Positions 1-64,000 of a DNA stretch of 64,000 nucleotides are shown here, in pieces. The stretch spans positions 60,033-124,032 of the forward strand of contig NIVC01002615.1 of assembly GCA_002269645.1 (NCBI GenBank), written 5' to 3'. A program made the translations under genes and the position numbers. The notes beneath the pieces are model-generated. The model saw only the letters and a list, made by a program, of their open reading frames with translations, made no database searches and was not told where the DNA came from. The stretch is from Macrostomum lignano (lineage: Eukaryota). The first letter of the stretch is position 1. Every line of letters starts with the position of its first letter.

Positions 1-489
1 AGGCACTACTAGAAGGAGTAGGCTTATATTAAACCGCAGTTTGGCGCAGGGATCCCCATTGTTAATTTGGAAGCTTCCTATTGGTCCGAACGACAGATTC
101 CGGCCGGAAATACTTCTAAAGGAAAGAAGAAGGAAACTCGGACCCGATCGACACCTGAAGACGTCTAGAAGTCTACAAGATCTACTGAGAGATCTACAGT
201 TGAGAACGACTCAAGAACGAAATCTAAGAATCCGGATTAAAGGTAATTGAATACCTTCATTTGATTACTGGGTTGCCTAGCTACAGAGCTAGAAGTGATT
301 GTTCCTTGATTACAGTTGAGGACTGGTAATAAGGAACACATCACCTTCATTCAGGTGGTTTTTTAAAACTCTGTTCTCTGGTCTATTTTTGGACATCTTC
401 GAAACAGAGTTTATAGTGAAGTTTAATGATTCTCCCCACTCATCTCATCTCTTCTTATCTCCACGCTGCTATCTCTTTCTGTCTGATTT

Positions 490-1395
490 CTCACCTCTGA
501 GCTCCCCACTCACTTTCACGCTTACCTCCAATCTCACCTTCACTCTCTACTCCCCTCTCACCTCCCTCTCACCTCCCTCTCACCTCCACTCTCACCTTCA
601 CTCTCTTCTTCACTTTCACCCCCCTCCCACCTTCACCCTCTTCTTCACTCTCACCTTCACTCTCTTCTTCACTCTCTTCTTCACTCTCCCCTTCACTCTC
701 ACCTTCACTCTCTTCTTCACTCTCTTCTTCACTCTCCCCTTCACTCTCACCTTTACTCTCACCTCCACTCTCACCTCCCTCTCACCTTCACTCTCTTCTT
801 CACTCTCACCTTCACTCTCTTCTTCACTCTCACCTTTACTCTCACCTCCACTTTCACCTCCACTCTCACCTCCACTCTCACCTCCACTCTCACCTCCCCT
901 CTCATTTTCACGCTTACCTCCCCTCTCACCTCCACTCTCACCTCCACTCTCACCTCCACTCTCACCTCCACTCTCACCTCCACTCTCACCTCCACTCTCA
1001 CCTCCACTCTCACCTCCACTCTCACCTCCCTCCCACCTTCACTCTCTTCTTCACTCTCACCTTCACTCTCTTCTTCACTCTCACCTTCACTCTCACCTCC
1101 ACTTTCACCTCCACTCTCACCTCCACTCTCACCTCCACTCTCACCTCCCCTCTCATTTTCACGCTTACCTCCCCTCTCACCTCCACTCTCACCTCCACTC
1201 TCACCTCCACTCTCACCTCCACTCTCACCTCCACTCTCACCTCCACTCTCACCTCCACTCTCACCTCCAATCACACCTCCACCCTCACCTCCCCTCTCAT
1301 TTTCACGCTTACCTCCCCTCTCACATCCACTCCTACTTTCCCTCTCAGCCCCCCTCTCACTTCCCTCTCTTCTCTCCTCTCTGCTCTCTCCCCTC
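490..1395. repeat. CT-rich minisatellite (core CTCACCTCCACT, ~12 bp)
   Basis: Direct reading of tandem ctcacctccact/ctcaccttcact variants; the ORFs over it are low-complexity. Confidence 0.95.
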
Positions 1396-2199
1396 GTATC
1401 TGTCTATCATTTTTTATAAATTGTCCACTCCACTCCCTGTACCTGCTTATAAGAGCCAGGGACTCCTAAAAGTAGCATCACTATCTCTAGAAGTCCCTGA
1501 TAAGAACCTTGCCAAAAATTCATTTCCACAATTCATAAATTCTGAATTCCAATTTAAAAACTAACGACAGCTTTACCATGCACGCCAGCACATTCCCAAG
1601 CCCCTTCACTTTATTTTGGCGCTGTCAATTTACCATTGCCCGAATTCTTCCAAATAAGGCAACTGCTAATCCTGTTTGAATACTATTATTAATAAAAAAA
1701 ATATTCAGCCCAAAGCAGCAGATGGCAAACAGAAACGCACCCAGTAAAATGCATGCACTAAGGTAAACTCGACAACAAAGGAGTGGGGAGGGAGGTTATT
1801 TAATTATGCCAGTTGCAGAACTTGCCGCAGCAGCTGAGTTGACAGCCAAGCACGGTGGCGCGGCCCTTGTGCAAACTCTGACAACTCCTCTTTGAGGCAG
1901 TGTTTTTTGCTAAATCACGCATATTATCACTTTATCATGTGCCTTTCCGGTTGTCATGGCGTGTCCATTTTGGTCTATTGTTAGTCTGTGAAAATATTAT
2001 AATGGCTAAAATGTGATCCTTAATTATATAGGAAAATTAAAAATTCTCAAGATTCTCAAACCCTCACACAGCGCGCGATAAAAGAGTACTAGAAAACCAA
2101 TTCTTAAATCTTTGAGTTTCCAAAATTGCAAAACTCGAAACCTAAACAAAAGCTCATAATTTCAAAAACAGGACACAAGCAGAACCTCAACCTAAACCA

Positions 2200-2748
2200 C
2201 AAAATCCAAACCTCAAAATCCAAACCTCAAAATTAAAAACCCAACCTCAAAATCAAAACCCAAACCTCAAAACCCAAACCTCAAAACCCAAACCTCAAGA
2301 CCCAAACCTCAAAACCCAAACCTCAAAACCCAAGCCTCAAAACCCAAACCCCAAAACCCAAACCCCAAAACCCAAATCCCAAAACCCAAACCCCAAAACC
2401 CAAACCCCAAAACCCAAACCTCAAAACTCAAATCTCAAAACCCAAACCTCAAAACTCAAATCTCAAAACCCGAACCTCAAAACCCAAACCACAAAACCCA
2501 AACCACAAAACCCAAACCTCAAATCCCAAACCTCAAAACCCGAACCTCAAAACTCAAACCTCAAAACCCAAACCTCAAAACGCAAACGTCAAAACCCAAA
2601 CCACAAAACCCAAACCTCAAAACTCAAACCTCAAAACCCAAACCTCAAAACCCAAACCTCAAAACTCAAACCTCAAAACCCAAACCTCAAAACTCAAACC
2701 ACAAAACCCAAACCTCAAAACGCAAACGTCAAAACCCTAACCTCAAAA
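2200..2748. repeat. 14-bp tandem repeat AAAACCCAAACCTC (telomere-like composition)
   Basis: About 39 degenerate copies; central copies read aaaacccaaacccc. Confidence 0.95.
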
Positions 2749-3577
2749 ACTTGCACCCGAGAGCCTTGAAATTGGAAAATCAAAAGCATGAGTACCCAAG
2801 TCCGTTCAGCCTCACCTGCATATGTAGTTGCCACCATATCAAGCAGCAATATACTCAGTCAATTCGAACCGGCTTGGAAAATCACTGTTGAAGTCCTCGC
2901 ACTTTTGCTCATTTCAAGATCCCAGCCGACTCAAACTTTATATATAAAGAATCGAATTCTCAAGCCCTCGGAAGTCACATGCTCACAGAATTATTGTGAA
3001 ATTGACTTTTTTTGCAGGACCAATTTCCTGTCAAAGTGCTTCAAACTGCCGAGCTTTCTAAGCCAATTCGATGCTCAGTTTCTGCGACGAGAGTGAAAAA
3101 AGCGGATCCGGGAAAGGCTCTAAGAGTCGTCTTCTTGTGTGAGCAAATGTCTGAAGCATGAAGTTTTCCCTCCATGGTAGGGGGGGGGGTGGTGGCTGCG
3201 TTTGCTGTGTGCGGAGGGTTCAGGGTTCCTGTGTGCGCCTCGACTTCCTCTCTCCTCCAGTCTGGCTACTCCCGCCTATTTTTAGTTGCCATGACGACCG
3301 TGTGACGAGACCATATAGGAGAAGCGAGCAAGCCCTGGGGAAGCGGAGAGGTGGCTGCTTGGTGAGAAATTGGAGGCAAAAGAATTTCGGCAATATATCA
3401 AGCAGCCTTATTGGCCTGCTGTCTTGCATTGAGCCAATGAGTCTATTGGGATGCATCCTCACTCTCTCTCTCTTACTCCCTCCCTCTCTCACTCCTCCAG
3501 CCAGGTGTGAACGGTAGGTGATAAACCCTGTCACAGCCTGTGAATCCCAACAATATAGAAAATTTTAACTTTGCCAG

Positions 3578-6500
3578 AAATACAGAAGCAGATATTTTTG
3601 AGGGCGAGAGCAAGTTGCTGCTGCAATACAGAGGTGAGAAGTCTGTAAGACGCCAGAAAGCTAAAAGCATTTTTAATGCTTCATTTCATGATGCTGTACT
3701 ACAGGAGAACTGACAGACACTTTTGACCCCAACTCAAAAGCTATCCATAAATAAGTACATGTACTTTGCTAATCTCTCTTTGACTCACCCGCTCTCTCCC
3801 CTGTCCCTCTCACTGTCACCCGCTCTCTCCCCTGTCCCTCTCTCTGTCACCCGCTCTCTCCCCTGTCCCTCTCTCTGTCACCCGCTCTCTCCCCTGTCTT
3901 TCTCACTGTCACCCGCTCTCTCCCCTGTCCCTCTCTCTGTCACCCGCTCTCTCCCCTGTCCCTCTCTCTGTCACCCGCTCTCTCCCCCTGTCCCTCTCAC
4001 TGTCATCCGCTCTCTCCCCTGTCCCTCTCTGTCTGTCACCCGCTCTCTCCCCTGTCCCTCTCTGTCTGTCACCCGCTCTCTCCCCTGTCCCTCTCTCTGT
4101 CACCCGCTCTCTCCCCTGTCCCTCTCTGTCTGTCACCCGCTCTCTCCCCTGTCCCTCTCTCTGTCACCCGCTCTCTCCCCCTGTCCCTCTCACTGTCATC
4201 CGCTCTCTCCCCCTGTCCCTCTCACTGTCATCCGCTCTCTCCCCTGTCCCTCTCTCTGTCACCCGCTCTCTCCCCTGTCCCTCTCTGTCTGTCACCCGCT
4301 CTCTCCCCTGTCCCTCACTCTGTCACCCGCTCTCTCCCCTGTCCCTCTCTCTGTCACCCGCTCTCTCCCCTGTCCCTCTCTGTCTGTCACCCGCTCTCTC
4401 CCCTGTCCCTCTCTGTCTGTCACCCGCTCTCTCCCCTGTCCCTCTCTGTCTGTCACCCGCTCTCTCCCCTGTCCCTCTCTCTGTCACCCGCTCTCTCCCC
4501 TGTCCCTCTCTCTGTCACCCGCTCTCTCCCCTGTCCCTCTCTGTCTGTCACCCGCTCTCTCCCCTGTCCCTCTCTGTCTGTCACCCGCTCTCTCCCCTGT
4601 CCCTCTCTGTCTGTCACCCGCTCTCTCCCCTGTCCCTCTCTCTGTCACCCGCTCTCTCCCCTGTCCCTCTCTGTCTGTCACCCGCTCTCTCCCCTGTCCC
4701 TCTCTGTCTGTCACCCGCTCTCTCCCCTGTCCCTCTCTGTCTGTCACCCGCTCTCTCCCCTGTCCCTCTCTCTGTCACCCGCTCTCTCCCCTGTCCCTCT
4801 CTGTCTGTCACCCGCTCTCTCCCCTGTCCCTCTCTCTGTCACCCGCTCTCTCCCCTGTCCCTCTCTCTGTCACCCGCTCTCTCCCCTGTCCCTCTCTCTG
4901 TCACCCGCTCTCTCCCCTGTCCCTCTCTCTGTCACTCGCTCTCTCCCCTGTCCCTCTCTGTCTGTCATCCGCTCTCTCCCCTGTCCCTCTCTGTCTGTCA
5001 CCCGCTCTCTCCCCTGTCCCTCTCTCTGTCACCCGCTCTCTCCCCTGTCCCTCTCTCTGTCATCCGCTCTCTCCCCTGTCCCTCTCTCTGTCACCCGCTC
5101 TCTCCCCTGTCCCTCTCTCTGTCACCCGCTCTCTCCCTGTCCCTCTCTGTCTGTCACCCGCTCTCTCCCCTGTCCCTCTCTGTCTGTCACCCGCTCTCTC
5201 CCCTGTCCCTCACTCTGTCACCCGCTCTCTCCCCTGTCCCTCTCTCTGTCTTCCCTTCCTGACTGTCTGTCTCACTATAGCCTACTGCAAATATAGACAT
5301 AAAGTTGTACAACTTTCTAACATTTAAAGTTGTAAGTAACATTTGCCAGCAGTTAAAAGAGACAGACCCCTTAGCTACCCGAAGGGGACCTCTGTTTTTA
5401 CAAAAATTGCTAATAATAGTGCGTTTTCTCACCTGTCTCAGGCTCTCGGTTACTAATGCAGCCCATGCTAGAAAATGAGCACTTCTCCAGCCTTGGTAGA
5501 GCGAGGCTGCAGCCTGGTTGCCACTCACTAATGAGTCAAATTTTAATGGCACCGCTGGAGTGCTTTCAACCAAATTGTGAGTTCCAGTACGGTCGGAAGC
5601 TGCTGATGGATTCATCTATGGTGTCGTTTGCTTGAGTAAACTGCTAAATTTATCAAATTAATTGCGTGTTCCACTAGGAGCATTTATACCCTGACATTTT
5701 ACACTAGATGGGGTATTTCTACCCTGACAGTTTACACTAGATGGGGTATTTCTACCCTGACAGTTTACACTAGATGGGGTATTTCTACACTGACTGACAT
5801 TTTACACTAGATGGGGTATTTCTACCCTGACAGTTTACACTAGATGGGGTATTTCTACACTGACTGACATTTTACACTAGATGGGGTATTTCTACCCTGA
5901 CAGTTTACACTAGATGGGGTATTTCTACCCTGACAGTTTACACTAGATGGGGTATTTCTACACTGACTGACATTTTACACTAGATGGGGTATTTCTACCC
6001 TGACAGTTTACACTAGATGGGGTATTTCTACACTGACTGACATTTTACACTAGATGGGGTATTTCTACCCTGACAGTTTACACTAGATGGGGTATTTCTA
6101 CACTGACTGACATTTTACACTAGATGGGGTATTTCTACCCTGACAGTTTACACTAGATGGGGTATTTCTACACTGACTGACATTTTACACTAGATGGGGT
6201 ATTTCTACCCTGACAGTTTACACTAGATGGGGTATTTCTACCCTGACAGTTTACACTAGATGGGGTATTTATACCCTGGCAGTCTACTCGGAAAAGGGTA
6301 TTGTAAGCAGAATTTATTCATAAAAGGGTATTTCTACCACCGGAAATTTACTGGATTAGTTCACAGACTTGAAGTCCATCCAGCTATCAAAATATTTTGG
6401 GAACAGATTCTTTCAGCAAACACTAGGAAATTGCACTGCTTTGACAAAAGCAACTCAGGAAGGAAAATTCTTCTCACGGCCGCCCCTGGCAACCTCATAT

Positions 6501-9500
6501 TGGTTGACAAACTGCTCAACATGCTTGCTCAGTGTCTCACTACTGAGTCGGTACTGAGTGCTACAACTCTCTTAGGGGAGACGTCCGGCGTCTGTTTGCA
6601 AGCCAAACAAAAGCTGCGTGCGTGCGTGAAGGGGGGGCGTTTCGGATACACATGCTATGATATCTTTTTTAGGAAGTATGCTTCAATCTGTGCTACTTGT
6701 AGTACTATAAATAGTTTTTCGACTAATAAAACTCAGTAATTTTTTTAGTCACATAAAAATACTCTATTTGGCGCAGCTCAGTTCTATTGAAATCTAGTTG
6801 GCGCCTCTAGGATCCAGTTGGCGTCTCTCTTGGATTTAACTGGCGCCTCTAAGATCTAGTTGGCGCCTTTGAGATCTAGTTGGCGCCTCTAGGATCCAGT
6901 TGGCGTCTCTCTTGGATTTAACTGGCGCCTCTAAAATCTAGTTGGCGCATCTAAAATCTAGTTGGCGCATCTAAAATCTAGTTGGCGCATCTAAAATCTA
7001 GTTGGCGCATCTAAAATCTAGTTGGCGCATCTAAAATCTAGTTGGCGCATCTAAAATCTAGTTGGCGCCTCTTAGATCCAGTTGGCGCATCTTAAATCTA
7101 GTTGGCGCCTCTAAAATCTAGTTGGCGCCTCTTAGATCTAGTTGGCGCATCTAAAATCTAGTTGGCGCCTCTAAAATCTAGTTGGCGCATCTAAAATCTA
7201 GTTGGCGCATCTAAAATCTAGTTGGCACCTCTATGATCTAGTTGGAGACTCTAAAATCTAATTGGTGCCTCTAAAATCTAGTTGGCGCCTCTTAGATCTA
7301 GTTGGTGCCTCTTAGATCTAGTTGGCGCCTCTAAAATCTAGTTGACGCATCTTAAATCTAGTTGGCGCATCTTAAATCTAGTTGGAGATTCTAAAATCTA
7401 GTTGGTGCTTTTAAAATCTAGTTGGCGCCTCTATTATCTAGTTGGCGCCTCTAAAATCTAGTTGGTGCCTCTAAAATCTAGTTGGCGCCTCTTAGATCTA
7501 GTTGGCGCATCTTAAATCTAGTTGGCGCCTCTAAAATCTAGTTGGCGCCTCTAAAATCTAGTTGGCGCCTCTATGATCTAGTTGGCGCCTCTAAAATCTA
7601 CTAGTTGGCGCCTCTATGATCTAGTTGGCGCCTCTAAAATCTACTAGTTGGCGCCTCTAAAATCTAGTTGGCGCCTCTAAAATCTAGTTGGCGCCTCTAA
7701 AATCTAGTTGGCGCCTCTAAAATCTAGTTGGCGCCTCTAAAATATAGTTGGCGCCTCTAAAATCTATTTGGCACCTCTATGATCTAGTTGGCGCCTCTAT
7801 GATCTAGTTGGCGCCTCTAAAATATAGTTGGCGCATCTTAAATCCAGTTGGCGTCTCTAGGATCCAGTTGGCGTCTCTCTAGGATCTAACTTGCGCCTCT
7901 AAGATGTAGTTGGCGCCTTTGAGATCTAGTTGGCGCCTTTAGGATCTAGTTAGGTGCCCTCGAATTTCAAAATGGTCAAACTAAAAAGCATTTCGGCCGA
8001 AAACGAGTCCTGTTTAATTGGAATCAGTAATCACAGCATTCTAATCTGGCCACAGCAACGGCAGCATACGGTTGAGCACGGTTGACCACTTCCCTGACGG
8101 CCAGTCCAACCCGAGTTGCGGAGGCTGTTCCGGATTTCCGGTTCGATGGCTTTTCGAGTTTGCACGATCGATTAGTCTGATATTCAATATTTCAATCTCA
8201 GCCTCTGGTAAGTAACTATTGATGTCCCTATAGCCACTGTAGTGAAGCATGAGCAAGTAATACAAGTTATGGTACCCGCAATTTGTAGAGCCTTTGCGCT
8301 TAGTTTACTTCACTGGCGAAATGTGAAAGACTGCTTTTTTATTTCTCTTCTCCCTTCCTCCCTCTCCTGTCCTCTCATATGCTCTCCTCTCCTCTCCTCT
8401 CCTCTCCTCTCCTCTCCTCTCCTCTCCTCTCCTCTCCTCTCCTCTCCTCTCCTCTCCTCTCCTCTCCTCTCCTCTCCTCTCCTCTCCTCTTCTCTCCTCT
8501 CCTCTCCTCTCCTCTCCTCTCCTCTCCTCTCCTCTTCTATCATCTTATCTCATCTCTTCTCCTCTCCTCTCCTCTCCTCTCCTCTCCTCTCCTCTCCTCT
8601 CCTCTCCTCTCCTCTCCTCTCCTCTCCTCTCCTCTCCTCTCCTCTCCTCTCCTCTCCTCTCCTCTCCTCTCCTCTCCTCTCCTCTCCTCTCCTCTCCTCT
8701 CCTCTCCTCTCCTCTCCTCTCCTCTCCTCTCCTCTTCTATCATCTTATCTCATCTCCTCTCCTCTCCTCTCCTCTCCTCTCCTCTCCTCTCCTCTCCTCT
8801 CCTCTCCTCTCCTCTCCTCTCCTCTCCTCTCCTCTCCTCTCTCCTCTCCTTTCCTCTTCTCTCCTCTCATCTCATCTCCTCTCCTCTCTCCTCTCCTCTC
8901 CTCTCCTCTCCTCTCTCCTCTCCTTTCCTCTTCTCTCCTCTCTCCTCTCCTTTCCTCTTCTCTCCTCTCCTCTCCTCTCCTCTCTCCTCTTCTCTCCTCT
9001 CCTCTCCTCTCCTCTCTCCTCTCCTCTCCTCTCCTCTCCTCTCCTCTCTCCTCTCCTTTCCTCTTCTCTCCTCTCCTCTCCTCTCCTCTCTCCTCTCCTC
9101 TCCTCTCCTCTCCTCTCTCCTCTCCTTTCCTCTTCTCTCCTCTCCTCTCCTTTCCTCTTCTCTCCTCTCCTCTCCTTTCCTCTTCTCTCCTCTCTCCTCT
9201 CCTTTCCTCTTCTCTCCTCTCCTCTCCTCTCCTCTCTCCTCTTCTCTCCTCTCCTCTCCTCTCCTCTCTCCTCTCCTTTCCTCTTCTCTCCTCTCTCCTC
9301 TCCTTTCCTCTTCTCTCCTCTCCTCTCCTCTCCTCTCCTCTCTCCTCTCCTCTCCTCTCCTCTCTCCTCTCCTTTCCTCTTCTCTCCTCTCCTCTCCTTT
9401 CCTCTTCTCTCCTCTCTCCTCTCCTTTCCTCTTCTCTCCTCTCCTCTCCTCTCCTCTCATCTCATCTCCTCTCATCTCCTCTCATCACATCTCCTCTTCT

Positions 9501-9732
9501 CTTCTCTCCTCTCCTCTCCTCCTATGCTCTTTTACTATTGTTACTAATCTGATGCTACTACTGATGCTTTGTTTCTTGTTTTTATGTCAGAATTTGTCAG
9601 TATAATTCAAATAATCTAACCTTAAAATTGAAATGCTTTATTTAATTACTCTTTCGTAATGTTTTATCAACAGCTAACATCATGAAGCAACGACTGGAAC
9701 GCTCCACCTTTTTGTTTAAACGGGCAATGTAA
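3578..9732 (+). CDS. Putative multi-exon gene of unknown function (3' part); exons 3578-3633, 5442-5576, 6367-6550, 8056-8207, 9674-9732
   Basis: Each exon has an AG acceptor and GT donor (GTGAGA, GTGAGT, GTACTG, GTAAGT), with phases matching 1-1-2-1. The joined frame is open: NTEADIFEGESKLLLQYRGSRLLMQPMLENEHFSSLGRARLQPGCHSLMSQILMAPLECFQPNYLKSIQLSKYF...FARSISLIFNISISASANIMKQRLERSTFLFKRAM*. The 5' exons were not resolved. Confidence 0.5.
3783..5249. repeat. 32-34-bp minisatellite (GTCACCCGCTCTCTCCCCTGTCCCTCTCTCT)
   Basis: About 45 tandem copies read directly. Confidence 0.97.
5690..6278. repeat. 33/37-bp minisatellite with a 70-bp dimeric higher-order unit
   Basis: Core TTTACACTAGATGGGGTATTTCTAC; cagtttacac recurs at 5761, 5831 and 5901 (70-bp spacing). 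Confidence 0.95.
6765..7950. repeat. 20-bp minisatellite ATCTAGTTGGCGCCTCTAAA
   Basis: More than 50 tandem copies with more degenerate edges. Confidence 0.97.
8385..9522. repeat. (CCTCT)n microsatellite
   Basis: Pure and degenerate pentamer run. Confidence 0.98.
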
Positions 9733-10111
9733 AAGAAGCAGAGATCGGAGTCTGTAAACTTATTGCAAATCTGATGATCAATATCGTTGTTTGCAAATAT
9801 TTTAATTTTTATTAAACCGCAAAAAGACAGACGAATGAGAAAATTTAGAAGAATTTGCATGTCTACACAGTAGACTTGGTTTTTAAGCGTGGGAGGAAGG
9901 AAGAAAAGAAATGTGTCAGTAACTAAGGCTTCTGAACCGCCATCAGAATGCTGTGTTGATTTACAGTTTATAGATTTTGAGGTGCAGAGCGCTAGCTTAA
10001 AGTGAAGCACTACAGAAATTTATCCAAATCCTTTGTACATTCTAATATAGATATTGCACCTTCACCTTACCCCATATTGTGTAATGTCTACGACCCTAAA
10101 CCCATCTAAAC

Positions 10112-10584
10112 CAGGGCCATGGCCAAAGTCCGGCGCTTAAGCCTTTCAAAATTTCACAATAGCAATCCAGCACGGGCAATGCGTACGTCTCTTCTAAGCG
10201 CTCTTCTCTCTCTTAATCTCCTCTCCCCACTCTCCCCTGTTTCCTCTCCACTCTACCCTCTCTCCTCTCTTCTCCTCTATTCCCTCTCCTCTCCTCTCCC
10301 CTCCTCTCTTCTCCTCTATTCCCTCTCCTCGCCTCTTCCCTCCTCTCTTCTCCTCTATTCCCTCTCCTCGCCTCTTCCCTCCTCTATTCTCCTCTATTCC
10401 CTCTCCTCGCCTCTTCCCTCCTCTCTTCTCCTCTATTCCCTCTCCTCGCCTCTTCCCTCCTCTCTTCTCCTCTATTCCCTCTCCTCGCCTCTTCCCTCCT
10501 CTCTTCTCCTCTATTCCCTCTCCTCGCCGCTCCCCTCTGGTCCGCAGCCATGAGCCACTAAGATACAACACTTTGCTGACCCTG
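10112..10584 (+). mobile_element. Degenerate hAT-like MITE containing a 39-bp minisatellite (10215-10537)
   Basis: Shares the identical blocks TCACAATAGCAATCC and TCTGGTCCGCAGCCATG with the element at 48330-48647. Ends are CAGGGCC... and ...TGACCCTG; the TSD is not conserved. Confidence 0.6.
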
Positions 10585-11003
10585 CTCAAATAAAAAGCAT
10601 AAAATAAGCTGCACTAAAACTAATCTACCATATAATATGAAGCAATTAAATTAATTAGTAAACAACAACTAAAAGGTTTGAAAAAGCTAGTTTGATTTAT
10701 ACAGGTAACATAAATAAATATTTAACTAAACTACCTTGAGTAGCACAGTTCAAACCTAGGAACTAAGTTATATGCCACAGTAACCTATTATTTATAATAG
10801 ATAGTTATCCAAATTCGAATTCGAGGTCATAAAAAGCAGTTTATAGCAGAGAATCTGTACACACGATATTCTACACGAACACAAGATAAAAAAGACGAGC
10901 AACAAAAGCAAAAGAATTTCCAATTTTTGTCTCTATAGAATTCAAATCGCGCTAGAGCTTCTGAACACGATGCAAGCCGTCGGGGGGTCTGCAGTGCGCT
11001 TGT

Positions 11004-11031
11004 CTATGAGAATCTGCTGGGTGCTTGAGAG

Positions 11032-11073
<42 letters not shown>

Positions 11074-11239
11074 ATCGCGGCGGCCCACTGAACTGGCGGC
11101 AGCTGTGGCAGAGGCAGCGGCAGCAAAGGGTGAAAGGGAAACGAACTTGCTGAGGGCAGCTGCGGCAGAGGCGGCGGCAGCGGGAAGCAGCTGGCGGCTG
11201 CTGCTGCGGCCTGTCTTTGAAGAGCGAAGAGGCTTTGCA

Positions 11240-11270
<31 letters not shown>

Positions 11271-11740
11271 GTGATGATGCAGCTGAAGATGCTGGAACAT
11301 CGGCGATGTTGGTTGGTGCTGCTGTTGTTTAACTGGGGTCAGAATTTGACTCTGTTGCTGCGGCTGCGGCTGCGGTGGCATCGGCGCTGACGGCTGCGAA
11401 GGTAGCTTCTTCTGCCTCGAGCTGCCCTGCTTTCGTGTCGACGAACTGGGAGTTGCGGCGGCGGCAGCGGCGGCGGCGGCAGTGGAAGACTGAGCCAGCT
11501 CGTCGATACAGCGAAAATTGATTTTTTTATCAGCTTTTATCAGCTTGCTGCCGTTCACCTGCTGTTGCTGCTGGGGCGTTGAGGTGAACATCAGGGCGGC
11601 AGATGAGGCCGCTGACGTCGGCTGAAGGGCGGCAGATCCGGAGGCTGCTCCCGGCTGCAGCTGATGATGATGTTTGGTGTCGCCGTTGCTGCACAGCTCG
11701 CCTGAAGTGTCCAGCTGCTGATTCTGGGTGGGCAGCTCGG
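11004..11740 (-). CDS. Probable terminal exon of the PRDM-type zinc-finger gene (poly-Q/poly-A/Pro-rich)
   Basis: Strong acceptor ttttttattttccAG at 11741 in phase 1, matching the phase-1 donor after finger 5 (18969). Open frame AELPTQNQQLDTSGELC...KKINFRCIDELA...QAPSRFS*. Assignment to the same gene is inferred from strand and phase. Confidence 0.7.
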
Positions 11741-11769
11741 CTGGAAAATAAAAAAACGATGTGATAATA

Positions 11770-12042
11770 GAGTCGAGCTTGTGAAAGAATCGAGCTTGTG
11801 AAAGAATCGAGCTTGTGAAAGAGTCGAGCTTGTGAAAGAGTCGAGCTTGTGATAGATTCGAGCTTGTGAAAGAGTCGAGCTTGTGAAAGAGTCGAGCTTG
11901 TGAAAGAGTCGAGCTTGTGAAAGAGTCGAGCTTGTGAAAGATTCAAGCCTGTGAAAGAGTCGAGCTTGTGAAGGAGTCGAGCTTGTGAAAGAGTCGAGCT
12001 TGTGAAAGATTCAAGCCTGTGAAAGAGTCGAGCTTGTGAAAG
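11770..12042. repeat. 17-bp tandem repeat GAGTCGAGCTTGTGAAA
   Basis: About 16 copies read directly. Confidence 0.95.
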
Positions 12043-12142
12043 ATTCTGCCTTTCGACGTTGTGAAATCCATGAGATGCAACTTGTGACTCCCAGAGTTGA
12101 TTTTAGAAAGATAACGCCTAGTAAAAAAAACTAATTCCGTAT

Positions 12143-12494
12143 TGTAACGAGGGAATGTCACGAAGACCCCCCGCTGAGTTTGGCCTGCGACGGTGGTCCG
12201 CTCACCGGGGGAGGGGGGCGAATTTAATTCCAGGGTGTCCTGGGTATTCATTATTATGCACGTCCCTGATAAGGAGGAGGCAAAGTGCCACTTTGTCTCT
12301 AAGCAGGGATTACTCTCAGTGCGCAATCGGAGGTCCTCCCAGCCCACTACCTGCTATAGTCTGTGTTTCTTTCCTCAGTTGCCATGTTGATTTTCCGTGT
12401 CAGTTACTTTTTATATTATTTTTTATAGTGTCCAAAGTTGCGCAAGGCCGGTCAGTCTGATTACGTAGGGGGTTTAAAAACTACCTGTGTAACA
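12143..12494. mobile_element. Possible solo LTR
   Basis: 352 bp bounded by TGTAACG... and ...TGTAACA (TG..CA), with an internal AT-rich signal-like tract. No TSD is visible. Confidence 0.3.
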
Positions 12495-12798
12495 GACATT
12501 TTTTATTCAGATGACGCAGGCTGGCACGGCGCCTTAGCAACAAACTAGTTAAACTGACTGAGAGGTGAATCTTCTTGGATTCATTCTGTCTCTGCATTAG
12601 GTACATCAGGTACTTACCATCGTGAGTCTTGATATGGGTTCTCAGATTGCAGAGCAGGGTGAAGCGCTTGGAACAGACTGTGCACTCGTGACGCTTTTCA
12701 CCTGTTAAGATAATTTAAGAGAATTGTCTAATTAAATTGTGATTATTGTCTATTCATAAGATGCCGAATAGTATCATCCATTCACTGACTAGAATACG

Positions 12799-13210
12799 TA
12801 GTCTATGGCTACTAGCTGGAATAGTCTATGGCTACTAGCTGGAATAGTCTATGGCTACTAGCTGGAATAGTCTATGGCTACTAGCTGGAATAGTCTATGG
12901 CTACTAGCTGGAATAGTCTATGGCTACTAGCTGGAATAGCCTATGGCTACTAGCTGGAATAGTCTATGGCTACTAGCTGGAATAGTCTATGGCTACTAGC
13001 TGGAATAGTCTATGGCTACTAGCTGGAATAGTCTATGGCTACTAGCTGGAATAGTCTATAGCTACTAGCTGGAATAGTCTATGGCTACTAGCTGGAATAG
13101 TCTATGGCTACTAGCTGGAATAGTCTATGGCTACTAGCTGAAAGTCTATAGCTACTAGCTGGAATAGTCTATGGCTACTAGCTGGAATAGTCTATGGCTA
13201 CTACCTGGAA
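12799..13210. repeat. 23-bp tandem repeat TAGTCTATGGCTACTAGCTGGAA
   Basis: About 18 near-identical copies immediately left of the foldback element. Confidence 0.97.
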
Positions 13211-13251
13211 TGATGGACTTAATAACAAAATCCCCAATCCAGCTAAAGGGG

Positions 13252-16200
13252 ATGTCAACTTAAGCACCAGAATGGAGCCCGAAGTTCAGCTCCGGACCAA
13301 ACCGACTGCAATCGATAACTTGTCGGCCCAGACGACTAGAATCGCCGAGACATCCCATCCGGCTCCCTTCCTTGGGGTCCCAGGGGATAAAGGGGATAAA
13401 ATGGGGATCTCATGTCAACTTAAGGCTCTGGAATGGAGCCCGAAGTTCAGCTCCGGACCAAACCGACTGCAATCGATAACTTGTCGGCCCAGACGACTAG
13501 AATCGCCGAGACATCCCATCCGGCTCCCTTCCTTGGGGTCCCAGGGGATAAAGGGGATAAAATGGGGATCTCATGTCAACTTAAGGCTCTGGAATGGAGC
13601 CCGAAGTTCAGCTCCGGACCAAACCGACTGCAATCGATAACTTGTCGGCCCAGACGACTAGAATCGCCGAGACATCCCATCCGGCTCCCTTCCTTGGGGT
13701 CCCAGGGGATAAAGGGGATAAAATGGGGATCTCATGTCAACTTAAGGCTCTGGAATGGAGCCCGAAGTTCAGCTCCGGCCCAAACCGACTGCAATCGATA
13801 ACTTGTCGGCCCAGACGACTAGAATCGCCGAGACATCCCATCCGGCTCCCTTCCTTGGGGTCCCAGGGGATAAAGGGGATAAAATGGGGATCTCATGTCA
13901 ACTTAAGGCTCTGGAATGGAGCCCGAAGTTCAGCTCCGGACCAAACCGACTGCAATCGATAACTTGTCGGCCCAGACGACTAGAATCGCCGAGACATCCC
14001 ATCCGGCTCCCTTCCTTGGGGTCCCAGGGGATAAAGGGGATAAAATGGGGATCTCATGTCAACTTAAGGCTCTGGAATGGAGCCCGAAGTTCAGCTCCGG
14101 ACCAAACCGACTGCAATCGATAACTTGTCGGCCCAGACGACTAGAATCGCCGAGACATCCCATCCGGCTCCCTTCCTTGGGGTCCCAGGGGATAAAGGGG
14201 ATAAAATGGGGATCTCATGTCAACTTAAGGCTCTGGAATGGAGCCCGAAGTTCAGCTCCGGACCAAACCGACTGCAATCGATAACTTGTCGGCCCAGACG
14301 ACTAGAATCGCCGAGACATCCCATCCGGCTCCTTTTCTTGGGTCCCAGGGGATAAAGGGGATAAAATGGGGATCTCATGTCAACTTAAGGCTCTGGAATG
14401 GAGCCCGAAGTTCAGCTCCGGACCAAACCGACTGCAATCGATAACTTGTCGGCCCAGACGACTAGAATCGCCGAGACATCCCATCCGGCTCCCTTCCTTG
14501 GGGTCCCAGGGGATAAAGGGGATAAAATGGGGATCTCATGTCAACTTAAGGCTCTGGAATGGAGCCCGAAGTTCAGCTCCGGACCAAACCGACTGCAATC
14601 GATAACTTGTCGGCCCAGACGACTAGAATCGCCGAGACATCCCATCCGGCTCCCTTCCTTGGGGTCCCAGGGGATAAAGGGGATAAAATGGGGATCTCAT
14701 GTCAACTTAAGGCTCTGGAATGGAGCCCAAAGTTCAGCTCCGGACCAAACCGACTGCAATCGATAACTTGTCGGCCCAGACGACTAGAATCGCCGAGACA
14801 TCCCATCCGGCTCCCTTCCTTGGGGTCCCAGGGGATAAAGGGGATAAAATGGGGATCTCATGTCAACTTAAGGCTCTGGAATGGAGCCCGAAGTTCAGCT
14901 CCGGACCAAACCGACTGCAATCGATAACTTGTCGGCCCAGACGACTAGAATCGCCGAGACATCCCATCCGGCTCCCTTCCTTGGGGTCCCAGGGGATAAA
15001 GGGGATAAAATGGGGATCTCATGTCAACTTAAGGCTCTGGAATGGAGCCCGAAGTTCAGCTCCGGCCCAAACCGACTGCAATCGATAACTTGTCGGCCCA
15101 GACGACTAGAATCGCCGAGACATCCCATCCGGCTCCCTTCCTTGGGGTCCCAGGGGATAAAGGGGATAAAATGGGGATCTCATGTCAACTTAAGGCTCTG
15201 GAATGGAGCCCGAAGTTCAGCTCCGGACCAAACCGACTGCAATCGATAACTTGTCGGCCCAGACGACTAGAATCGCCGAGACATCCCATCCGGCTCCCTT
15301 CCTTGGGGTCCCAGGGGATAAAGGGGATAAAATGGGGATCTCATGTCAACTTAAGGCTCTGGAATGGAGCCCGAAGTTCAGCTCCGGACCAAACCGACTG
15401 CAATCGATAACTTGTCGGCCCAGACGACTAGAATCGCCGAGACATCCCATCCGGCTCCCTTCCTTGGGGTCCCAGGGGATAAAGGGGATAAAATGGGGAT
15501 CTCATGTCAACTTAAGGCTCTGGAATGGAGCCCGAAGTTCAGCTCCGGACCAAACCGACTGCAATCGATAACTTGTCGGCCCAGACGACTAGAATCGCCG
15601 AGACATCCCATCCGGCTCCTTTTCTTGGGGTCCCAGGGGATAAAGGGGATAAAATGGGGATCTCATGTCAACTTAAGGCTCTGGAATGGAGCCCGAAGTT
15701 CAGCTCCGGACCAAACCGACTGCAATCGATAACTTGTCGGCCCAGACGACTAGAATCGCCGAGACATCCCATCCGGCTCCCTTCCTTGGGGTCCCAGGGG
15801 ATAAAGGGGATAAAATGGGGATCTCATGTCAACTTAAGGCTCTGGAATGGAGCCCGAAGTTCAGCTCCGGACCAAACCGACTGCAATCGATAACTTGTCG
15901 GCCCAGACGACTAGAATCGCCGAGACATCCCATCCGGCTCCTTTTCTTGGGGTCCCAGGGGATAAAGGGGATAAAATGGGGATCTCATGTCAACTTAAGG
16001 CTCTGGAATGGAGCCCGAAGTTCAGCTCCGGACCAAACCGACTGCAATCGATAACTTGTCGGCCCAGACGACTAGAATCGCCGAGACATCCCATCCGGCT
16101 CCCTTCCTTGGGGTCCCAGGGGATAAAGGGGATAAAATGGGGATCTCATGTCAACTTAAGGCTCTGGAATGGAGCCCGAAGTTCAGCTCCGGACCAAACC

Positions 16201-16756
16201 GACTGCAATCGATAACTTGTCGGCCCAGACGACTAGAATCGCCGAGACATCCCATCCGGCTCCCTTCCTTGGGGTCCCAGGGGATAAAGGGGATAAAATG
16301 GGGATCTCATGTCAACTTAAGGCTCTGGAATGGAGCCCGAAGTTCAGCTCCGGACCAAACCGACTGCAATCGATAACTTGTCGGCCCAGACGACTAGAAT
16401 CGCCGAGACATCCCATCCGGCTCCCTTCCTTGGGGTCCCAGGGGATAAAGGGGATAAAATGGGGATCTCATGTCAACTTAAGGCTCTGGAATGGAGCCCG
16501 AAGTTCAGCTCCGGACCAAACCGACTGCAATCGATAACTTGTCGGCCCAGACGACTAGAATCGCCGAGACATCCCATCCGGCTCCCTTCCTTGGGGTCCC
16601 AGGGGATAAAGGGGATAAAATGGGGATCTCATGTCAACTTAAGGCTCTGGAATGGAGCCCGAAGTTCAGCTCCGGACCAAACCGACTGCAATCGATAACT
16701 TGTCGGCCCAGACGACTAGAATCGCAGAGACATCCCATCCGGCTCCCTTCCTTGGG
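13252..16756 (+). repeat. 161-bp satellite array (~22 copies)
   Basis: ATGGAGCCC recurs every 161 bp (13272, 13433, 13594...16652), with one 1-bp deletion near 14340. Confidence 0.99.
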
Positions 16757-17324
16757 CTGACTGAAACTCCTCTCGCTGGCCTCTAAACTGTTGCTCAGTA
16801 GGCTTTCGCTGCTGTGGTAAAGCGTTTTCTCTAGCATAAAGTCTGGCAACAAGGCTGCGTGGAAGAGCGAAATCAACAAAGCGAAGGCCGGCACCAGACC
16901 TTCGATAGCTACATATGTATCTTGGTGGTAAGCGTAGCAGCCCAGGAGTTTGAGCACTGCCATTACGCTCGTACATGACAATCGCAGCCTGCAGTCCTAC
17001 TTCCTGCTTTTGCTGACGAGTAGAAGCCAGGAAGAAGTTGCAATCCTGGATCTCTAAAACCAAAGCGATTGTCCGCTGCTGTCACACACTCTAAGAATCA
17101 CGCGGTAGGATTTTGAATTATGGCGCGAGAAAACGACAAAATCAAATCAAGAAAAATCAAGACGGATGCCACCGACCGAATCGGTTGCTCCAGTTTTCTA
17201 GCGGCGTCGCTTGCCGAAACTTCCAACACTCCCGGCGGCTTGGATGTGTAAATCAAAGTCTCTCCAGGAGTCACCTTCGTAGCTATCGAGAACCTCCTTG
17301 ACACGAATGTTTTGAATGTAATAA

Positions 17325-18059
17325 TCGTCTGGGCCGACAAGTTATCGATTGCAGTCGGTTTGGTCCGGAGCTGAACTTCGGGCTCCATTCCAGAGCCTTA
17401 AGTTGACATGAGATCCCCATTTTATCCCCTTTATCCCCTGGGACCCCAAGGAAGGGAGCCGGATGGGATGTCTCGGCGATTCTAGTCGTCTGGGCCGACA
17501 AGTTATCGATTGCAGTCGGTTTGGTCCGGAGCTGAACTTCGGGCTCCATTCCAGAGCCTTAAGTTGACATGAGATCCCCATTTTATCCCCTTTATCCCCT
17601 GGGACCCCAAGGAAGGGAGCCGGATGGGATGTCTCGGCGATTCTAGTCGTCTGGGCCGACAAGTTATCGATTGCAGTCGGTTTGGTCCGGAGCTGAACTT
17701 CGGGCTCCATTCCAGAGCCTTAAGTTGACATGAGATCCCCATTTTATCCCCTTTATCCCCTGGGACCCCAAGGAAGGGAGCCGGATGGGATGTCTCGGCG
17801 ATTCTAGTCGTCTGGGCCGACAAGTTATCGATTGCAGTCGGTTTGGTCCGGAGCTGAACTTCGGGCTCTATTCCAGAGCCTTAAGTTGACATGAGATCCC
17901 CATTTTATCCCCTTTATCCCCTGGGACCCCAAGAAAAGGAGCCGGATGGGATGTCTCGGCGATTCTAGTCGTCTGGGCCGACAAGTTATCGATTGCAGTC
18001 GGTTTGGGCCGGAGCTGAACTTCGGGCTCCATTCTGGTGCTTAAGTTGACATCCCCTTT
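17325..18059 (-). repeat. Inverted 161-bp array (~4.5 copies)
   Basis: Reverse complement of the same unit (ORF-track starts at 17388, 17549 and 17710 on the minus strand). Confidence 0.99.
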
Positions 18060-18968
18060 CTGGATAGCAGATATGAATTAGGACTCAAATTGCAAAACAA
18101 GAAACCTGAGAGCAAAAAACGGACAAAGGGCCCTATCTGAGCACCGGGGCTCTGACGTTATTAATTACAGACCTGCAATTAATTGCGCCACCAGACTTTG
18201 CCCTTCTCACCCTGTCCCGCCCTAAAATCAAGTAATAATCACTTTCCCTGAAATCTGGAACTTTGCACGCCCATCTGTTGAAGCTGGCGAGATGGAATCA
18301 GAGGCTACAGGACCCTGAATAAATCACTTAAGACATTTCTTGTACCATCTTCCACAGCACCTTCTCCTGGCTTGCCTGCCTGTCTGTCTGGCGCTTTCCC
18401 AGAAAGATTGCGCACCTACTGGCCTGCTCACCCAATGCATGAGATCAGCAAAGAGCTGGGAGACCCATTGCATCATCACAGCTCTGGACTCGTCACGGAA
18501 GGAGCTGCTCAGTCCTAAAGACATTTGGGGGAGTGGGGTTCAATCCCAATATTTAATTCGGCGTGAAAACCAAGGTTTTAATGGACTCGGGGTGCAAAAA
18601 AATGAGACTATTATTCTTCGCTCCGTGTCCGCCATCGGTCAAATATTTTCCTACTTAACATTTGCTTAAGCTATTCAGATTTCCGCTTCGAAATTGGGGG
18701 CTTTTCTGCTTCATAAAGTAGGAATAATTAGCCTCGGCTTGGTCTGAAATTGAAAGTTCATTATCAACTAATAGCCTGGGGTGTCTGCGGAGCATTCAGC
18801 TTCATGCTTCATCTTAATTCCTTACTTGACTTGCTTTCCCTTTCTATGAACTACTCTCCTTCCCCATCTTCCCCTCTCTGTCTTCCCCTCTCTGTCTTCC
18901 CCTCTCTGTCTGTCTATCTGCATCCACAGTTTTCATTACTGAATAATCGGCAATGATGAAACCCTCAC

Positions 18969-19304
18969 CTGTATGCAGCAGCAGGTGATTCTTCAAGTTG
19001 GTCTGCTTGCTAAATCCGCGGCCGCACTCGTCGCATTTGAAGGGCCACCGGCCGCTGTGCACGTACAAATGGCTGCGCAGGTCACCGGGAGTTGGGAAAC
19101 TCTTGTGACACACCTGGCACTTGTGCGGCTTCTCCTTGCTGTGCGTCATGCGGTGATAGTACAGATTGGAGCTCGCAGTGAAGCGCTTGCCGCACACTGG
19201 GCACTGGTGCGGCCGCTCACCCGAGTGGATCCGGCGGTGAGTGTTCAGCGAGGAGGACGTGCTGAAGGCTTTGTTGCACTCCTCGCAGACGTGCGGTTTT
19301 TCGC
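18969..19304 (-). CDS. C2H2 zinc-finger exon (fingers 2-5) of the PRDM-type gene
   Basis: GEKPHVCEECNKAFSTSSSLNTHRRIHSGERPHQCPVCGKRFTASSNLYYHRMTHSKEKPHKCQVCHKSFPTPGDLRSHLYVHSGRWPFKCDECGRGFSKQTNLKNHLLLHT; acceptor ctcAG at 19305, donor GTGAG at 18968. Confidence 0.95.
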
Positions 19305-19399
19305 CTGAGTGAGGGTGAGGATTCAGTTCGATCAGGGTAGATCAGAGTACGGACTGACCTTTGATTTCTGTATGTTAATGAACATTAGAGTTTTCTTAC

Positions 19400-20231
19400 C
19401 GGTGTGCGTCCGCATGTGACGCTGCAGTAGCGAAGGCCGGTCGAACTTTTTGCCGCACACTGAGCACGGCAGCAGGACCGTCTCGCGGCGCTTGCTCTGC
19501 ACTCGACGGCGCGGCTGCTGCTGCGGCTGTCCCGGCGCTTGGAGACCGGCATCTCCGGTTACTTCCCCGTCTCCGTGATCAAACTGATGCAGCAGATTCC
19601 GTCGAGCTGTACTATCGAAATCGGTGTCATCTGCATCGTTGAGCTCGTCGGGATCTTGCTCAGCATCATCATCTTCATCGGCGTCCTCATTGTCGATTCG
19701 ATCGTTGACTTCTTCAACGGTTGCATCATCGGCTTCGTCTTCAAGATGCTGCGACTGCTGATGCAGCTCTTCCACGAGCGGCGGCAGGCGACTTTGATCG
19801 GCGACTCCAGCGTGGTGGCTCTCCGTCGGGCTGGAATCCGTCGACGCCAGGTCCGACTGTCCCAGGCCCGAGTCGCGGGGCTGCTGCTGATGCTGCTGCT
19901 GTTGTTGCTGTTGCATTGCGGTCTGCTGCTGCTGCTGCTGATCGAGCTGCCTGTGAATCTTCTGCGGCGAAGGCGTCGTCACCGCAGCAGCAGCCGCCGC
20001 TGCAGCCGCCGCGGCTGTCGTGTCGCAGTAGAAGATTTTCAACGGATCGCCTGGCTGCAACTGTTGAATGGCCTCGTACGTGACCTTCTCGCGCTGCCGC
20101 ACAGCCAGTAGGTTGGCAGCCGACGGGTGCTGAACGGGCAGCGCCAGTCGAATCCAGTTGCAGTGCCAGACCAGGCGGCCGTCCGATGCGCTTCTCTCCC
20201 AGCTCTGGACGCAGCCGAAGTCTCTGAGTCT
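19400..20231 (-). CDS. PR/SET-domain remnant, acidic/poly-Q linker and zinc finger 1 (PRDM family)
   Basis: The frame extends upstream of the listed ORF to NWIRLALPVQHPSAANLLAVRQREKVTYEAIQQLQPGDPLKIFY, matching the PR motif NW.R....NL.a.q....iyY......pG.eL.v.Y. It ends CSVCGKKFDRPSLLQRHMRTHT|GTAAG (phase 1). The acceptor at 20232 is tentative and no upstream exon was found. Confidence 0.88.
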
Positions 20232-20304
20232 CTGCCAAGCGAATGAACGAGCAGAATAAATGATAGAATTGGAGAGTTTCCGAGACCGGATACAGTCAGT
20301 CCGG

Positions 20305-20318
20305 CTTTATATATATAG
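20305..20318 (-). promoter_or_regulatory. TATA-box-like element upstream of the PR exon
   Basis: CTATATATATAAAG on the minus strand, ~75 bp upstream of the putative acceptor. Confidence 0.4.
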
Positions 20319-21329
20319 AGCGGCTTGGCCGTAGGGGCAATTAAAGCTGACTGGAGAAAGCAGTTCGATATGAACAAGTGGCCAGCTACCGATTTTTCCA
20401 GCCTCAGCTTATAGTAGTCGCTCTTCGACTCGAGCGCGTCCCTCCTGGTAATGTTCGCTCACCCTTGTACTGCCAGTGCGGCCCCGCTGTTCCGTGAGTG
20501 GCTCAGCCACAGAGGGACGGGGGCTGCTGATTCTGGGAGGCCAAGAGGAGCCGGGGGCGAGCCCTCGTTGTTTGGAGAGTTTGAAAACTCGGTGCCCGCC
20601 TTGGAGCTTGTCATCTTTTCGAATTCCGCTCTCGAGTGTTGAGTCTACTTGAGCTGCCCCAGACTGCAGCAGCGGGCCTTGTTGACCAGCTCTCCATGTA
20701 TCGGGAGTTCGATCCCCATGCCTCAAGTCCCCGCCCGCTCTCCTCAAGGGGAACTGGAGGGGGTCCCGTCCCGCCCGGTCGGGGAAGGTCAATTAGGTTG
20801 ATGATTTTATGCACAGCTCATAATTGCCCCTGCATCTACTCACAACCTGGAGCCCGGCAAGTTGAGTTATGAGAACGTTACCCTCTCGAGGGCTTGTCGT
20901 TTTGAAACAACACATGGCCCCTAATATTTTGCGGGAATTCGAGTTGCATCAAAATTATGCAGCTCCAGCTGTGTGCACTGGCTTGGCTTGTAGGCCTACT
21001 TTAATTGCACCCTCGGGTCATTTCGAACTTCTCATCGCCAGGACCACCCGATCGGGGAGGCCCCGGCCACTTGAAAGTTGAGGCAGCTTTTTTCATTGGC
21101 AGTTGCGCCATGCAGCTCGTAAACTGTGATGGGAGCTCGCGAGACTTGATAAGATATGTCGAAGTGCTTAAATAGTCGTATTAGCTCGGGAAACAAACTT
21201 TTGAACAAGAGGCCAAGTGGGTTCCGGGTGATATGTATTGAACAAAATATACCTCAATGCAGATTTGAGTAAAGGTTTCCCAAAATATTTATATTGAGAT
21301 TTAGGAATCATCTGATGACATAAGTCAGA

Positions 21330-21650
21330 ATGTGGGATATTCGGGATGTGAGAGATTCAGGATGTAGGAGATTCAGGATGTAGGAGATCAGGATGTGGGA
21401 GATTCAGGATGTAGGAGATCAGGATGTGGGAGATTCAGGGTGTGGGAGATTCAGGATGTGGGAGATTCAGGATGTGGGAGATTCAGGATGTGGGAGATTC
21501 AGGATGTTAGAGATTCAGGATATGGGAGATTCCGGGTGTGGGAGATTCAGGATGTGGGAGATTCAGGATGTGGGAGATTCAGGATATGGGAGATTCCGGG
21601 TGTGGGAGATTCAGGATGTGGGAGATTCAGGATGTGGAAGATTCAGTGTG
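21330..21650. repeat. 16-bp tandem repeat GGGAGATTCAGGATGT
   Basis: About 20 copies. Confidence 0.95.
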
Positions 21651-21682
21651 TGCAAGATTAAGGTCAGGTTTTGATATAACCA

Positions 21683-21858
21683 ATGTTGGGGAGTTTGCAG
21701 TTGAGACACAATCAGTGTTGGAGAGTTTGCAGGTGAGACACAATCAGTGTTGGGGAGTTTGCAGGTGAGACACAATCAATGTTGGAGAGTTTGCAGGTGA
21801 GACACAATCAATGTTGGAGAGTTTGCAGGTGAGACACAATCAGTGTTGGGGAGTTTGA
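21683..21858. repeat. 32-bp tandem repeat TTGGAGAGTTTGCAGGTGAGACACAATCAGTG
   Basis: About 5.5 copies. Confidence 0.9.
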
Positions 21859-24119
21859 GACACATTGGTGAGTCAAGAAGTCGCCACTAAAACTTTCCTG
21901 GGTGTGAAGAGTCCAATAAATTCTGCAATAAAAAACTTTGACCAAACAACTTCAGCAGGTGTGAAGCCGTCAGACACCCCTTCAATTTAAAATTTCGTTC
22001 TGCATCAGAGCCGGCTGTGCGAAGCTGAACAGGCAATTAGCGGTCGATGCAGCGTCCTCTCTCAGACAGTCGAGGCGGCACTTCTGTCAAAAAAGTGTCC
22101 CCGCATCCATCCGATCTGATCCGCTGTCTTCTCTCTCATTTCTGCCCTTCGCGCCATCCTTGAAGCTGATGACGCCTTTCGCGCGAGACGTGTCTGACCG
22201 AGGGTGGCCCTGACACTCTCGACAGCGCGATTGCGTGATCCCCGCAGCCTCTCCGATCTGATGATGAGATCGGCGGACTGAAGGCTCGGCAGGCTGATGC
22301 CCCTCCCTCCCTAATTGTGCCGCCGCAGATTAAGCAACTTGACTTCGAAAATTCGACTCCAAGACGGAGGGGTTTTAATGGGATGAAGAAATGACCAGGG
22401 AGAATTGGGAGATTTGCTCCCCGGATCTGTGATGAAGGTGTTGAGGAAATTCTTGGCGATTGTAATGGATAGATAGAGAGACTGAGGGAGAGAGAAAGTC
22501 CTACAAGACCTTCGCTTCGATTGTGACGCAATTCCGAAAAAACCCGCGACTCCAAGAGTGTTTTTTCGGCCACTCGCCAAAGCGAGAATGGCAGATTCAC
22601 GCGGCGATAAAGACCGACGCTACAAAGACCTTCGCCTCTAATCTGGGGAAGAAACTGCGCCACGGGCACCAGACGGGGGGCTCTAATTTTATAAAATTAG
22701 GAGAAAGAAGAAATAAAAAGAAAAAAACTTGATACCAAAGGCGCCACGCTGTGAGCTCATCCCTGAAGGGCCTGGTCCGGGCCCCACGGGGTCTCACTGG
22801 TGGCGATCTCGTAAACTCCATCGACCCGACCTCCCCTCCGCGCGCTGTTGCGTCACGGGTCCAATCGGGGGTGATTCGGCTGGGGCCGATGAAGATTTAG
22901 AGCGATGAAGATGAAGATGATGACGCTGGATCGCGCACACCGACAGGGCCGTGACGAGTTGCATCACGGATCAGGGATGGGGTCAGAGGGGGAGGCGATG
23001 GGAAAGGCAAAAGTGGTGGGATCTGGACGGCCGCCTGCTGAGATTCCTCGTCGGCAGATTTGAGTCGCTCCGATTTCCCTGGCGCGTCATTATCGAAAAT
23101 TTTCGATATTAGTAAAGTTTCACTTGGCAAGAATACTGCCGAAATATGATTGACTTTTTGACTTCCGGGAGAGAGATTACCCGCAGCCCAGCTGTCGCCA
23201 TGCAGGCTATTCTGCCGCGGCAATTCTGTTTACTTTGCATTAGGGAAGCTGCACAAGAAATCTATAGAAGATAGAGAAGAAAATTTGACCGCGGGTGTTG
23301 GGCAAAATCAATTTGTCAGACTGGCTAACGCGAGATGGGGAGGCACAGGATGCGTGGCCAAGAGGGAGCAAGTTGCGCCACCTTGCAACCTGGCGAGTCC
23401 TGGGCCCGGACCAAATGGCGACCAGAAAGTCTCGTCGTGAGTAAAACAGAAACAACACACACACACACACGCGCTGACAGGATGATAGACACGACAGAAC
23501 AGAAACTGTGTTACAGAATGATTGACGGCACGTGCGCGCGGTTGTAGAGAAGAAGTTTTCAATTTTCGCCCCAAAACTCCCTTCGAAGCGCCTAAGCAAC
23601 AGAGATGAAATTAGTTAACTTTTAGCCTGTCCGGAAAGTGATCTGAGAGATTGCTATCTCCGCATAATTGCGTTTGGCTAGCGGGTTCACAGCTTATCTG
23701 TCGCTCTTTTATAGCCATTAAGCTTGGCGATTCACTGTTAACGCTCTCGAGAAGCTGAGCTATTATCAATGTTTCATGACGCGGCTTTGAGATCGAAAAA
23801 AATGTGGTGCAACTTCCGAAATCGCATCAGCTCCTGAGAGAGGTAACCCCCCCCCCCCCCTAGAGACCGCGCGAGATGCGTATTATTGTTAACTCTGCTT
23901 CATTCATAGTTGATCTCTCCGGAAGAAATTTGATGCATAAAACAACTAATGCTGTTCTCATGGGGATCGTGAGAAGCGTGAGTATGTGAGTGCTTGTGGG
24001 TCAGAAATTGATGAGAGTTTTTTGGCTATTAGTTGAAGACTCGTGAGAATTCATGAGAACACGGTAGGGAGTCATGAAAACATGGTTTAGATTCGTGAGA
24101 ACACGGTAGGGAGTTATAA

Positions 24120-24625
24120 GAATGAGAACTCAAAGGGGTCATGAGAACTCATCAAAGGGGTCACGAGAACTCAAGGAGAGTCATGAGAACTCTAAGGAGA
24201 GTCATGAGAACTCAAGGAGAGTCATGAGAACTCAAGGAGAGTCATGAGAACTCTAAGGAGAGTCATGAGAACTCAAAAGAGAGTCACGAGAACTCAAGGA
24301 GAGTCATGAGAACTCAAAGGAGAGTCATGAGAACTCTAAGGAGAGTCATGAGAACTCTAAGGAGAGTCATGAGAACTCTAAGGAGAGTCATGAGAACTCT
24401 AAGGAGAGTCATGAGAACTCAAAGGAGAGTCATGAGAACTCAAGAAGAGTCATGAGAACTCAAGGAGAGTCATGAGAACTCAAGGAGAGTCATGAGAACT
24501 CAAAGGAGAGTCATGAGAACTCAAAGGAGAGTCATGAGAACTCAAGGAGAGGCATGAGAACTCAAGGAGAGGCATGAGAACTCAAGGAGAGTCATGAGAA
24601 CTCAAGGAGAGTCATGAGAACTCTA
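24120..24625. repeat. ~20-bp tandem repeat GAGAGTCATGAGAACTCAAG
   Basis: About 24 copies of 20-21 bp. Confidence 0.95.
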
Positions 24626-25429
24626 GGGAGATTAATCTAGATTTACGCTTCGTAGGAAACCCCGAATAGTCCCGACTCACTTTATTAGTTCGCCAACCAA
24701 TTTTCAAATCCCAAACTCACCTCGCCGATTTCGGCCTCCTGCGGCAGCTGAGATGCGACCAGCGGCTCCGAGCAGGTGCTGCCCTGGCCTGGGATAAAGC
24801 GGCTGCCAACCTCCAATCTCCGCCTGGCAACCACGACGGGCGGCCGGCCGGGGTCCAGGGAGTTGAGGCAGAAGGCGTGCGGCAAGACGATGCGCAGTTC
24901 GCAGACCACCGAGTCAGTGCCGGCCATGCTTGAAGCAGCGTTTCGACAGGAAAGTTTTGAATCGGGCAGAGCGGAACTTGAATTCAGCCAGCAAAACTGA
25001 CAGCGCGATTCGCGAAATTTATTGGAGTTTTTTTGCGACGGCGGCTCCGGTGATCCCTGATCCCTATTGGGCATGGCGGCAGTCGGGATCCTATTGGACC
25101 CGCAGCCCAGATCCCCATCTCCCGCCTCGATCCCGCGGACCGCCTGCTGGGGATCGGGGGGATAGAATTTTGACGCCAAAGCCGAATATTGCGCAACCCC
25201 CGCGGACCGAGGGAATGAAGGAAGAGGCTGGGGCTGGTTGGAGCGAGCTAACAAAAAAGCTGAGGATTCGGGATTAGAGCCAGTGGTGCTTTTAGTAGGG
25301 CCGAACAATATGCGCACCAGGGGGTGGGGCCTGCTTGCCCCTAAGTTTTTGGACTTTTCTGTTGGACAGACAGCATGGGACAGTCGGACAGACACTGAGA
25401 TGAGACTAAGTGAAAATAAAGAGGAAGAT

Positions 25430-25840
25430 TGAGAAGTAGAGAGAGACTAAGAAGCGACTAAGGAGAGGGAGACTGAGAAGCAGATAGAGACTGAGAAGAG
25501 ACTAAGGAGAGGGAGACTGAGAAGTAGAGAGAAACTGAGAAGTAGAGAGAAACTGAGAAGTAGAGAGAAACTGAGAAGTATAAGGATACTGAGAAGTAGA
25601 GAGAGACTGAGAAGTAGAGAGAAACTGAGAAGTAGAGAGAAACTGAGAAGAGACTAAGGAGAGGGAGACTGAGAAGTAGAGAGAGACTGAGAAGTATAGA
25701 GAGACTTTGAATTCGAGAGAGAGGGAGAGAGAGAGAGAGTAGAGTAGAGAGTAGAGTAGAGAGTAGTAGGAGTAGTAGTAGGAGAAAAGTAGAGAGAGAC
25801 TGAGAAGTAGAGAGAGACTAAGTAAAGAGAGACTGAGAAG
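25430..25840. repeat. GA-rich 18-bp repeat (GAGAAACTGAGAAGTAGA)
   Basis: Degenerate tandem copies. Confidence 0.85.
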
Positions 25841-26689
25841 TATAGGTCACAGAGGTTTAAAAGGAGGTTGATTGTGAATGAACTGCTTAAATTTAGATTG
25901 ATAGAAGAAAGGCACTGTGCCAGGAGATTCGCAGTATGCACATGTAATGTGGTTTGAACTTGGCTCGATGATCAGTTCGCAAAGTTTGCATGCTTCCAGC
26001 TGCTGTTTAAAAAGCAAAAGGCAATATGTGTAATTCTCTCAAGTGGCTGCAGGGTCTTCAAAACATTTCTCAATCATTTCTCGGTCTGTTTACATTTGCT
26101 AATTGAATGTCAATGCTAATACCCATGCTGACTGACAAACAGCCGCCGTGGGAGGTCGCACTGATCCCTACCTCCTGCACAGATGCAAATGCTAACCCTA
26201 AATATTCCCTTGTGTTTGCCATTGGGATTTCTGACACAATCTAGCCAGCCAGTCCCCGCCCACAAAATGTCCCAAAATACTTGAATAGGTGTGAAGAAAT
26301 TTTTTTACACAACATCCAGTGTTTGCTATGCTTTTCTGCCACAGTGCGTTTGTGGAGCTGCTGACATTTTAACCAGCAAAAGGATAATGCGTCACGTTTA
26401 GCCCAAGGCGAATTCCCCAATATTGCCAGTATTTGCCCAAGTTGCCCCAATCCCAGTGGGACACACCTTTAGCACATCAAGACGGGAATTCCTGCTTAAA
26501 ATATATATTTCAAGAGCAATTATCAGATTAATATAGTGATGCTAACCATTTACAACCCATGGTGCAATTTTATTAGAAAACTGGGCCATAAAAACATTGT
26601 AGCATTAGAAATTGAAAAAATGAACTTTAAACAGATTGAATTGAACAGTTTTTAATAGGAAATCGAATAGAGTGAGACAGGGAGAGGGA

Positions 26690-27495
26690 GTGTGGGAGCC
26701 TGGGGCGAGTGTGAGAGTGCGAGATTGGGGGAGAGAGAGGGAGGGTGGGAGAGTTTGGGAGTGTGAGGGAGAGTGTGAGGGTAAGAGCCTGGGGGAGAGT
26801 GTGAGGGTGAGAGCCTGGGGGAGAGTGTGAGGGTGAGAGCCTGGGGGAGAGTGTGAGGGTGAGAGCCCGGGGGAGAGTGTGAGGGTGAGAGCCTGGGAGA
26901 GAGTGTGAGGGTGAGAGCCTGGGGGAGAGTGTGAGAGTGTGTGAGAGAGAGGGAGGTGGGAGAGTGGGGTAGAGAGAGGAAATACGGGAGTGGGGGAGAG
27001 TGTGAGGTGGATAGGCAAGGCGGGAGAGTGGGGGAGAGTGTGAGGTGGATGGTGGATAGGCAAGGCGGGAGAGTGGGGGAGAGTGTGAGGTGGATAGGCA
27101 AGGCGGGAGAGTGGGGGAGAGTGTGAGGTGGATAGGCAAGGCGGGAGAGTGGGGGAGAGTGTGAGGTGGATAGGCAAGGCGGGAGAGTGGGGGAGAGTGT
27201 GAGGTGGATAGGCAAGGTGGGAGAGTGGGGGGAGAGTGTGAGGTGGATGGTGGATAGGCAAGGCAGGAGAGTGGGGGAGAGTGTGAGGTGGATGGTGGAT
27301 AGGCAAGGCGGGAGAGTGGGAGAGAGAGTGTGAGGTGGATAGGCAAGGTGGGAGAGTGGGGGGAGAGTGTGAGGTGGATGGTGGATAGGCAAGGTGGGAG
27401 AGTGGCGGGAGAGTGTGAGGTGGATGGTGGATAGGCAAGGCGGGGGAGTGGGGGGGGAGAGTGTGAGGTGGACAGGCAAGGCGGGAGCGTGAGAG
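26690..27495. repeat. G-rich compound minisatellite (GAGAGTGTGAGGGTGAGAGCCTGGG; GTGAGGTGGATAGGCAAGGCGGGAGAGTGGGG)
   Basis: Two adjacent tandem families read directly. Confidence 0.92.
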
Positions 27496-27729
27496 GCCGG
27501 TAGCAACAGTGATTTCCGCAACAATTCGAAATTCAACATATTAGCTCGTAAAAGAAACGTTTTATAAGTAAGGAAGTTGAAAGCAGACACATAGTAGCCA
27601 AAAAATTAACAGGGGCCATCAGCCAGCCGTGAGGAGTGAGTCTCAGCTGCAAGCAAAACATTTGCAGCAAATCGAACAACAAAACTCCTGTTAGTCTACT
27701 TAATATAATAGTAGTATTATTGACAACCA

Positions 27730-28371
27730 CTACTCGTCTTTCTGCTTGTTTGGGCCTTCGTTATCGCCGCTATTCAAAGCTTCATCAGCTTGTTCAGCTT
27801 CTCCAGCCTCGTCAGCTGCGGCAGCAGAGGTGCGGCTCGACTCTCCGCCAGCAGCAGCAGGCAGAAGCAGGCGGTTTTTGTACCAGCGGCGCAGCTGGCT
27901 GACCAGCAGCAGCGGCAGGTTGACAACTCGGGCCATGCGGTTCCTGGACACCAGCATGAACCACAGAGACTCCTCCAGCAGCCGGCGGCTCATCGCCGGA
28001 CTAGTAATCCAGACCAGAGCTAGGAAGAGTCCGCAAGCAGCCGAGGTTGCTATGGCAACAGAGATTAGCGCTAGACTGCCGGCCGCCAGGTCCAGAGCTT
28101 CACCTGTGAGCTCCTCGTAGGTGTTCAGCCCCTCCTGGCCGAGATGGCGGCGACAGGCGCGGGATCGGCAGACTCGCCTGCGGAGAACCTCATTATCCGG
28201 GGTGGCGTTGCGGCAGCTTTCCAGCGAGTCGAGCAGGCAGGTGCGGCTGCTGGTTTGGTGGCGCACCAGGCCGCAGGGCGGTTCGCAGTGGGACCAATCC
28301 GACCAGGCGGTGAACAGATAGATCGGATCACGCTGGCTGCACAGGCCATCCTTTTCCAGCACTCGGCCGGC
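27730..28371 (-). CDS. Terminal exon of the WSC/EGF/TSP1 membrane protein: EGF end, TSP type 1 repeat, TM helix, cytoplasmic tail
   Basis: AGRVLEKDGLC...WSDWSHCEPPCG...SRTC...C (TSP1), then the hydrophobic SLALISVAIATSAACGLFLALVWIT; phase-0 acceptor cttcttAG at 28372. Confidence 0.9.
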   Translation of the reverse strand, partial: AGRVLEKDGLCSQRDPIYLFTAWSDWSHCEPPCGLVRHQTSSRTCLLDSLESCRNATPDNEVLRRRVCRSRACRRHLGQEGLNTYEELTGEALDLAAGSLALISVAIATSAACGLFLALVWITSPAMSRRLLEESLWFMLVSRNRMARVVNLPLLLVSQLRRWYKNRLLLPAAAGGESSRTSAAAADEAGEAEQADEALNSGDNEGPNKQKDE

Positions 28372-28414
28372 CTAAGAAGCGATCAGACGTAGCAGATGTG
28401 CATTTTGCATTGCG

Positions 28415-28838
<424 letters not shown>

Positions 28839-28859
28839 ACTAATAAACACAGTTACAAC

Positions 28860-29162
28860 CTTGCACAAGCAGCGCCAGCCTCCATTGGGTGTGTCAGTAC
28901 AGATGCCCTCGCCGCAGAAGACGTTCTTACAAGCGCTCGATTCCTTTAGGCAGTTCTCAAACGGTAGCGAGGTGTCTGGCTGCGATTTACCTCGGCAGCC
29001 GCACGTGTAAGGGATGTGGGGCACAACAGGTGCATCCGAGCCGCTGAAAGCGTTGAAGCATACATTGCGCTCCGATTCGGGCTGTAGCGCTTGCACGAAA
29101 CAGGCCGAGTTTCCCATCTTTATGGTATCGCTTTTCCTCGTGCCCGCGTTTGATTCGCATCC
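28860..29162 (-). CDS. Cys-rich/EGF exon of the membrane protein
   Basis: GCESNAG...ACKNVFCGEGICTDTPNGGWRCLCK|, joining in phase 0 to AGRVLEKDGLC to complete an EGF module. The acceptor is preceded by a CTAAT branch-like motif. Confidence 0.8.
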
Positions 29163-29585
29163 CTTCCGAATTGGTTGCGATTAGAACGCTTTTAATAAGG
29201 CTCAGTCTCTTTCATACAGAAAGGGGGTGTCAAATTAGTTCCGAAAATTGAAGCGATGTATCAAAGTGGTGCTTTCATTGTCTGATACCTCTATTAGACC
29301 GGCATAATCTGGCAATGAGTATAAAATACTCTGACATAAGACAGAGAAATTTGGTATTCGATTAAATTACACTCATTGCCGGCTCAACAGAGGTATCCAA
29401 CAGCTCGTCCGACAAAGGCCGCTCATCGCTTCAATCTCGGAACTAAGTCGACAATCAACCCAAAAAGGCCGCTCATGTAGTGGAACTACGATCGCTAAAT
29501 TTCCATTCTTAAAACTAAGTTAAGGTCCCTAGTGTTTATCCTAGGTAGCTCATCAGTTCACTTAGTAAAAAAATGTCAACCTCAC

Positions 29586-31410
29586 CGTCAGATTCACCGT
29601 GCAGTGCTCGCCCGTAAAGTCTGGCCTGCACACGCAGGACACGTCGTCTTCTAAAGACTTCACTAACACTTGGTTTGTCCTGCCCAAATTGCATTTGTTC
29701 ACGGTCTTATTGAATGTTCTGTAGAAGATGGTGCGCATCCAGGTGTCCCAATAAGCGTACCGGGCTCGCACCTGGCTATCAAGGTCCAATGTAAGACCGG
29801 ACTCGAATTCACCGTGTAGCAGGCCCTGAAGAAGGCGCCTGACGCTTGGCCGCGCTGATGCTGTTAGCACGGGAATGCGGATCTCGCCTCGATGCGTGTC
29901 AATCTTTGTTAAACCGAACAAGCCAGCCATGTCAGCCAATTCGATCTTCTCTGGTGGCAAATTTGCGTTCGGTCGGAGGCTGATACTGTTTACAGTCTCC
30001 AGATGATCGGGGCACTCGTACAGAATGCTAAGGTTATAAAATCCAGGCTGCTTTAGTAAACTCGGATAGCATTCAACGCTTTCGGGTAGCATTAGCAAAT
30101 TAAGCTGATAAACTGGCGAGTGATCCTCGTTGCCGCAGTTTTTCACATCTTCTATACTGTCGCAATACGTTAAAGTCTGGTCGCAAACAGTTTTGCTGTA
30201 TGCTAACGACAGCTTTTTCGTGTCAGCAAAGCAAGCGCACCGCAGATCGTTAAGTCTTTGACTAAAAAAATTGTGTATAACTTCTTTAGCTGCTTTCTAC
30301 ACTTCTTTATGCACTGGGCATGACTGTTTGTGTGCTCTGATTCCACGCCTTTGATGTTGAAGCAGTTATTTGTTGTGGGATATGGCATCAGGATGCTGGG
30401 CATTGCGGATCTGAGAGTGCAGTTAGTTGATAAGAATAGCTTATAAGCGTAGTAGAAGCGTGACTCTGCCATCAACATTAGGGAACCACCTTCTTGAGCT
30501 AGATGCTTGCCAGCCTGTAGGAATTTGTCTAGATCTTTGTCGTATTGTGTCTGTGTTGGAACTGCTTTTTCATGGGTTGAAGGGTTGACCATAATAATTG
30601 GGAAAACTCTTGCCGCTCTTAAATCCGCGATTGCTTCGTCAAGTGAGTCCTTTTTCTCTAAACAATGCATACCAGCCACTGGAGTTATTTTGTGAAACTC
30701 TCCGTCTGCCACGCACAAGCAGTATGGTGCAGGGCAGGTCTTTGGGCCGCATATAAGGAACTTGAACACACAATTGGGGCTAGAGCAAGATTTAGCGCAT
30801 TCGTACTCGCACAGGTCGTGATGCCGAAGTTTAAGGCCGCCAATCAGCCTGGTTAGCCAGAAAAAATTACTTTTAGTCTTTTTGTGCTCAAAATCCTGCC
30901 CAATGAAAGAATAGCAACCGTTGTACTGTGTGTGTTGTTTTTCTTTTTTAATCATAAAAACGGTGTAGGTGGAACCAAATCCGGCGTGGCCCTGCAAATG
31001 ATTTCTCCATGAGAATGGATAGTAAATGCTTCCTGGAGCATCATGCACTGCGTAATAATCGAGCCGGTACACATTACCCCTATGGGGAGCATAGCTACCG
31101 GCTCGGATCATTTGCTTGAGGCGCGTCGGCGGCTCATTCGAGCAATAGCAGTTCTCCCCAGACAGATACGCATACACTGCGCACCTGTCCTCGCAGATAC
31201 GAAAGCATTTTTCACCAACTGCGCCACCGCCACCTCCACCACTTTTAATCGAAGTCGATAAAATTATGTTATTGGATAATGGAGGCAGCTCTTCCAAAAA
31301 AAACCAGCCGAGTCCATTCTTTAATCTAATTGTTCGAATGTCAAGCCGTATATCACCCAAAACCTTACTAGTTGATTCGGGCACTTTGTAAAAATCTAGT
31401 GGCAATTTGG
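29586..31410 (-). CDS. Large exon with WSC-like modules and an EGF; apparent 1-bp frameshift at 30264-30270
   Basis: ORFs 30203-31405 and 29562-30146 join across an A7 run to give CIKKCRKQLKKLYTIF(F)SQRLNDLRCACF. Also contains YNGCY, CFRICEDRCAVYAYLSGENCYC and SCVCRPDFTGEHC. Phase-1 acceptor at 31411, GTGAG donor at 29585. Confidence 0.85.
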
Positions 31411-31520
31411 CTGAAATGGAAAAAAGTAGTTAGGAAAATTCGAAATCAAATTTCTTTTAAATGTAGAGGTTAAACTTGATGGAATAGATTTCTCTGTGTA
31501 GGAGCATGCATATCACTTAC

Positions 31521-32236
31521 ATTTTATCTTATTCATGGCGCAGTTCTCGAGAGCCATTTCTCCCATGTAGTGCAAAGCGATGCTGTTATCGTCTAGACCC
31601 ACAGATATTGAATGCGGTCTAACAGCACGATCGGGAAATGTCGAACAATTGCCTGTTTTGAGAGGCACCTCTGCCAATAGTTCAACTTTGTTGGTGCAGT
31701 AGCAGTAGATGCTGCTTAGGGCAAAATAACTCATACAGGACATCTGGCAAAAGATGCGACATTTGATCGGGTCTTTCTGAGAAATTCTTACCAGTTTATC
31801 AGTGATGACAATTTCATTGTGATAGTTATCACCAAGCATTGAGTCTCGCTGCAGTCTAGCGGGGTTGATCCAATGGTATCCGTCAATGCTAGTGTTGGCG
31901 CCGTGGTTCCATGGAAGCGTCACTTTATTACCCAATGAAGAACTAAAAGTACCTTCAAACCTTATGAAATCTATGCTTTCATTGAGCTTGCCCAATTTTA
32001 ATTTATGCTTATCTCCCAGTGTCACACATTGGTACGAATAATGTTGCCTACCGCCGCACTTCGGAACCTCTCGCTTCAGCATGAACGCTTTGTAGTGTTT
32101 CACACCGCCGCACCACCAGTCAGTCCTGTGCTTGCACAGACGGCCGCAGGGCGCCGGAGCAGCAATAGGTGTTTCGAACGCAAAACCGGAAGAGCAAAGG
32201 CAAGCACGCGATGATAAAAACATAACGTTGCTGCAT
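31521..32236 (-). CDS. WSC-like exon of the membrane protein
   Basis: CSNVMFLSSRACLC...PCGRLCKHRTDWWCGG (WSC C-terminal motif) and KCRIFCQMSCMSYFALSSIYCYC; phase-2 acceptor at 32237, GTAAGT donor at 31520. Confidence 0.88.
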
Positions 32237-32519
32237 CTAAAATGAGTGTTTGACGGTTGCGATGTACATTAGAGTAGAATAGGGTAGTGCAATTGACTAA
32301 ACTAGAGAAATATGATTTATGATTAGAACTATTAGAAATGGCATGAACTTTTTCTCAATCAATATAAAGTCAATTATGCCCTCATAAATTAATTCATGCA
32401 ACATGCCACGGAAATTTGAATTAATTTTACTAACTGGGAGCCAATAACTTAGTCTAACTTAGGCAGCTCATTATGCTCTAGGTTTCTGTGCACCTATCTC
32501 CACTGAGACAGACGAGACG

Positions 32520-33386
32520 AGAGAGGAGAGGCGAGAGATGGGAAGAGAAAAGATAGAAGACAAGATTAGAAAAGAGGGGGAGAGAAGAGAGGAGAGAGGA
32601 GAAAGGAGAGGGGAGAGCGGAGAGAAGGGAGAGCGGAGAGAAGAAGGGAGAGTGGAGAGAAGAAGTGATAGGGGAGAGAAGAAGGGATAGGGGAGAGAAG
32701 AAGTGATAGGGGAGAGAAGAAGTGATAGGGGAGAGAAGAAGGGATAGGGGAGAGAAGAAGTGATAGGGGAGAGAAGAAGTGATAGGGGAGAGAAGAAGTG
32801 ATAGGGGAGAGAAGAAGTGATAGGGGAGAGAAGAAGGGAGAGCAGAGAGAAGAAGGGAGAGCGGAGAGAAGGGAGAGTGGAGAGAAGAAGGGAGAGTGGA
32901 GAGAAGAAGTGATAGGGGAGAGAAGAAGGGATAGGGGAGAGAAGAAGGGATAGGGGAGAGAAGAAGTGATAGGGGAGAGAAGAAGGGATAGGGGAGAGAA
33001 GAAGGGATAGGGGAGAGAAGAAGGGATAGGGGAGAGAAGAAGGGAGAGCAGAGAGAAGAAGTGATAGGGGAGAGAAGAAGGGATAGGGGAGAGAAGAAGT
33101 GATAGGGGAGAGAAGAAGGGATAGGGGAGAGAAGAAGTGATAGGGGAGAGAAGAAGGGATAGGGGAGAGAAGAAGGGAGAGCAGAGAGAAGAAGGGATAG
33201 GGGAGAGAAGAAGGGAGAGCAGAGAGAAGAAGGGATAGGGGAGAGAAGAAGGGAGAGCAGAGAGAAGAAGGGATAGGGGAGAGAAGAAGGGAGAGCAGAG
33301 AGAAGAAGGGATAGGGGAGGGAAGAAGGGAGAAAGAGAGAGCTGAAGCGAGACAAACCTTAAGCGGGCCGAGTTTGCCGACCCCTG
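32520..33386 (-). mobile_element. Truncated hAT-like MITE with an expanded GA-rich minisatellite (~24-bp units)
   Basis: The minus strand begins CAGGGGTCGGCAAACT (33386-33371), a Charlie-type TIR, followed by CTTAAGGTTTGTCTC..CTTCAGCTC resembling the 48330 copy. The other end was not found. Confidence 0.65.
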
Positions 33387-33632
33387 TATTAAAGGGTTAG
33401 CCTTTACCGACAATAATGACCTTGAGAAATTCTCATCTAAGGATAGAACGTCTTCTTTTCGGAATCAATACAGTTTGTCAAAGGGAAGAGACAAAATATG
33501 CTAGGCATAAGCGTGGCTTGTTGGTACGTCCCATTTTTAAATCATAAATCACATAAAGACACTACTACACAGGGGTTGCACACTAACTACACTTAAGCGT
33601 ATAGCCCATGCAACGCTATCAATGGCACTTAC

Positions 33633-34317
33633 CGTCTTTGGCAGATTAGTAAGCACTTGGTAAAGTCACCCTCTCGGACCCTGCTGTGCAAACTATACTC
33701 TGATTTCAATGTCGAATACGAATTGATGCAAATGTCGGTGAGACGCACATCCTGCCAGGGCATTTCCCTCCTGACAGTTTCAACATCATTTCCGGGCAAG
33801 CTGGAGATGACCATGCGTGGCGGCCAGATTGCGCAACCCTTAAAGTACGCGGAGCAGGTGTACCAATGGGCACCTGGACATGCGCCTTCCTTACTGACAT
33901 TGAACCCAGCTGAGAGCGGTTTGCCGTCATGTGAGAATGCGTTGGAATTTAAGCTGCAATGACATAAACCACCAGTTGCAGTGTGACTCATCAGAACATA
34001 ATTGCAGGTGCTGGAATTCAAGCATTCATTCAAGCATTCCTTCGGTCGCATTTTTGGCAGGGTAGACAAATCGAGAAAGTCCACATTTAATAAATAGTCT
34101 GTTTCCTTCATCCCCAACGAACAGTATGAGTGTGCGTAGATGGTGTGCACGCGTTCCACCAAAATCGGATGCGGCAGATCCACTGACACAATTGGGTCAG
34201 GGTCAGCTGCAGGGATGCCGCCAAGCTTCATCCAATTCGACCGCATGCGCCTGGCGATTCTCAGCGTTGAGTAGGCGTCGTGTCCAAACGGATGGAATCT
34301 GGTCTCGGGATTTAGTT
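33633..34317 (-). CDS. Exon 2 of the membrane protein (possible F5/8C-like segment plus WSC-like modules)
   Basis: Phase-1 acceptor ttcgcttacAG matches the exon-1 donor; contains PIVSVDLPHPILVERVHT, ECLNECLNSSTCNYVL..CHC and YFKGC; GTAAGT donor at 33632 (phase 2). Confidence 0.85.
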
Positions 34318-34429
34318 CTGTAAGCGAAGATGGGAGACGCAATTACGCTGCTGAGCAGGCGAAATTTTACTTACAACTCAGGTGTCTTCTGGCACACTTT
34401 CTATGAACAGAGGCCGCACAGTCCGACAC

Positions 34430-34745
34430 AGAGGCCGCACACTACTACACAGTGGCTGCACACTACTACACAGGGGCTGCACACTACTACACAGGGGCTG
34501 CACACTACTACACAGGGGCTGCACACTACTAGACAGGGGCTGCACACTACTAGACAGGGGCTGCACACTACTACACAGGGGCTGCACACTACTACACAGG
34601 GGCTGCACACTACTACACAGGGGCTGCACACTACTACACAGGGGCTGCACACTACTACACAGGGGCTGCACACTACTACACAGGGGCTGCACACTACTAC
34701 ACAGGGGCTGCACACTACTACACAGGGGCTGCACACTACTACACT
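34430..34745. repeat. 21-bp tandem repeat CACTACTACACAGGGGCTGCA
   Basis: About 15 copies, intronic. Confidence 0.97.
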
Positions 34746-35070
34746 GGGGCAGCACTACATCTACTCAACGATCTCAATGAAGAATCCCTGCAGAATGAAG
34801 TTAAAGATGTACTTTTAAAAAATTAAGGCTTGAAACCGGAGAGCAATGCGCAAGAGCTGGTGTAGACGCTAAAAACCGAACACACTCTTCATCCAGTATT
34901 CGTCTTTGACGACACCGGTTCATCCTTTTTGAGCCCGATGCCCTTATCGTCAGCAGGTGATAGTTTCATGGATGCGACTAGTGTTTTTCGACTTTCGACA
35001 AACAGACAACGCTCTTTATAGTATTTATTCGTACAAAGACACCACACGTTCAAACAAGGTCTACTTTTTA

Positions 35071-35103
35071 CCATAGACTATATATAGACAGAGTCCGAGA
35101 GAG

Positions 35104-35191
<88 letters not shown>

Positions 35192-35409
35192 ATTGTGTTC
35201 AAGTGAGGAGTACATACCATATTTCCCATTTAATTCGGCTGTCTATGGGGTAGGGCTGCTGCAGCCACAGCTATTCATAATACGAGTACATGTTGAGTTA
35301 TGGTACTTTTAAATCTATTTTATTTACTCTATAAAGAGTATTATTCTTATCTTTTCTTTCAATTGCTACTGTAATGCTAGAGTGCAGCAAGAAGCCATAT
35401 AGTCTATGG
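35071..35409. mobile_element. Small MITE with CCATAGACTATAT TIRs and TTA flanks, carrying a (GA)n(GT)n microsatellite
   Basis: CCATAGACTATAT at 35071 and ATATAGTCTATGG ending at 35409, with TTA on both sides. Confidence 0.7.
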
Positions 35410-35475
35410 TTATAATACGCTGCGGCTGGATAATGCTAGAATGGCAGAAAATGCTACATCTAGGCAATATAGAAT

Positions 35476-36172
35476 CAAGGACGACTTAAGTAGAAGGACG
35501 GGAAACCTCGTTTCTTAGAAAAGTTTTGAAGGCACTTTTTCCCAAAAAAATACACTACGGAGATAGGAAGTTTTCATTTTTTCAGCACAAAAATTGTTAT
35601 TGCGTTTGATAGGAGGCAGATCCAGTGTTCATCTTTTGATATGTTGTGCCTTTTTTATTGCTCTATCTATATTTATAAAGCTTTTCGTTCAGAAAATTAG
35701 GATTCTATGTTAATTTTTTATTCTACGTATATTTCCTGTATCTAAAAATCACAAAAATGCATGACACAGCTCCAATATTTGGTTTTATGAATCTATTTTA
35801 TCATCTCTGTTACAAATATTTGCTACACAGTCGGATAAGAATGATAAAAAAGACTCATGAAGCTAAAGAGCCGAGCCGTGGCATTCTAATGTATTTCAAG
35901 CACAAGACACGCGAAAATATACGTAGAATAAAAAATTAACATAGAATCCTAATTTTCTGAACGAAAAGCTTTATAAATATCGATAGAGCAATAAAAAGGC
36001 ACAACATATCAAAAGATGAACACTAGATCTGCCTCCTATCAAACGCAATAACAATTTTTGTGCTGAAAAAATGAAAACTTCCTATCTCCGTAGTGTATTT
36101 TTTCGGGAAAAAGTGCCTTCAAAACTTTTCTAAGAAACGAGGTTTCCCGTCCTTCTACTTAAGTCGTCCTTG
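35476..36172. mobile_element. P-element-like MITE: ~259-bp TIRs, 180-bp spacer, 8-bp TSD TATAGAAT
   Basis: CAAGGACGACTTAAG... / ...CTTAAGTCGTCCTTG; TATAGAAT at 35468-35475 and 36173-36180. The arms differ at only about 3 positions by eye. Confidence 0.9.
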
Positions 36173-36515
36173 TATAGAATCTGTGATAAAATGTGCATTC
36201 AGTTGTTTGCTCTAACTGAAAAGATAATCGCGGCCATAGACTATAAGTTTTAATACTAAAGCTGTAATAAGCTTGAAAGCTCCCAGGGAAACCAGAATCA
36301 CTTGAACATAAGCCAACAGTAACTGTTTAACTCGAACTTTTTCGTGCATTAGCCCACAAGCTCTGGTCAAACTTGCATGGAGCTCTTGTGTTTTGCACAT
36401 CAATGCTGAGAATCCAAAGTTTTTTCACCTTACAATCGCAATAAGCATTATCAGCCATCGCCAATCATCATTAATCATAATTTCATGCCCTCGTATAATA
36501 TAAAACAGAACTCAC

Positions 36516-37422
36516 CAAAAGTTTTGAAGGTCCTGCCCTTCGAAGATTTACTGTAGAACCCGGCGCGCAAAATTGGCAGCTTAGTGTCGATGAAGATATT
36601 TAGCGAGTCAATGCTGATCCTCAACTTGTTGCGCAATCTCAAGGTCATGAAGAAGTCCTTTTCTTCGCTGCAACTCAGCGTATTAATATCCCAGTAGTAG
36701 CCAGGGCGGCAGTTGCAATTGAAGCTCCGGCGCCAGATCCGGGAATTCTGGGTGCAGATTGGGTTTTCCAGATTCTCGGTGACCTGCACGCAGGGATTGC
36801 AGTCGCGATTTCCGCTCGGACACTTGTCAGCGTTGTTGTACAGTCGCCCAGATTTGCATGGGTTCGGGCAGCGATTGTACAGGTCCTTGTCAATTGCATC
36901 GATGCGAGACATTGCGTCGCAATAGGCAAAATGGTACATCTGGGTCAAGAGGTCCTGACGCTCTGACCTATCGGCCTTGATGCCGCTTGAGGCCAGCACC
37001 CTTTCAAACTCCATGAACGTTTCCAGAAACCGGGTAGTGAAATGAAAAAGCAAAAAGTTTAGTCTTTTTTCATTGACGGTTTTGGCTACAGGTAGGTACG
37101 CCATTCGCTTGTCTTGAATCACCAAATCCGGCACTATTCTCGTAGCGTTCATATAATTTTCCTCAAACAGAAATCCGTCCATGAATCGGCGCACCCAGGG
37201 CAGCCAGCGCATCCTGTCGGAAAGTTTCTCGGTGCTGTTTCTATAGACGCCATCAAAAATACCGACTGGCAGTTCGGCCGTGCCAACTAAACCGTATTCG
37301 AAGCCGCTGTGCAGCCGTTTGGTAATTTCCGAGTTCTTTGGATACTGGATAAAGTAGTGGTGCACTAGGCAGTTAGCCACTGCTGCGGCTCCCAGCAGGG
37401 CTAAAATTCGAGCGAGCAGCAT
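36516..37422 (-). CDS. First exon of the WSC/EGF/TSP1 membrane protein: signal peptide and EGF-like module
   Basis: MLLARILALLGAAAVANC signal peptide; CPNPC...CNPC...C...FNCNCRPGYYWDINTLSC; canonical phase-1 donor TTTG|GTGAGT at 36515. Confidence 0.88.
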
Positions 37423-38289
37423 TCGCGATCGAGTCCTACTTATGCCAGATGCTATTCCTAAGAAGATGGGTTTTGACTTTCAACACGACTTACTTTATAG
37501 CTAACTGAGAGATCCTTTCCCCTGTTCCCTTCTCTCTTAAAAGTAACAAAATTTGTCTATGGCCGTTTACCATAGTTTGTTTCAAAAAATCGACCATAGA
37601 CTATAGCGACTGCACTGCCGATCTCAGTGGAGTGACTGCATACTCGTAGAATGTTACATGACAAATGCTTCAAAGCCCAACTGTGGATGAGGAAAATCGT
37701 GCAATTCTTGTGCCGAAAATTTGGGAAGACGAATTCACCCCGTTCTCCGTAATTGGCTCTCTGCAACTGGCTTGTTCTCTATGGTAAAACTCGATTTATT
37801 TATTATATCGTAGTAATACGAGTGGCAATTTAGCCATTAACTTAAATCCACGCTTCACATTAGCTGCAATGATTGAATTGTCTATGGCCGAAACAGGCGA
37901 TCATAGAAAGCTTTGCCGGCTTCTCTTACTGGATACGCAATGGATAGAAACGAATCTTATGGTATTTAATTTTGGTATACAGAAGCGAATCCGTTGGTTA
38001 CTGTCCTTCACTCAACCGATTTCTGGACATTTAACTAGTGGTACCAAGTAGCTCGTACATGTATGTCAGATTTTTCTTATCAAGCATCAATAATGACCAA
38101 ACATCAATTACCAAATAACTTCAACCAGTTTTTCAAGCTTCGACCTTCAACAGACGTCACCAAGTTACAATGGATCCCCGAAAGAGATTTTTAACATTTC
38201 TACGCAAGTCCACATGAAATTTTGGCCACATATCTAGTGTACACTAGTAGCTATCATACTCTGCGCTAACTTTCCTTTGTTTTTTGATC

Positions 38290-38570
38290 TGTCCAGCAGT
38301 CGAGGCTTGCCCACTGTCAAGGCTTGATCAGCGAAACTCGACAAATTCGCAATAAGGTGTCTATAGTCCCCTTGGTGCTACCTGTTGAAGGTCCAGAAGC
38401 TCCGCCTGGGTGAAGGCCAGTGACCAACGAAATCAGAGCTGCTGCAGGCGCATGTGTTGGCGAGCTGATGAAATTTGAAGGCTTGGCAAGGCTGCACTGA
38501 GGCGCAGTGCTGATTGGCGCACAGGGGTGTATTGAACAACCCTAGCGCTTATGGGAAACATCAAAAACCT
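38290..38570 (-). repeat. Dispersed repeat copy (homologous to 49950-50275)
   Basis: Shared blocks TTTCCCATAAGCGCTAG, AATCAGCACTGCGCCTC and GCTCTGA.TTCGTTGGTCACTGG.CTTCACCCA. Confidence 0.75.
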
Positions 38571-39324
38571 TCTAGCAAAATTGAATCCGACAAAACGAAT
38601 GCCTCAACACGACTTGACACGACTTGCTCTGACTTATTATTAGACTTAGCTCTGAAGTATTCTAAGCTCGTGATCTGCTGTTTAGCGAGGGTCAACATTT
38701 TCTAACACTTCTAATACAGGTACGACAGTGACAGTAACTGCTGCGCAGACTTCAGCTGAGTGGCCTTCGAGCAGTGATTAGAGCTGCAGAAAGTAGCCTG
38801 AAAATATTATTGCTTTAGAAACATTTTAAACGCTACCTCGCTTTAACTTTCCTAGCGCTATTTTTCGCCTATCTTATCTTTGCTGGGCTGCTCAGAAGGC
38901 TTCAGAGCATATTTGTTTGTTGGCATAGTTACTGTGCATGTCTCGGCAGGCATTCCGCACTGACTTCTGGCAGATTTATTTCACAGTTTCAAATTCTCGA
39001 TCCAGAAAATGGAAATTGTGAGAAAACTGTTGCAGGAATTAAAAGACCTAGAGCAGAGGGTTCTTTCTGATTTTTAATACGCTAGTATGGTTCTTGTGAA
39101 TGAGAGCCGTTTCAAAGATGCAGGAAAAGGTTGACAAGGATACTTGATGAAAATTACAAAACACAGGATATTGCTAGCAAAACACAACCTTTGCAAAGCT
39201 GGCAAAGACACAATATAAGGTTGATAAGTACATATTGTCGTTAAAATAACATTCATAAAGTCTTTCAAAAATGTAGAATAATGATGACAACGACACAGTC
39301 GCACAATGAGACGAATTACAAGGT

Positions 39325-40170
39325 CCAGGATCTGTCACTCCGGGAGACATTCTCTCTAACAGATAATTCACTCGAACCTGTCACTCCGGATGACACTCTC
39401 GGTAACAGATCATTCACACGGATCTGCCACTCCGGGTGACCCTCTCTCTGACAGATCATTCACACGAATCTGTCACTCCAGGTGACCCTCTCAGTAACAG
39501 ATCATTCACACGAATCTGTCACTCCGGATGACACTCTCAGTAACAGATTATTCACACGAATCTGTCACTCCGGGTGACACTCTCAGTAGCAGATCATTCA
39601 CACGAATCTGTCACTCCGGATGACACTCCCAGTAACAAATCATTCACACGAATCTGTCACTCCGGATGACACTCTCAGTAACAGATTATTCACACGAATC
39701 TGTCACTCCGGGTGACACTCTCAGTAGCAGATCATTCACACGAATCTGTCACTCCGGATGACACTCCCAGTAACAAATCATTCACACGAATCTGTCACTC
39801 CGGATGACACTCTCAGTAGCAGATCATTCACACGAATCTGTCACTCCGGATGAACCTATCTGTAACAGATCATTCACACGAATTTGTCACTCCGGGTGAC
39901 CCTATCTGTAACAGATCATTCACTCGGATTTGTCACTCCGGGGGACACTCCCAGTAACAAATCATTCACTCGAATCTGTCACTCCGGGTGACACTCCCAG
40001 TAACAAATCATTCACTCGAATCTGTCACTCCGGGTGACCCTATCTGTAACAGATCATTCACTCGGATTTGTCACTCCGGGGGACACTCCCAGTAACAAAT
40101 CATTCACTCGAATCTGTCACTCCGGGTGACCCTCTCTGTAACAGATCATTCACTCGGATTTGTCACTCCA
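39325..40170. repeat. ~47-bp minisatellite (ATCTGTCACTCCGGATGACACTCTCAGTAACAGATCATTCACACGA)
   Basis: About 18 copies; internal imperfect inverted repeat ATCTGT..ACAGAT. Confidence 0.96.
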
Positions 40171-40629
40171 AGCTCACTCTCTGTGACAGGTGACTGCTTT
40201 CAGAAGGCTGATACATGTACTTTCAGAGCTGAATGACATGTGCGACGCACAGTGACGCACGCGAAGACCTGTGGCATGGCTAAGTAATAAAAAAATTCAA
40301 ATCAATGATCAATGCGTTTGTCTGCAAGGTAGATAAGTAGGCTGTCAATAACCAGGCCTCGCAGACGTGTCTCGTGACCCTCGTCTGTAGAATATTTTTT
40401 CCTTTTTCTATTCTTGCCGCAACTCAGATTTAGAAAAACAGAGAAAAATAGTTTGACAACTCTAAAAATAGACTGGATGCCAAATGAAATCAAATTTGCG
40501 ATACAAATTTAGTTTTGTCAGCCACCAGACCACTTTAATACAGATTAGATTAGAAGCCATTTAGAAGCCGCTATTTCAATTTAACTCAGAGCCAGTTGGT
40601 CTAATCTTATCAAAGTCCACTTGATTTCT

Positions 40630-40637
40630 TATAAAAA
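40630..40637 (+). promoter_or_regulatory. TATA box of the EF-hand gene
   Basis: TATAAAAA about 107 bp upstream of the ATG. Confidence 0.5.
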
Positions 40638-40736
40638 TGCCCCATTCAGCGCGGCTCGCACAATTCTTTGCCCCCATTTCTGTTCGCAATACCGCAGTCT
40701 CCAGGCGACATCCTTCAACTACAACCAATAAAGAGA

Positions 40737-41135
40737 ATGAGCGCCCGCCAGCTGTTCGATGCCTTCGACGCCGACAAGAGCGGCAGTCTGGACAAGCAGG
40801 AGTTCGCCGCTCTGGTCCGCGCTTTCACCAGCGATCAGCCCGACGCAAAAATTGCCGAACTGATGAAAGAAGTGGACAAAGATGGCAATGGCAAGATTGA
40901 ATTCGGCGAATTCGAGCCTGTGGCCAATAAGACTTTCGCGCCTCTGCCGGATCTGAAATTCTTGGCCGACTATCGCGCCCTGGACACGGACGGCAACGGG
41001 CTGCTGGGCAAGGAGGAAATCGCACAGCTGGCCACCAAGCTGGGCAAGTCCGTGGACCCCGCCAAGCTGGCCGCCGCTGACAAGGACGGCGACGGGAACC
41101 TCAACTATCTGGAATTTGTCGCTCTGATGCAGTAG
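40737..41135 (+). CDS. Calmodulin-like four-EF-hand calcium-binding protein (132 aa, intronless)
   Basis: EF loops DADKSGSLDKQE, DKDGNGKIEFGE, DTDGNGLLGKEE and DKDGDGNLNYLE; GC-rich coding-like codon usage. Confidence 0.95.
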   Translation: MSARQLFDAFDADKSGSLDKQEFAALVRAFTSDQPDAKIAELMKEVDKDGNGKIEFGEFEPVANKTFAPLPDLKFLADYRALDTDGNGLLGKEEIAQLATKLGKSVDPAKLAAADKDGDGNLNYLEFVALMQ

Positions 41136-41724
41136 TACTCAACATTCAACTAAACATTTAATTGCAAAATAACAATCATTACAAAAACTTGAATTTAATG
41201 CGCGCCACATGTTACTGCTGTCATTAACATTCTAAGTAGCTTATTATCAAGTTGAATATACTTTCATGACCGTGTTCGCAATTTGCTACTGTTGAAGTTG
41301 AAAACGGTAGTATCATCGCGCGCTGCAATTCTTTTAGGATGCGAAATCAATTGATCAATATTTATTTGATTCATTGTTCGACGCTTTTTCTTTTGTAGCC
41401 TTACTACAAATTGCTTGGCTGTTCTCTGCATGAAATAAAACTGAAATTTTAGCTGCTTCTCTTTTGATTTTGCGCCGGAAAATAAGCTGGCAATTAATGC
41501 GTTTGTGAATTGTTTAATTTGCTGCATTTTAACTAACTGTGTACAAGAACTCATCTTAAATAGTAACGCTTTGAAACTGAAACTCAAAGTTACTCAATTG
41601 GTGTCCCTGAACTCTCTCTGCATTAAGAACTACGTTGTAAGAGTTACTGTTCTGAAGATTCTGCTTTAGGGATTCGAGTTAGGGATTCTGCATTTTGTTA
41701 TTCTGCTTTTATTATACTACAATA

Positions 41725-42255
41725 GGGATTCTGCATTAAGGATTCTGCATTAAGGATTCTGCATTAGGGACTCTGCGTTAGGGACTCTACATTAGGGACT
41801 CTGCATTAGGGACTCTACATTAGGGACTCTGCATTAGGGACTCTGCATTAGGGACTCTGCGTTAGGGACTCTGCGTTAGGGACTCTACATTAGGGACTCT
41901 GCATTAGGGACTCTGCATTAGGGACTCTGCATTAGGGACTCTGCATTAGGGACTCTGCATTAGGGACTCTACATTAGGGACTCTGCATTAGGGACTCTGC
42001 ATTAGGACTCTGCATTAGGGACTCTGCATTAGGGACTCTGCATTAGGGACTCTGCATTAGGGACTCTGCATTAGGGACTCTGCATTAGGGACTCTGCATT
42101 AGGGACTCTGCATTAGGGACTCTGCATTAGGGACTCTGCATTAGGGACTCTGCATTAGGGACTCTGCATTAGGGACTCTGCATTAGGGACTCTGCATTAG
42201 GGACTCTGCATTAGGGACTCTGCATTAGGGACTCTGCATTAGGGACTCTGCGCAG
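41725..42255. repeat. 14-bp tandem repeat TTAGGGACTCTGCA
   Basis: About 37 copies, each containing TTAGGG. Confidence 0.98.
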
Positions 42256-43174
42256 GGATTTTGCTTTTGGGGTTCTGATTAGGGATTTTGCTAAAGGCAC
42301 TATATAATAGGGATTGTCGGATTGAACTTAACAAAAATGTTACATTTATTACGTTGATTTTACAAAAATGCACTAACTATACTACTTTAAGTGGCGCTCG
42401 AGTAGCACTCTGCGGATTTAGCAGATGATTTGCAAGGTTTATTTCTAATAGCTTTTTGCATTGAAAAAAGCAGAAGGAAATTTGATAAAAAATACAGCAT
42501 CCCCACTCCGTCCCGCCTCTTTGTCTTTTTCATCCCCGCATCGGAAGCTTGCAGCTTTCTCTCCTGCTCAGAATATTTTCTGATTGGCAAACTGAAGCTC
42601 TTTCGCCAGCATGCACGAAAATCCCCTTGGGAGAAGAAGGGTCTCTTTTGATTTCGAATCCCATTTTTTTGCTTCTCCTCTCGCACGCGAGCAGGTGGAG
42701 GGAGTCAATTTCAGAGCCGGGCCTCTTCTAAAAGCAAGATGTAGCGAGTGCCACCTGCCTTTGAGAAATTATTGCTGCTACAGTTTCTGCGAGACTGCTG
42801 GTAAAGCCTCTTTGAAAGCAGAATCCCATTTATGATTCAGTGTCTAATTTCGTTTGGGGCGTCTTCTGCCCCTTTCTTCCCCTGTCTTCTCCGTAGATAA
42901 AAGCATATTGTTAAAGGCGCCGTTTGATCCTCTGCCGCTCATTGTCTAGTCATTTTGCAACAAAATAGTTTGAGTCATTGGTTCATTCAAGCCAAGCCAT
43001 GGATGAGCTTTCACAATATTAATTCACAGTTGCAACCGTTGGCAGTGACAGGTCCGAGATTTTTTGTGACAGACCTGAGTAAGCGATAAGGAGAAGATAT
43101 GCTCGACCGATTGAGTGAGTGATTGCGTATAGAGGATGGACTCTAAGGGACAGTGTGTAAAGAGTGATCCCGTA

Positions 43175-45480
43175 CTCGGAGTGACAGATCCTACTGCAGT
43201 GAGTGCTTTAACAATTCGTGGGCTCAGAGTGACAGATTCTACTGACCGCGTAAGCTCGGAGTGACAGATCCTACTGACCGTGGGCTCGGAGTGACAGATT
43301 CTACTGACCGTGGGCTCGGAGTGACAGATCCTACTGACCGCGTAAGCTCGGAGTGACAGATCCTACTGACCGCGTAAGCTCGGAGTGACAGATCCTACTG
43401 ACCGTGGGCTCGGAGTGACAGATCCTATACTGACCGTGGGCTCGGAGTGACAGATCCTATACTGACCGTGGGCTCGGAGTGACAGATCCTACTGACCGTG
43501 GGCTCGGAGTGACAGATCCTATACTGACCGTGGGCTCGGAGTGACAGATACTTCTGACCGTGGGGTCAGAGTGACAGATTCCACTGACCATGGGCTCGGA
43601 GTGACAGATTCTACTGACCGTGGGCTCGGAGTGACAGATCCTATACTGACCGTGGGCTCGGAGTGACAGATCCTACTGACCGTGGGCTCGGAGTGACAGA
43701 TCCTACTGACCGTGGGCTCGGAGTGACAGATCCTATACTGACCGTGGGCTCGGAGTGACAGATCCTACTGACCGTGGGCTCGGAGTGACAGATCCTATAC
43801 TGACCGTGGGCTCGGAGTGACAGATCCTATACTGACCGTGGGCTCGGAGTGACAGATACTTCTGACCGTGGGGTCAGAGTGACAGATTCCACTGACCATG
43901 GGCTCGGAGTGACAGATTCTACTGACCGTGGGCTCGGAGTGACAGATACTTCTGACCGTGGGGTCAGAGTGACAGATTCCACTGACCATGGGCTCGGAGT
44001 GACAGATCCTACTGACCGTGGGCTCGGAGTGACAGATCCTATACTGACCGTGGGCTCGGAGTGACAGATCCTATACTGACCGTGGGCTCGGAGTGACAGA
44101 TCCTACTGACCGTGGGCTCGGAGTGACAGATCCTATACTGACCGTGGGCTCGGAGTGACAGATACTTCTGACCGTGGGGTCAGAGTGACAGATTCCACTG
44201 ACCATGGGCTCGGAGTGACAGATTCTACTGACCGTGGGCTCGGAGTGACAGATCCTATACTGACCGTGGGCTCGGAGTGACAGATCCTACTGACCGTGGG
44301 CTCGGAGTGACAGATCCTACTGACCGTGGGCTCGGAGTGACAGATCCTATACTGACCGTGGGCTCGGAGTGACAGATCCTACTGACCGTGGGCTCGGAGT
44401 GACAGATCCTATACTGACCGTGGGCTCGGAGTGACAGATACTTCTGACCGTGGGGTCAGAGTGACAGATTCCACTGACCATGGGCTCGGAGTGACAGATT
44501 CTACTGACCGTGGGCTCGGAGTGACAGATCCTATACTGACCGTGGGCTCGGAGTGACAGATCCTACTGACCGTGGGCTCGGAGTGACAGATCCTACTGAC
44601 CGTGGGCTCGGAGTGACAGATCCTATACTGACCGTGGGCTCGGAGTGACAGATACTTCTGACCGTGGGGTCAGAGTGACAGATTCCACTGACCATGGGCT
44701 CGGAGTGACAGATTCTACTGACCGTGGGCTCGGAGTGACAGATCCTATACTGACCGTGGGCTCGGAGTGACAGATCCTACTGACCGTGGGCTCGGAGTGA
44801 CAGATCCTACTGACCGTGGGCTCGGAGTGACAGATCCTACTGACCGTGGGCTCGGAGTGACAGATACTTCTTACCGTGGGGTCAGAGTGACAGATTCCAC
44901 TGACCATGGGCTCGGAGTGACAGATCCTACTGACCGTGGGCTCGGAGTGACAGATCCTATACTGACCGTGGGCTCGGAGTGACAGATCCTATACTGACCG
45001 TGGGCTCGGAGTGACAGATCCTACTGACCGTGGGCTCGGAGTGACAGATTCTACTGACCGTGGGCTCGGAGTGACAGATCCTATACTGACCGTGGGCTCG
45101 GAGTGACAGATCCTACTGACCGTGGGCTCGGAGTGACAGATCCTACTGACCGTGGGCTCGGAGTGACAGATCCTACTGACCGTGGGCTCGGAGTGACAGA
45201 TACTTCTGACCGTGGGGTCAGAGTGACAGATTCCACTGACCATGGGCTCGGAGTGACAGATCCTACTGACCGTGGGCTCGGAGTGACAGATCCTATACTG
45301 ACCGTGGGCTCGGAGTGACAGATCCTACTGACCGTGGGCTCGGAGTGACAGATCCTACTGACCGTGGGCTCGGAGTGACAGATTCTACTGACCGTGGGCT
45401 CGGAGTGACAGATCCTATACTGACCGTGGGCTCGGAGTGACAGATCCTACTGACCGTGGGCTCGGAGTGACAGACCCTAC
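43175..45480. repeat. 30/32-bp minisatellite GGAGTGACAGATCCTACTGACCGTGGGCTC with recurring variant blocks
   Basis: About 75 copies; the variant block GATACTTCTGACCGTGGGGTCAGAG..CCATGGG recurs several times. Confidence 0.98.
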
Positions 45481-46569
45481 TGCAGTGCTACAGTGAGTGC
45501 TTTAGACAAATCCTTGTGAGCGGCGGTGTTAGAAGGGCTCAGAATGCTTTGATCCTATAATTACAGACTTAGAATACAGGTTATGGGACTTCTCTCAAAA
45601 ATAAGTACAGAGTTGGTGGCAGGCAACGAACCCAGTAAAAGAAGAACCCAGTGAAAGTTCCCGGGAAATCTTGGATTTTCAAATTATATAAAATTGGCAC
45701 TGTATAGATTTGATCAAAGCTACGCCAGATTTCTCTTAATACTCTAATTCATATTTTTCAGGAATTACACAGAAAGATTTCAAAGATAAGCAGCTCAGGG
45801 AAGCTGGGAGTGCACGTGAAGACATCCCAGGAGAGGAAGGCACAACACGGCGCAGGAGAATCGAGATGACGGGATTCGTTGAGGTTTAGGCCCTGCGCAA
45901 AAATAGGCGAGAATGGAAAGAAGGGAAAGGAAGAAAAATCGATATTTTCAGACTGCTGGGGCACTCAGGCTGCTCGAAGCCGCCGAGTTAGGGGGGTTGG
46001 CGGAGGGGGAACGTGACAAGTCTACTTCTTAAAGCTCGCTTTTACCTCCCATCCCCCCACCCCCTCGAGACTCACCTCACCTTCCATTCTGAACACCCTG
46101 ACCGCCACCCCCTTCTCTCCTTCGCAGTTTTCCTAACCAGAAGAAGAAGAAGAAGCGAGTTTGTATCTCTTTTCCCCATCTTCAAATAGATTCCCCTTCC
46201 CCCAACCCCCCGAGCCTGCTCGGCTTCATCAAGTCTTGTCAAATAGCCCTATAGCCAAAAACTGTATACATTGTATGTTGCCTCCGCCGCCTGCGTGTAA
46301 AATAGCAAGGAGGGAAGGCCTTGCAGACTCCGCACAAACTGTGTATAGTCCTAAATACGCTCTGCGCGGCGAGGGGGAAATTAGATTTAGCCCCCCAGTA
46401 CCGGCATTCATTAGGGACCCGGCGAAAGGAGGGAAAAGTGAGGGAAGGACCAGGCTTGCGGGTTATTAGCGTTGGCTAGAATACCAGCACTGGCTCAATC
46501 AGTTTTTTCATACTATACTCAGCTCTTGCAGCGATAAAAAAGATGACAAAGTGAAAATCTGGCAAATCA

Positions 46570-47105
46570 GGATGGGAAAATCGGGATGGGCGAATCGGGA
46601 TGGGCGAATCGGGATGGGAGAATCGGGATGGGAGAATCAGGGAAGGGAGAATCGGGATGGGAGAATCAGGGAAGGGAGAATCGGGATGGGCGAATCGGGA
46701 TCGGAGAATCGGGATCGGAGAATCGGGATATGAGAATCGGGATGGGAAAATCGGGATGGGAGAATCGGGATGGGGGAATCGGGATGGGCGAATCGGGATC
46801 GGAGAATCGGGATCGGAGAATCGGGATATGAGAATCGGGATGGGAGAATCGGGATATGAGAATCGGGATGGGAAAATCGGGATGGGAGAATCGGGATGGG
46901 GGAATCGGGATGGGAGAGTCGGGATGGGAGAATCGGGATGGGACGAGGATGGGAGAATCGGGATATGAGAATCGGGATGGGAGAATCGGGATGGGAGAAT
47001 CGGGATGGGAGAGTCGGGATGGGAGAATCGGGATATGAGGATCGGGATGGGAGAGTCGGGATGCTAGAATAGGAATGGGAAAATCGGGATGGGAGAATCG
47101 GGATG
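46570..47105. repeat. 14-bp G-rich repeat GGGAGAATCGGGAT
   Basis: About 38 degenerate copies. Confidence 0.96.
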
Positions 47106-47654
47106 AAGAATAGCGATGGATAGGATATAAGACAATGAGAGTGATAATTGGTCAAGTTTCCGTCAGAGTTAAATGTATGACATTCGCGCCTATTGCGCAA
47201 TAGAAATGGGTATAATAGCTAATGTTCGGAAAGTTTCATTTCATGCCTTAGGGCACGCCGGTTTCTGTATGCTGGCTAGGTGAAATTTGATCAACAATGG
47301 TGCTTTAATGTATTGAATAACTTAGATAAGCTAAATAAAATTATTACTACTATAGTATTAATTTTATTACTATAGTATGGCGCAAGCATTGCAAGGATCT
47401 CGATAGACTATATTTTCCTATTTGGATTAGGAAAATTAAATTTTCCCACCTCGCAACTATAAGTAAATGCGAGCTGGGATCGGAGTGCGGGGCAATGCAG
47501 AAAAGGGATATGAAAAGGCGATAAGGATAACAATTTCTATTAAGCTCTTAGACGGGAAAACGGAAAAACTAAGGAAACGGAAAATCAATAATCGATAAGG
47601 CCGGATGGCATGGGGAGAGGGGCATGAATTCATCGGTTCACAATTGAGAATTTC

Positions 47655-48222
<568 letters not shown>

Positions 48223-48329
48223 TACGTGGTTTGGTCTTAATCAGTCGATCAATTCAGATTAATACGATCGTAGAATAGAGTCGCCAAGTCAGTGCTCCAT
48301 ACTCCAACTGTCTGGATTATTCCCTAGAT

Positions 48330-48647
48330 TAGGGGTCGGAAAACTCTGGCCTACGAAGCCTGTCTATTGAAAAACCTTTAAAACTTCACAATAGCAATCC
48401 GGCTGCTTAAGGCTTATCTCTTCAGCTCTTTTCTTTTGTCTCTTCTCTCCATACATCTCTCTAATCTCATTTATTCCTCTCATCTCCTATCTCTCCTTTC
48501 ATCTCCTCTCGTCTCTTGTCTCTCGTCTCTTCTCTCATCTCTTCCTCTTCTCTCTCCTCTATATAGCCTCTCCTCTCCTTTCATCTGGTCCGCAGCCATG
48601 CGCTAGGTTCTTTACCTTGCCCTTGAGGTAAAAATTGCCGACTCCTG
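48330..48647 (+). mobile_element. hAT (Charlie-like) MITE
   Basis: TIRs tAGGGGTCGGAAAA / TTGCCGACTCCTG; 8-bp flanks CCCTAGAT and CTCTAAAT (6/8 match, near the NTCTAGAN preference of hAT-Charlie elements). Confidence 0.75.
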
Positions 48648-49949
48648 CTCTAAATGAATGCTCTTTCAGTAATTTTCATAGTTGAGACTTGCCATTAAGC
48701 AAGCGGTGTTAAGCAAACTAGCGGGCGCAACGAAGAGTGAACAAATCCGTGAAGCCTCATCAAACTTTCCTGCTAAAAGGGAATCCGACTCGACTCTGAT
48801 TAGAATAGCATTTCCATTAATGCATTAAAAAATCGCTTCTAAAGCTGCAGGTTCTGTATAAGAGAGTCTGGAATTGCATGCAATAACAAATCATGCATGC
48901 TAGGTCACACACGGGAGCCGTCGTAGGCAGCTGGCCTATATTTACTACAGGAAGCTGGGAGCTTTTAATTACGGCCTCAGCTTGCATCCTGCACGAGCAT
49001 CTCCTAGAGCCTGATTATCTTTCAGCTCGTTTGCACAGCTTCAATTATCGTGTTTGCTATGCCGAACACGGAAATATTGAGGTGGTGTGCTTTGATTGAG
49101 CTTCGTTGCAGTCTTTTTACGAAGTGTATGCAAGGCAAAGTAAAAAAACTTTTATGGCGACTTCTAGCTGCTTCTGATACTCTGCCTTAAGGAAACCGGA
49201 AGCTTCAGCGAAAGAGAAAATATACTCATTAGGGATAGACGAATTTTTTAATTAATAATCCTTTTAAGAAGCCAAAAAGACGGCTTCAACAGCAGCTACA
49301 ATTACAAATGTCGATGTAGACGAATATATACTGATCATTACCGTACAATGAGCAGGAATTCGCATCAAGCTAATTTCATTATTAATATTATTAGCTAGAT
49401 CACTTTTTGGAACAGGTATACCTCCAGTTTCGTGCTTACGATTACCTACTTATACTTATGAGAGCTTTGGGTTTCCACTCATACATGTAAGAGAGCAAGT
49501 CAAAGTAATATACGTCAGTGAGTGAGTAGTATGACCAAAAAGCACGAAATTATCTAATGGTCAATAATATTAACAATTATGAATAACCTGTGTCATGTGA
49601 CTCATCACATGAATTTCAATTTTGTCATTGTCAACTGAAAGAAGAGAGTGACAGAGTGCCACCAAGCCATTACCACCCCGTATCCTCCCACTGCCATTTT
49701 TAGCTACGCCGGAACGGAGAAACGCAAACTGGGGAAAGGAGATCGGAAAGAGATCGAGTAGAGCCTAGAGAGAAAATGTAATTGTCTAGGTTCTCTATCT
49801 CATCTGACGTAATCGTGTGTCTCAGGTGATCAGAGACAGACGCACTAAACACTCGGCCACGAAATCAAGAATACGGACTAATTTTTTGTTGCGCACTTTC
49901 TCAAACAAGAGTCACCAGCCCTCCGGAGCGTCGAGATATTCGACGATTC

Positions 49950-50275
49950 TACTATAAGGTCAGATTTTTCCCATAAGCGCTAGTGTATTCAATACAACCA
50001 TGTGCGTCAATCAGCACTGCGCCTCGGTGTGGCCTTAATTGCTAAGCCTGCATGCTTTCATCAGCACGTCGACCAAATGTGTCTGCATCACAGCTCTGAG
50101 TTCGTTGGTCACTGGTCTTCACCCAAGCCGAGCATGTGGATTGTGGATCTACAACAGATGGCATTGGGTTGACTACGGAGTCATGATTCATGAACAGTGA
50201 ACACCCTTATTGCGAATTTCTTAAGTTTCTCTGATTAAGCCTTGACAATAGGCAAGCCTTAACTTCTAAATATCC
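49950..50275 (+). repeat. Dispersed repeat copy (homologous to 38290-38570, opposite orientation)
   Basis: See the shared blocks listed for 38290-38570. Confidence 0.75.
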
Positions 50276-50582
50276 TCTCGAGCATTCAGTCGTCATTCGT
50301 CAACCAGTCGCCGACGGCTCTACCACTTACGCACATAAGTTAACAATAATATGTATGTTAATAAATTTACAACGCATTTTTACTTTATGATTTTGCGGCA
50401 GAAGGCAGAAAAAATAAAAGCAGTAGATTTTAGGGGCTCTAGAACGGCACTGAAACTAAAACCTCGGCGGGAAAAAACTGGGCGGGAGAATCTCGGCAGG
50501 AAAACTTCGCTGCGGCGGGCAAACCGGCAAATATCAGCGGGGAACTCTCGTGCTTCCAGTTTTACCTATGCCGTTGGATATT

Positions 50583-52152
50583 AGACTGTATAGTAATTTA
50601 GTAAAGCATAGCATAAGCTTGACGTTTCCTCTTCGACTTCCAGACTAGAAGCGTATAACAGAATAAGGCCAGCAGTGGATACCAATACCAAAGCAGCATC
50701 TAACAGCGCGACAAGAGACAATAGAAAGACCCATAGAAATAGAATCAGACACGAAGAGAGATCAGGAAACGGACCGGAGCCGGAGGCTGAGTTGATGTGT
50801 TATTCTCTTATTGATGAATGGGGATGAGATGAGACAGTAAAAGCAAGAATGAAATGGGGGAAAGGATTCCTCGTTCCTCCCCAGTCCCGACTCCCAACCC
50901 AACGTCCCAGCCCAAGCCCAGCTATCAATATCACCCAGACCCAGCATGCATTGCATTTTGCATCTGCATGCAATGCACATACCGCATAGCCGGCATAGAA
51001 GCAAATAATTAAGAAATAAAGCAAAGCAGACGAAATAAACGAGATAGATAGAATCGAACCAGGCGACATCACTGTCACTGCACAGCACGAAGGGAAGAGT
51101 ATGAGGATTGAGGAGTCGATGTCCGAGCCCCGAGGACCGTGCGGTGCAGTGCAGAGGAAGAGCTTCTTTTCGTTCCGTTCTTTTCCCTTCGTCTTTCGTG
51201 AGAAAAATGTGAGAGTGAGGACTCGAGGAGTCGTGAGGACTGAAGACTGAGGAGTCGAGGACGAGGAGCATAGGAGTAGGAGGGAGAGCTCGAAGCTGGA
51301 TTGGTTAGAGCTTAGAGGCAGAGCACACTAGAAAGTAAATAGCTATCCTTATATGCATGGATGAGATGAGACTGCCTTGATAGTTAGGCCTATCTAAATC
51401 TATAGCAATGCATTTACTGCACTTTGCACACACTGACACAGGTTCTGAGAAAGAAAAGGGCCAGCCACGGCCCACGGTCCAACAACCACACAAAGATAGG
51501 ATGGCCCCAAGCCCCAAACCTTTCAACCAACCACATGCAAAACCTCCCCACCTTAAACGGGGCCCCCAAATGCTATGAGGTCTTTCTACGATGGGCCTTT
51601 CTCCCCCCCGGGAGGGTGGGCTAAGTCTCAATGTGCGCACGGCTCCCCAACCCCCCACGCTATCCTTCTCGATCGATAATTTTGTTCAAGACAAGGACCC
51701 ATGCCCCATACTCCATCCCCCCAGACCCAGGCCCGGCCGCGTTTTTCTATATTCACCCCTCCTTCCTATCCTCCTTTAACTCTCACGCCAGGGTGGACCT
51801 CCCCACCCTCCCCCCATTTTCAAAGCTAAATAAAGAGAGGAACCTTAGCAAACGAGGGCCTCCAACTTTTTTGTTGTGGGACTGCCCTTCTTATCTTATG
51901 TCCTTCGCGTCCTCATTTATTTGACTGAAGGCTCTTCCAAGACCCGAGATTCAAAATCGGGTAAGTTTTAAAACTCAATCATGCCTTCATGGCTCTTCTT
52001 AAGTTCCAATTAATTGTCCTCTCCCTGGCCTGGCTTGTCGCGCTGTTAGATGCTGCTTTGGTATCCACTGCTGGCCTTATTCTGTTATACGCTTCTAGTC
52101 TGGAAGTCGAAGAGGAAACGTCAAGCTTATGCTATGCTTTACTATACAGTCT
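50583..52152. mobile_element. Non-autonomous TIR element, ~1.57 kb
   Basis: 50583-50715 is the reverse complement of 52034-52152, apart from 8-bp and 6-bp insertions in the left arm. No transposase ORF inside; TSD unclear. Confidence 0.75.
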
Positions 52153-53600
52153 TCAAGCTTAGCTCTTGGGACTTGAACACTGCTAGCTTTCTAGCACGGT
52201 TACTCTTCGAATTCCTGACTTGCACAGCAGAAAAATAAGGCACGCGGTGAATGCCAGTGTGGTCTCTGTGCTCAACAAAGTATCTGTACCCACCCATTAT
52301 AGACCAAACAAGATGTCGCTTGCTAGTTACTTAACTAACTTGCGCTTTTTTGTGAATGAATTCACTGGTTGTTTATCTGAATTTACATACCGACGCTCGA
52401 CCTCGAAGCGGCGTTGGCCCGATAATTCGGTGTCTGACTGACTGCCCTGTCAGTGTCGCTACGTTGAGAACTGATTGTGACACTGACAGCCCCTAAAACT
52501 AGATGAAACTCAGGTCTGGCTACGCCACTGACTGACCAAAGTGATAATGTCTCGTTTTTATTTTTTTTCTTTCTGTAATCTGTACTTTTTTCATTTTTTG
52601 TATCTGACAATTGTTGAAATAAATGCTACTTCTGCGTGCTGCAGTTTATCTGCAGCTGCAATGCCAATGCCAATGGCTTGAGCTTGACGATTGACAATAC
52701 TACAATAAAATAGGCCTATCGCAAGTAAAAATGCTAAATGACAGACCGACACGGGCACTAGTAGTAGTAGTAGTGCAGTTGAGTTTCGTTTACGAGCATT
52801 TAATGGAGGTCAAATGGTGTTTTTTTATAAAATCACGCACTGACTCGACTGATTAATAATTGTAATCTATCGTAACCAAAGAGTATTGAGGTCAATACCT
52901 CAATACTCTTTGATCGTAACGCAACCTATAATATACATTGGTCTGGAACTGGCGTTGACTGCATATTTAGACTATAGGCTATCGAATCAGATCTTTTTTG
53001 ACTTAAAAGGTCAAATGCGCGTCACGTAAAATACACACCTTATTCGCTTCAAAACGTAGAATCGATAAATTATGTTATCAATGTTTGATAAATCTAGTTA
53101 GACTTGCATTCCATTGAATCATTTGTTGAATTAAATTATTTACCTGTGTGGTTATTAAATTTATTCTATTAGTAATTAGATAATAATTATATTCAACGGC
53201 AGCACGCTTCGTTTATTTACTTTAGTTTAAAAGCCGAAAACCACGGTCAAAATGAAGGCGATAAAGTTGATAGCGAAAATACGAGTATAGTGCTGATAAT
53301 TAATTTGATATTTATTGCGTATACATAGTATAGTATAGTCTATTATTTGCCCAAATCCATTAAAAACTTTTACTGAGATAATAACGGCCTCCACCCGAAT
53401 CTAGAGGCCCACGATTCACGAATTCTGTTTTTAAGTGCCCATTGCTCCCCATTCCACCCAGTAACTTTTTTCACCGCATCTCGCCCCAGCCGGTTGCTGA
53501 GAATTGACTCACCGATCCCTTCGTGATTCCCCTAGAATTTCCCTCCATAGACTTCCCTCTCCCTAGAACATACATGCCCAACACCCTGGGCCAAGAGGTC

Positions 53601-54102
53601 TTGACTTAGCTAGCTGCAGGGGGTTCCGTGCGTCCGGAAACAGCGAGGAGGCGTTGCCACCCATTTCGCTAAGCCCCAGTGGCAACCACGGGCAGCTAGT
53701 GCTGCGGTGTCGCGCAGGGAGTTCTGGTGGTGCCGGTGTCCGCAGCGCGGTGTCCCCCCCCCCCCGGAGAGTCCAGGAGGTGGACTGTCGCTCGCCCGGT
53801 AAGCCCTTAGGTAGCGGACGAGCTGGCAGAGATTCTCGGGCCTGAAAACGTCGGAAAGGTCCGGGTTTGGGCCGAGGTAGGTGAGCCTGTCCTGAGCAAA
53901 GGCGGGGCATTCACAGATGAAATGCTCCGCATTCTCGACACCGGAGAGGCAGAATGGGCATTCCCACTGCGGATTTTTCCCTGGAGGTAGCGATGCCTGG
54001 CAAAACAGCCATGAGCCGAGAGGGCCATGGTCACCGCCCTGATGTCCATGCGGTTGAGTCCAAGCAGGGTCTTGCGCAGGGCGGAGGAAGGACAGGGGAC
54101 AG
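53601..54102 (-). mobile_element. 5'-truncated non-LTR retrotransposon (ORF2 C-terminus with CCHC knuckle), frameshifted
   Basis: [27 protein letters not shown] then [30 protein letters not shown] in another frame; identical 16-bp flanks CCTGGGCCAAGAGGTC at 53585-53600 and 54103-54118. Confidence 0.88.
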
Positions 54103-55587
54103 CCTGGGCCAAGAGGTCCGGCCAAGGTAAGTCGCGAAAACGCTGACCCGAAAAAATACACACGGAGTACTAATTAGATGACGAGGCATTTAACCTTTAT
54201 AATACAGTTATAGTTACTCTTGCCGCTTACTCAAAATTACGTTACCAGCTCATTTTTGCTTTCTTTCATAGGTAAGTCGCATTTTTTGATCAAAAAGTAA
54301 GTCGCACGTACGGCCAGGTGAAATTTCGAAGCTGGGCTTGCATGTCCCTATAATTCCCCGTTTAGTTGCCCCTTGGCTAGCTTGGATTGCTCCTAGAGTT
54401 CTAGGATCCCCCCCTAGGAATTTCCCCTAGGATTAACCCAAATTCATGTATATGTAGAATATGGAATGCATATGTGGGAATCGCACCGCATTGAATTCTT
54501 TCCGATTGTCAATTTATTTATGCCTCGTGACACTCACGAGCTGTAGCTGCAAGTTTAGCAAAAAAATTCGAATTTTACCTCTGTCTTAATGCCAATGAGA
54601 TATGAGCCTAATACACCCCAAGTGTATGTGCCTATGTCTATGTGAGAGGCTGCTTCAGATCAGCTTCAAGATTATAGGTTGCTTGATCCTAAAATCTTCA
54701 TTAATTGGAGCGGAAAGGCCGTCGTGCGTTGCCCAATTAAATAAGAAATTTACTGTTTTGTTGTACAGTAAATCCTTCCTTTGAGTTATTTTACGAGTAC
54801 ATAGTAATCTCACATTTATTTGGTACGCATTCTTATACTACTAGTAGTAGGCAATGCTAGGTTAATAATTCTTTAGGCGAGTAGAATGGCTATTAAATCT
54901 GAAAACAATCCATATACTAAAAATGAAAATCTTGCTTGCTTGTACGCAATCGATTATCTCCCAAAAGGCTTGACCGATTTTCTTCGAACTTGCCAGCTCA
55001 ATCCCTGGCAAGCTTTCCTTATTTCTTTTCCCTTTTTTTCTTTTCCTTATACTTTTTCTAAGAAACCTAGAAATCATAGAAACCTAAGAAACTAAGAAAC
55101 TAATAAACCGGTCGAAACAACAAGCCCTAATCGCAAAAGTGCTGTTTAGAATATAGGCAAATAAGCCAAATTGGTTCGACCGGAATTTCATGCAAAGCTA
55201 TCTACAATTTAATCAGTATATATTACTGATTTAGCAACAAAGCAGTAGTATGTAAACTCTTTTTTTCCGAGTGAAAGGTGGAACCCTGGAATGCGCAAGA
55301 ATTCGAAGCTGGAATTTAGGGCCGGTGCGAATGATGCAAAAATCTGCTGCCCTGTAAATGTTAGCCATCCAGAATGACTTATTGGTCGCGAATTCATGCA
55401 GAGTACGGCAGCTCGGGGTTGAAGCTATTAAGGAATGCAGCGATTTTTTTTCGGGGAGATCGAACTGGGGTTGGTTGAACCCAGCCTCCAACCGCAGTCC
55501 GTCTCTATTTGCGACTGCTTGCCTCCCTGCCCACTCCGAGCCCCCCTCTCTTCAATCAACGCCAACACCTCCTGGGTCCCGATCGTC

Positions 55588-55595
55588 TATAAAAA
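55588..55595 (+). promoter_or_regulatory. TATA box of the TGF-beta-family gene; 5'UTR intron 55702-55798
   Basis: TATAAAAA, followed by donor ACG|GTAAGT and acceptor ttcgacAG just before the ATG at 55808. Confidence 0.55.
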
Positions 55596-55807
55596 CTCGA
55601 CCAGTTGGCGGCCGCGGCGAGGACCCACTGCTCTCACGCTTGTTCCACTGGTGCGGCGGTTCGTTTTGTTTGTCCGACCAAACCTGTCTCGAATTCGAAC
55701 GGTAAGTTAACTATTTCTGAGCCTCAGATTCTGTCATTATAAATGAGCTGTTAGGAACGTTGCTTTAACCAAATTGGAAACAAACCCCAATTCGACAGCA
55801 AAAAGTC

Positions 55808-56330
55808 ATGTCTCTGAGTTCCCGTTGCCTGTGCTTGGCCGCCGCCATCTGCCTGTGCGGCTGCCTGCTCTGCGCTGACTCTGCGCCAGCGCCAACAACA
55901 TTCGCCACTCCGGAGCCTCTAGTGAGCAGCAGCACGGAGGAGGACGCCGTGTCATTTCTGCACAAGGAATTTTACTCGAATGCGGGGACAACTAAGGATG
56001 GCCGAGTGATTAGCGACATCATCAGGGAAGAACTACGTCGGATTAACCTGAAGTACGAAGGACTCTCCAACATGACCGTCAGTACGTGGCGGAAGTTTCT
56101 GCGCGATGCTTATATGGGCGTCTATTTAAAGCAGCAATCAATGTCGGACAGGGTCACTAATCTACTGTACGAAAACCTGGGCATCAGCAAGGGTGACGTA
56201 CTGCTAGATGTCAGCGAGAAAGAGGACCTCCTCACGCGCATACCGGATGCCATTTTAACGCGCGTGTACAAGTGGAACGCGAGGCCAATGACGCGCAAGT
56301 TTGAGGAGTCCATCTTTATCGGAACGCCAA
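55808..56330 (+). CDS. TGF-beta-family ligand, exon 1 (signal peptide and prodomain)
   Basis: MSLSSRCLCLAAAICLCGCLLCADS signal peptide; donor CCAA|GTAAGT in phase 1. Confidence 0.88.
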
Positions 56331-56792
56331 GTAAGTTTTTAGTTGCTACCCTATTAAAGTTGCCTTTGGGCCATGAAAGAAACCAACTGTTAAGGTTATA
56401 CAGTGTGGCAAGGACGGGCGGTTGACTTTGTCAAAACGACAGTTTAGGAATAAAAGAGACATATGGGCACTCCTTGCAGAGGTGGTCATTAGTGTCTAGT
56501 GCTCGAAGAATTTCGAATCGACACGTAATTGGAACTAATTAGGACATTCCCGTCTCGACAGGTGGACCAACTGAGTGGACCAGCCCCGAATACGAAACTA
56601 CTTAAACAAGAGGCTTTGTCTCTTAACTACTATCAAAGATCTCAATCTGTTCCATGGTTTTCATTTACGAGCCAGCTTTCCTCCTAGCAGGTACATGTAG
56701 GCAGGAGCTAGAAGGGCAATTATCAACTGAGAAACTTGAATCTTTCTCGCATTATTCTCAGTAGCTGATGAGATATCGCTAAAATCCCACAG

Positions 56793-57473
56793 AGACGATT
56801 CAAGATCTGGCAGGCAGGGAGCACCATGGTTGGAGCTTCATAATTGACAGGTCCATCAGCGAGCAGCGCATTACTAAGCTGAGCATGAGCGTCCATCTGA
56901 CGCCGAAGTCGCGTCCCCTAGTGAAAGCCATGCGAATTTCAGTCTACCAGCTCAGCAATGCGTCCGATACTTTGTTGAGTCCCGGGGCTACGAGAACCAA
57001 GAATGTGATTCTGTCAGCAGCAGCCATGGACGAGATCTCAGTGGACTTCAGCGCAGATGTTAAGCCGATTATCACGAAATTTTTTTCGCCACAGAGCGGT
57101 GACCAGATCGAACTGTTTTTCTTGATCGAATGTCCTCAATGCAAAACTAAAAGTGACTTGAACGTGGCCTACCTGGTGATGGATTGCAAAGTCCGCATTA
57201 GAGAGACAACTGGACCAGAGGACCAGCAGAATGACCGGCAGAAGCGCGAAGCAAGCAGAGAGCCCTGGCCATTTGAAGTAGCCGCCGCCTCATTGTTCAA
57301 CAACGTAACGTCCAGCAAGGACATCACTAAGACGCAAAAGTGCATCCTTGAGAAGATGCGCATGCGACATGGTCAGGTGTCCTGCTGTATGATGGACTTC
57401 ACGTACGACCTAATCCACCAGAGTGCTGTGCTGGCGCCGCGTCAGCTTCAAATCAACTACTGCACTGGAGAAT
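56793..57473 (+). CDS. TGF-beta-family ligand, exon 2 (prodomain, RQKR furin site, start of the mature domain)
   Basis: Phase-1 acceptor cccacAG; RQKR then KC...SCC...VLAPRQLQINYCTGE|; donor GTGAGT. Confidence 0.92.
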
Positions 57474-57579
57474 GTGAGTAACCTCCTAGTTGAATTCGGA
57501 TTTCATGCCAGTTTTGCTGGGCAACCATTGAGTGATTATTTGGCTGCATTTTTGCTAAACCAATTCCCCCCTTTGACAG

Positions 57580-57812
57580 GCCACGGCCAGTCCGAAGTGA
57601 ACAACGCTCACAGCTCGCTGCTGCAGATCTTTAGCCACAGTCAGACAAGCCAGCTGAGCCATGCAACCCGAGAGGAGATCAGCCTCTGCTGCGTGGCCAA
57701 CACCTATCGGGACTTCCAGGTACTGACAGTGGTTCGCAAACCCGGTGGCGGCAGCAACGTGCAGCTCAAGACTATCAAGGACTTGTCCGCTGAGACTTGC
57801 ACCTGCGCTTGA
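57580..57812 (+). CDS. TGF-beta-family ligand, exon 3 (cystine-knot C-terminus)
   Basis: CHGQSEVNNAHSSLLQ...LCCVANTY...IKDLSAETCTCA*; phase-1 acceptor ccctttgacAG. The spliced CDS is 1437 nt (478 aa). Confidence 0.95.
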
Positions 57813-59324
57813 AGCGACAGACGCCGAAGGGTCTTAAACGGGAACCGGAGTGATCAGACAGCACGGGACTGAGGGCTTAACGAGTCGAAGTGTAACTTCT
57901 GTAAACTGACAATTAATGATATGCTGTTGGGAATGCAAAAGTTGGACAGAAAATGGGCTCGAATATTCTCAATGCTCGCAACTGCTTAGCAATCGGCAAC
58001 ACCACTCGTCCGCGCTTTCCGTCGGTTCGTCATTGTCATTTATTCGATTGAGTTTCTTCTCGCACTCAACTCTTAATTTATCGATTGCCCGCGTCTCTTT
58101 CGCTATTACAATTTGTTATACCATGTTTACTATTAAATTTGTTAAACTGATTGGCAATCGCGCGTACCGGTTTACTATTATATTTTAGAGAAACAGCCCC
58201 ACCAATTGAAGCGAAAGACTTCCCGATTTGCCTTTCTACGAGCATTCTGCACCATTCGGGCGAAGTGCGCCTCTTATCGGAGCTCACTCTGACGTCGCAC
58301 CCGCATCTTTCCCTAGTAACAAGGCTTCTTCATTTTTGCATCGTATATTTTTTATACCACTCATTGCTACTCACCTCTCTCTGCATTAACGTGGCGCGCT
58401 CTGGGCTTTCAAACTGATCAAGCCAATTTTGTAGCCACTTTTAGCCGAACCAACTCGAAAGTTATGAATTTATCGGCAAAATAATAAATTTAGATGAAAG
58501 ATTGGAATGAAAAATTATTAAAAGAATTCAAAAGGCTAATACTGGCTCGCAATGAAACAAGGAAAACATGCTTTTCTGCTTTAATAACAATATATGGTTC
58601 ATGAGTTGACCATTTTTCCTTCCATCTATATTATCGGAATGCTTTCAAATAGTCACAGAATATGTTTTTCTAGTAATAATTATAAACTATTCATTTTTAT
58701 ACATTAGTGTGTGTTTTTAGCTAAACTGCAGTTGCTCTGTCTCCTGCCTGACAGCCCAACTGCACAGATTCACATGCTTTCAGTTATAATTTAATCCGCC
58801 CCCGTCACGCTCACCTGTCTGATTCGTCATCAGCCATGAGTTCTTAACAATATCTGCTAGCCTCATTAAATATCTATCATTTATCTGTCGACAATTATAA
58901 ACCGATGAAGCACTGCACTGCACTGCAACTATTTCTGGTCACTTTGAAGGCGCCTCGAGTGACTCTAATAATGTTTTCACCGGAGAAATTCCATATCCTG
59001 TTCATTTTTTCATCAATTTTATTTGATTTGGTCAATAGCAGCAGTTGGTTGAGCAATATTTAACTGATATTTTGCTCTGGTTATGCAAGAAGTGCTTAGT
59101 CTATATGTTTTCTAAGCTTTGAAGCTTATTTTTAGCGTAAAACTGAGGCAACCTGTGTTTGTTTCTAAGGAGTTGTTTTGCTTCGGGTTAGGGTCGTTTT
59201 ATCCCCATCAAGTCCCGCTGATGAACAAAATAAATGAGCTCCAACTGAGTGGAAGTTAAACAGGATCAGATAAATGTTTGACTTGTTTAATTACCTTTCC
59301 TGATGAGAGCCATTCTGAAAAAGA

Positions 59325-59810
59325 ACTCCATCTCACCCAGCATCCTCCATGTCACCCAGCATCCTCCATCTCACCCAGCATCCTCCATGTCATCCAGCAT
59401 CCTCCATCTCACCCAGCATCCTCCATGTCATCCAGCATCCTCCATCTCACCCAGCATCCTCCATCTCACCAGCATCCTCCATGTCATCCAGCATCCTCCA
59501 TCTCACCCAGCATCCTCCATCTCACCCAGCATCCTCCATGTCATCCAGCATCCTCCATCTCACCCAGCATCCTCCATGTCATCCAGCATCCTCCATCTCA
59601 CCCAGCATCTTCCGTCCCAAACAGCATCTTCCATCTCACCCAGCATCCACTATCTTACCCTGCCTCATTAATCTCACCCAGCATCCTAAAACTCACCCAG
59701 CATCCTAAAACTCACCCAGCATCCTAAAACTCCCCCAGCATCCTAGAACTCACCCAGCATCCTAAAACTCACCCAGCAACCTTAATCTCCCCCAACAACT
59801 TTAATCTCCC
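59325..59810. repeat. 19-bp tandem repeat CCCAGCATCCTCCATCTCA and variants
   Basis: Direct reading. Confidence 0.93.
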
Positions 59811-60253
59811 CAAAGTCTCTAATCTCGATCGTGGAAAATGTATTGCATCCTGCATTAGCCCTCCTACTTTCGTATCGATAGCAATCGTTAATCATCAGGC
59901 CGCACAGACTACAATTCGCCCTTCAAATCTCTATTAAAGATGATATTTTGCATGGCCACCCTGTGTTTTTTCGGATCTATCTAGATGTAGATTGGGGCCA
60001 GCGCTGTAAACAAAATGGAATTCATCTCGACGCAGTGATAAGCTGCTATAGAATCGCAAAGTTTTGGGATTGATTGCCTTGCCGTGTCTAAATGCCACGG
60101 CGTAGAGTGATGGAGGGGCGATGTTGAACAAAGTTTTGAAAATTAACTTTCTAAAGAACGGAAGGACACTGGCTGCAGATGTCCTCTAAAATATGCCACT
60201 GATACAGTGCTGCAAAATTATATTAGTGCTTATAATTGTTACATTGCTTTAAC

Positions 60254-60254
<1 letters not shown>

Positions 60255-60332
<78 letters not shown>

Positions 60333-60890
60333 CCGTGGAAGGCAAGGGGAAGAATGCTAACGAAAGGATTGGGAATATTAAGTGAGAAGAAAGAGTGTCG
60401 GATAGGGGTTGGTTATATGGGACAGGGGTACAGAGGTGAAATGAAAGAGGAGTTGAGAAGATAAAGGAGAATCTTCTCCCACATGAAGGGGAAGAAAGAG
60501 AGATGAAGGGGAAGGAGGGGAGATGAAGGGAGAGCAGGGAGATGAATGGAGAGCAGGGGAGATGAAGGGAGAGCAGGGAGATGAATGGAGAGCAGGGGAG
60601 ATAAAGGGAGAGCAGGGAGATGAAGGGGAGCAGGGAGATGAAGGGGGAGCAGGGAGATGAAGGGAGAGCAGGGAGATGAAGGGAGAGCAGGGAGATGAAG
60701 GGGGAGCAGGGGAGATGAAGGGGAGCAGGGGAGATGAAGGGGGGCAGGGAGATGAAGGGGGAGCAGGGGAGATGAAGGGGGAGCAGGGAGATGAAGGGAG
60801 TAAGGAGATGAAGGGAGAGCAGGGAGATAAAGGGGGAGCAGAGAGATGAAGGGAGAGCAGGGAGATAAAGGGGAGCAGAGAGATGAAGGG
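60255..60890. repeat. (GA)n tract and 19/20-bp repeat GGGAGATGAAGGGAGAGCA
   Basis: Direct reading. Confidence 0.92.
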
Positions 60891-61504
60891 GGTAACAGCG
60901 GAGAAAAAGGAGCAAAAAACACGAGAGAGAAAAGCGAGATGAAGGGAGATCAAAGGATGGAAGGTGGAGTACGTGAGCTTATGCAATGGGAAAGATGGAG
61001 CTGCAATCCAAAAGAATGAAGAAGCCGAGAGGAGAAATGTATGAATGAGAATTTTGCCTGGGCACTCAGGAATTTTCTAATGAGGAAACATCTGACATTT
61101 CCGCTTGCATAGGCCAAGCAGTTCATGATGGAATGTCATTTGTCATCATCAACATTCCAGGGGCTGTGGCTGCTTGCTGTAATATCTCTCTCCACTGGTT
61201 CTCTTGTTTTCTTCTTTCAGAACTGCCAGTTTGGGCTCTCCCCTCGGGCAGTTGTAAATCACGCCTGCCAGCGAGACATCCAGGTGAGAAATGGGCAAAT
61301 CAGCGAAGGCTGCACTTTCCGCATTCCACCGGACCATTCTAGAATAATCTTCGCGAGCTGATCCACCTCATCTGTTATTCCTGCCTCGATGGAGGGTGTT
61401 TACAATTTTCTCATCCGCATGTTTGTTTTGCTGCCCTGAGCCTGGAGAAATTCGAAAATTTTATTACAAGCATTGATCCCTGATCTATGCAATCCAAGGC
61501 AACA

Positions 61505-61785
61505 AGCCACCGTATCCATGTCAGCAAGCTACCATAGCCATGACAACAAGCTGCCGTATCCATGAAAACAACCTACTGTATCCGTACAACAAGCCACCGT
61601 ATCCATAACAACAAGCTACAGTATCCATGACAACAAGCCACAGTATCCGTGACAACAAGCCACTGTATCCGTGACAACAAGCCACAGTATCTATGACAAC
61701 AAGCCACAGTATGCATGACAACAAGCCACAGTGTCCATGACAACAAGCCACAGTATCCATGACAACAAGCTACCGTATCTGTGAT
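61505..61785. repeat. 22-bp tandem repeat GACAACAAGCCACAGTATCCAT
   Basis: About 12 degenerate copies. Confidence 0.92.
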
Positions 61786-62029
61786 GCCACGGATACGAAC
61801 CCAAGCCCCCTAGCATAGAAGACCTACAATTAGCGCAACCACTTTGCAACCTTTGCCAGTTTAAACAAAAAAACAATTAATTTCTAAGAAAGCTTGCACC
61901 CAAGAAACTCTCCGGTCAGTTCCGTTCAAACAAGGACAAGAAACAGCAGCAGAAATGATTGCTAGGAATAGAGAATCGAAATTGAAAGATGCTTGAAAAG
62001 TGAAGCCGCATTCCTTCCCGATCCCTCAC

Positions 62030-62190
62030 CGAGGACAGTGTGGTCGCCTAGAGCGCACACGTGTCGTAGATCGGGATGTAGATCACGGATGGAATGCGAC
62101 CGCAAGCAGCGGGCCTTCAGGGCCATCAATCTGAGTTTCTGGAGGCCCCCCTCGGGCTCCGCTCGGGCTAAAATGGATGGCGTGTCTCTT
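62030..62190 (-). CDS. Possible isolated internal exon of an unidentified gene
   Basis: Polypyrimidine acceptor ctccctgccctctctAG, open frame RDTPSILARAEPEGGLQKLRLMALKARCLRSHSIRDLHPDLRHVCALGDHTVL, donor G|GTGAGG. Confidence 0.35.
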
Positions 62191-62486
62191 CTAGAGAGGG
62201 CAGGGAGATTGAGGAACATGCACCTCTCGATCATGTCGCAGGCTCCCCACTTCACTGACTGACCATTTATATTCTTTTAACACATGGCCGAGCCTATAGG
62301 CCTACAGAATAGCCAAGGCAGCACTCTTGAATTCCTGCATATAATTGCTTATTCTCCGAGCGCTTGCGTCATTAATAACCGGAACTGCGCGCAAGCGGTC
62401 AGTGCATGCCACCAGCGCGTCATCGCAGTAAAAAATGCGCCTTTGACTCCAGGAATTTTTTATGGAATTTCGACTTTTATGGAGAT

Positions 62487-63000
62487 TCTATCCCTTCATC
62501 TCCGTCTCCATATCATTCTATCCCTTCATCTCCCTCTCCATATCATTCTATCCCTTCATCTCCCTCTCCATATCATTCTATCCCTTCATCTCCCTCTCCA
62601 TATCATTCTATCCCTTCATCTCCCTCTCCATATCATTCTATCCCTTCATCTCCCTCTCCATATCATTCTATCCCTTCATCTCCCTCTCCATATCATTCTA
62701 TCCCTTCATCTCCCTCTCCATATCATTCTATCCCTTCATCTCCCTCTCCATATCATTCCATCCCTTCATCTCCCTCTCCATATCATTCCATCCCTTCATC
62801 TCCTCTCCATATCATTCCATCCCTTCATCTCCCTCTCCATATCATTCCATCCCTTCATCTCCCTCTCCATATCATTCCATCCCTTCATCTCCCTCTCCAT
62901 ATCATTCCATCCCTTCATCTCCCTCTCCGTATCATACATCCCTACATATCATTCCATCCCTTCATCTCCCTCTCCGCATCATTCCATCCCTTCATCCTTC
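62487..63000. repeat. 30-bp tandem repeat ATTCTATCCCTTCATCTCCCTCTCCATATC
   Basis: About 17 copies. Confidence 0.97.
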
Positions 63001-63879
63001 AAAATCATTCTATCCTTCGACTTTCCTACAGCAAATCTCCTTAAACCCCAATCTGAAGCTAACCTCTCCCAGTTTCAAAAGTTTATCCATTTGCTAGCAA
63101 ACTTTATCTGGTGGAAGTCGAGTCAATTTACACGTTGGCTCAGGCATCTAAATTAGTTCCCAGATCCCAGGGTTCTCGGGCACAATCAACCTTTAGCAGA
63201 CCAGCTGTTGTAACGATTGTAGCAAATTGAAATTCATAATTTTTATTCCTATATTCGAAGAGGCAGCGGCAAATCATTCAGAAGTTTAACAAATTCATAT
63301 TTACAACTGTTCCAAACACAATCCTTTCCTGTTAGCCCAGATCCTGGACAGCAACAGCAGCAGCAGCAGCTTTAAGAATTTTACTGGAGCACCGCCTGAA
63401 CTCCGAAGACCGAGAGTTCAGCGATCAATTTTTTTAGATGGCTCCGAACATCCCCTTCTCTCTGTCACATGCTTCAGCTGCTGTTGACGAAACTAATTAG
63501 CCTTAACAGTTATCAAAAAACATAAAGGGTCACGAATTGCTGGGCGTCTTTAAATGACGCCTGAATTTTGGACTCCAGATCATATTTCATGGAAAGGCTG
63601 CAACCGTTTGTACCCTTCGGAATATAAGAAACAGGGTAGCGGAGACAAACTTCAACTAAACTGCTACAAGAGGCTTTTTCGCTACTAAAGTCAAGCAGAA
63701 AGGCCTGGATTAGCAAGGCTATCAGTCAGTGCCTGGCTAAGATCCACGCTCGACAAATACTCGTACGTATAGTGATTTGTTTACCGCTAACACTTTTGCA
63801 GTGTATAACTGCTAGTGATGGGGCTCACGAACTCAAGCCCTGATCGCAACAGCCAGCTCAAACCCTTTCCCGCTCCCCT

Positions 63880-64000
63880 TTTCTGCTTTCCTCTCTTACT
63901 TTCCGCTCACTACTTTCCGGTCTCTCTCCTCTCTCTACTTTCCGCTCACTACTTTCCGGTCTCTGCTCTCTCTCTCCAATCCCCCTCTCTCTACTCTCCG
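63880..64000. repeat. Start of a CT-rich repeat at the window edge (CTACTTTCCGCTCACTACTTTCCGGTCTCT)
   Basis: Two copies visible; truncated by the window end. Confidence 0.7.

What the first reader, a model, noticed from the sequence alone, without database searches (positions are those of the whole stretch)
13245..18059. Foldback-like element whose arms are tandem arrays of a 161-bp TIR-derived unit
Unique inverted termini (AAAGGGGATGTCAACTTAAGCACCAGAATGG) cap ~22 direct units on the left and ~4.5 inverted units on the right, around a 570-bp spacer. Each unit repeats the terminal GGGGAT motif three times (GGGGATAAAGGGGATAAAATGGGGAT), as expected for multimerised transposase-binding sites. Units are nearly identical, so the expansion is recent or homogenised. 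The architecture parallels Drosophila FB/Galileo foldback elements and satellite birth from TIRs; this family is not one I recognise.
Basis: partly seen in the sequence, partly recalled or inferred. Interest (0 to 1): 0.8.

Follow-up and report, generated by a model that had tools for sequence, protein, structure and literature searches.

The report
Foldback-like inverted satellite arrays in flatworm intron
An intron of a Macrostomum lignano (flatworm) PRDM-type zinc-finger gene holds a 4.8-kb structure built from two inverted arrays of a 161-bp repeat; it looks like the foldback transposons known from flies, but I could not show that it moves.

Summary
The left array is 13252-16756 (21.8 x 161 bp, 99% identical). 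The right array is 17325-18052 (4.5 units, inverted). A 568-bp non-coding spacer lies between them. The 31-nt terminus occurs only at the two tips. Both tip units share four changes that no internal unit has, so the two ends are copies of each other.

New findings:
- The inverted repeat extends 6 nt further out (ATCCAG/CTGGAT).
- There is no target-site duplication of 3 bp or more at the inverted-repeat tips, and none of 4 bp or more at any plausible boundary pair.
- The left arm grew in place by an 8-unit block duplication.
- The window is Macrostomum lignano contig NIVC01002615.1.
- The structure fills 77% of a 6.3-kb intron of an unannotated PRDM-type gene. The same intron is about 0.9 kb in a distant orthologue.

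The anatomy matches foldback-like elements (Drosophila FB, Tetris, Galileo) in four structural features. The TSD criterion fails. Copy number and transposase could not be tested, because no tool here searches the flatworm genome. I found no other copy in the window, in two homeologous 20-kb loci, or in the public collections.

Best reading (about 0.5): a non-autonomous foldback-type element or its relic, a new member of a known kind. A locally made inverted duplication is the main rival. Interest is moderate to low.

The parts
13237..13244 (+). Outer extension of the left inverted repeat: ATCCAG (13237-13242) plus a 2-nt CT (13243-13244) that has no partner on the right.
   Evidence: Sequence read. 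ATCCAG is complementary to CTGGAT at 18060-18065. The chance of such a 6-nt match within 0-3 nt of both tips is about 0.005.
13245..13411 (+). Left tip: prefix AAAGGGG followed by terminal unit L01 (13252-13411, 160 bp). L01 is a variant with four private changes: 13G>-, 16T>A, 18T>C, 19G>A.
   Evidence: The same four changes occur in R01 and in no internal unit.
13412..16756 (+). Left arm interior: units L02-L21 (20 full 161-bp units; L07 is 160 bp) plus L22, which is truncated at unit position 126. 14 of the 21 full left-arm units (L01-L21) equal the consensus. Variant 46A>C is in L04 and L12. Variants 117C>T and 120C>T are in L07, L15 and L17.
   Evidence: The 8-unit spacing of both variant classes points to a block duplication of about 1.29 kb.
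16757..17324 (.). Middle domain (spacer): 568 bp, 48.6% GC, unique in the window, not palindromic, with no recognisable coding capacity.
   Evidence: ORFs are 115 aa or shorter. No Pfam match at E<=1. The two longest ORFs are not on record as proteins. No other copy in the window. Only scattered 9-mer self-inverted matches.
17325..17892 (-). Right arm interior: R05 (17325-17409, 85-bp partial), R04 (17410-17570), R03 (17571-17731) and R02 (17732-17892, private change 24G>A).
17893..18059 (-). Right tip: terminal unit R01 (17893-18052, 160 bp) plus prefix AAAGGGG (18053-18059, read on the minus strand). R01 has the same four private changes as L01. It also carries 46A>C, 117C>T and 120C>T, which are seen in some left-arm internal units.
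18060..18065 (-). Outer extension of the right inverted repeat: CTGGAT.
12702..18968 (-). Host intron (6,267 bp) of a PRDM-type C2H2 zinc-finger gene. It contains the structure (4,829 bp including the extensions), the 23-bp minisatellite at 12799-13211 (413 bp) and 1,025 bp of other sequence.
   Evidence: Donor ACAG|GT at 18969/18968 and acceptor AG|GT at 12702/12701. Joining the exons gives ...HLLLHTG|EKRHEC... in frame. The orthologue in L002 has an intron at the same position, about 0.9 kb long.
18969..19304 (-). Host exon B, encoding zinc fingers 2-5. It lies upstream of the intron in gene orientation.
   Evidence: 81-86% aa identity to L002. zf-C2H2 match in Pfam.
12618..12701 (-). Host exon C, encoding zinc finger 6 (EKRHECTVCSKRFTLLCNLRTHIKTHDG). 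It lies downstream of the intron.
   Evidence: zf-C2H2_6 at E=1e-5. 57% aa identity to L002 10470-10553.

Best explanation
The structure is a non-autonomous foldback-type DNA element, or the immobile relic of one, sitting in an intron of a PRDM-type gene of Macrostomum lignano.

Its two ends are a matched pair of inverted termini: ATCCAG(CT)AAAGGGGATGTCAACTTAAGCACCAGAATGG.... Each arm is a head-to-tail array of one 161-bp monomer that runs to within 7 nt of the tip. The 568-bp middle carries no gene.

Proposed history:
1. An element with short arms, roughly 4-5 monomers each, came to lie in the intron.
2. The left arm then grew in place to 22 monomers by unequal exchange or replication slippage. 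This included one 8-monomer block duplication.
3. Exchange within and between arms kept the monomers almost identical.

If the element is or was mobile, it would have to be moved in trans by a transposase encoded elsewhere. The phased GGGGAT triplets in every monomer are the obvious candidates for repeated binding sites.

Shown: the anatomy, the matched tips, the in-place expansion, the lack of coding capacity and the intronic position. Inferred: insertion as a unit, mobility, and any role of the GGGGAT motifs.
For: 1. The tips are copies of each other. L01 and R01 share four private changes found in none of the 25 internal units. The 20-mer terminus occurs only at the two tips.
2. The inverted repeat ends 8 nt (left) and 6 nt (right) beyond the arrays. 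Element ends defined by sequence would explain this. A random inverted duplication would not be expected to end there.
3. The arms are tandem arrays of unequal length around a non-coding middle. This is the published anatomy of Tetris (PMC4079207) and Galileo (PMC3573991). In both, the two TIRs of one copy can differ in repeat number.
4. In-place growth is visible. Variants recur at an 8-unit spacing: L04/L12 and L07/L15.
5. The host intron is 6,267 bp here and about 0.9 kb at the same position in the orthologue in L002. Without the structure and the minisatellite it would be 1,025 bp.
6. This is the only array in the window with a unit longer than 103 bp. It is by far the strongest inverted array pair (z=204; the next is 7.5).
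7. The arms differ by 0.7%, while the homeologous loci differ from the window by 1-9%. So the arms are young or homogenised.
8. Missing TSDs do occur in real foldback-like elements. Twelve chimeric Galileo copies have non-matching flanks.
Against: - There is no target-site duplication. Nothing of 4 bp or more appears over a 22 x 22 boundary grid, although chance alone gives such a match in about 70% of random grids. Nothing of 7-11 bp appears with one mismatch. At the tips there is only a 2-bp CT.
- Only one copy is known. There is none elsewhere in the 64-kb window and none in the homeologous loci L001 and L003. There are no exact hits to four different 25-28-nt pieces of the unit or terminus in the metagenome, prokaryote-genome or viral collections. 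None of those collections covers flatworm genomes.
- There is no transposase, integrase or RT domain in 118 non-satellite ORFs of the window.
- The termini match no superfamily signature that I could test.
- M. lignano makes and remodels tandem arrays at a very high rate. Arrays cover 33% of this window and 13% of the genome, so a purely local origin is not far-fetched.
Confidence: 0.5

Rival explanations
1. Local inverted duplication. A 161-bp minisatellite arose in this intron. Its left edge (4.5 units plus a few flanking bases) was then copied in reverse orientation 568 bp downstream by replication template switching or fold-back repair. Nothing ever transposed.
For: - There is no TSD.
- The flanks just outside the arrays are inverted copies (ATCCAG/CTGGAT), not direct repeats. 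That is what a duplication carrying a little flank would give.
- Only one copy is known.
- Arrays change quickly in this genome. The 30-bp array has 74 copies in the window, 12 in L001 and none detected in L003.
- A second, older pair of related arrays in inverted orientation lies in the same window.
Against: - The duplicated segment would have to end only 6-8 nt beyond the array edge, on a scale of kilobases. That coincidence has no mechanistic reason behind it.
- The spacer is not palindromic, and the inner ends fall at different unit positions. So this is not a simple hairpin-primed palindrome.
- R01 carries three variants that L01 lacks but that occur deeper in the left arm. A simple recent copy of the left edge does not explain that without later exchange.
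Confidence: 0.22
2. Two independent insertions. The arms are two separate insertions, in opposite orientation, of an array-bearing element that has one defined end (...GTTGACATCCCCTTT(AG)CTGGAT) and one variably truncated end. Examples would be a 5'-truncated retroposon whose 3' region is a tandem array, or a rolling-circle element. Under this view the 568-bp 'spacer' is ordinary intron.
For: - The inner ends are ragged and differ between arms: unit position 126 on the left, 85 on the right. The outer ends are identical.
- The spacer has no feature tying it to the arms.
- A LINE-like CCHC ORF elsewhere in the window (53610-54161) shows that retroposons are present.
Against: - Two hits by a family that is otherwise absent from 64 kb, landing 568 bp apart and tip-outward, is improbable.
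- Reading the four junctions, I saw no TSD around either arm taken separately. One search tested only the two outer boundaries.
- There is no poly(A) or other 3'-tail signature at the defined end.
- There is no RT domain nearby.
Confidence: 0.12
3. Assembly artefact. The inverted right arm was produced by a chimeric (missed-adapter) long read or by mis-joining within a repeat.
For: - Mlig_3_7 is a long-read-based draft of a very repeat-rich, partly triplicated genome that its authors describe as hard to assemble (PMC5730564).
- Array copy number, 22 in particular, is the kind of figure assemblies get wrong.
Against: - A missed-adapter palindrome is symmetric about its centre and also inverts the flanks. 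Here the arms are 3,512 and 735 nt, the centre is 568 bp of non-palindromic unique DNA, and the outer flanks are different unique sequences.
- The flanks belong to one coherent gene model that is confirmed by an orthologue.
- There are no Ns.
- The whole structure is 4.8 kb, which I expect (not checked here) single long reads to span.
- Simply flipping the right part would not place a matched variant tip unit at both outer ends.
Confidence: 0.06
4. Selected hairpin-RNA locus. The structure is maintained because transcription of the host intron yields a long perfect hairpin that feeds a small-RNA pathway, for example to silence the 161-bp family. This concerns function and is compatible with any of the origins above.
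For: - Both arms lie in one intron on the transcribed strand.
- A 1.4-kb slice folds into an almost uninterrupted stem of about 300 bp, at -537 kcal/mol with DNA parameters.
- The full arms could pair over 735 nt with 5 mismatches.
Against: - No expression or small-RNA data are available here.
- The gene is not even in the deposited annotation.
- The 22-to-4.5 unit asymmetry and the rapid array turnover look like neutral drift, not a maintained hairpin.
- No Rfam family matches.
Confidence: 0.05

Closest known systems
Tetris, a foldback-like non-autonomous element of Drosophila virilis and D. americana (Dias et al. 2014, PMC4079207)
   Same: - Long TIRs containing a variable number of satellite-length tandem repeats (about 220 bp in Tetris, 161 bp here).
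- Repeat number differs between the arms and between alleles.
- A non-coding middle domain.
- No autonomous copy known.
- Arrays that expand inside the element.
- Repeats that share sequence with the outermost TIR part.
   Different: - Tetris TIRs have a unique outer flanking domain of up to 866 bp and an inner domain. Here the array starts 7 nt from the tip.
- Tetris copies have 8-10-bp TSDs. None is present here.
- Tetris repeats are about 70% AT and 87-94% similar to each other. These are about 54% GC and more than 99% identical.
- Tetris was shown to be multi-copy by BLAST and FISH. That could not be tested here.
- Sequence homology was not tested. The hosts belong to different phyla.
Galileo, a P-superfamily element with foldback-like long TIRs (Drosophila; PMC3573991, PMC3688188)
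   Same: - Internally repetitive long TIRs.
- 0-3 or 4 copies of an internal repeat of about 210 bp.
- Independent expansion of the two TIRs.
- The longest TIRs occur in non-autonomous copies.
- Some copies lack matching TSDs.
- Tandem repeats carry secondary transposase (THAP) binding sites. This is the model behind the GGGGAT idea.
   Different: - Galileo has a known transposase and a 7-bp TSD.
- Its repeats lie hundreds of bp from the end.
- Its repeat number is small, up to 3-4, against 22 here.
- There is no evidence here for a THAP- or P-type transposase.
- Protein binding to GGGGAT is untested.
Drosophila melanogaster FB (Foldback) elements (own knowledge: Potter 1982; Truett et al. 1981; as cited in PMC4079207)
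   Same: - The arms are built almost to the tip from tandem repeats.
- The arms of one element are often unequal.
- The middle is variable or absent.
- Single strands snap back readily.
   Different: - FB repeat units are short (10-31 bp, from own knowledge), not of nucleosome length.
- FB makes a 9-bp TSD (own knowledge). None is present here.
- The FB family is abundant and demonstrably mobile.
Satellite-like arrays carried by mobile elements in bivalves (Helentron-associated arrays in Crassostrea gigas, PMC7492417)
   Same: Short arrays of roughly 160-bp monomers, embedded in a mobile-element framework and scattered in gene-rich DNA. I know this from the titles and abstracts listed.
   Different: Those arrays are single direct arrays inside rolling-circle elements, not inverted pairs. 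I saw no Helitron-type end features when reading the termini here. I did not read that paper in full.

Membership tests
Foldback-like transposable elements (structural class: FB, Tetris, Galileo-type) | Long terminal inverted repeats, hundreds of bp to more than 1 kb | tested here: met
   738-nt arms pair at 99%. There are 5 mismatches in 735 nt when registered from the tips. The terminus 20-mer is unique to the two tips.
Foldback-like transposable elements (structural class: FB, Tetris, Galileo-type) | TIRs internally composed of tandem direct repeats, with a number that may differ between arms | tested here: met
   21.8 versus 4.5 copies of one 161-bp unit.
Foldback-like transposable elements (structural class: FB, Tetris, Galileo-type) | Variable middle domain that is non-coding in non-autonomous copies | tested here: met
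   The spacer is 568 bp with ORFs of 115 aa or less. There is no Pfam hit at E<=1. The two longest ORFs are not on record as proteins.
Foldback-like transposable elements (structural class: FB, Tetris, Galileo-type) | Target-site duplication flanking the element (7-10 bp in Galileo, Tetris and FB) | tested here: not met
No exact direct repeat of 4 bp or more over a 22 x 22 grid of boundaries. None of 7-11 bp with one mismatch or fewer. The flanks are inverted copies instead.
Foldback-like transposable elements (structural class: FB, Tetris, Galileo-type) | Several dispersed copies sharing the termini (evidence of transposition) | not testable with these tools
   No tool searches the M. lignano genome. 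There is no other copy in the window or in the homeologous loci L001 and L003. The metagenome, GTDB and viral scans gave 0 hits. The unit ORF has no protein hits.
Foldback-like transposable elements (structural class: FB, Tetris, Galileo-type) | A cognate transposase encoded by autonomous relatives | not testable with these tools
   There is none among 118 non-satellite ORFs of the window.
Tetris (specific family) | Three-domain TIR with a unique outer flanking domain (TIR-FD, up to 866 bp) outside the tandem repeats | tested here: not met
   The array begins 7 nt from the tip, or 15 nt from the extended tip. The definition comes from PMC4079207.
Satellite DNA (strict sense) | Head-to-tail array of monomers of about 150-200 bp with high inter-monomer identity | tested here: met
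   161-bp unit at 99% identity. 14 of 21 full left units are identical.
Satellite DNA (strict sense) | High genomic abundance, or long arrays at one or more chromosomal sites | not testable with these tools
   Only 3.5 kb plus 0.7 kb are seen here. The literature searches found no M. lignano satellite of this sequence.
MITE | Small size (usually under 800 bp) with short TIRs and a TSD | tested here: not met
   The structure is 4,815-4,829 bp and has no TSD.
Hairpin-RNA (endo-siRNA) locus | Both arms of a long inverted repeat lie in one transcript | tested here: inconclusive
   Both arms lie in one intron of a gene model built from splice sites and orthology. No transcript data are available.
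Hairpin-RNA (endo-siRNA) locus | Small RNAs map to the paired arms | not testable with these tools
   No small-RNA data are available here.
Ribozyme-bearing satellites or retrozymes, and other structured-RNA repeats | The monomer matches a known RNA family or has a significant fold | tested here: not met
   No Rfam match at gathering threshold across the window. None at E<=1 on 13200-13900. The monomer fold has z = -1.3.

The most novel reading that the evidence does not exclude
This could be the first visible copy of a flatworm foldback family whose arms are built right to the tip from a nucleosome-length monomer. Elements of this kind could be one of the engines behind the unusually high tandem-repeat load of the M. 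lignano genome (13%). A second, degraded inverted array pair in the same window would then be an older example. Because this copy lies in an intron, it would also produce a perfect double-stranded RNA of about 735 bp from the PRDM pre-mRNA, linking the birth of a satellite to small-RNA control.
Probability: 0.12. Interest if true: 0.6.

Novelty: new member of a known kind. Interest (0 to 1): 0.35.

Why it matters
If this is a real mobile family, it extends foldback-type elements with satellite-length arm repeats to Platyhelminthes. My literature searches found no such element described there. It would also give a concrete example of an array growing from about 5 to 22 monomers inside an element.

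M. lignano is a regeneration and transgenesis model. Its genome is hard to assemble because of tandem repeats (PMC5730564), so knowing what seeds those arrays has practical value.

A 4.8-kb near-perfect inverted repeat inside a PRDM-type gene is also a likely site of instability and of double-stranded RNA formation. The three homeologous copies of this region allow a direct presence/absence test.

If the structure is only a local inverted duplication, it is a curiosity in a genome full of array turnover.

Tried and rejected
1. **Structured RNA or ribozyme satellite.** No Rfam match at gathering threshold or at E<=1. No tRNA genes. The monomer fold is not significant, z = -1.3. Rejected.
2. **Coding repeat.** The 122-aa ORFs in the array come from a stop-poor unit. 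They have no homologues among 5.8 billion protein clusters. Rejected.
3. **Transposase remnant in the spacer or a transposase nearby.** No Pfam hits in the spacer ORFs or in 118 window ORFs. The spacer ORFs are not on record.
4. **Other copies through DNA scans.** Four different 25-28-nt pieces gave 0 hits in metagenome contigs (twice), GTDB genomes and IMG/VR. These collections do not cover flatworm genomes, so the result says little.
5. **Sequence strings in paper full text.** The only hit was an unrelated mouse paper.
6. **The 23-bp minisatellite as a proxy for the empty site.** The two flanks joined through CT resemble its unit (AGCTGG-ATAG). This reaches only P = 0.015-0.04 and the idea was post hoc. 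The flanks alone are not significant, and 22% of random 46-mers score as well. Not used as evidence.
7. **Reaching the homeologous PRDM introns.**
   - I found that L001 and L003 are diverged copies of the region.
   - I reconstructed the window's 636-aa neighbouring gene exactly.
   - Its 90% cluster has one member.
   - The representative search returned only the query itself and one distant protein.
   - No gene is annotated between it and the structure.
   - The PRDM gene is not in the protein collection.
   - The 10-kb flank limit could therefore not be bridged.
8. **Earlier error, corrected.** I first took the window to be NIVC01000309.1. It is NIVC01002615.1.
9. **piggyBac/Kolobok-type reading.** The internal CTTAAG would be a TTAA target under this reading. 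I rejected it because the same GTCAACTTAAG is part of every internal unit.

Full report

Yes. TRF reports a 161-bp array at 13252-16756 (21.8 copies, 99% matches). It reports the same unit in reverse orientation at 17325-18052 (4.5 copies, 98%). An anchor 13-mer recurs every 161 bp. The exceptions are the 160-bp tip unit on each side and unit L07, which has a 1-bp deletion. The terminus AAAGGGGATGTCAACTTAAG occurs exactly twice in the 64-kb window, once at each tip on opposite strands. Shuffled sequence gives zero matches even with three mismatches allowed. The outermost 738 nt of the two sides are 99% complementary, with five mismatches in 735 nt when registered from the tips. The spacer is 568 bp. 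Each unit ends in GGGGATAAAGGGGATAAAATGGGGAT.

**2. Fine anatomy**

I split both arms into units and compared each with the majority unit.

- 14 of the 21 full left units are identical to the consensus.
- The two tip units, L01 and R01, share four changes (13G>-, 16T>A, 18T>C, 19G>A) that none of the 25 internal units has. The two ends are therefore copies of one another. They are not two array edges that decayed independently.
- R01 also carries 46A>C, 117C>T and 120C>T. On the left arm these occur only in internal units: 46A>C in L04 and L12, and 117C>T with 120C>T in L07, L15 and L17. The arms therefore share a pool of variants.
- The 8-unit spacing (L04 to L12, L07 to L15) shows that a block of about 1.29 kb was duplicated inside the left arm.
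- The inner ends are ragged. The left arm stops at unit position 126 and the right arm at position 85.
- The GGGGAT motifs start 10 and 11 nt apart, about one helical turn. There are 64 on the plus strand of the left arm, and 13 copies of the complement ATCCCC on the plus strand of the right arm. Outside the structure there are 4 GGGGAT and 16 ATCCCC in 59 kb.
- The single unit has no fold beyond chance, z = -1.3. It matches no Rfam family.
- The spacer is 48.6% GC and not palindromic. It has ORFs of 115 aa or less with no Pfam match at E<=1.
- A 1.4-kb slice across the spacer folds into an almost uninterrupted stem of about 300 bp, at -537 kcal/mol.

**3. The ends**

ATCCAG (13237-13242) pairs with CTGGAT (18060-18065), and the left side has an extra CT. 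A 6-nt inverted match within 0-3 nt of two random positions occurs with probability of about 0.005.

I searched for direct repeats over a 22 x 22 grid of boundary choices. None of 4 bp or more exists, although random grids give one about 70% of the time. None of 7-11 bp exists with one mismatch. There is therefore no target-site duplication.

If CT is treated as a 2-bp duplication, the empty site would be ATCCAGCTGGAT, a perfect 12-bp palindrome. I leave this unexplained. An attempt to use the neighbouring 23-bp minisatellite as a proxy for the empty site gave only post-hoc P values of 0.015-0.04. I do not rely on it.

**4. Where it sits**

An EF-hand ORF in the window is 100% identical to a Macrostomum lignano protein. 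Exact look-ups place the window at the last 64 kb of contig NIVC01002615.1 of assembly GCA_002269645.1, with window position = record position - 60,032. The structure is therefore at about 73,277-78,091 of that contig.

Two other contigs, NIVC01000309.1 (L001) and NIVC01002258.1 (L003), carry diverged copies of window 31.5-49.9 kb. They are 88-99% identical and have different array lengths. This is expected for a neopolyploid genome with three subgenomes (PMC10733133).

One third of the window is tandem arrays. The genome as a whole is 13.1% tandem repeats and 3.05% DNA transposons (PMC5730564 Supplementary Table 4).

**5. The host gene**

On the minus strand there is a PR-domain plus C2H2 gene.

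- The exon-A ORF spans 19335-20306, and its coding part ends at 19400. It contains a PR-domain match and finger 1.
- Exon B (18969-19304) encodes fingers 2-5.
- Exon C (12618-12701) encodes finger 6.
- The donor at 18968 and the acceptor at 12702 are canonical. Joining the exons gives ...HLLLHTG|EKRHEC..., the standard finger linker.

The intron is 6,267 bp. The structure takes 4,829 bp, the 23-bp minisatellite takes 413 bp, and 1,025 bp remain.

A Logan contig from an unidentified organism with 33% GC (L002) carries the orthologue. It has a PR domain upstream, exon B at 81-86% aa identity and exon C at 57%. Its intron lies at the same position and is only about 0.9 kb. That confirms the gene model and shows the M. 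lignano intron is greatly enlarged.

The gene is absent from the protein collection. No gene is called in the 10 kb to its right on this contig.

**6. Search for relatives**

Every search was negative, and none of them covers the flatworm genome.

- The unit ORF has no protein homologues.
- Exact scans with four pieces of the unit or terminus gave 0 hits in metagenome contigs (twice), GTDB genomes and IMG/VR.
- There is no diverged copy of the unit, terminus or spacer elsewhere in the window or in L001-L003.
- No transposase, integrase or RT domain appears in 118 non-satellite ORFs.
- No paper in the searchable library describes a foldback element or a 161-bp satellite in Macrostomum or other flatworms.

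I tried to walk to the homeologous PRDM introns, which would give an empty-or-filled-site test. I reconstructed the neighbouring 636-aa gene exactly. Its homeologue of 1,171 aa could not be retrieved. No nearer gene is annotated. The 10-kb flank limit therefore could not be bridged.

**7. What it most likely is**

The best-supported reading (confidence about 0.5) is a non-autonomous foldback-type element or its relic. The points in favour are these.

- The tips are a matched pair that differ from the interior.
- The inverted repeat ends within 6-8 nt of the array edges.
- The arms are unequal tandem arrays.
- The middle does not code for anything.
- The structure accounts for most of an intron that is otherwise small.

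The left arm then grew in place; the 8-unit duplication shows this directly. The arms differ by 0.7%, while homeologous unique DNA differs by 1-9%. So the structure, or at least its homogenisation, is recent relative to subgenome divergence. Mobility, insertion as a unit, and any role of GGGGAT as repeated binding sites are inferences.

**8. Rivals**

- **Local inverted duplication of an array edge (0.22).** It explains the missing TSD and the inverted flanks. It does not explain why the copy ends only 6-8 nt beyond the array.
- **Two independent tip-outward insertions of a one-ended array-bearing element (0.12).** It explains the ragged inner ends. It requires an unlikely double hit, and I saw no TSD around either arm when reading the junctions.
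- **Assembly artefact (0.06).** A missed-adapter palindrome would be symmetric and would invert the flanks. Here the arms are 3,512 and 735 nt, the centre is unique, and the flanks belong to one coherent gene confirmed by an orthologue.
- **Selected hairpin-RNA locus (0.05).** This concerns function, is compatible with any of the origins, and cannot be tested here.

**9. Comparison with known systems**

Tetris is the closest in anatomy (PMC4079207). It is foldback-like and non-autonomous, has 220-bp tandem repeats inside its TIRs, a non-coding middle, and arrays that expand into satellite DNA. It differs in having a unique outer TIR domain of up to 866 bp and 8-10-bp TSDs. This structure has neither.

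Galileo shows that the two TIRs of one copy can expand independently, that some copies lack matching TSDs, and that repeats inside TIRs can carry verified transposase-binding sites (PMC3573991, PMC3688188). Galileo has a known P-type transposase, a 7-bp TSD and at most 3-4 repeats per TIR.

Drosophila FB shares the feature that repeats run to the tip, but its units are short (own knowledge).

Four structural criteria of the foldback class are met. The TSD criterion is not met. Copy number and transposase could not be tested. I therefore describe the structure as foldback-like in architecture, without filing it as a proven member of any transposon family.

**10. Verdict**

If the structure is a mobile element, it is a new member of a known kind. 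It would apparently be the first such element noted in a flatworm, as far as the searchable literature shows. Interest is moderate to low (0.35), because foldback-like elements and satellites born from transposons are well established. Its value lies mainly in the clean example of in-place array growth, and in the simple presence/absence test that the three homeologous copies of this region make possible.

Noticed in passing
window 39330-40169 and 43217-45482 (also L001 8575-9506 and 12229-12598; L003 8742-9539): There is a second pair of related arrays in inverted orientation. It flanks a 3-kb segment that contains the EF-hand gene (40668-41135). The 30-bp unit aligns to the reverse complement of the 46-bp unit with a 15-nt gap; the shared pieces are CGGAGTGACAGAT, TACTGA and GTG. 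It is the second-strongest relation among all array pairs in the window (z=7.5). The 46-bp array is present in all three homeologues. The 30-bp array has 74 copies in the window, 12 in L001 and none detected in L003.
   Followed up: partly
window 12618-20306, minus strand: An apparently intact PRDM-type gene (PR domain plus six C2H2 fingers) is missing from the deposited annotation and from the protein collection. Its finger exons are 81-86% identical in protein to an orthologue on Logan contig SRR14633898_23421, which comes from an unidentified organism with 33% GC.
   Followed up: partly
window 30203-37422, minus strand; L003 1-5452: The annotated 636-aa gene (PAA56492.1, Mlig014286g2; exons 31521-32223 and 30203-31410) is probably a truncated model. 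The homeologue on NIVC01002258.1 is annotated at 1,171 aa and starts with a signal-peptide exon. The equivalent upstream ORFs are intact in the window (36475-37422, 315 aa; 33629-34342, 237 aa).
   Followed up: partly
window 1-64000: 31 tandem arrays cover 33% of the window. Apart from the 161-bp arrays, their basic units are 2-46 bp, with TRF higher-order periods of 62-173 bp. Base composition is strongly strand-asymmetric in blocks: the plus strand is C/T-rich over 1-10 kb and G/A-rich over 24-34 kb.
   Followed up: no
window 28415-28842: A (TAC)143 microsatellite, 96% pure, lies in frame within a minus-strand ORF (28383-29117). It reads as about 140 serines next to an EGF-like cysteine pattern, just upstream of a TSP1-plus-transmembrane ORF (27730-28362). 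I did not determine whether it is exonic.
   Followed up: no
window 12799-13211: A 23-bp minisatellite (18 copies, 97%) ends 33 bp from the left tip of the structure, in the same intron. Its unit contains AGCTGGAATAG. This resembles the two flanks of the structure joined through CT (AGCTGGATAG), but only at a post-hoc P of 0.015-0.04.
   Followed up: yes
window 53610-54161, minus strand: This ORF contains a CPFC...H...C motif ([25 protein letters not shown]). By eye it resembles the C-terminal zinc knuckle of non-LTR retrotransposon ORF2 proteins. It has no Pfam hit.
   Followed up: no
window 55808-57812, plus strand: A divergent TGF-beta-family ligand gene. The C-terminal cystine-knot exon matches PF00019 at E=1.3e-5, just below the gathering score.
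   Followed up: no
window 13230-13252: One GGGGAT motif in inverted orientation (ATCCCC, 13230-13235) lies 9 nt outside the left tip (18 nt upstream of the first GGGGAT motif). The local sequence reads ATCCCC-AATCCAGCTAAA-GGGGAT. There is no counterpart on the right flank.
   Followed up: no
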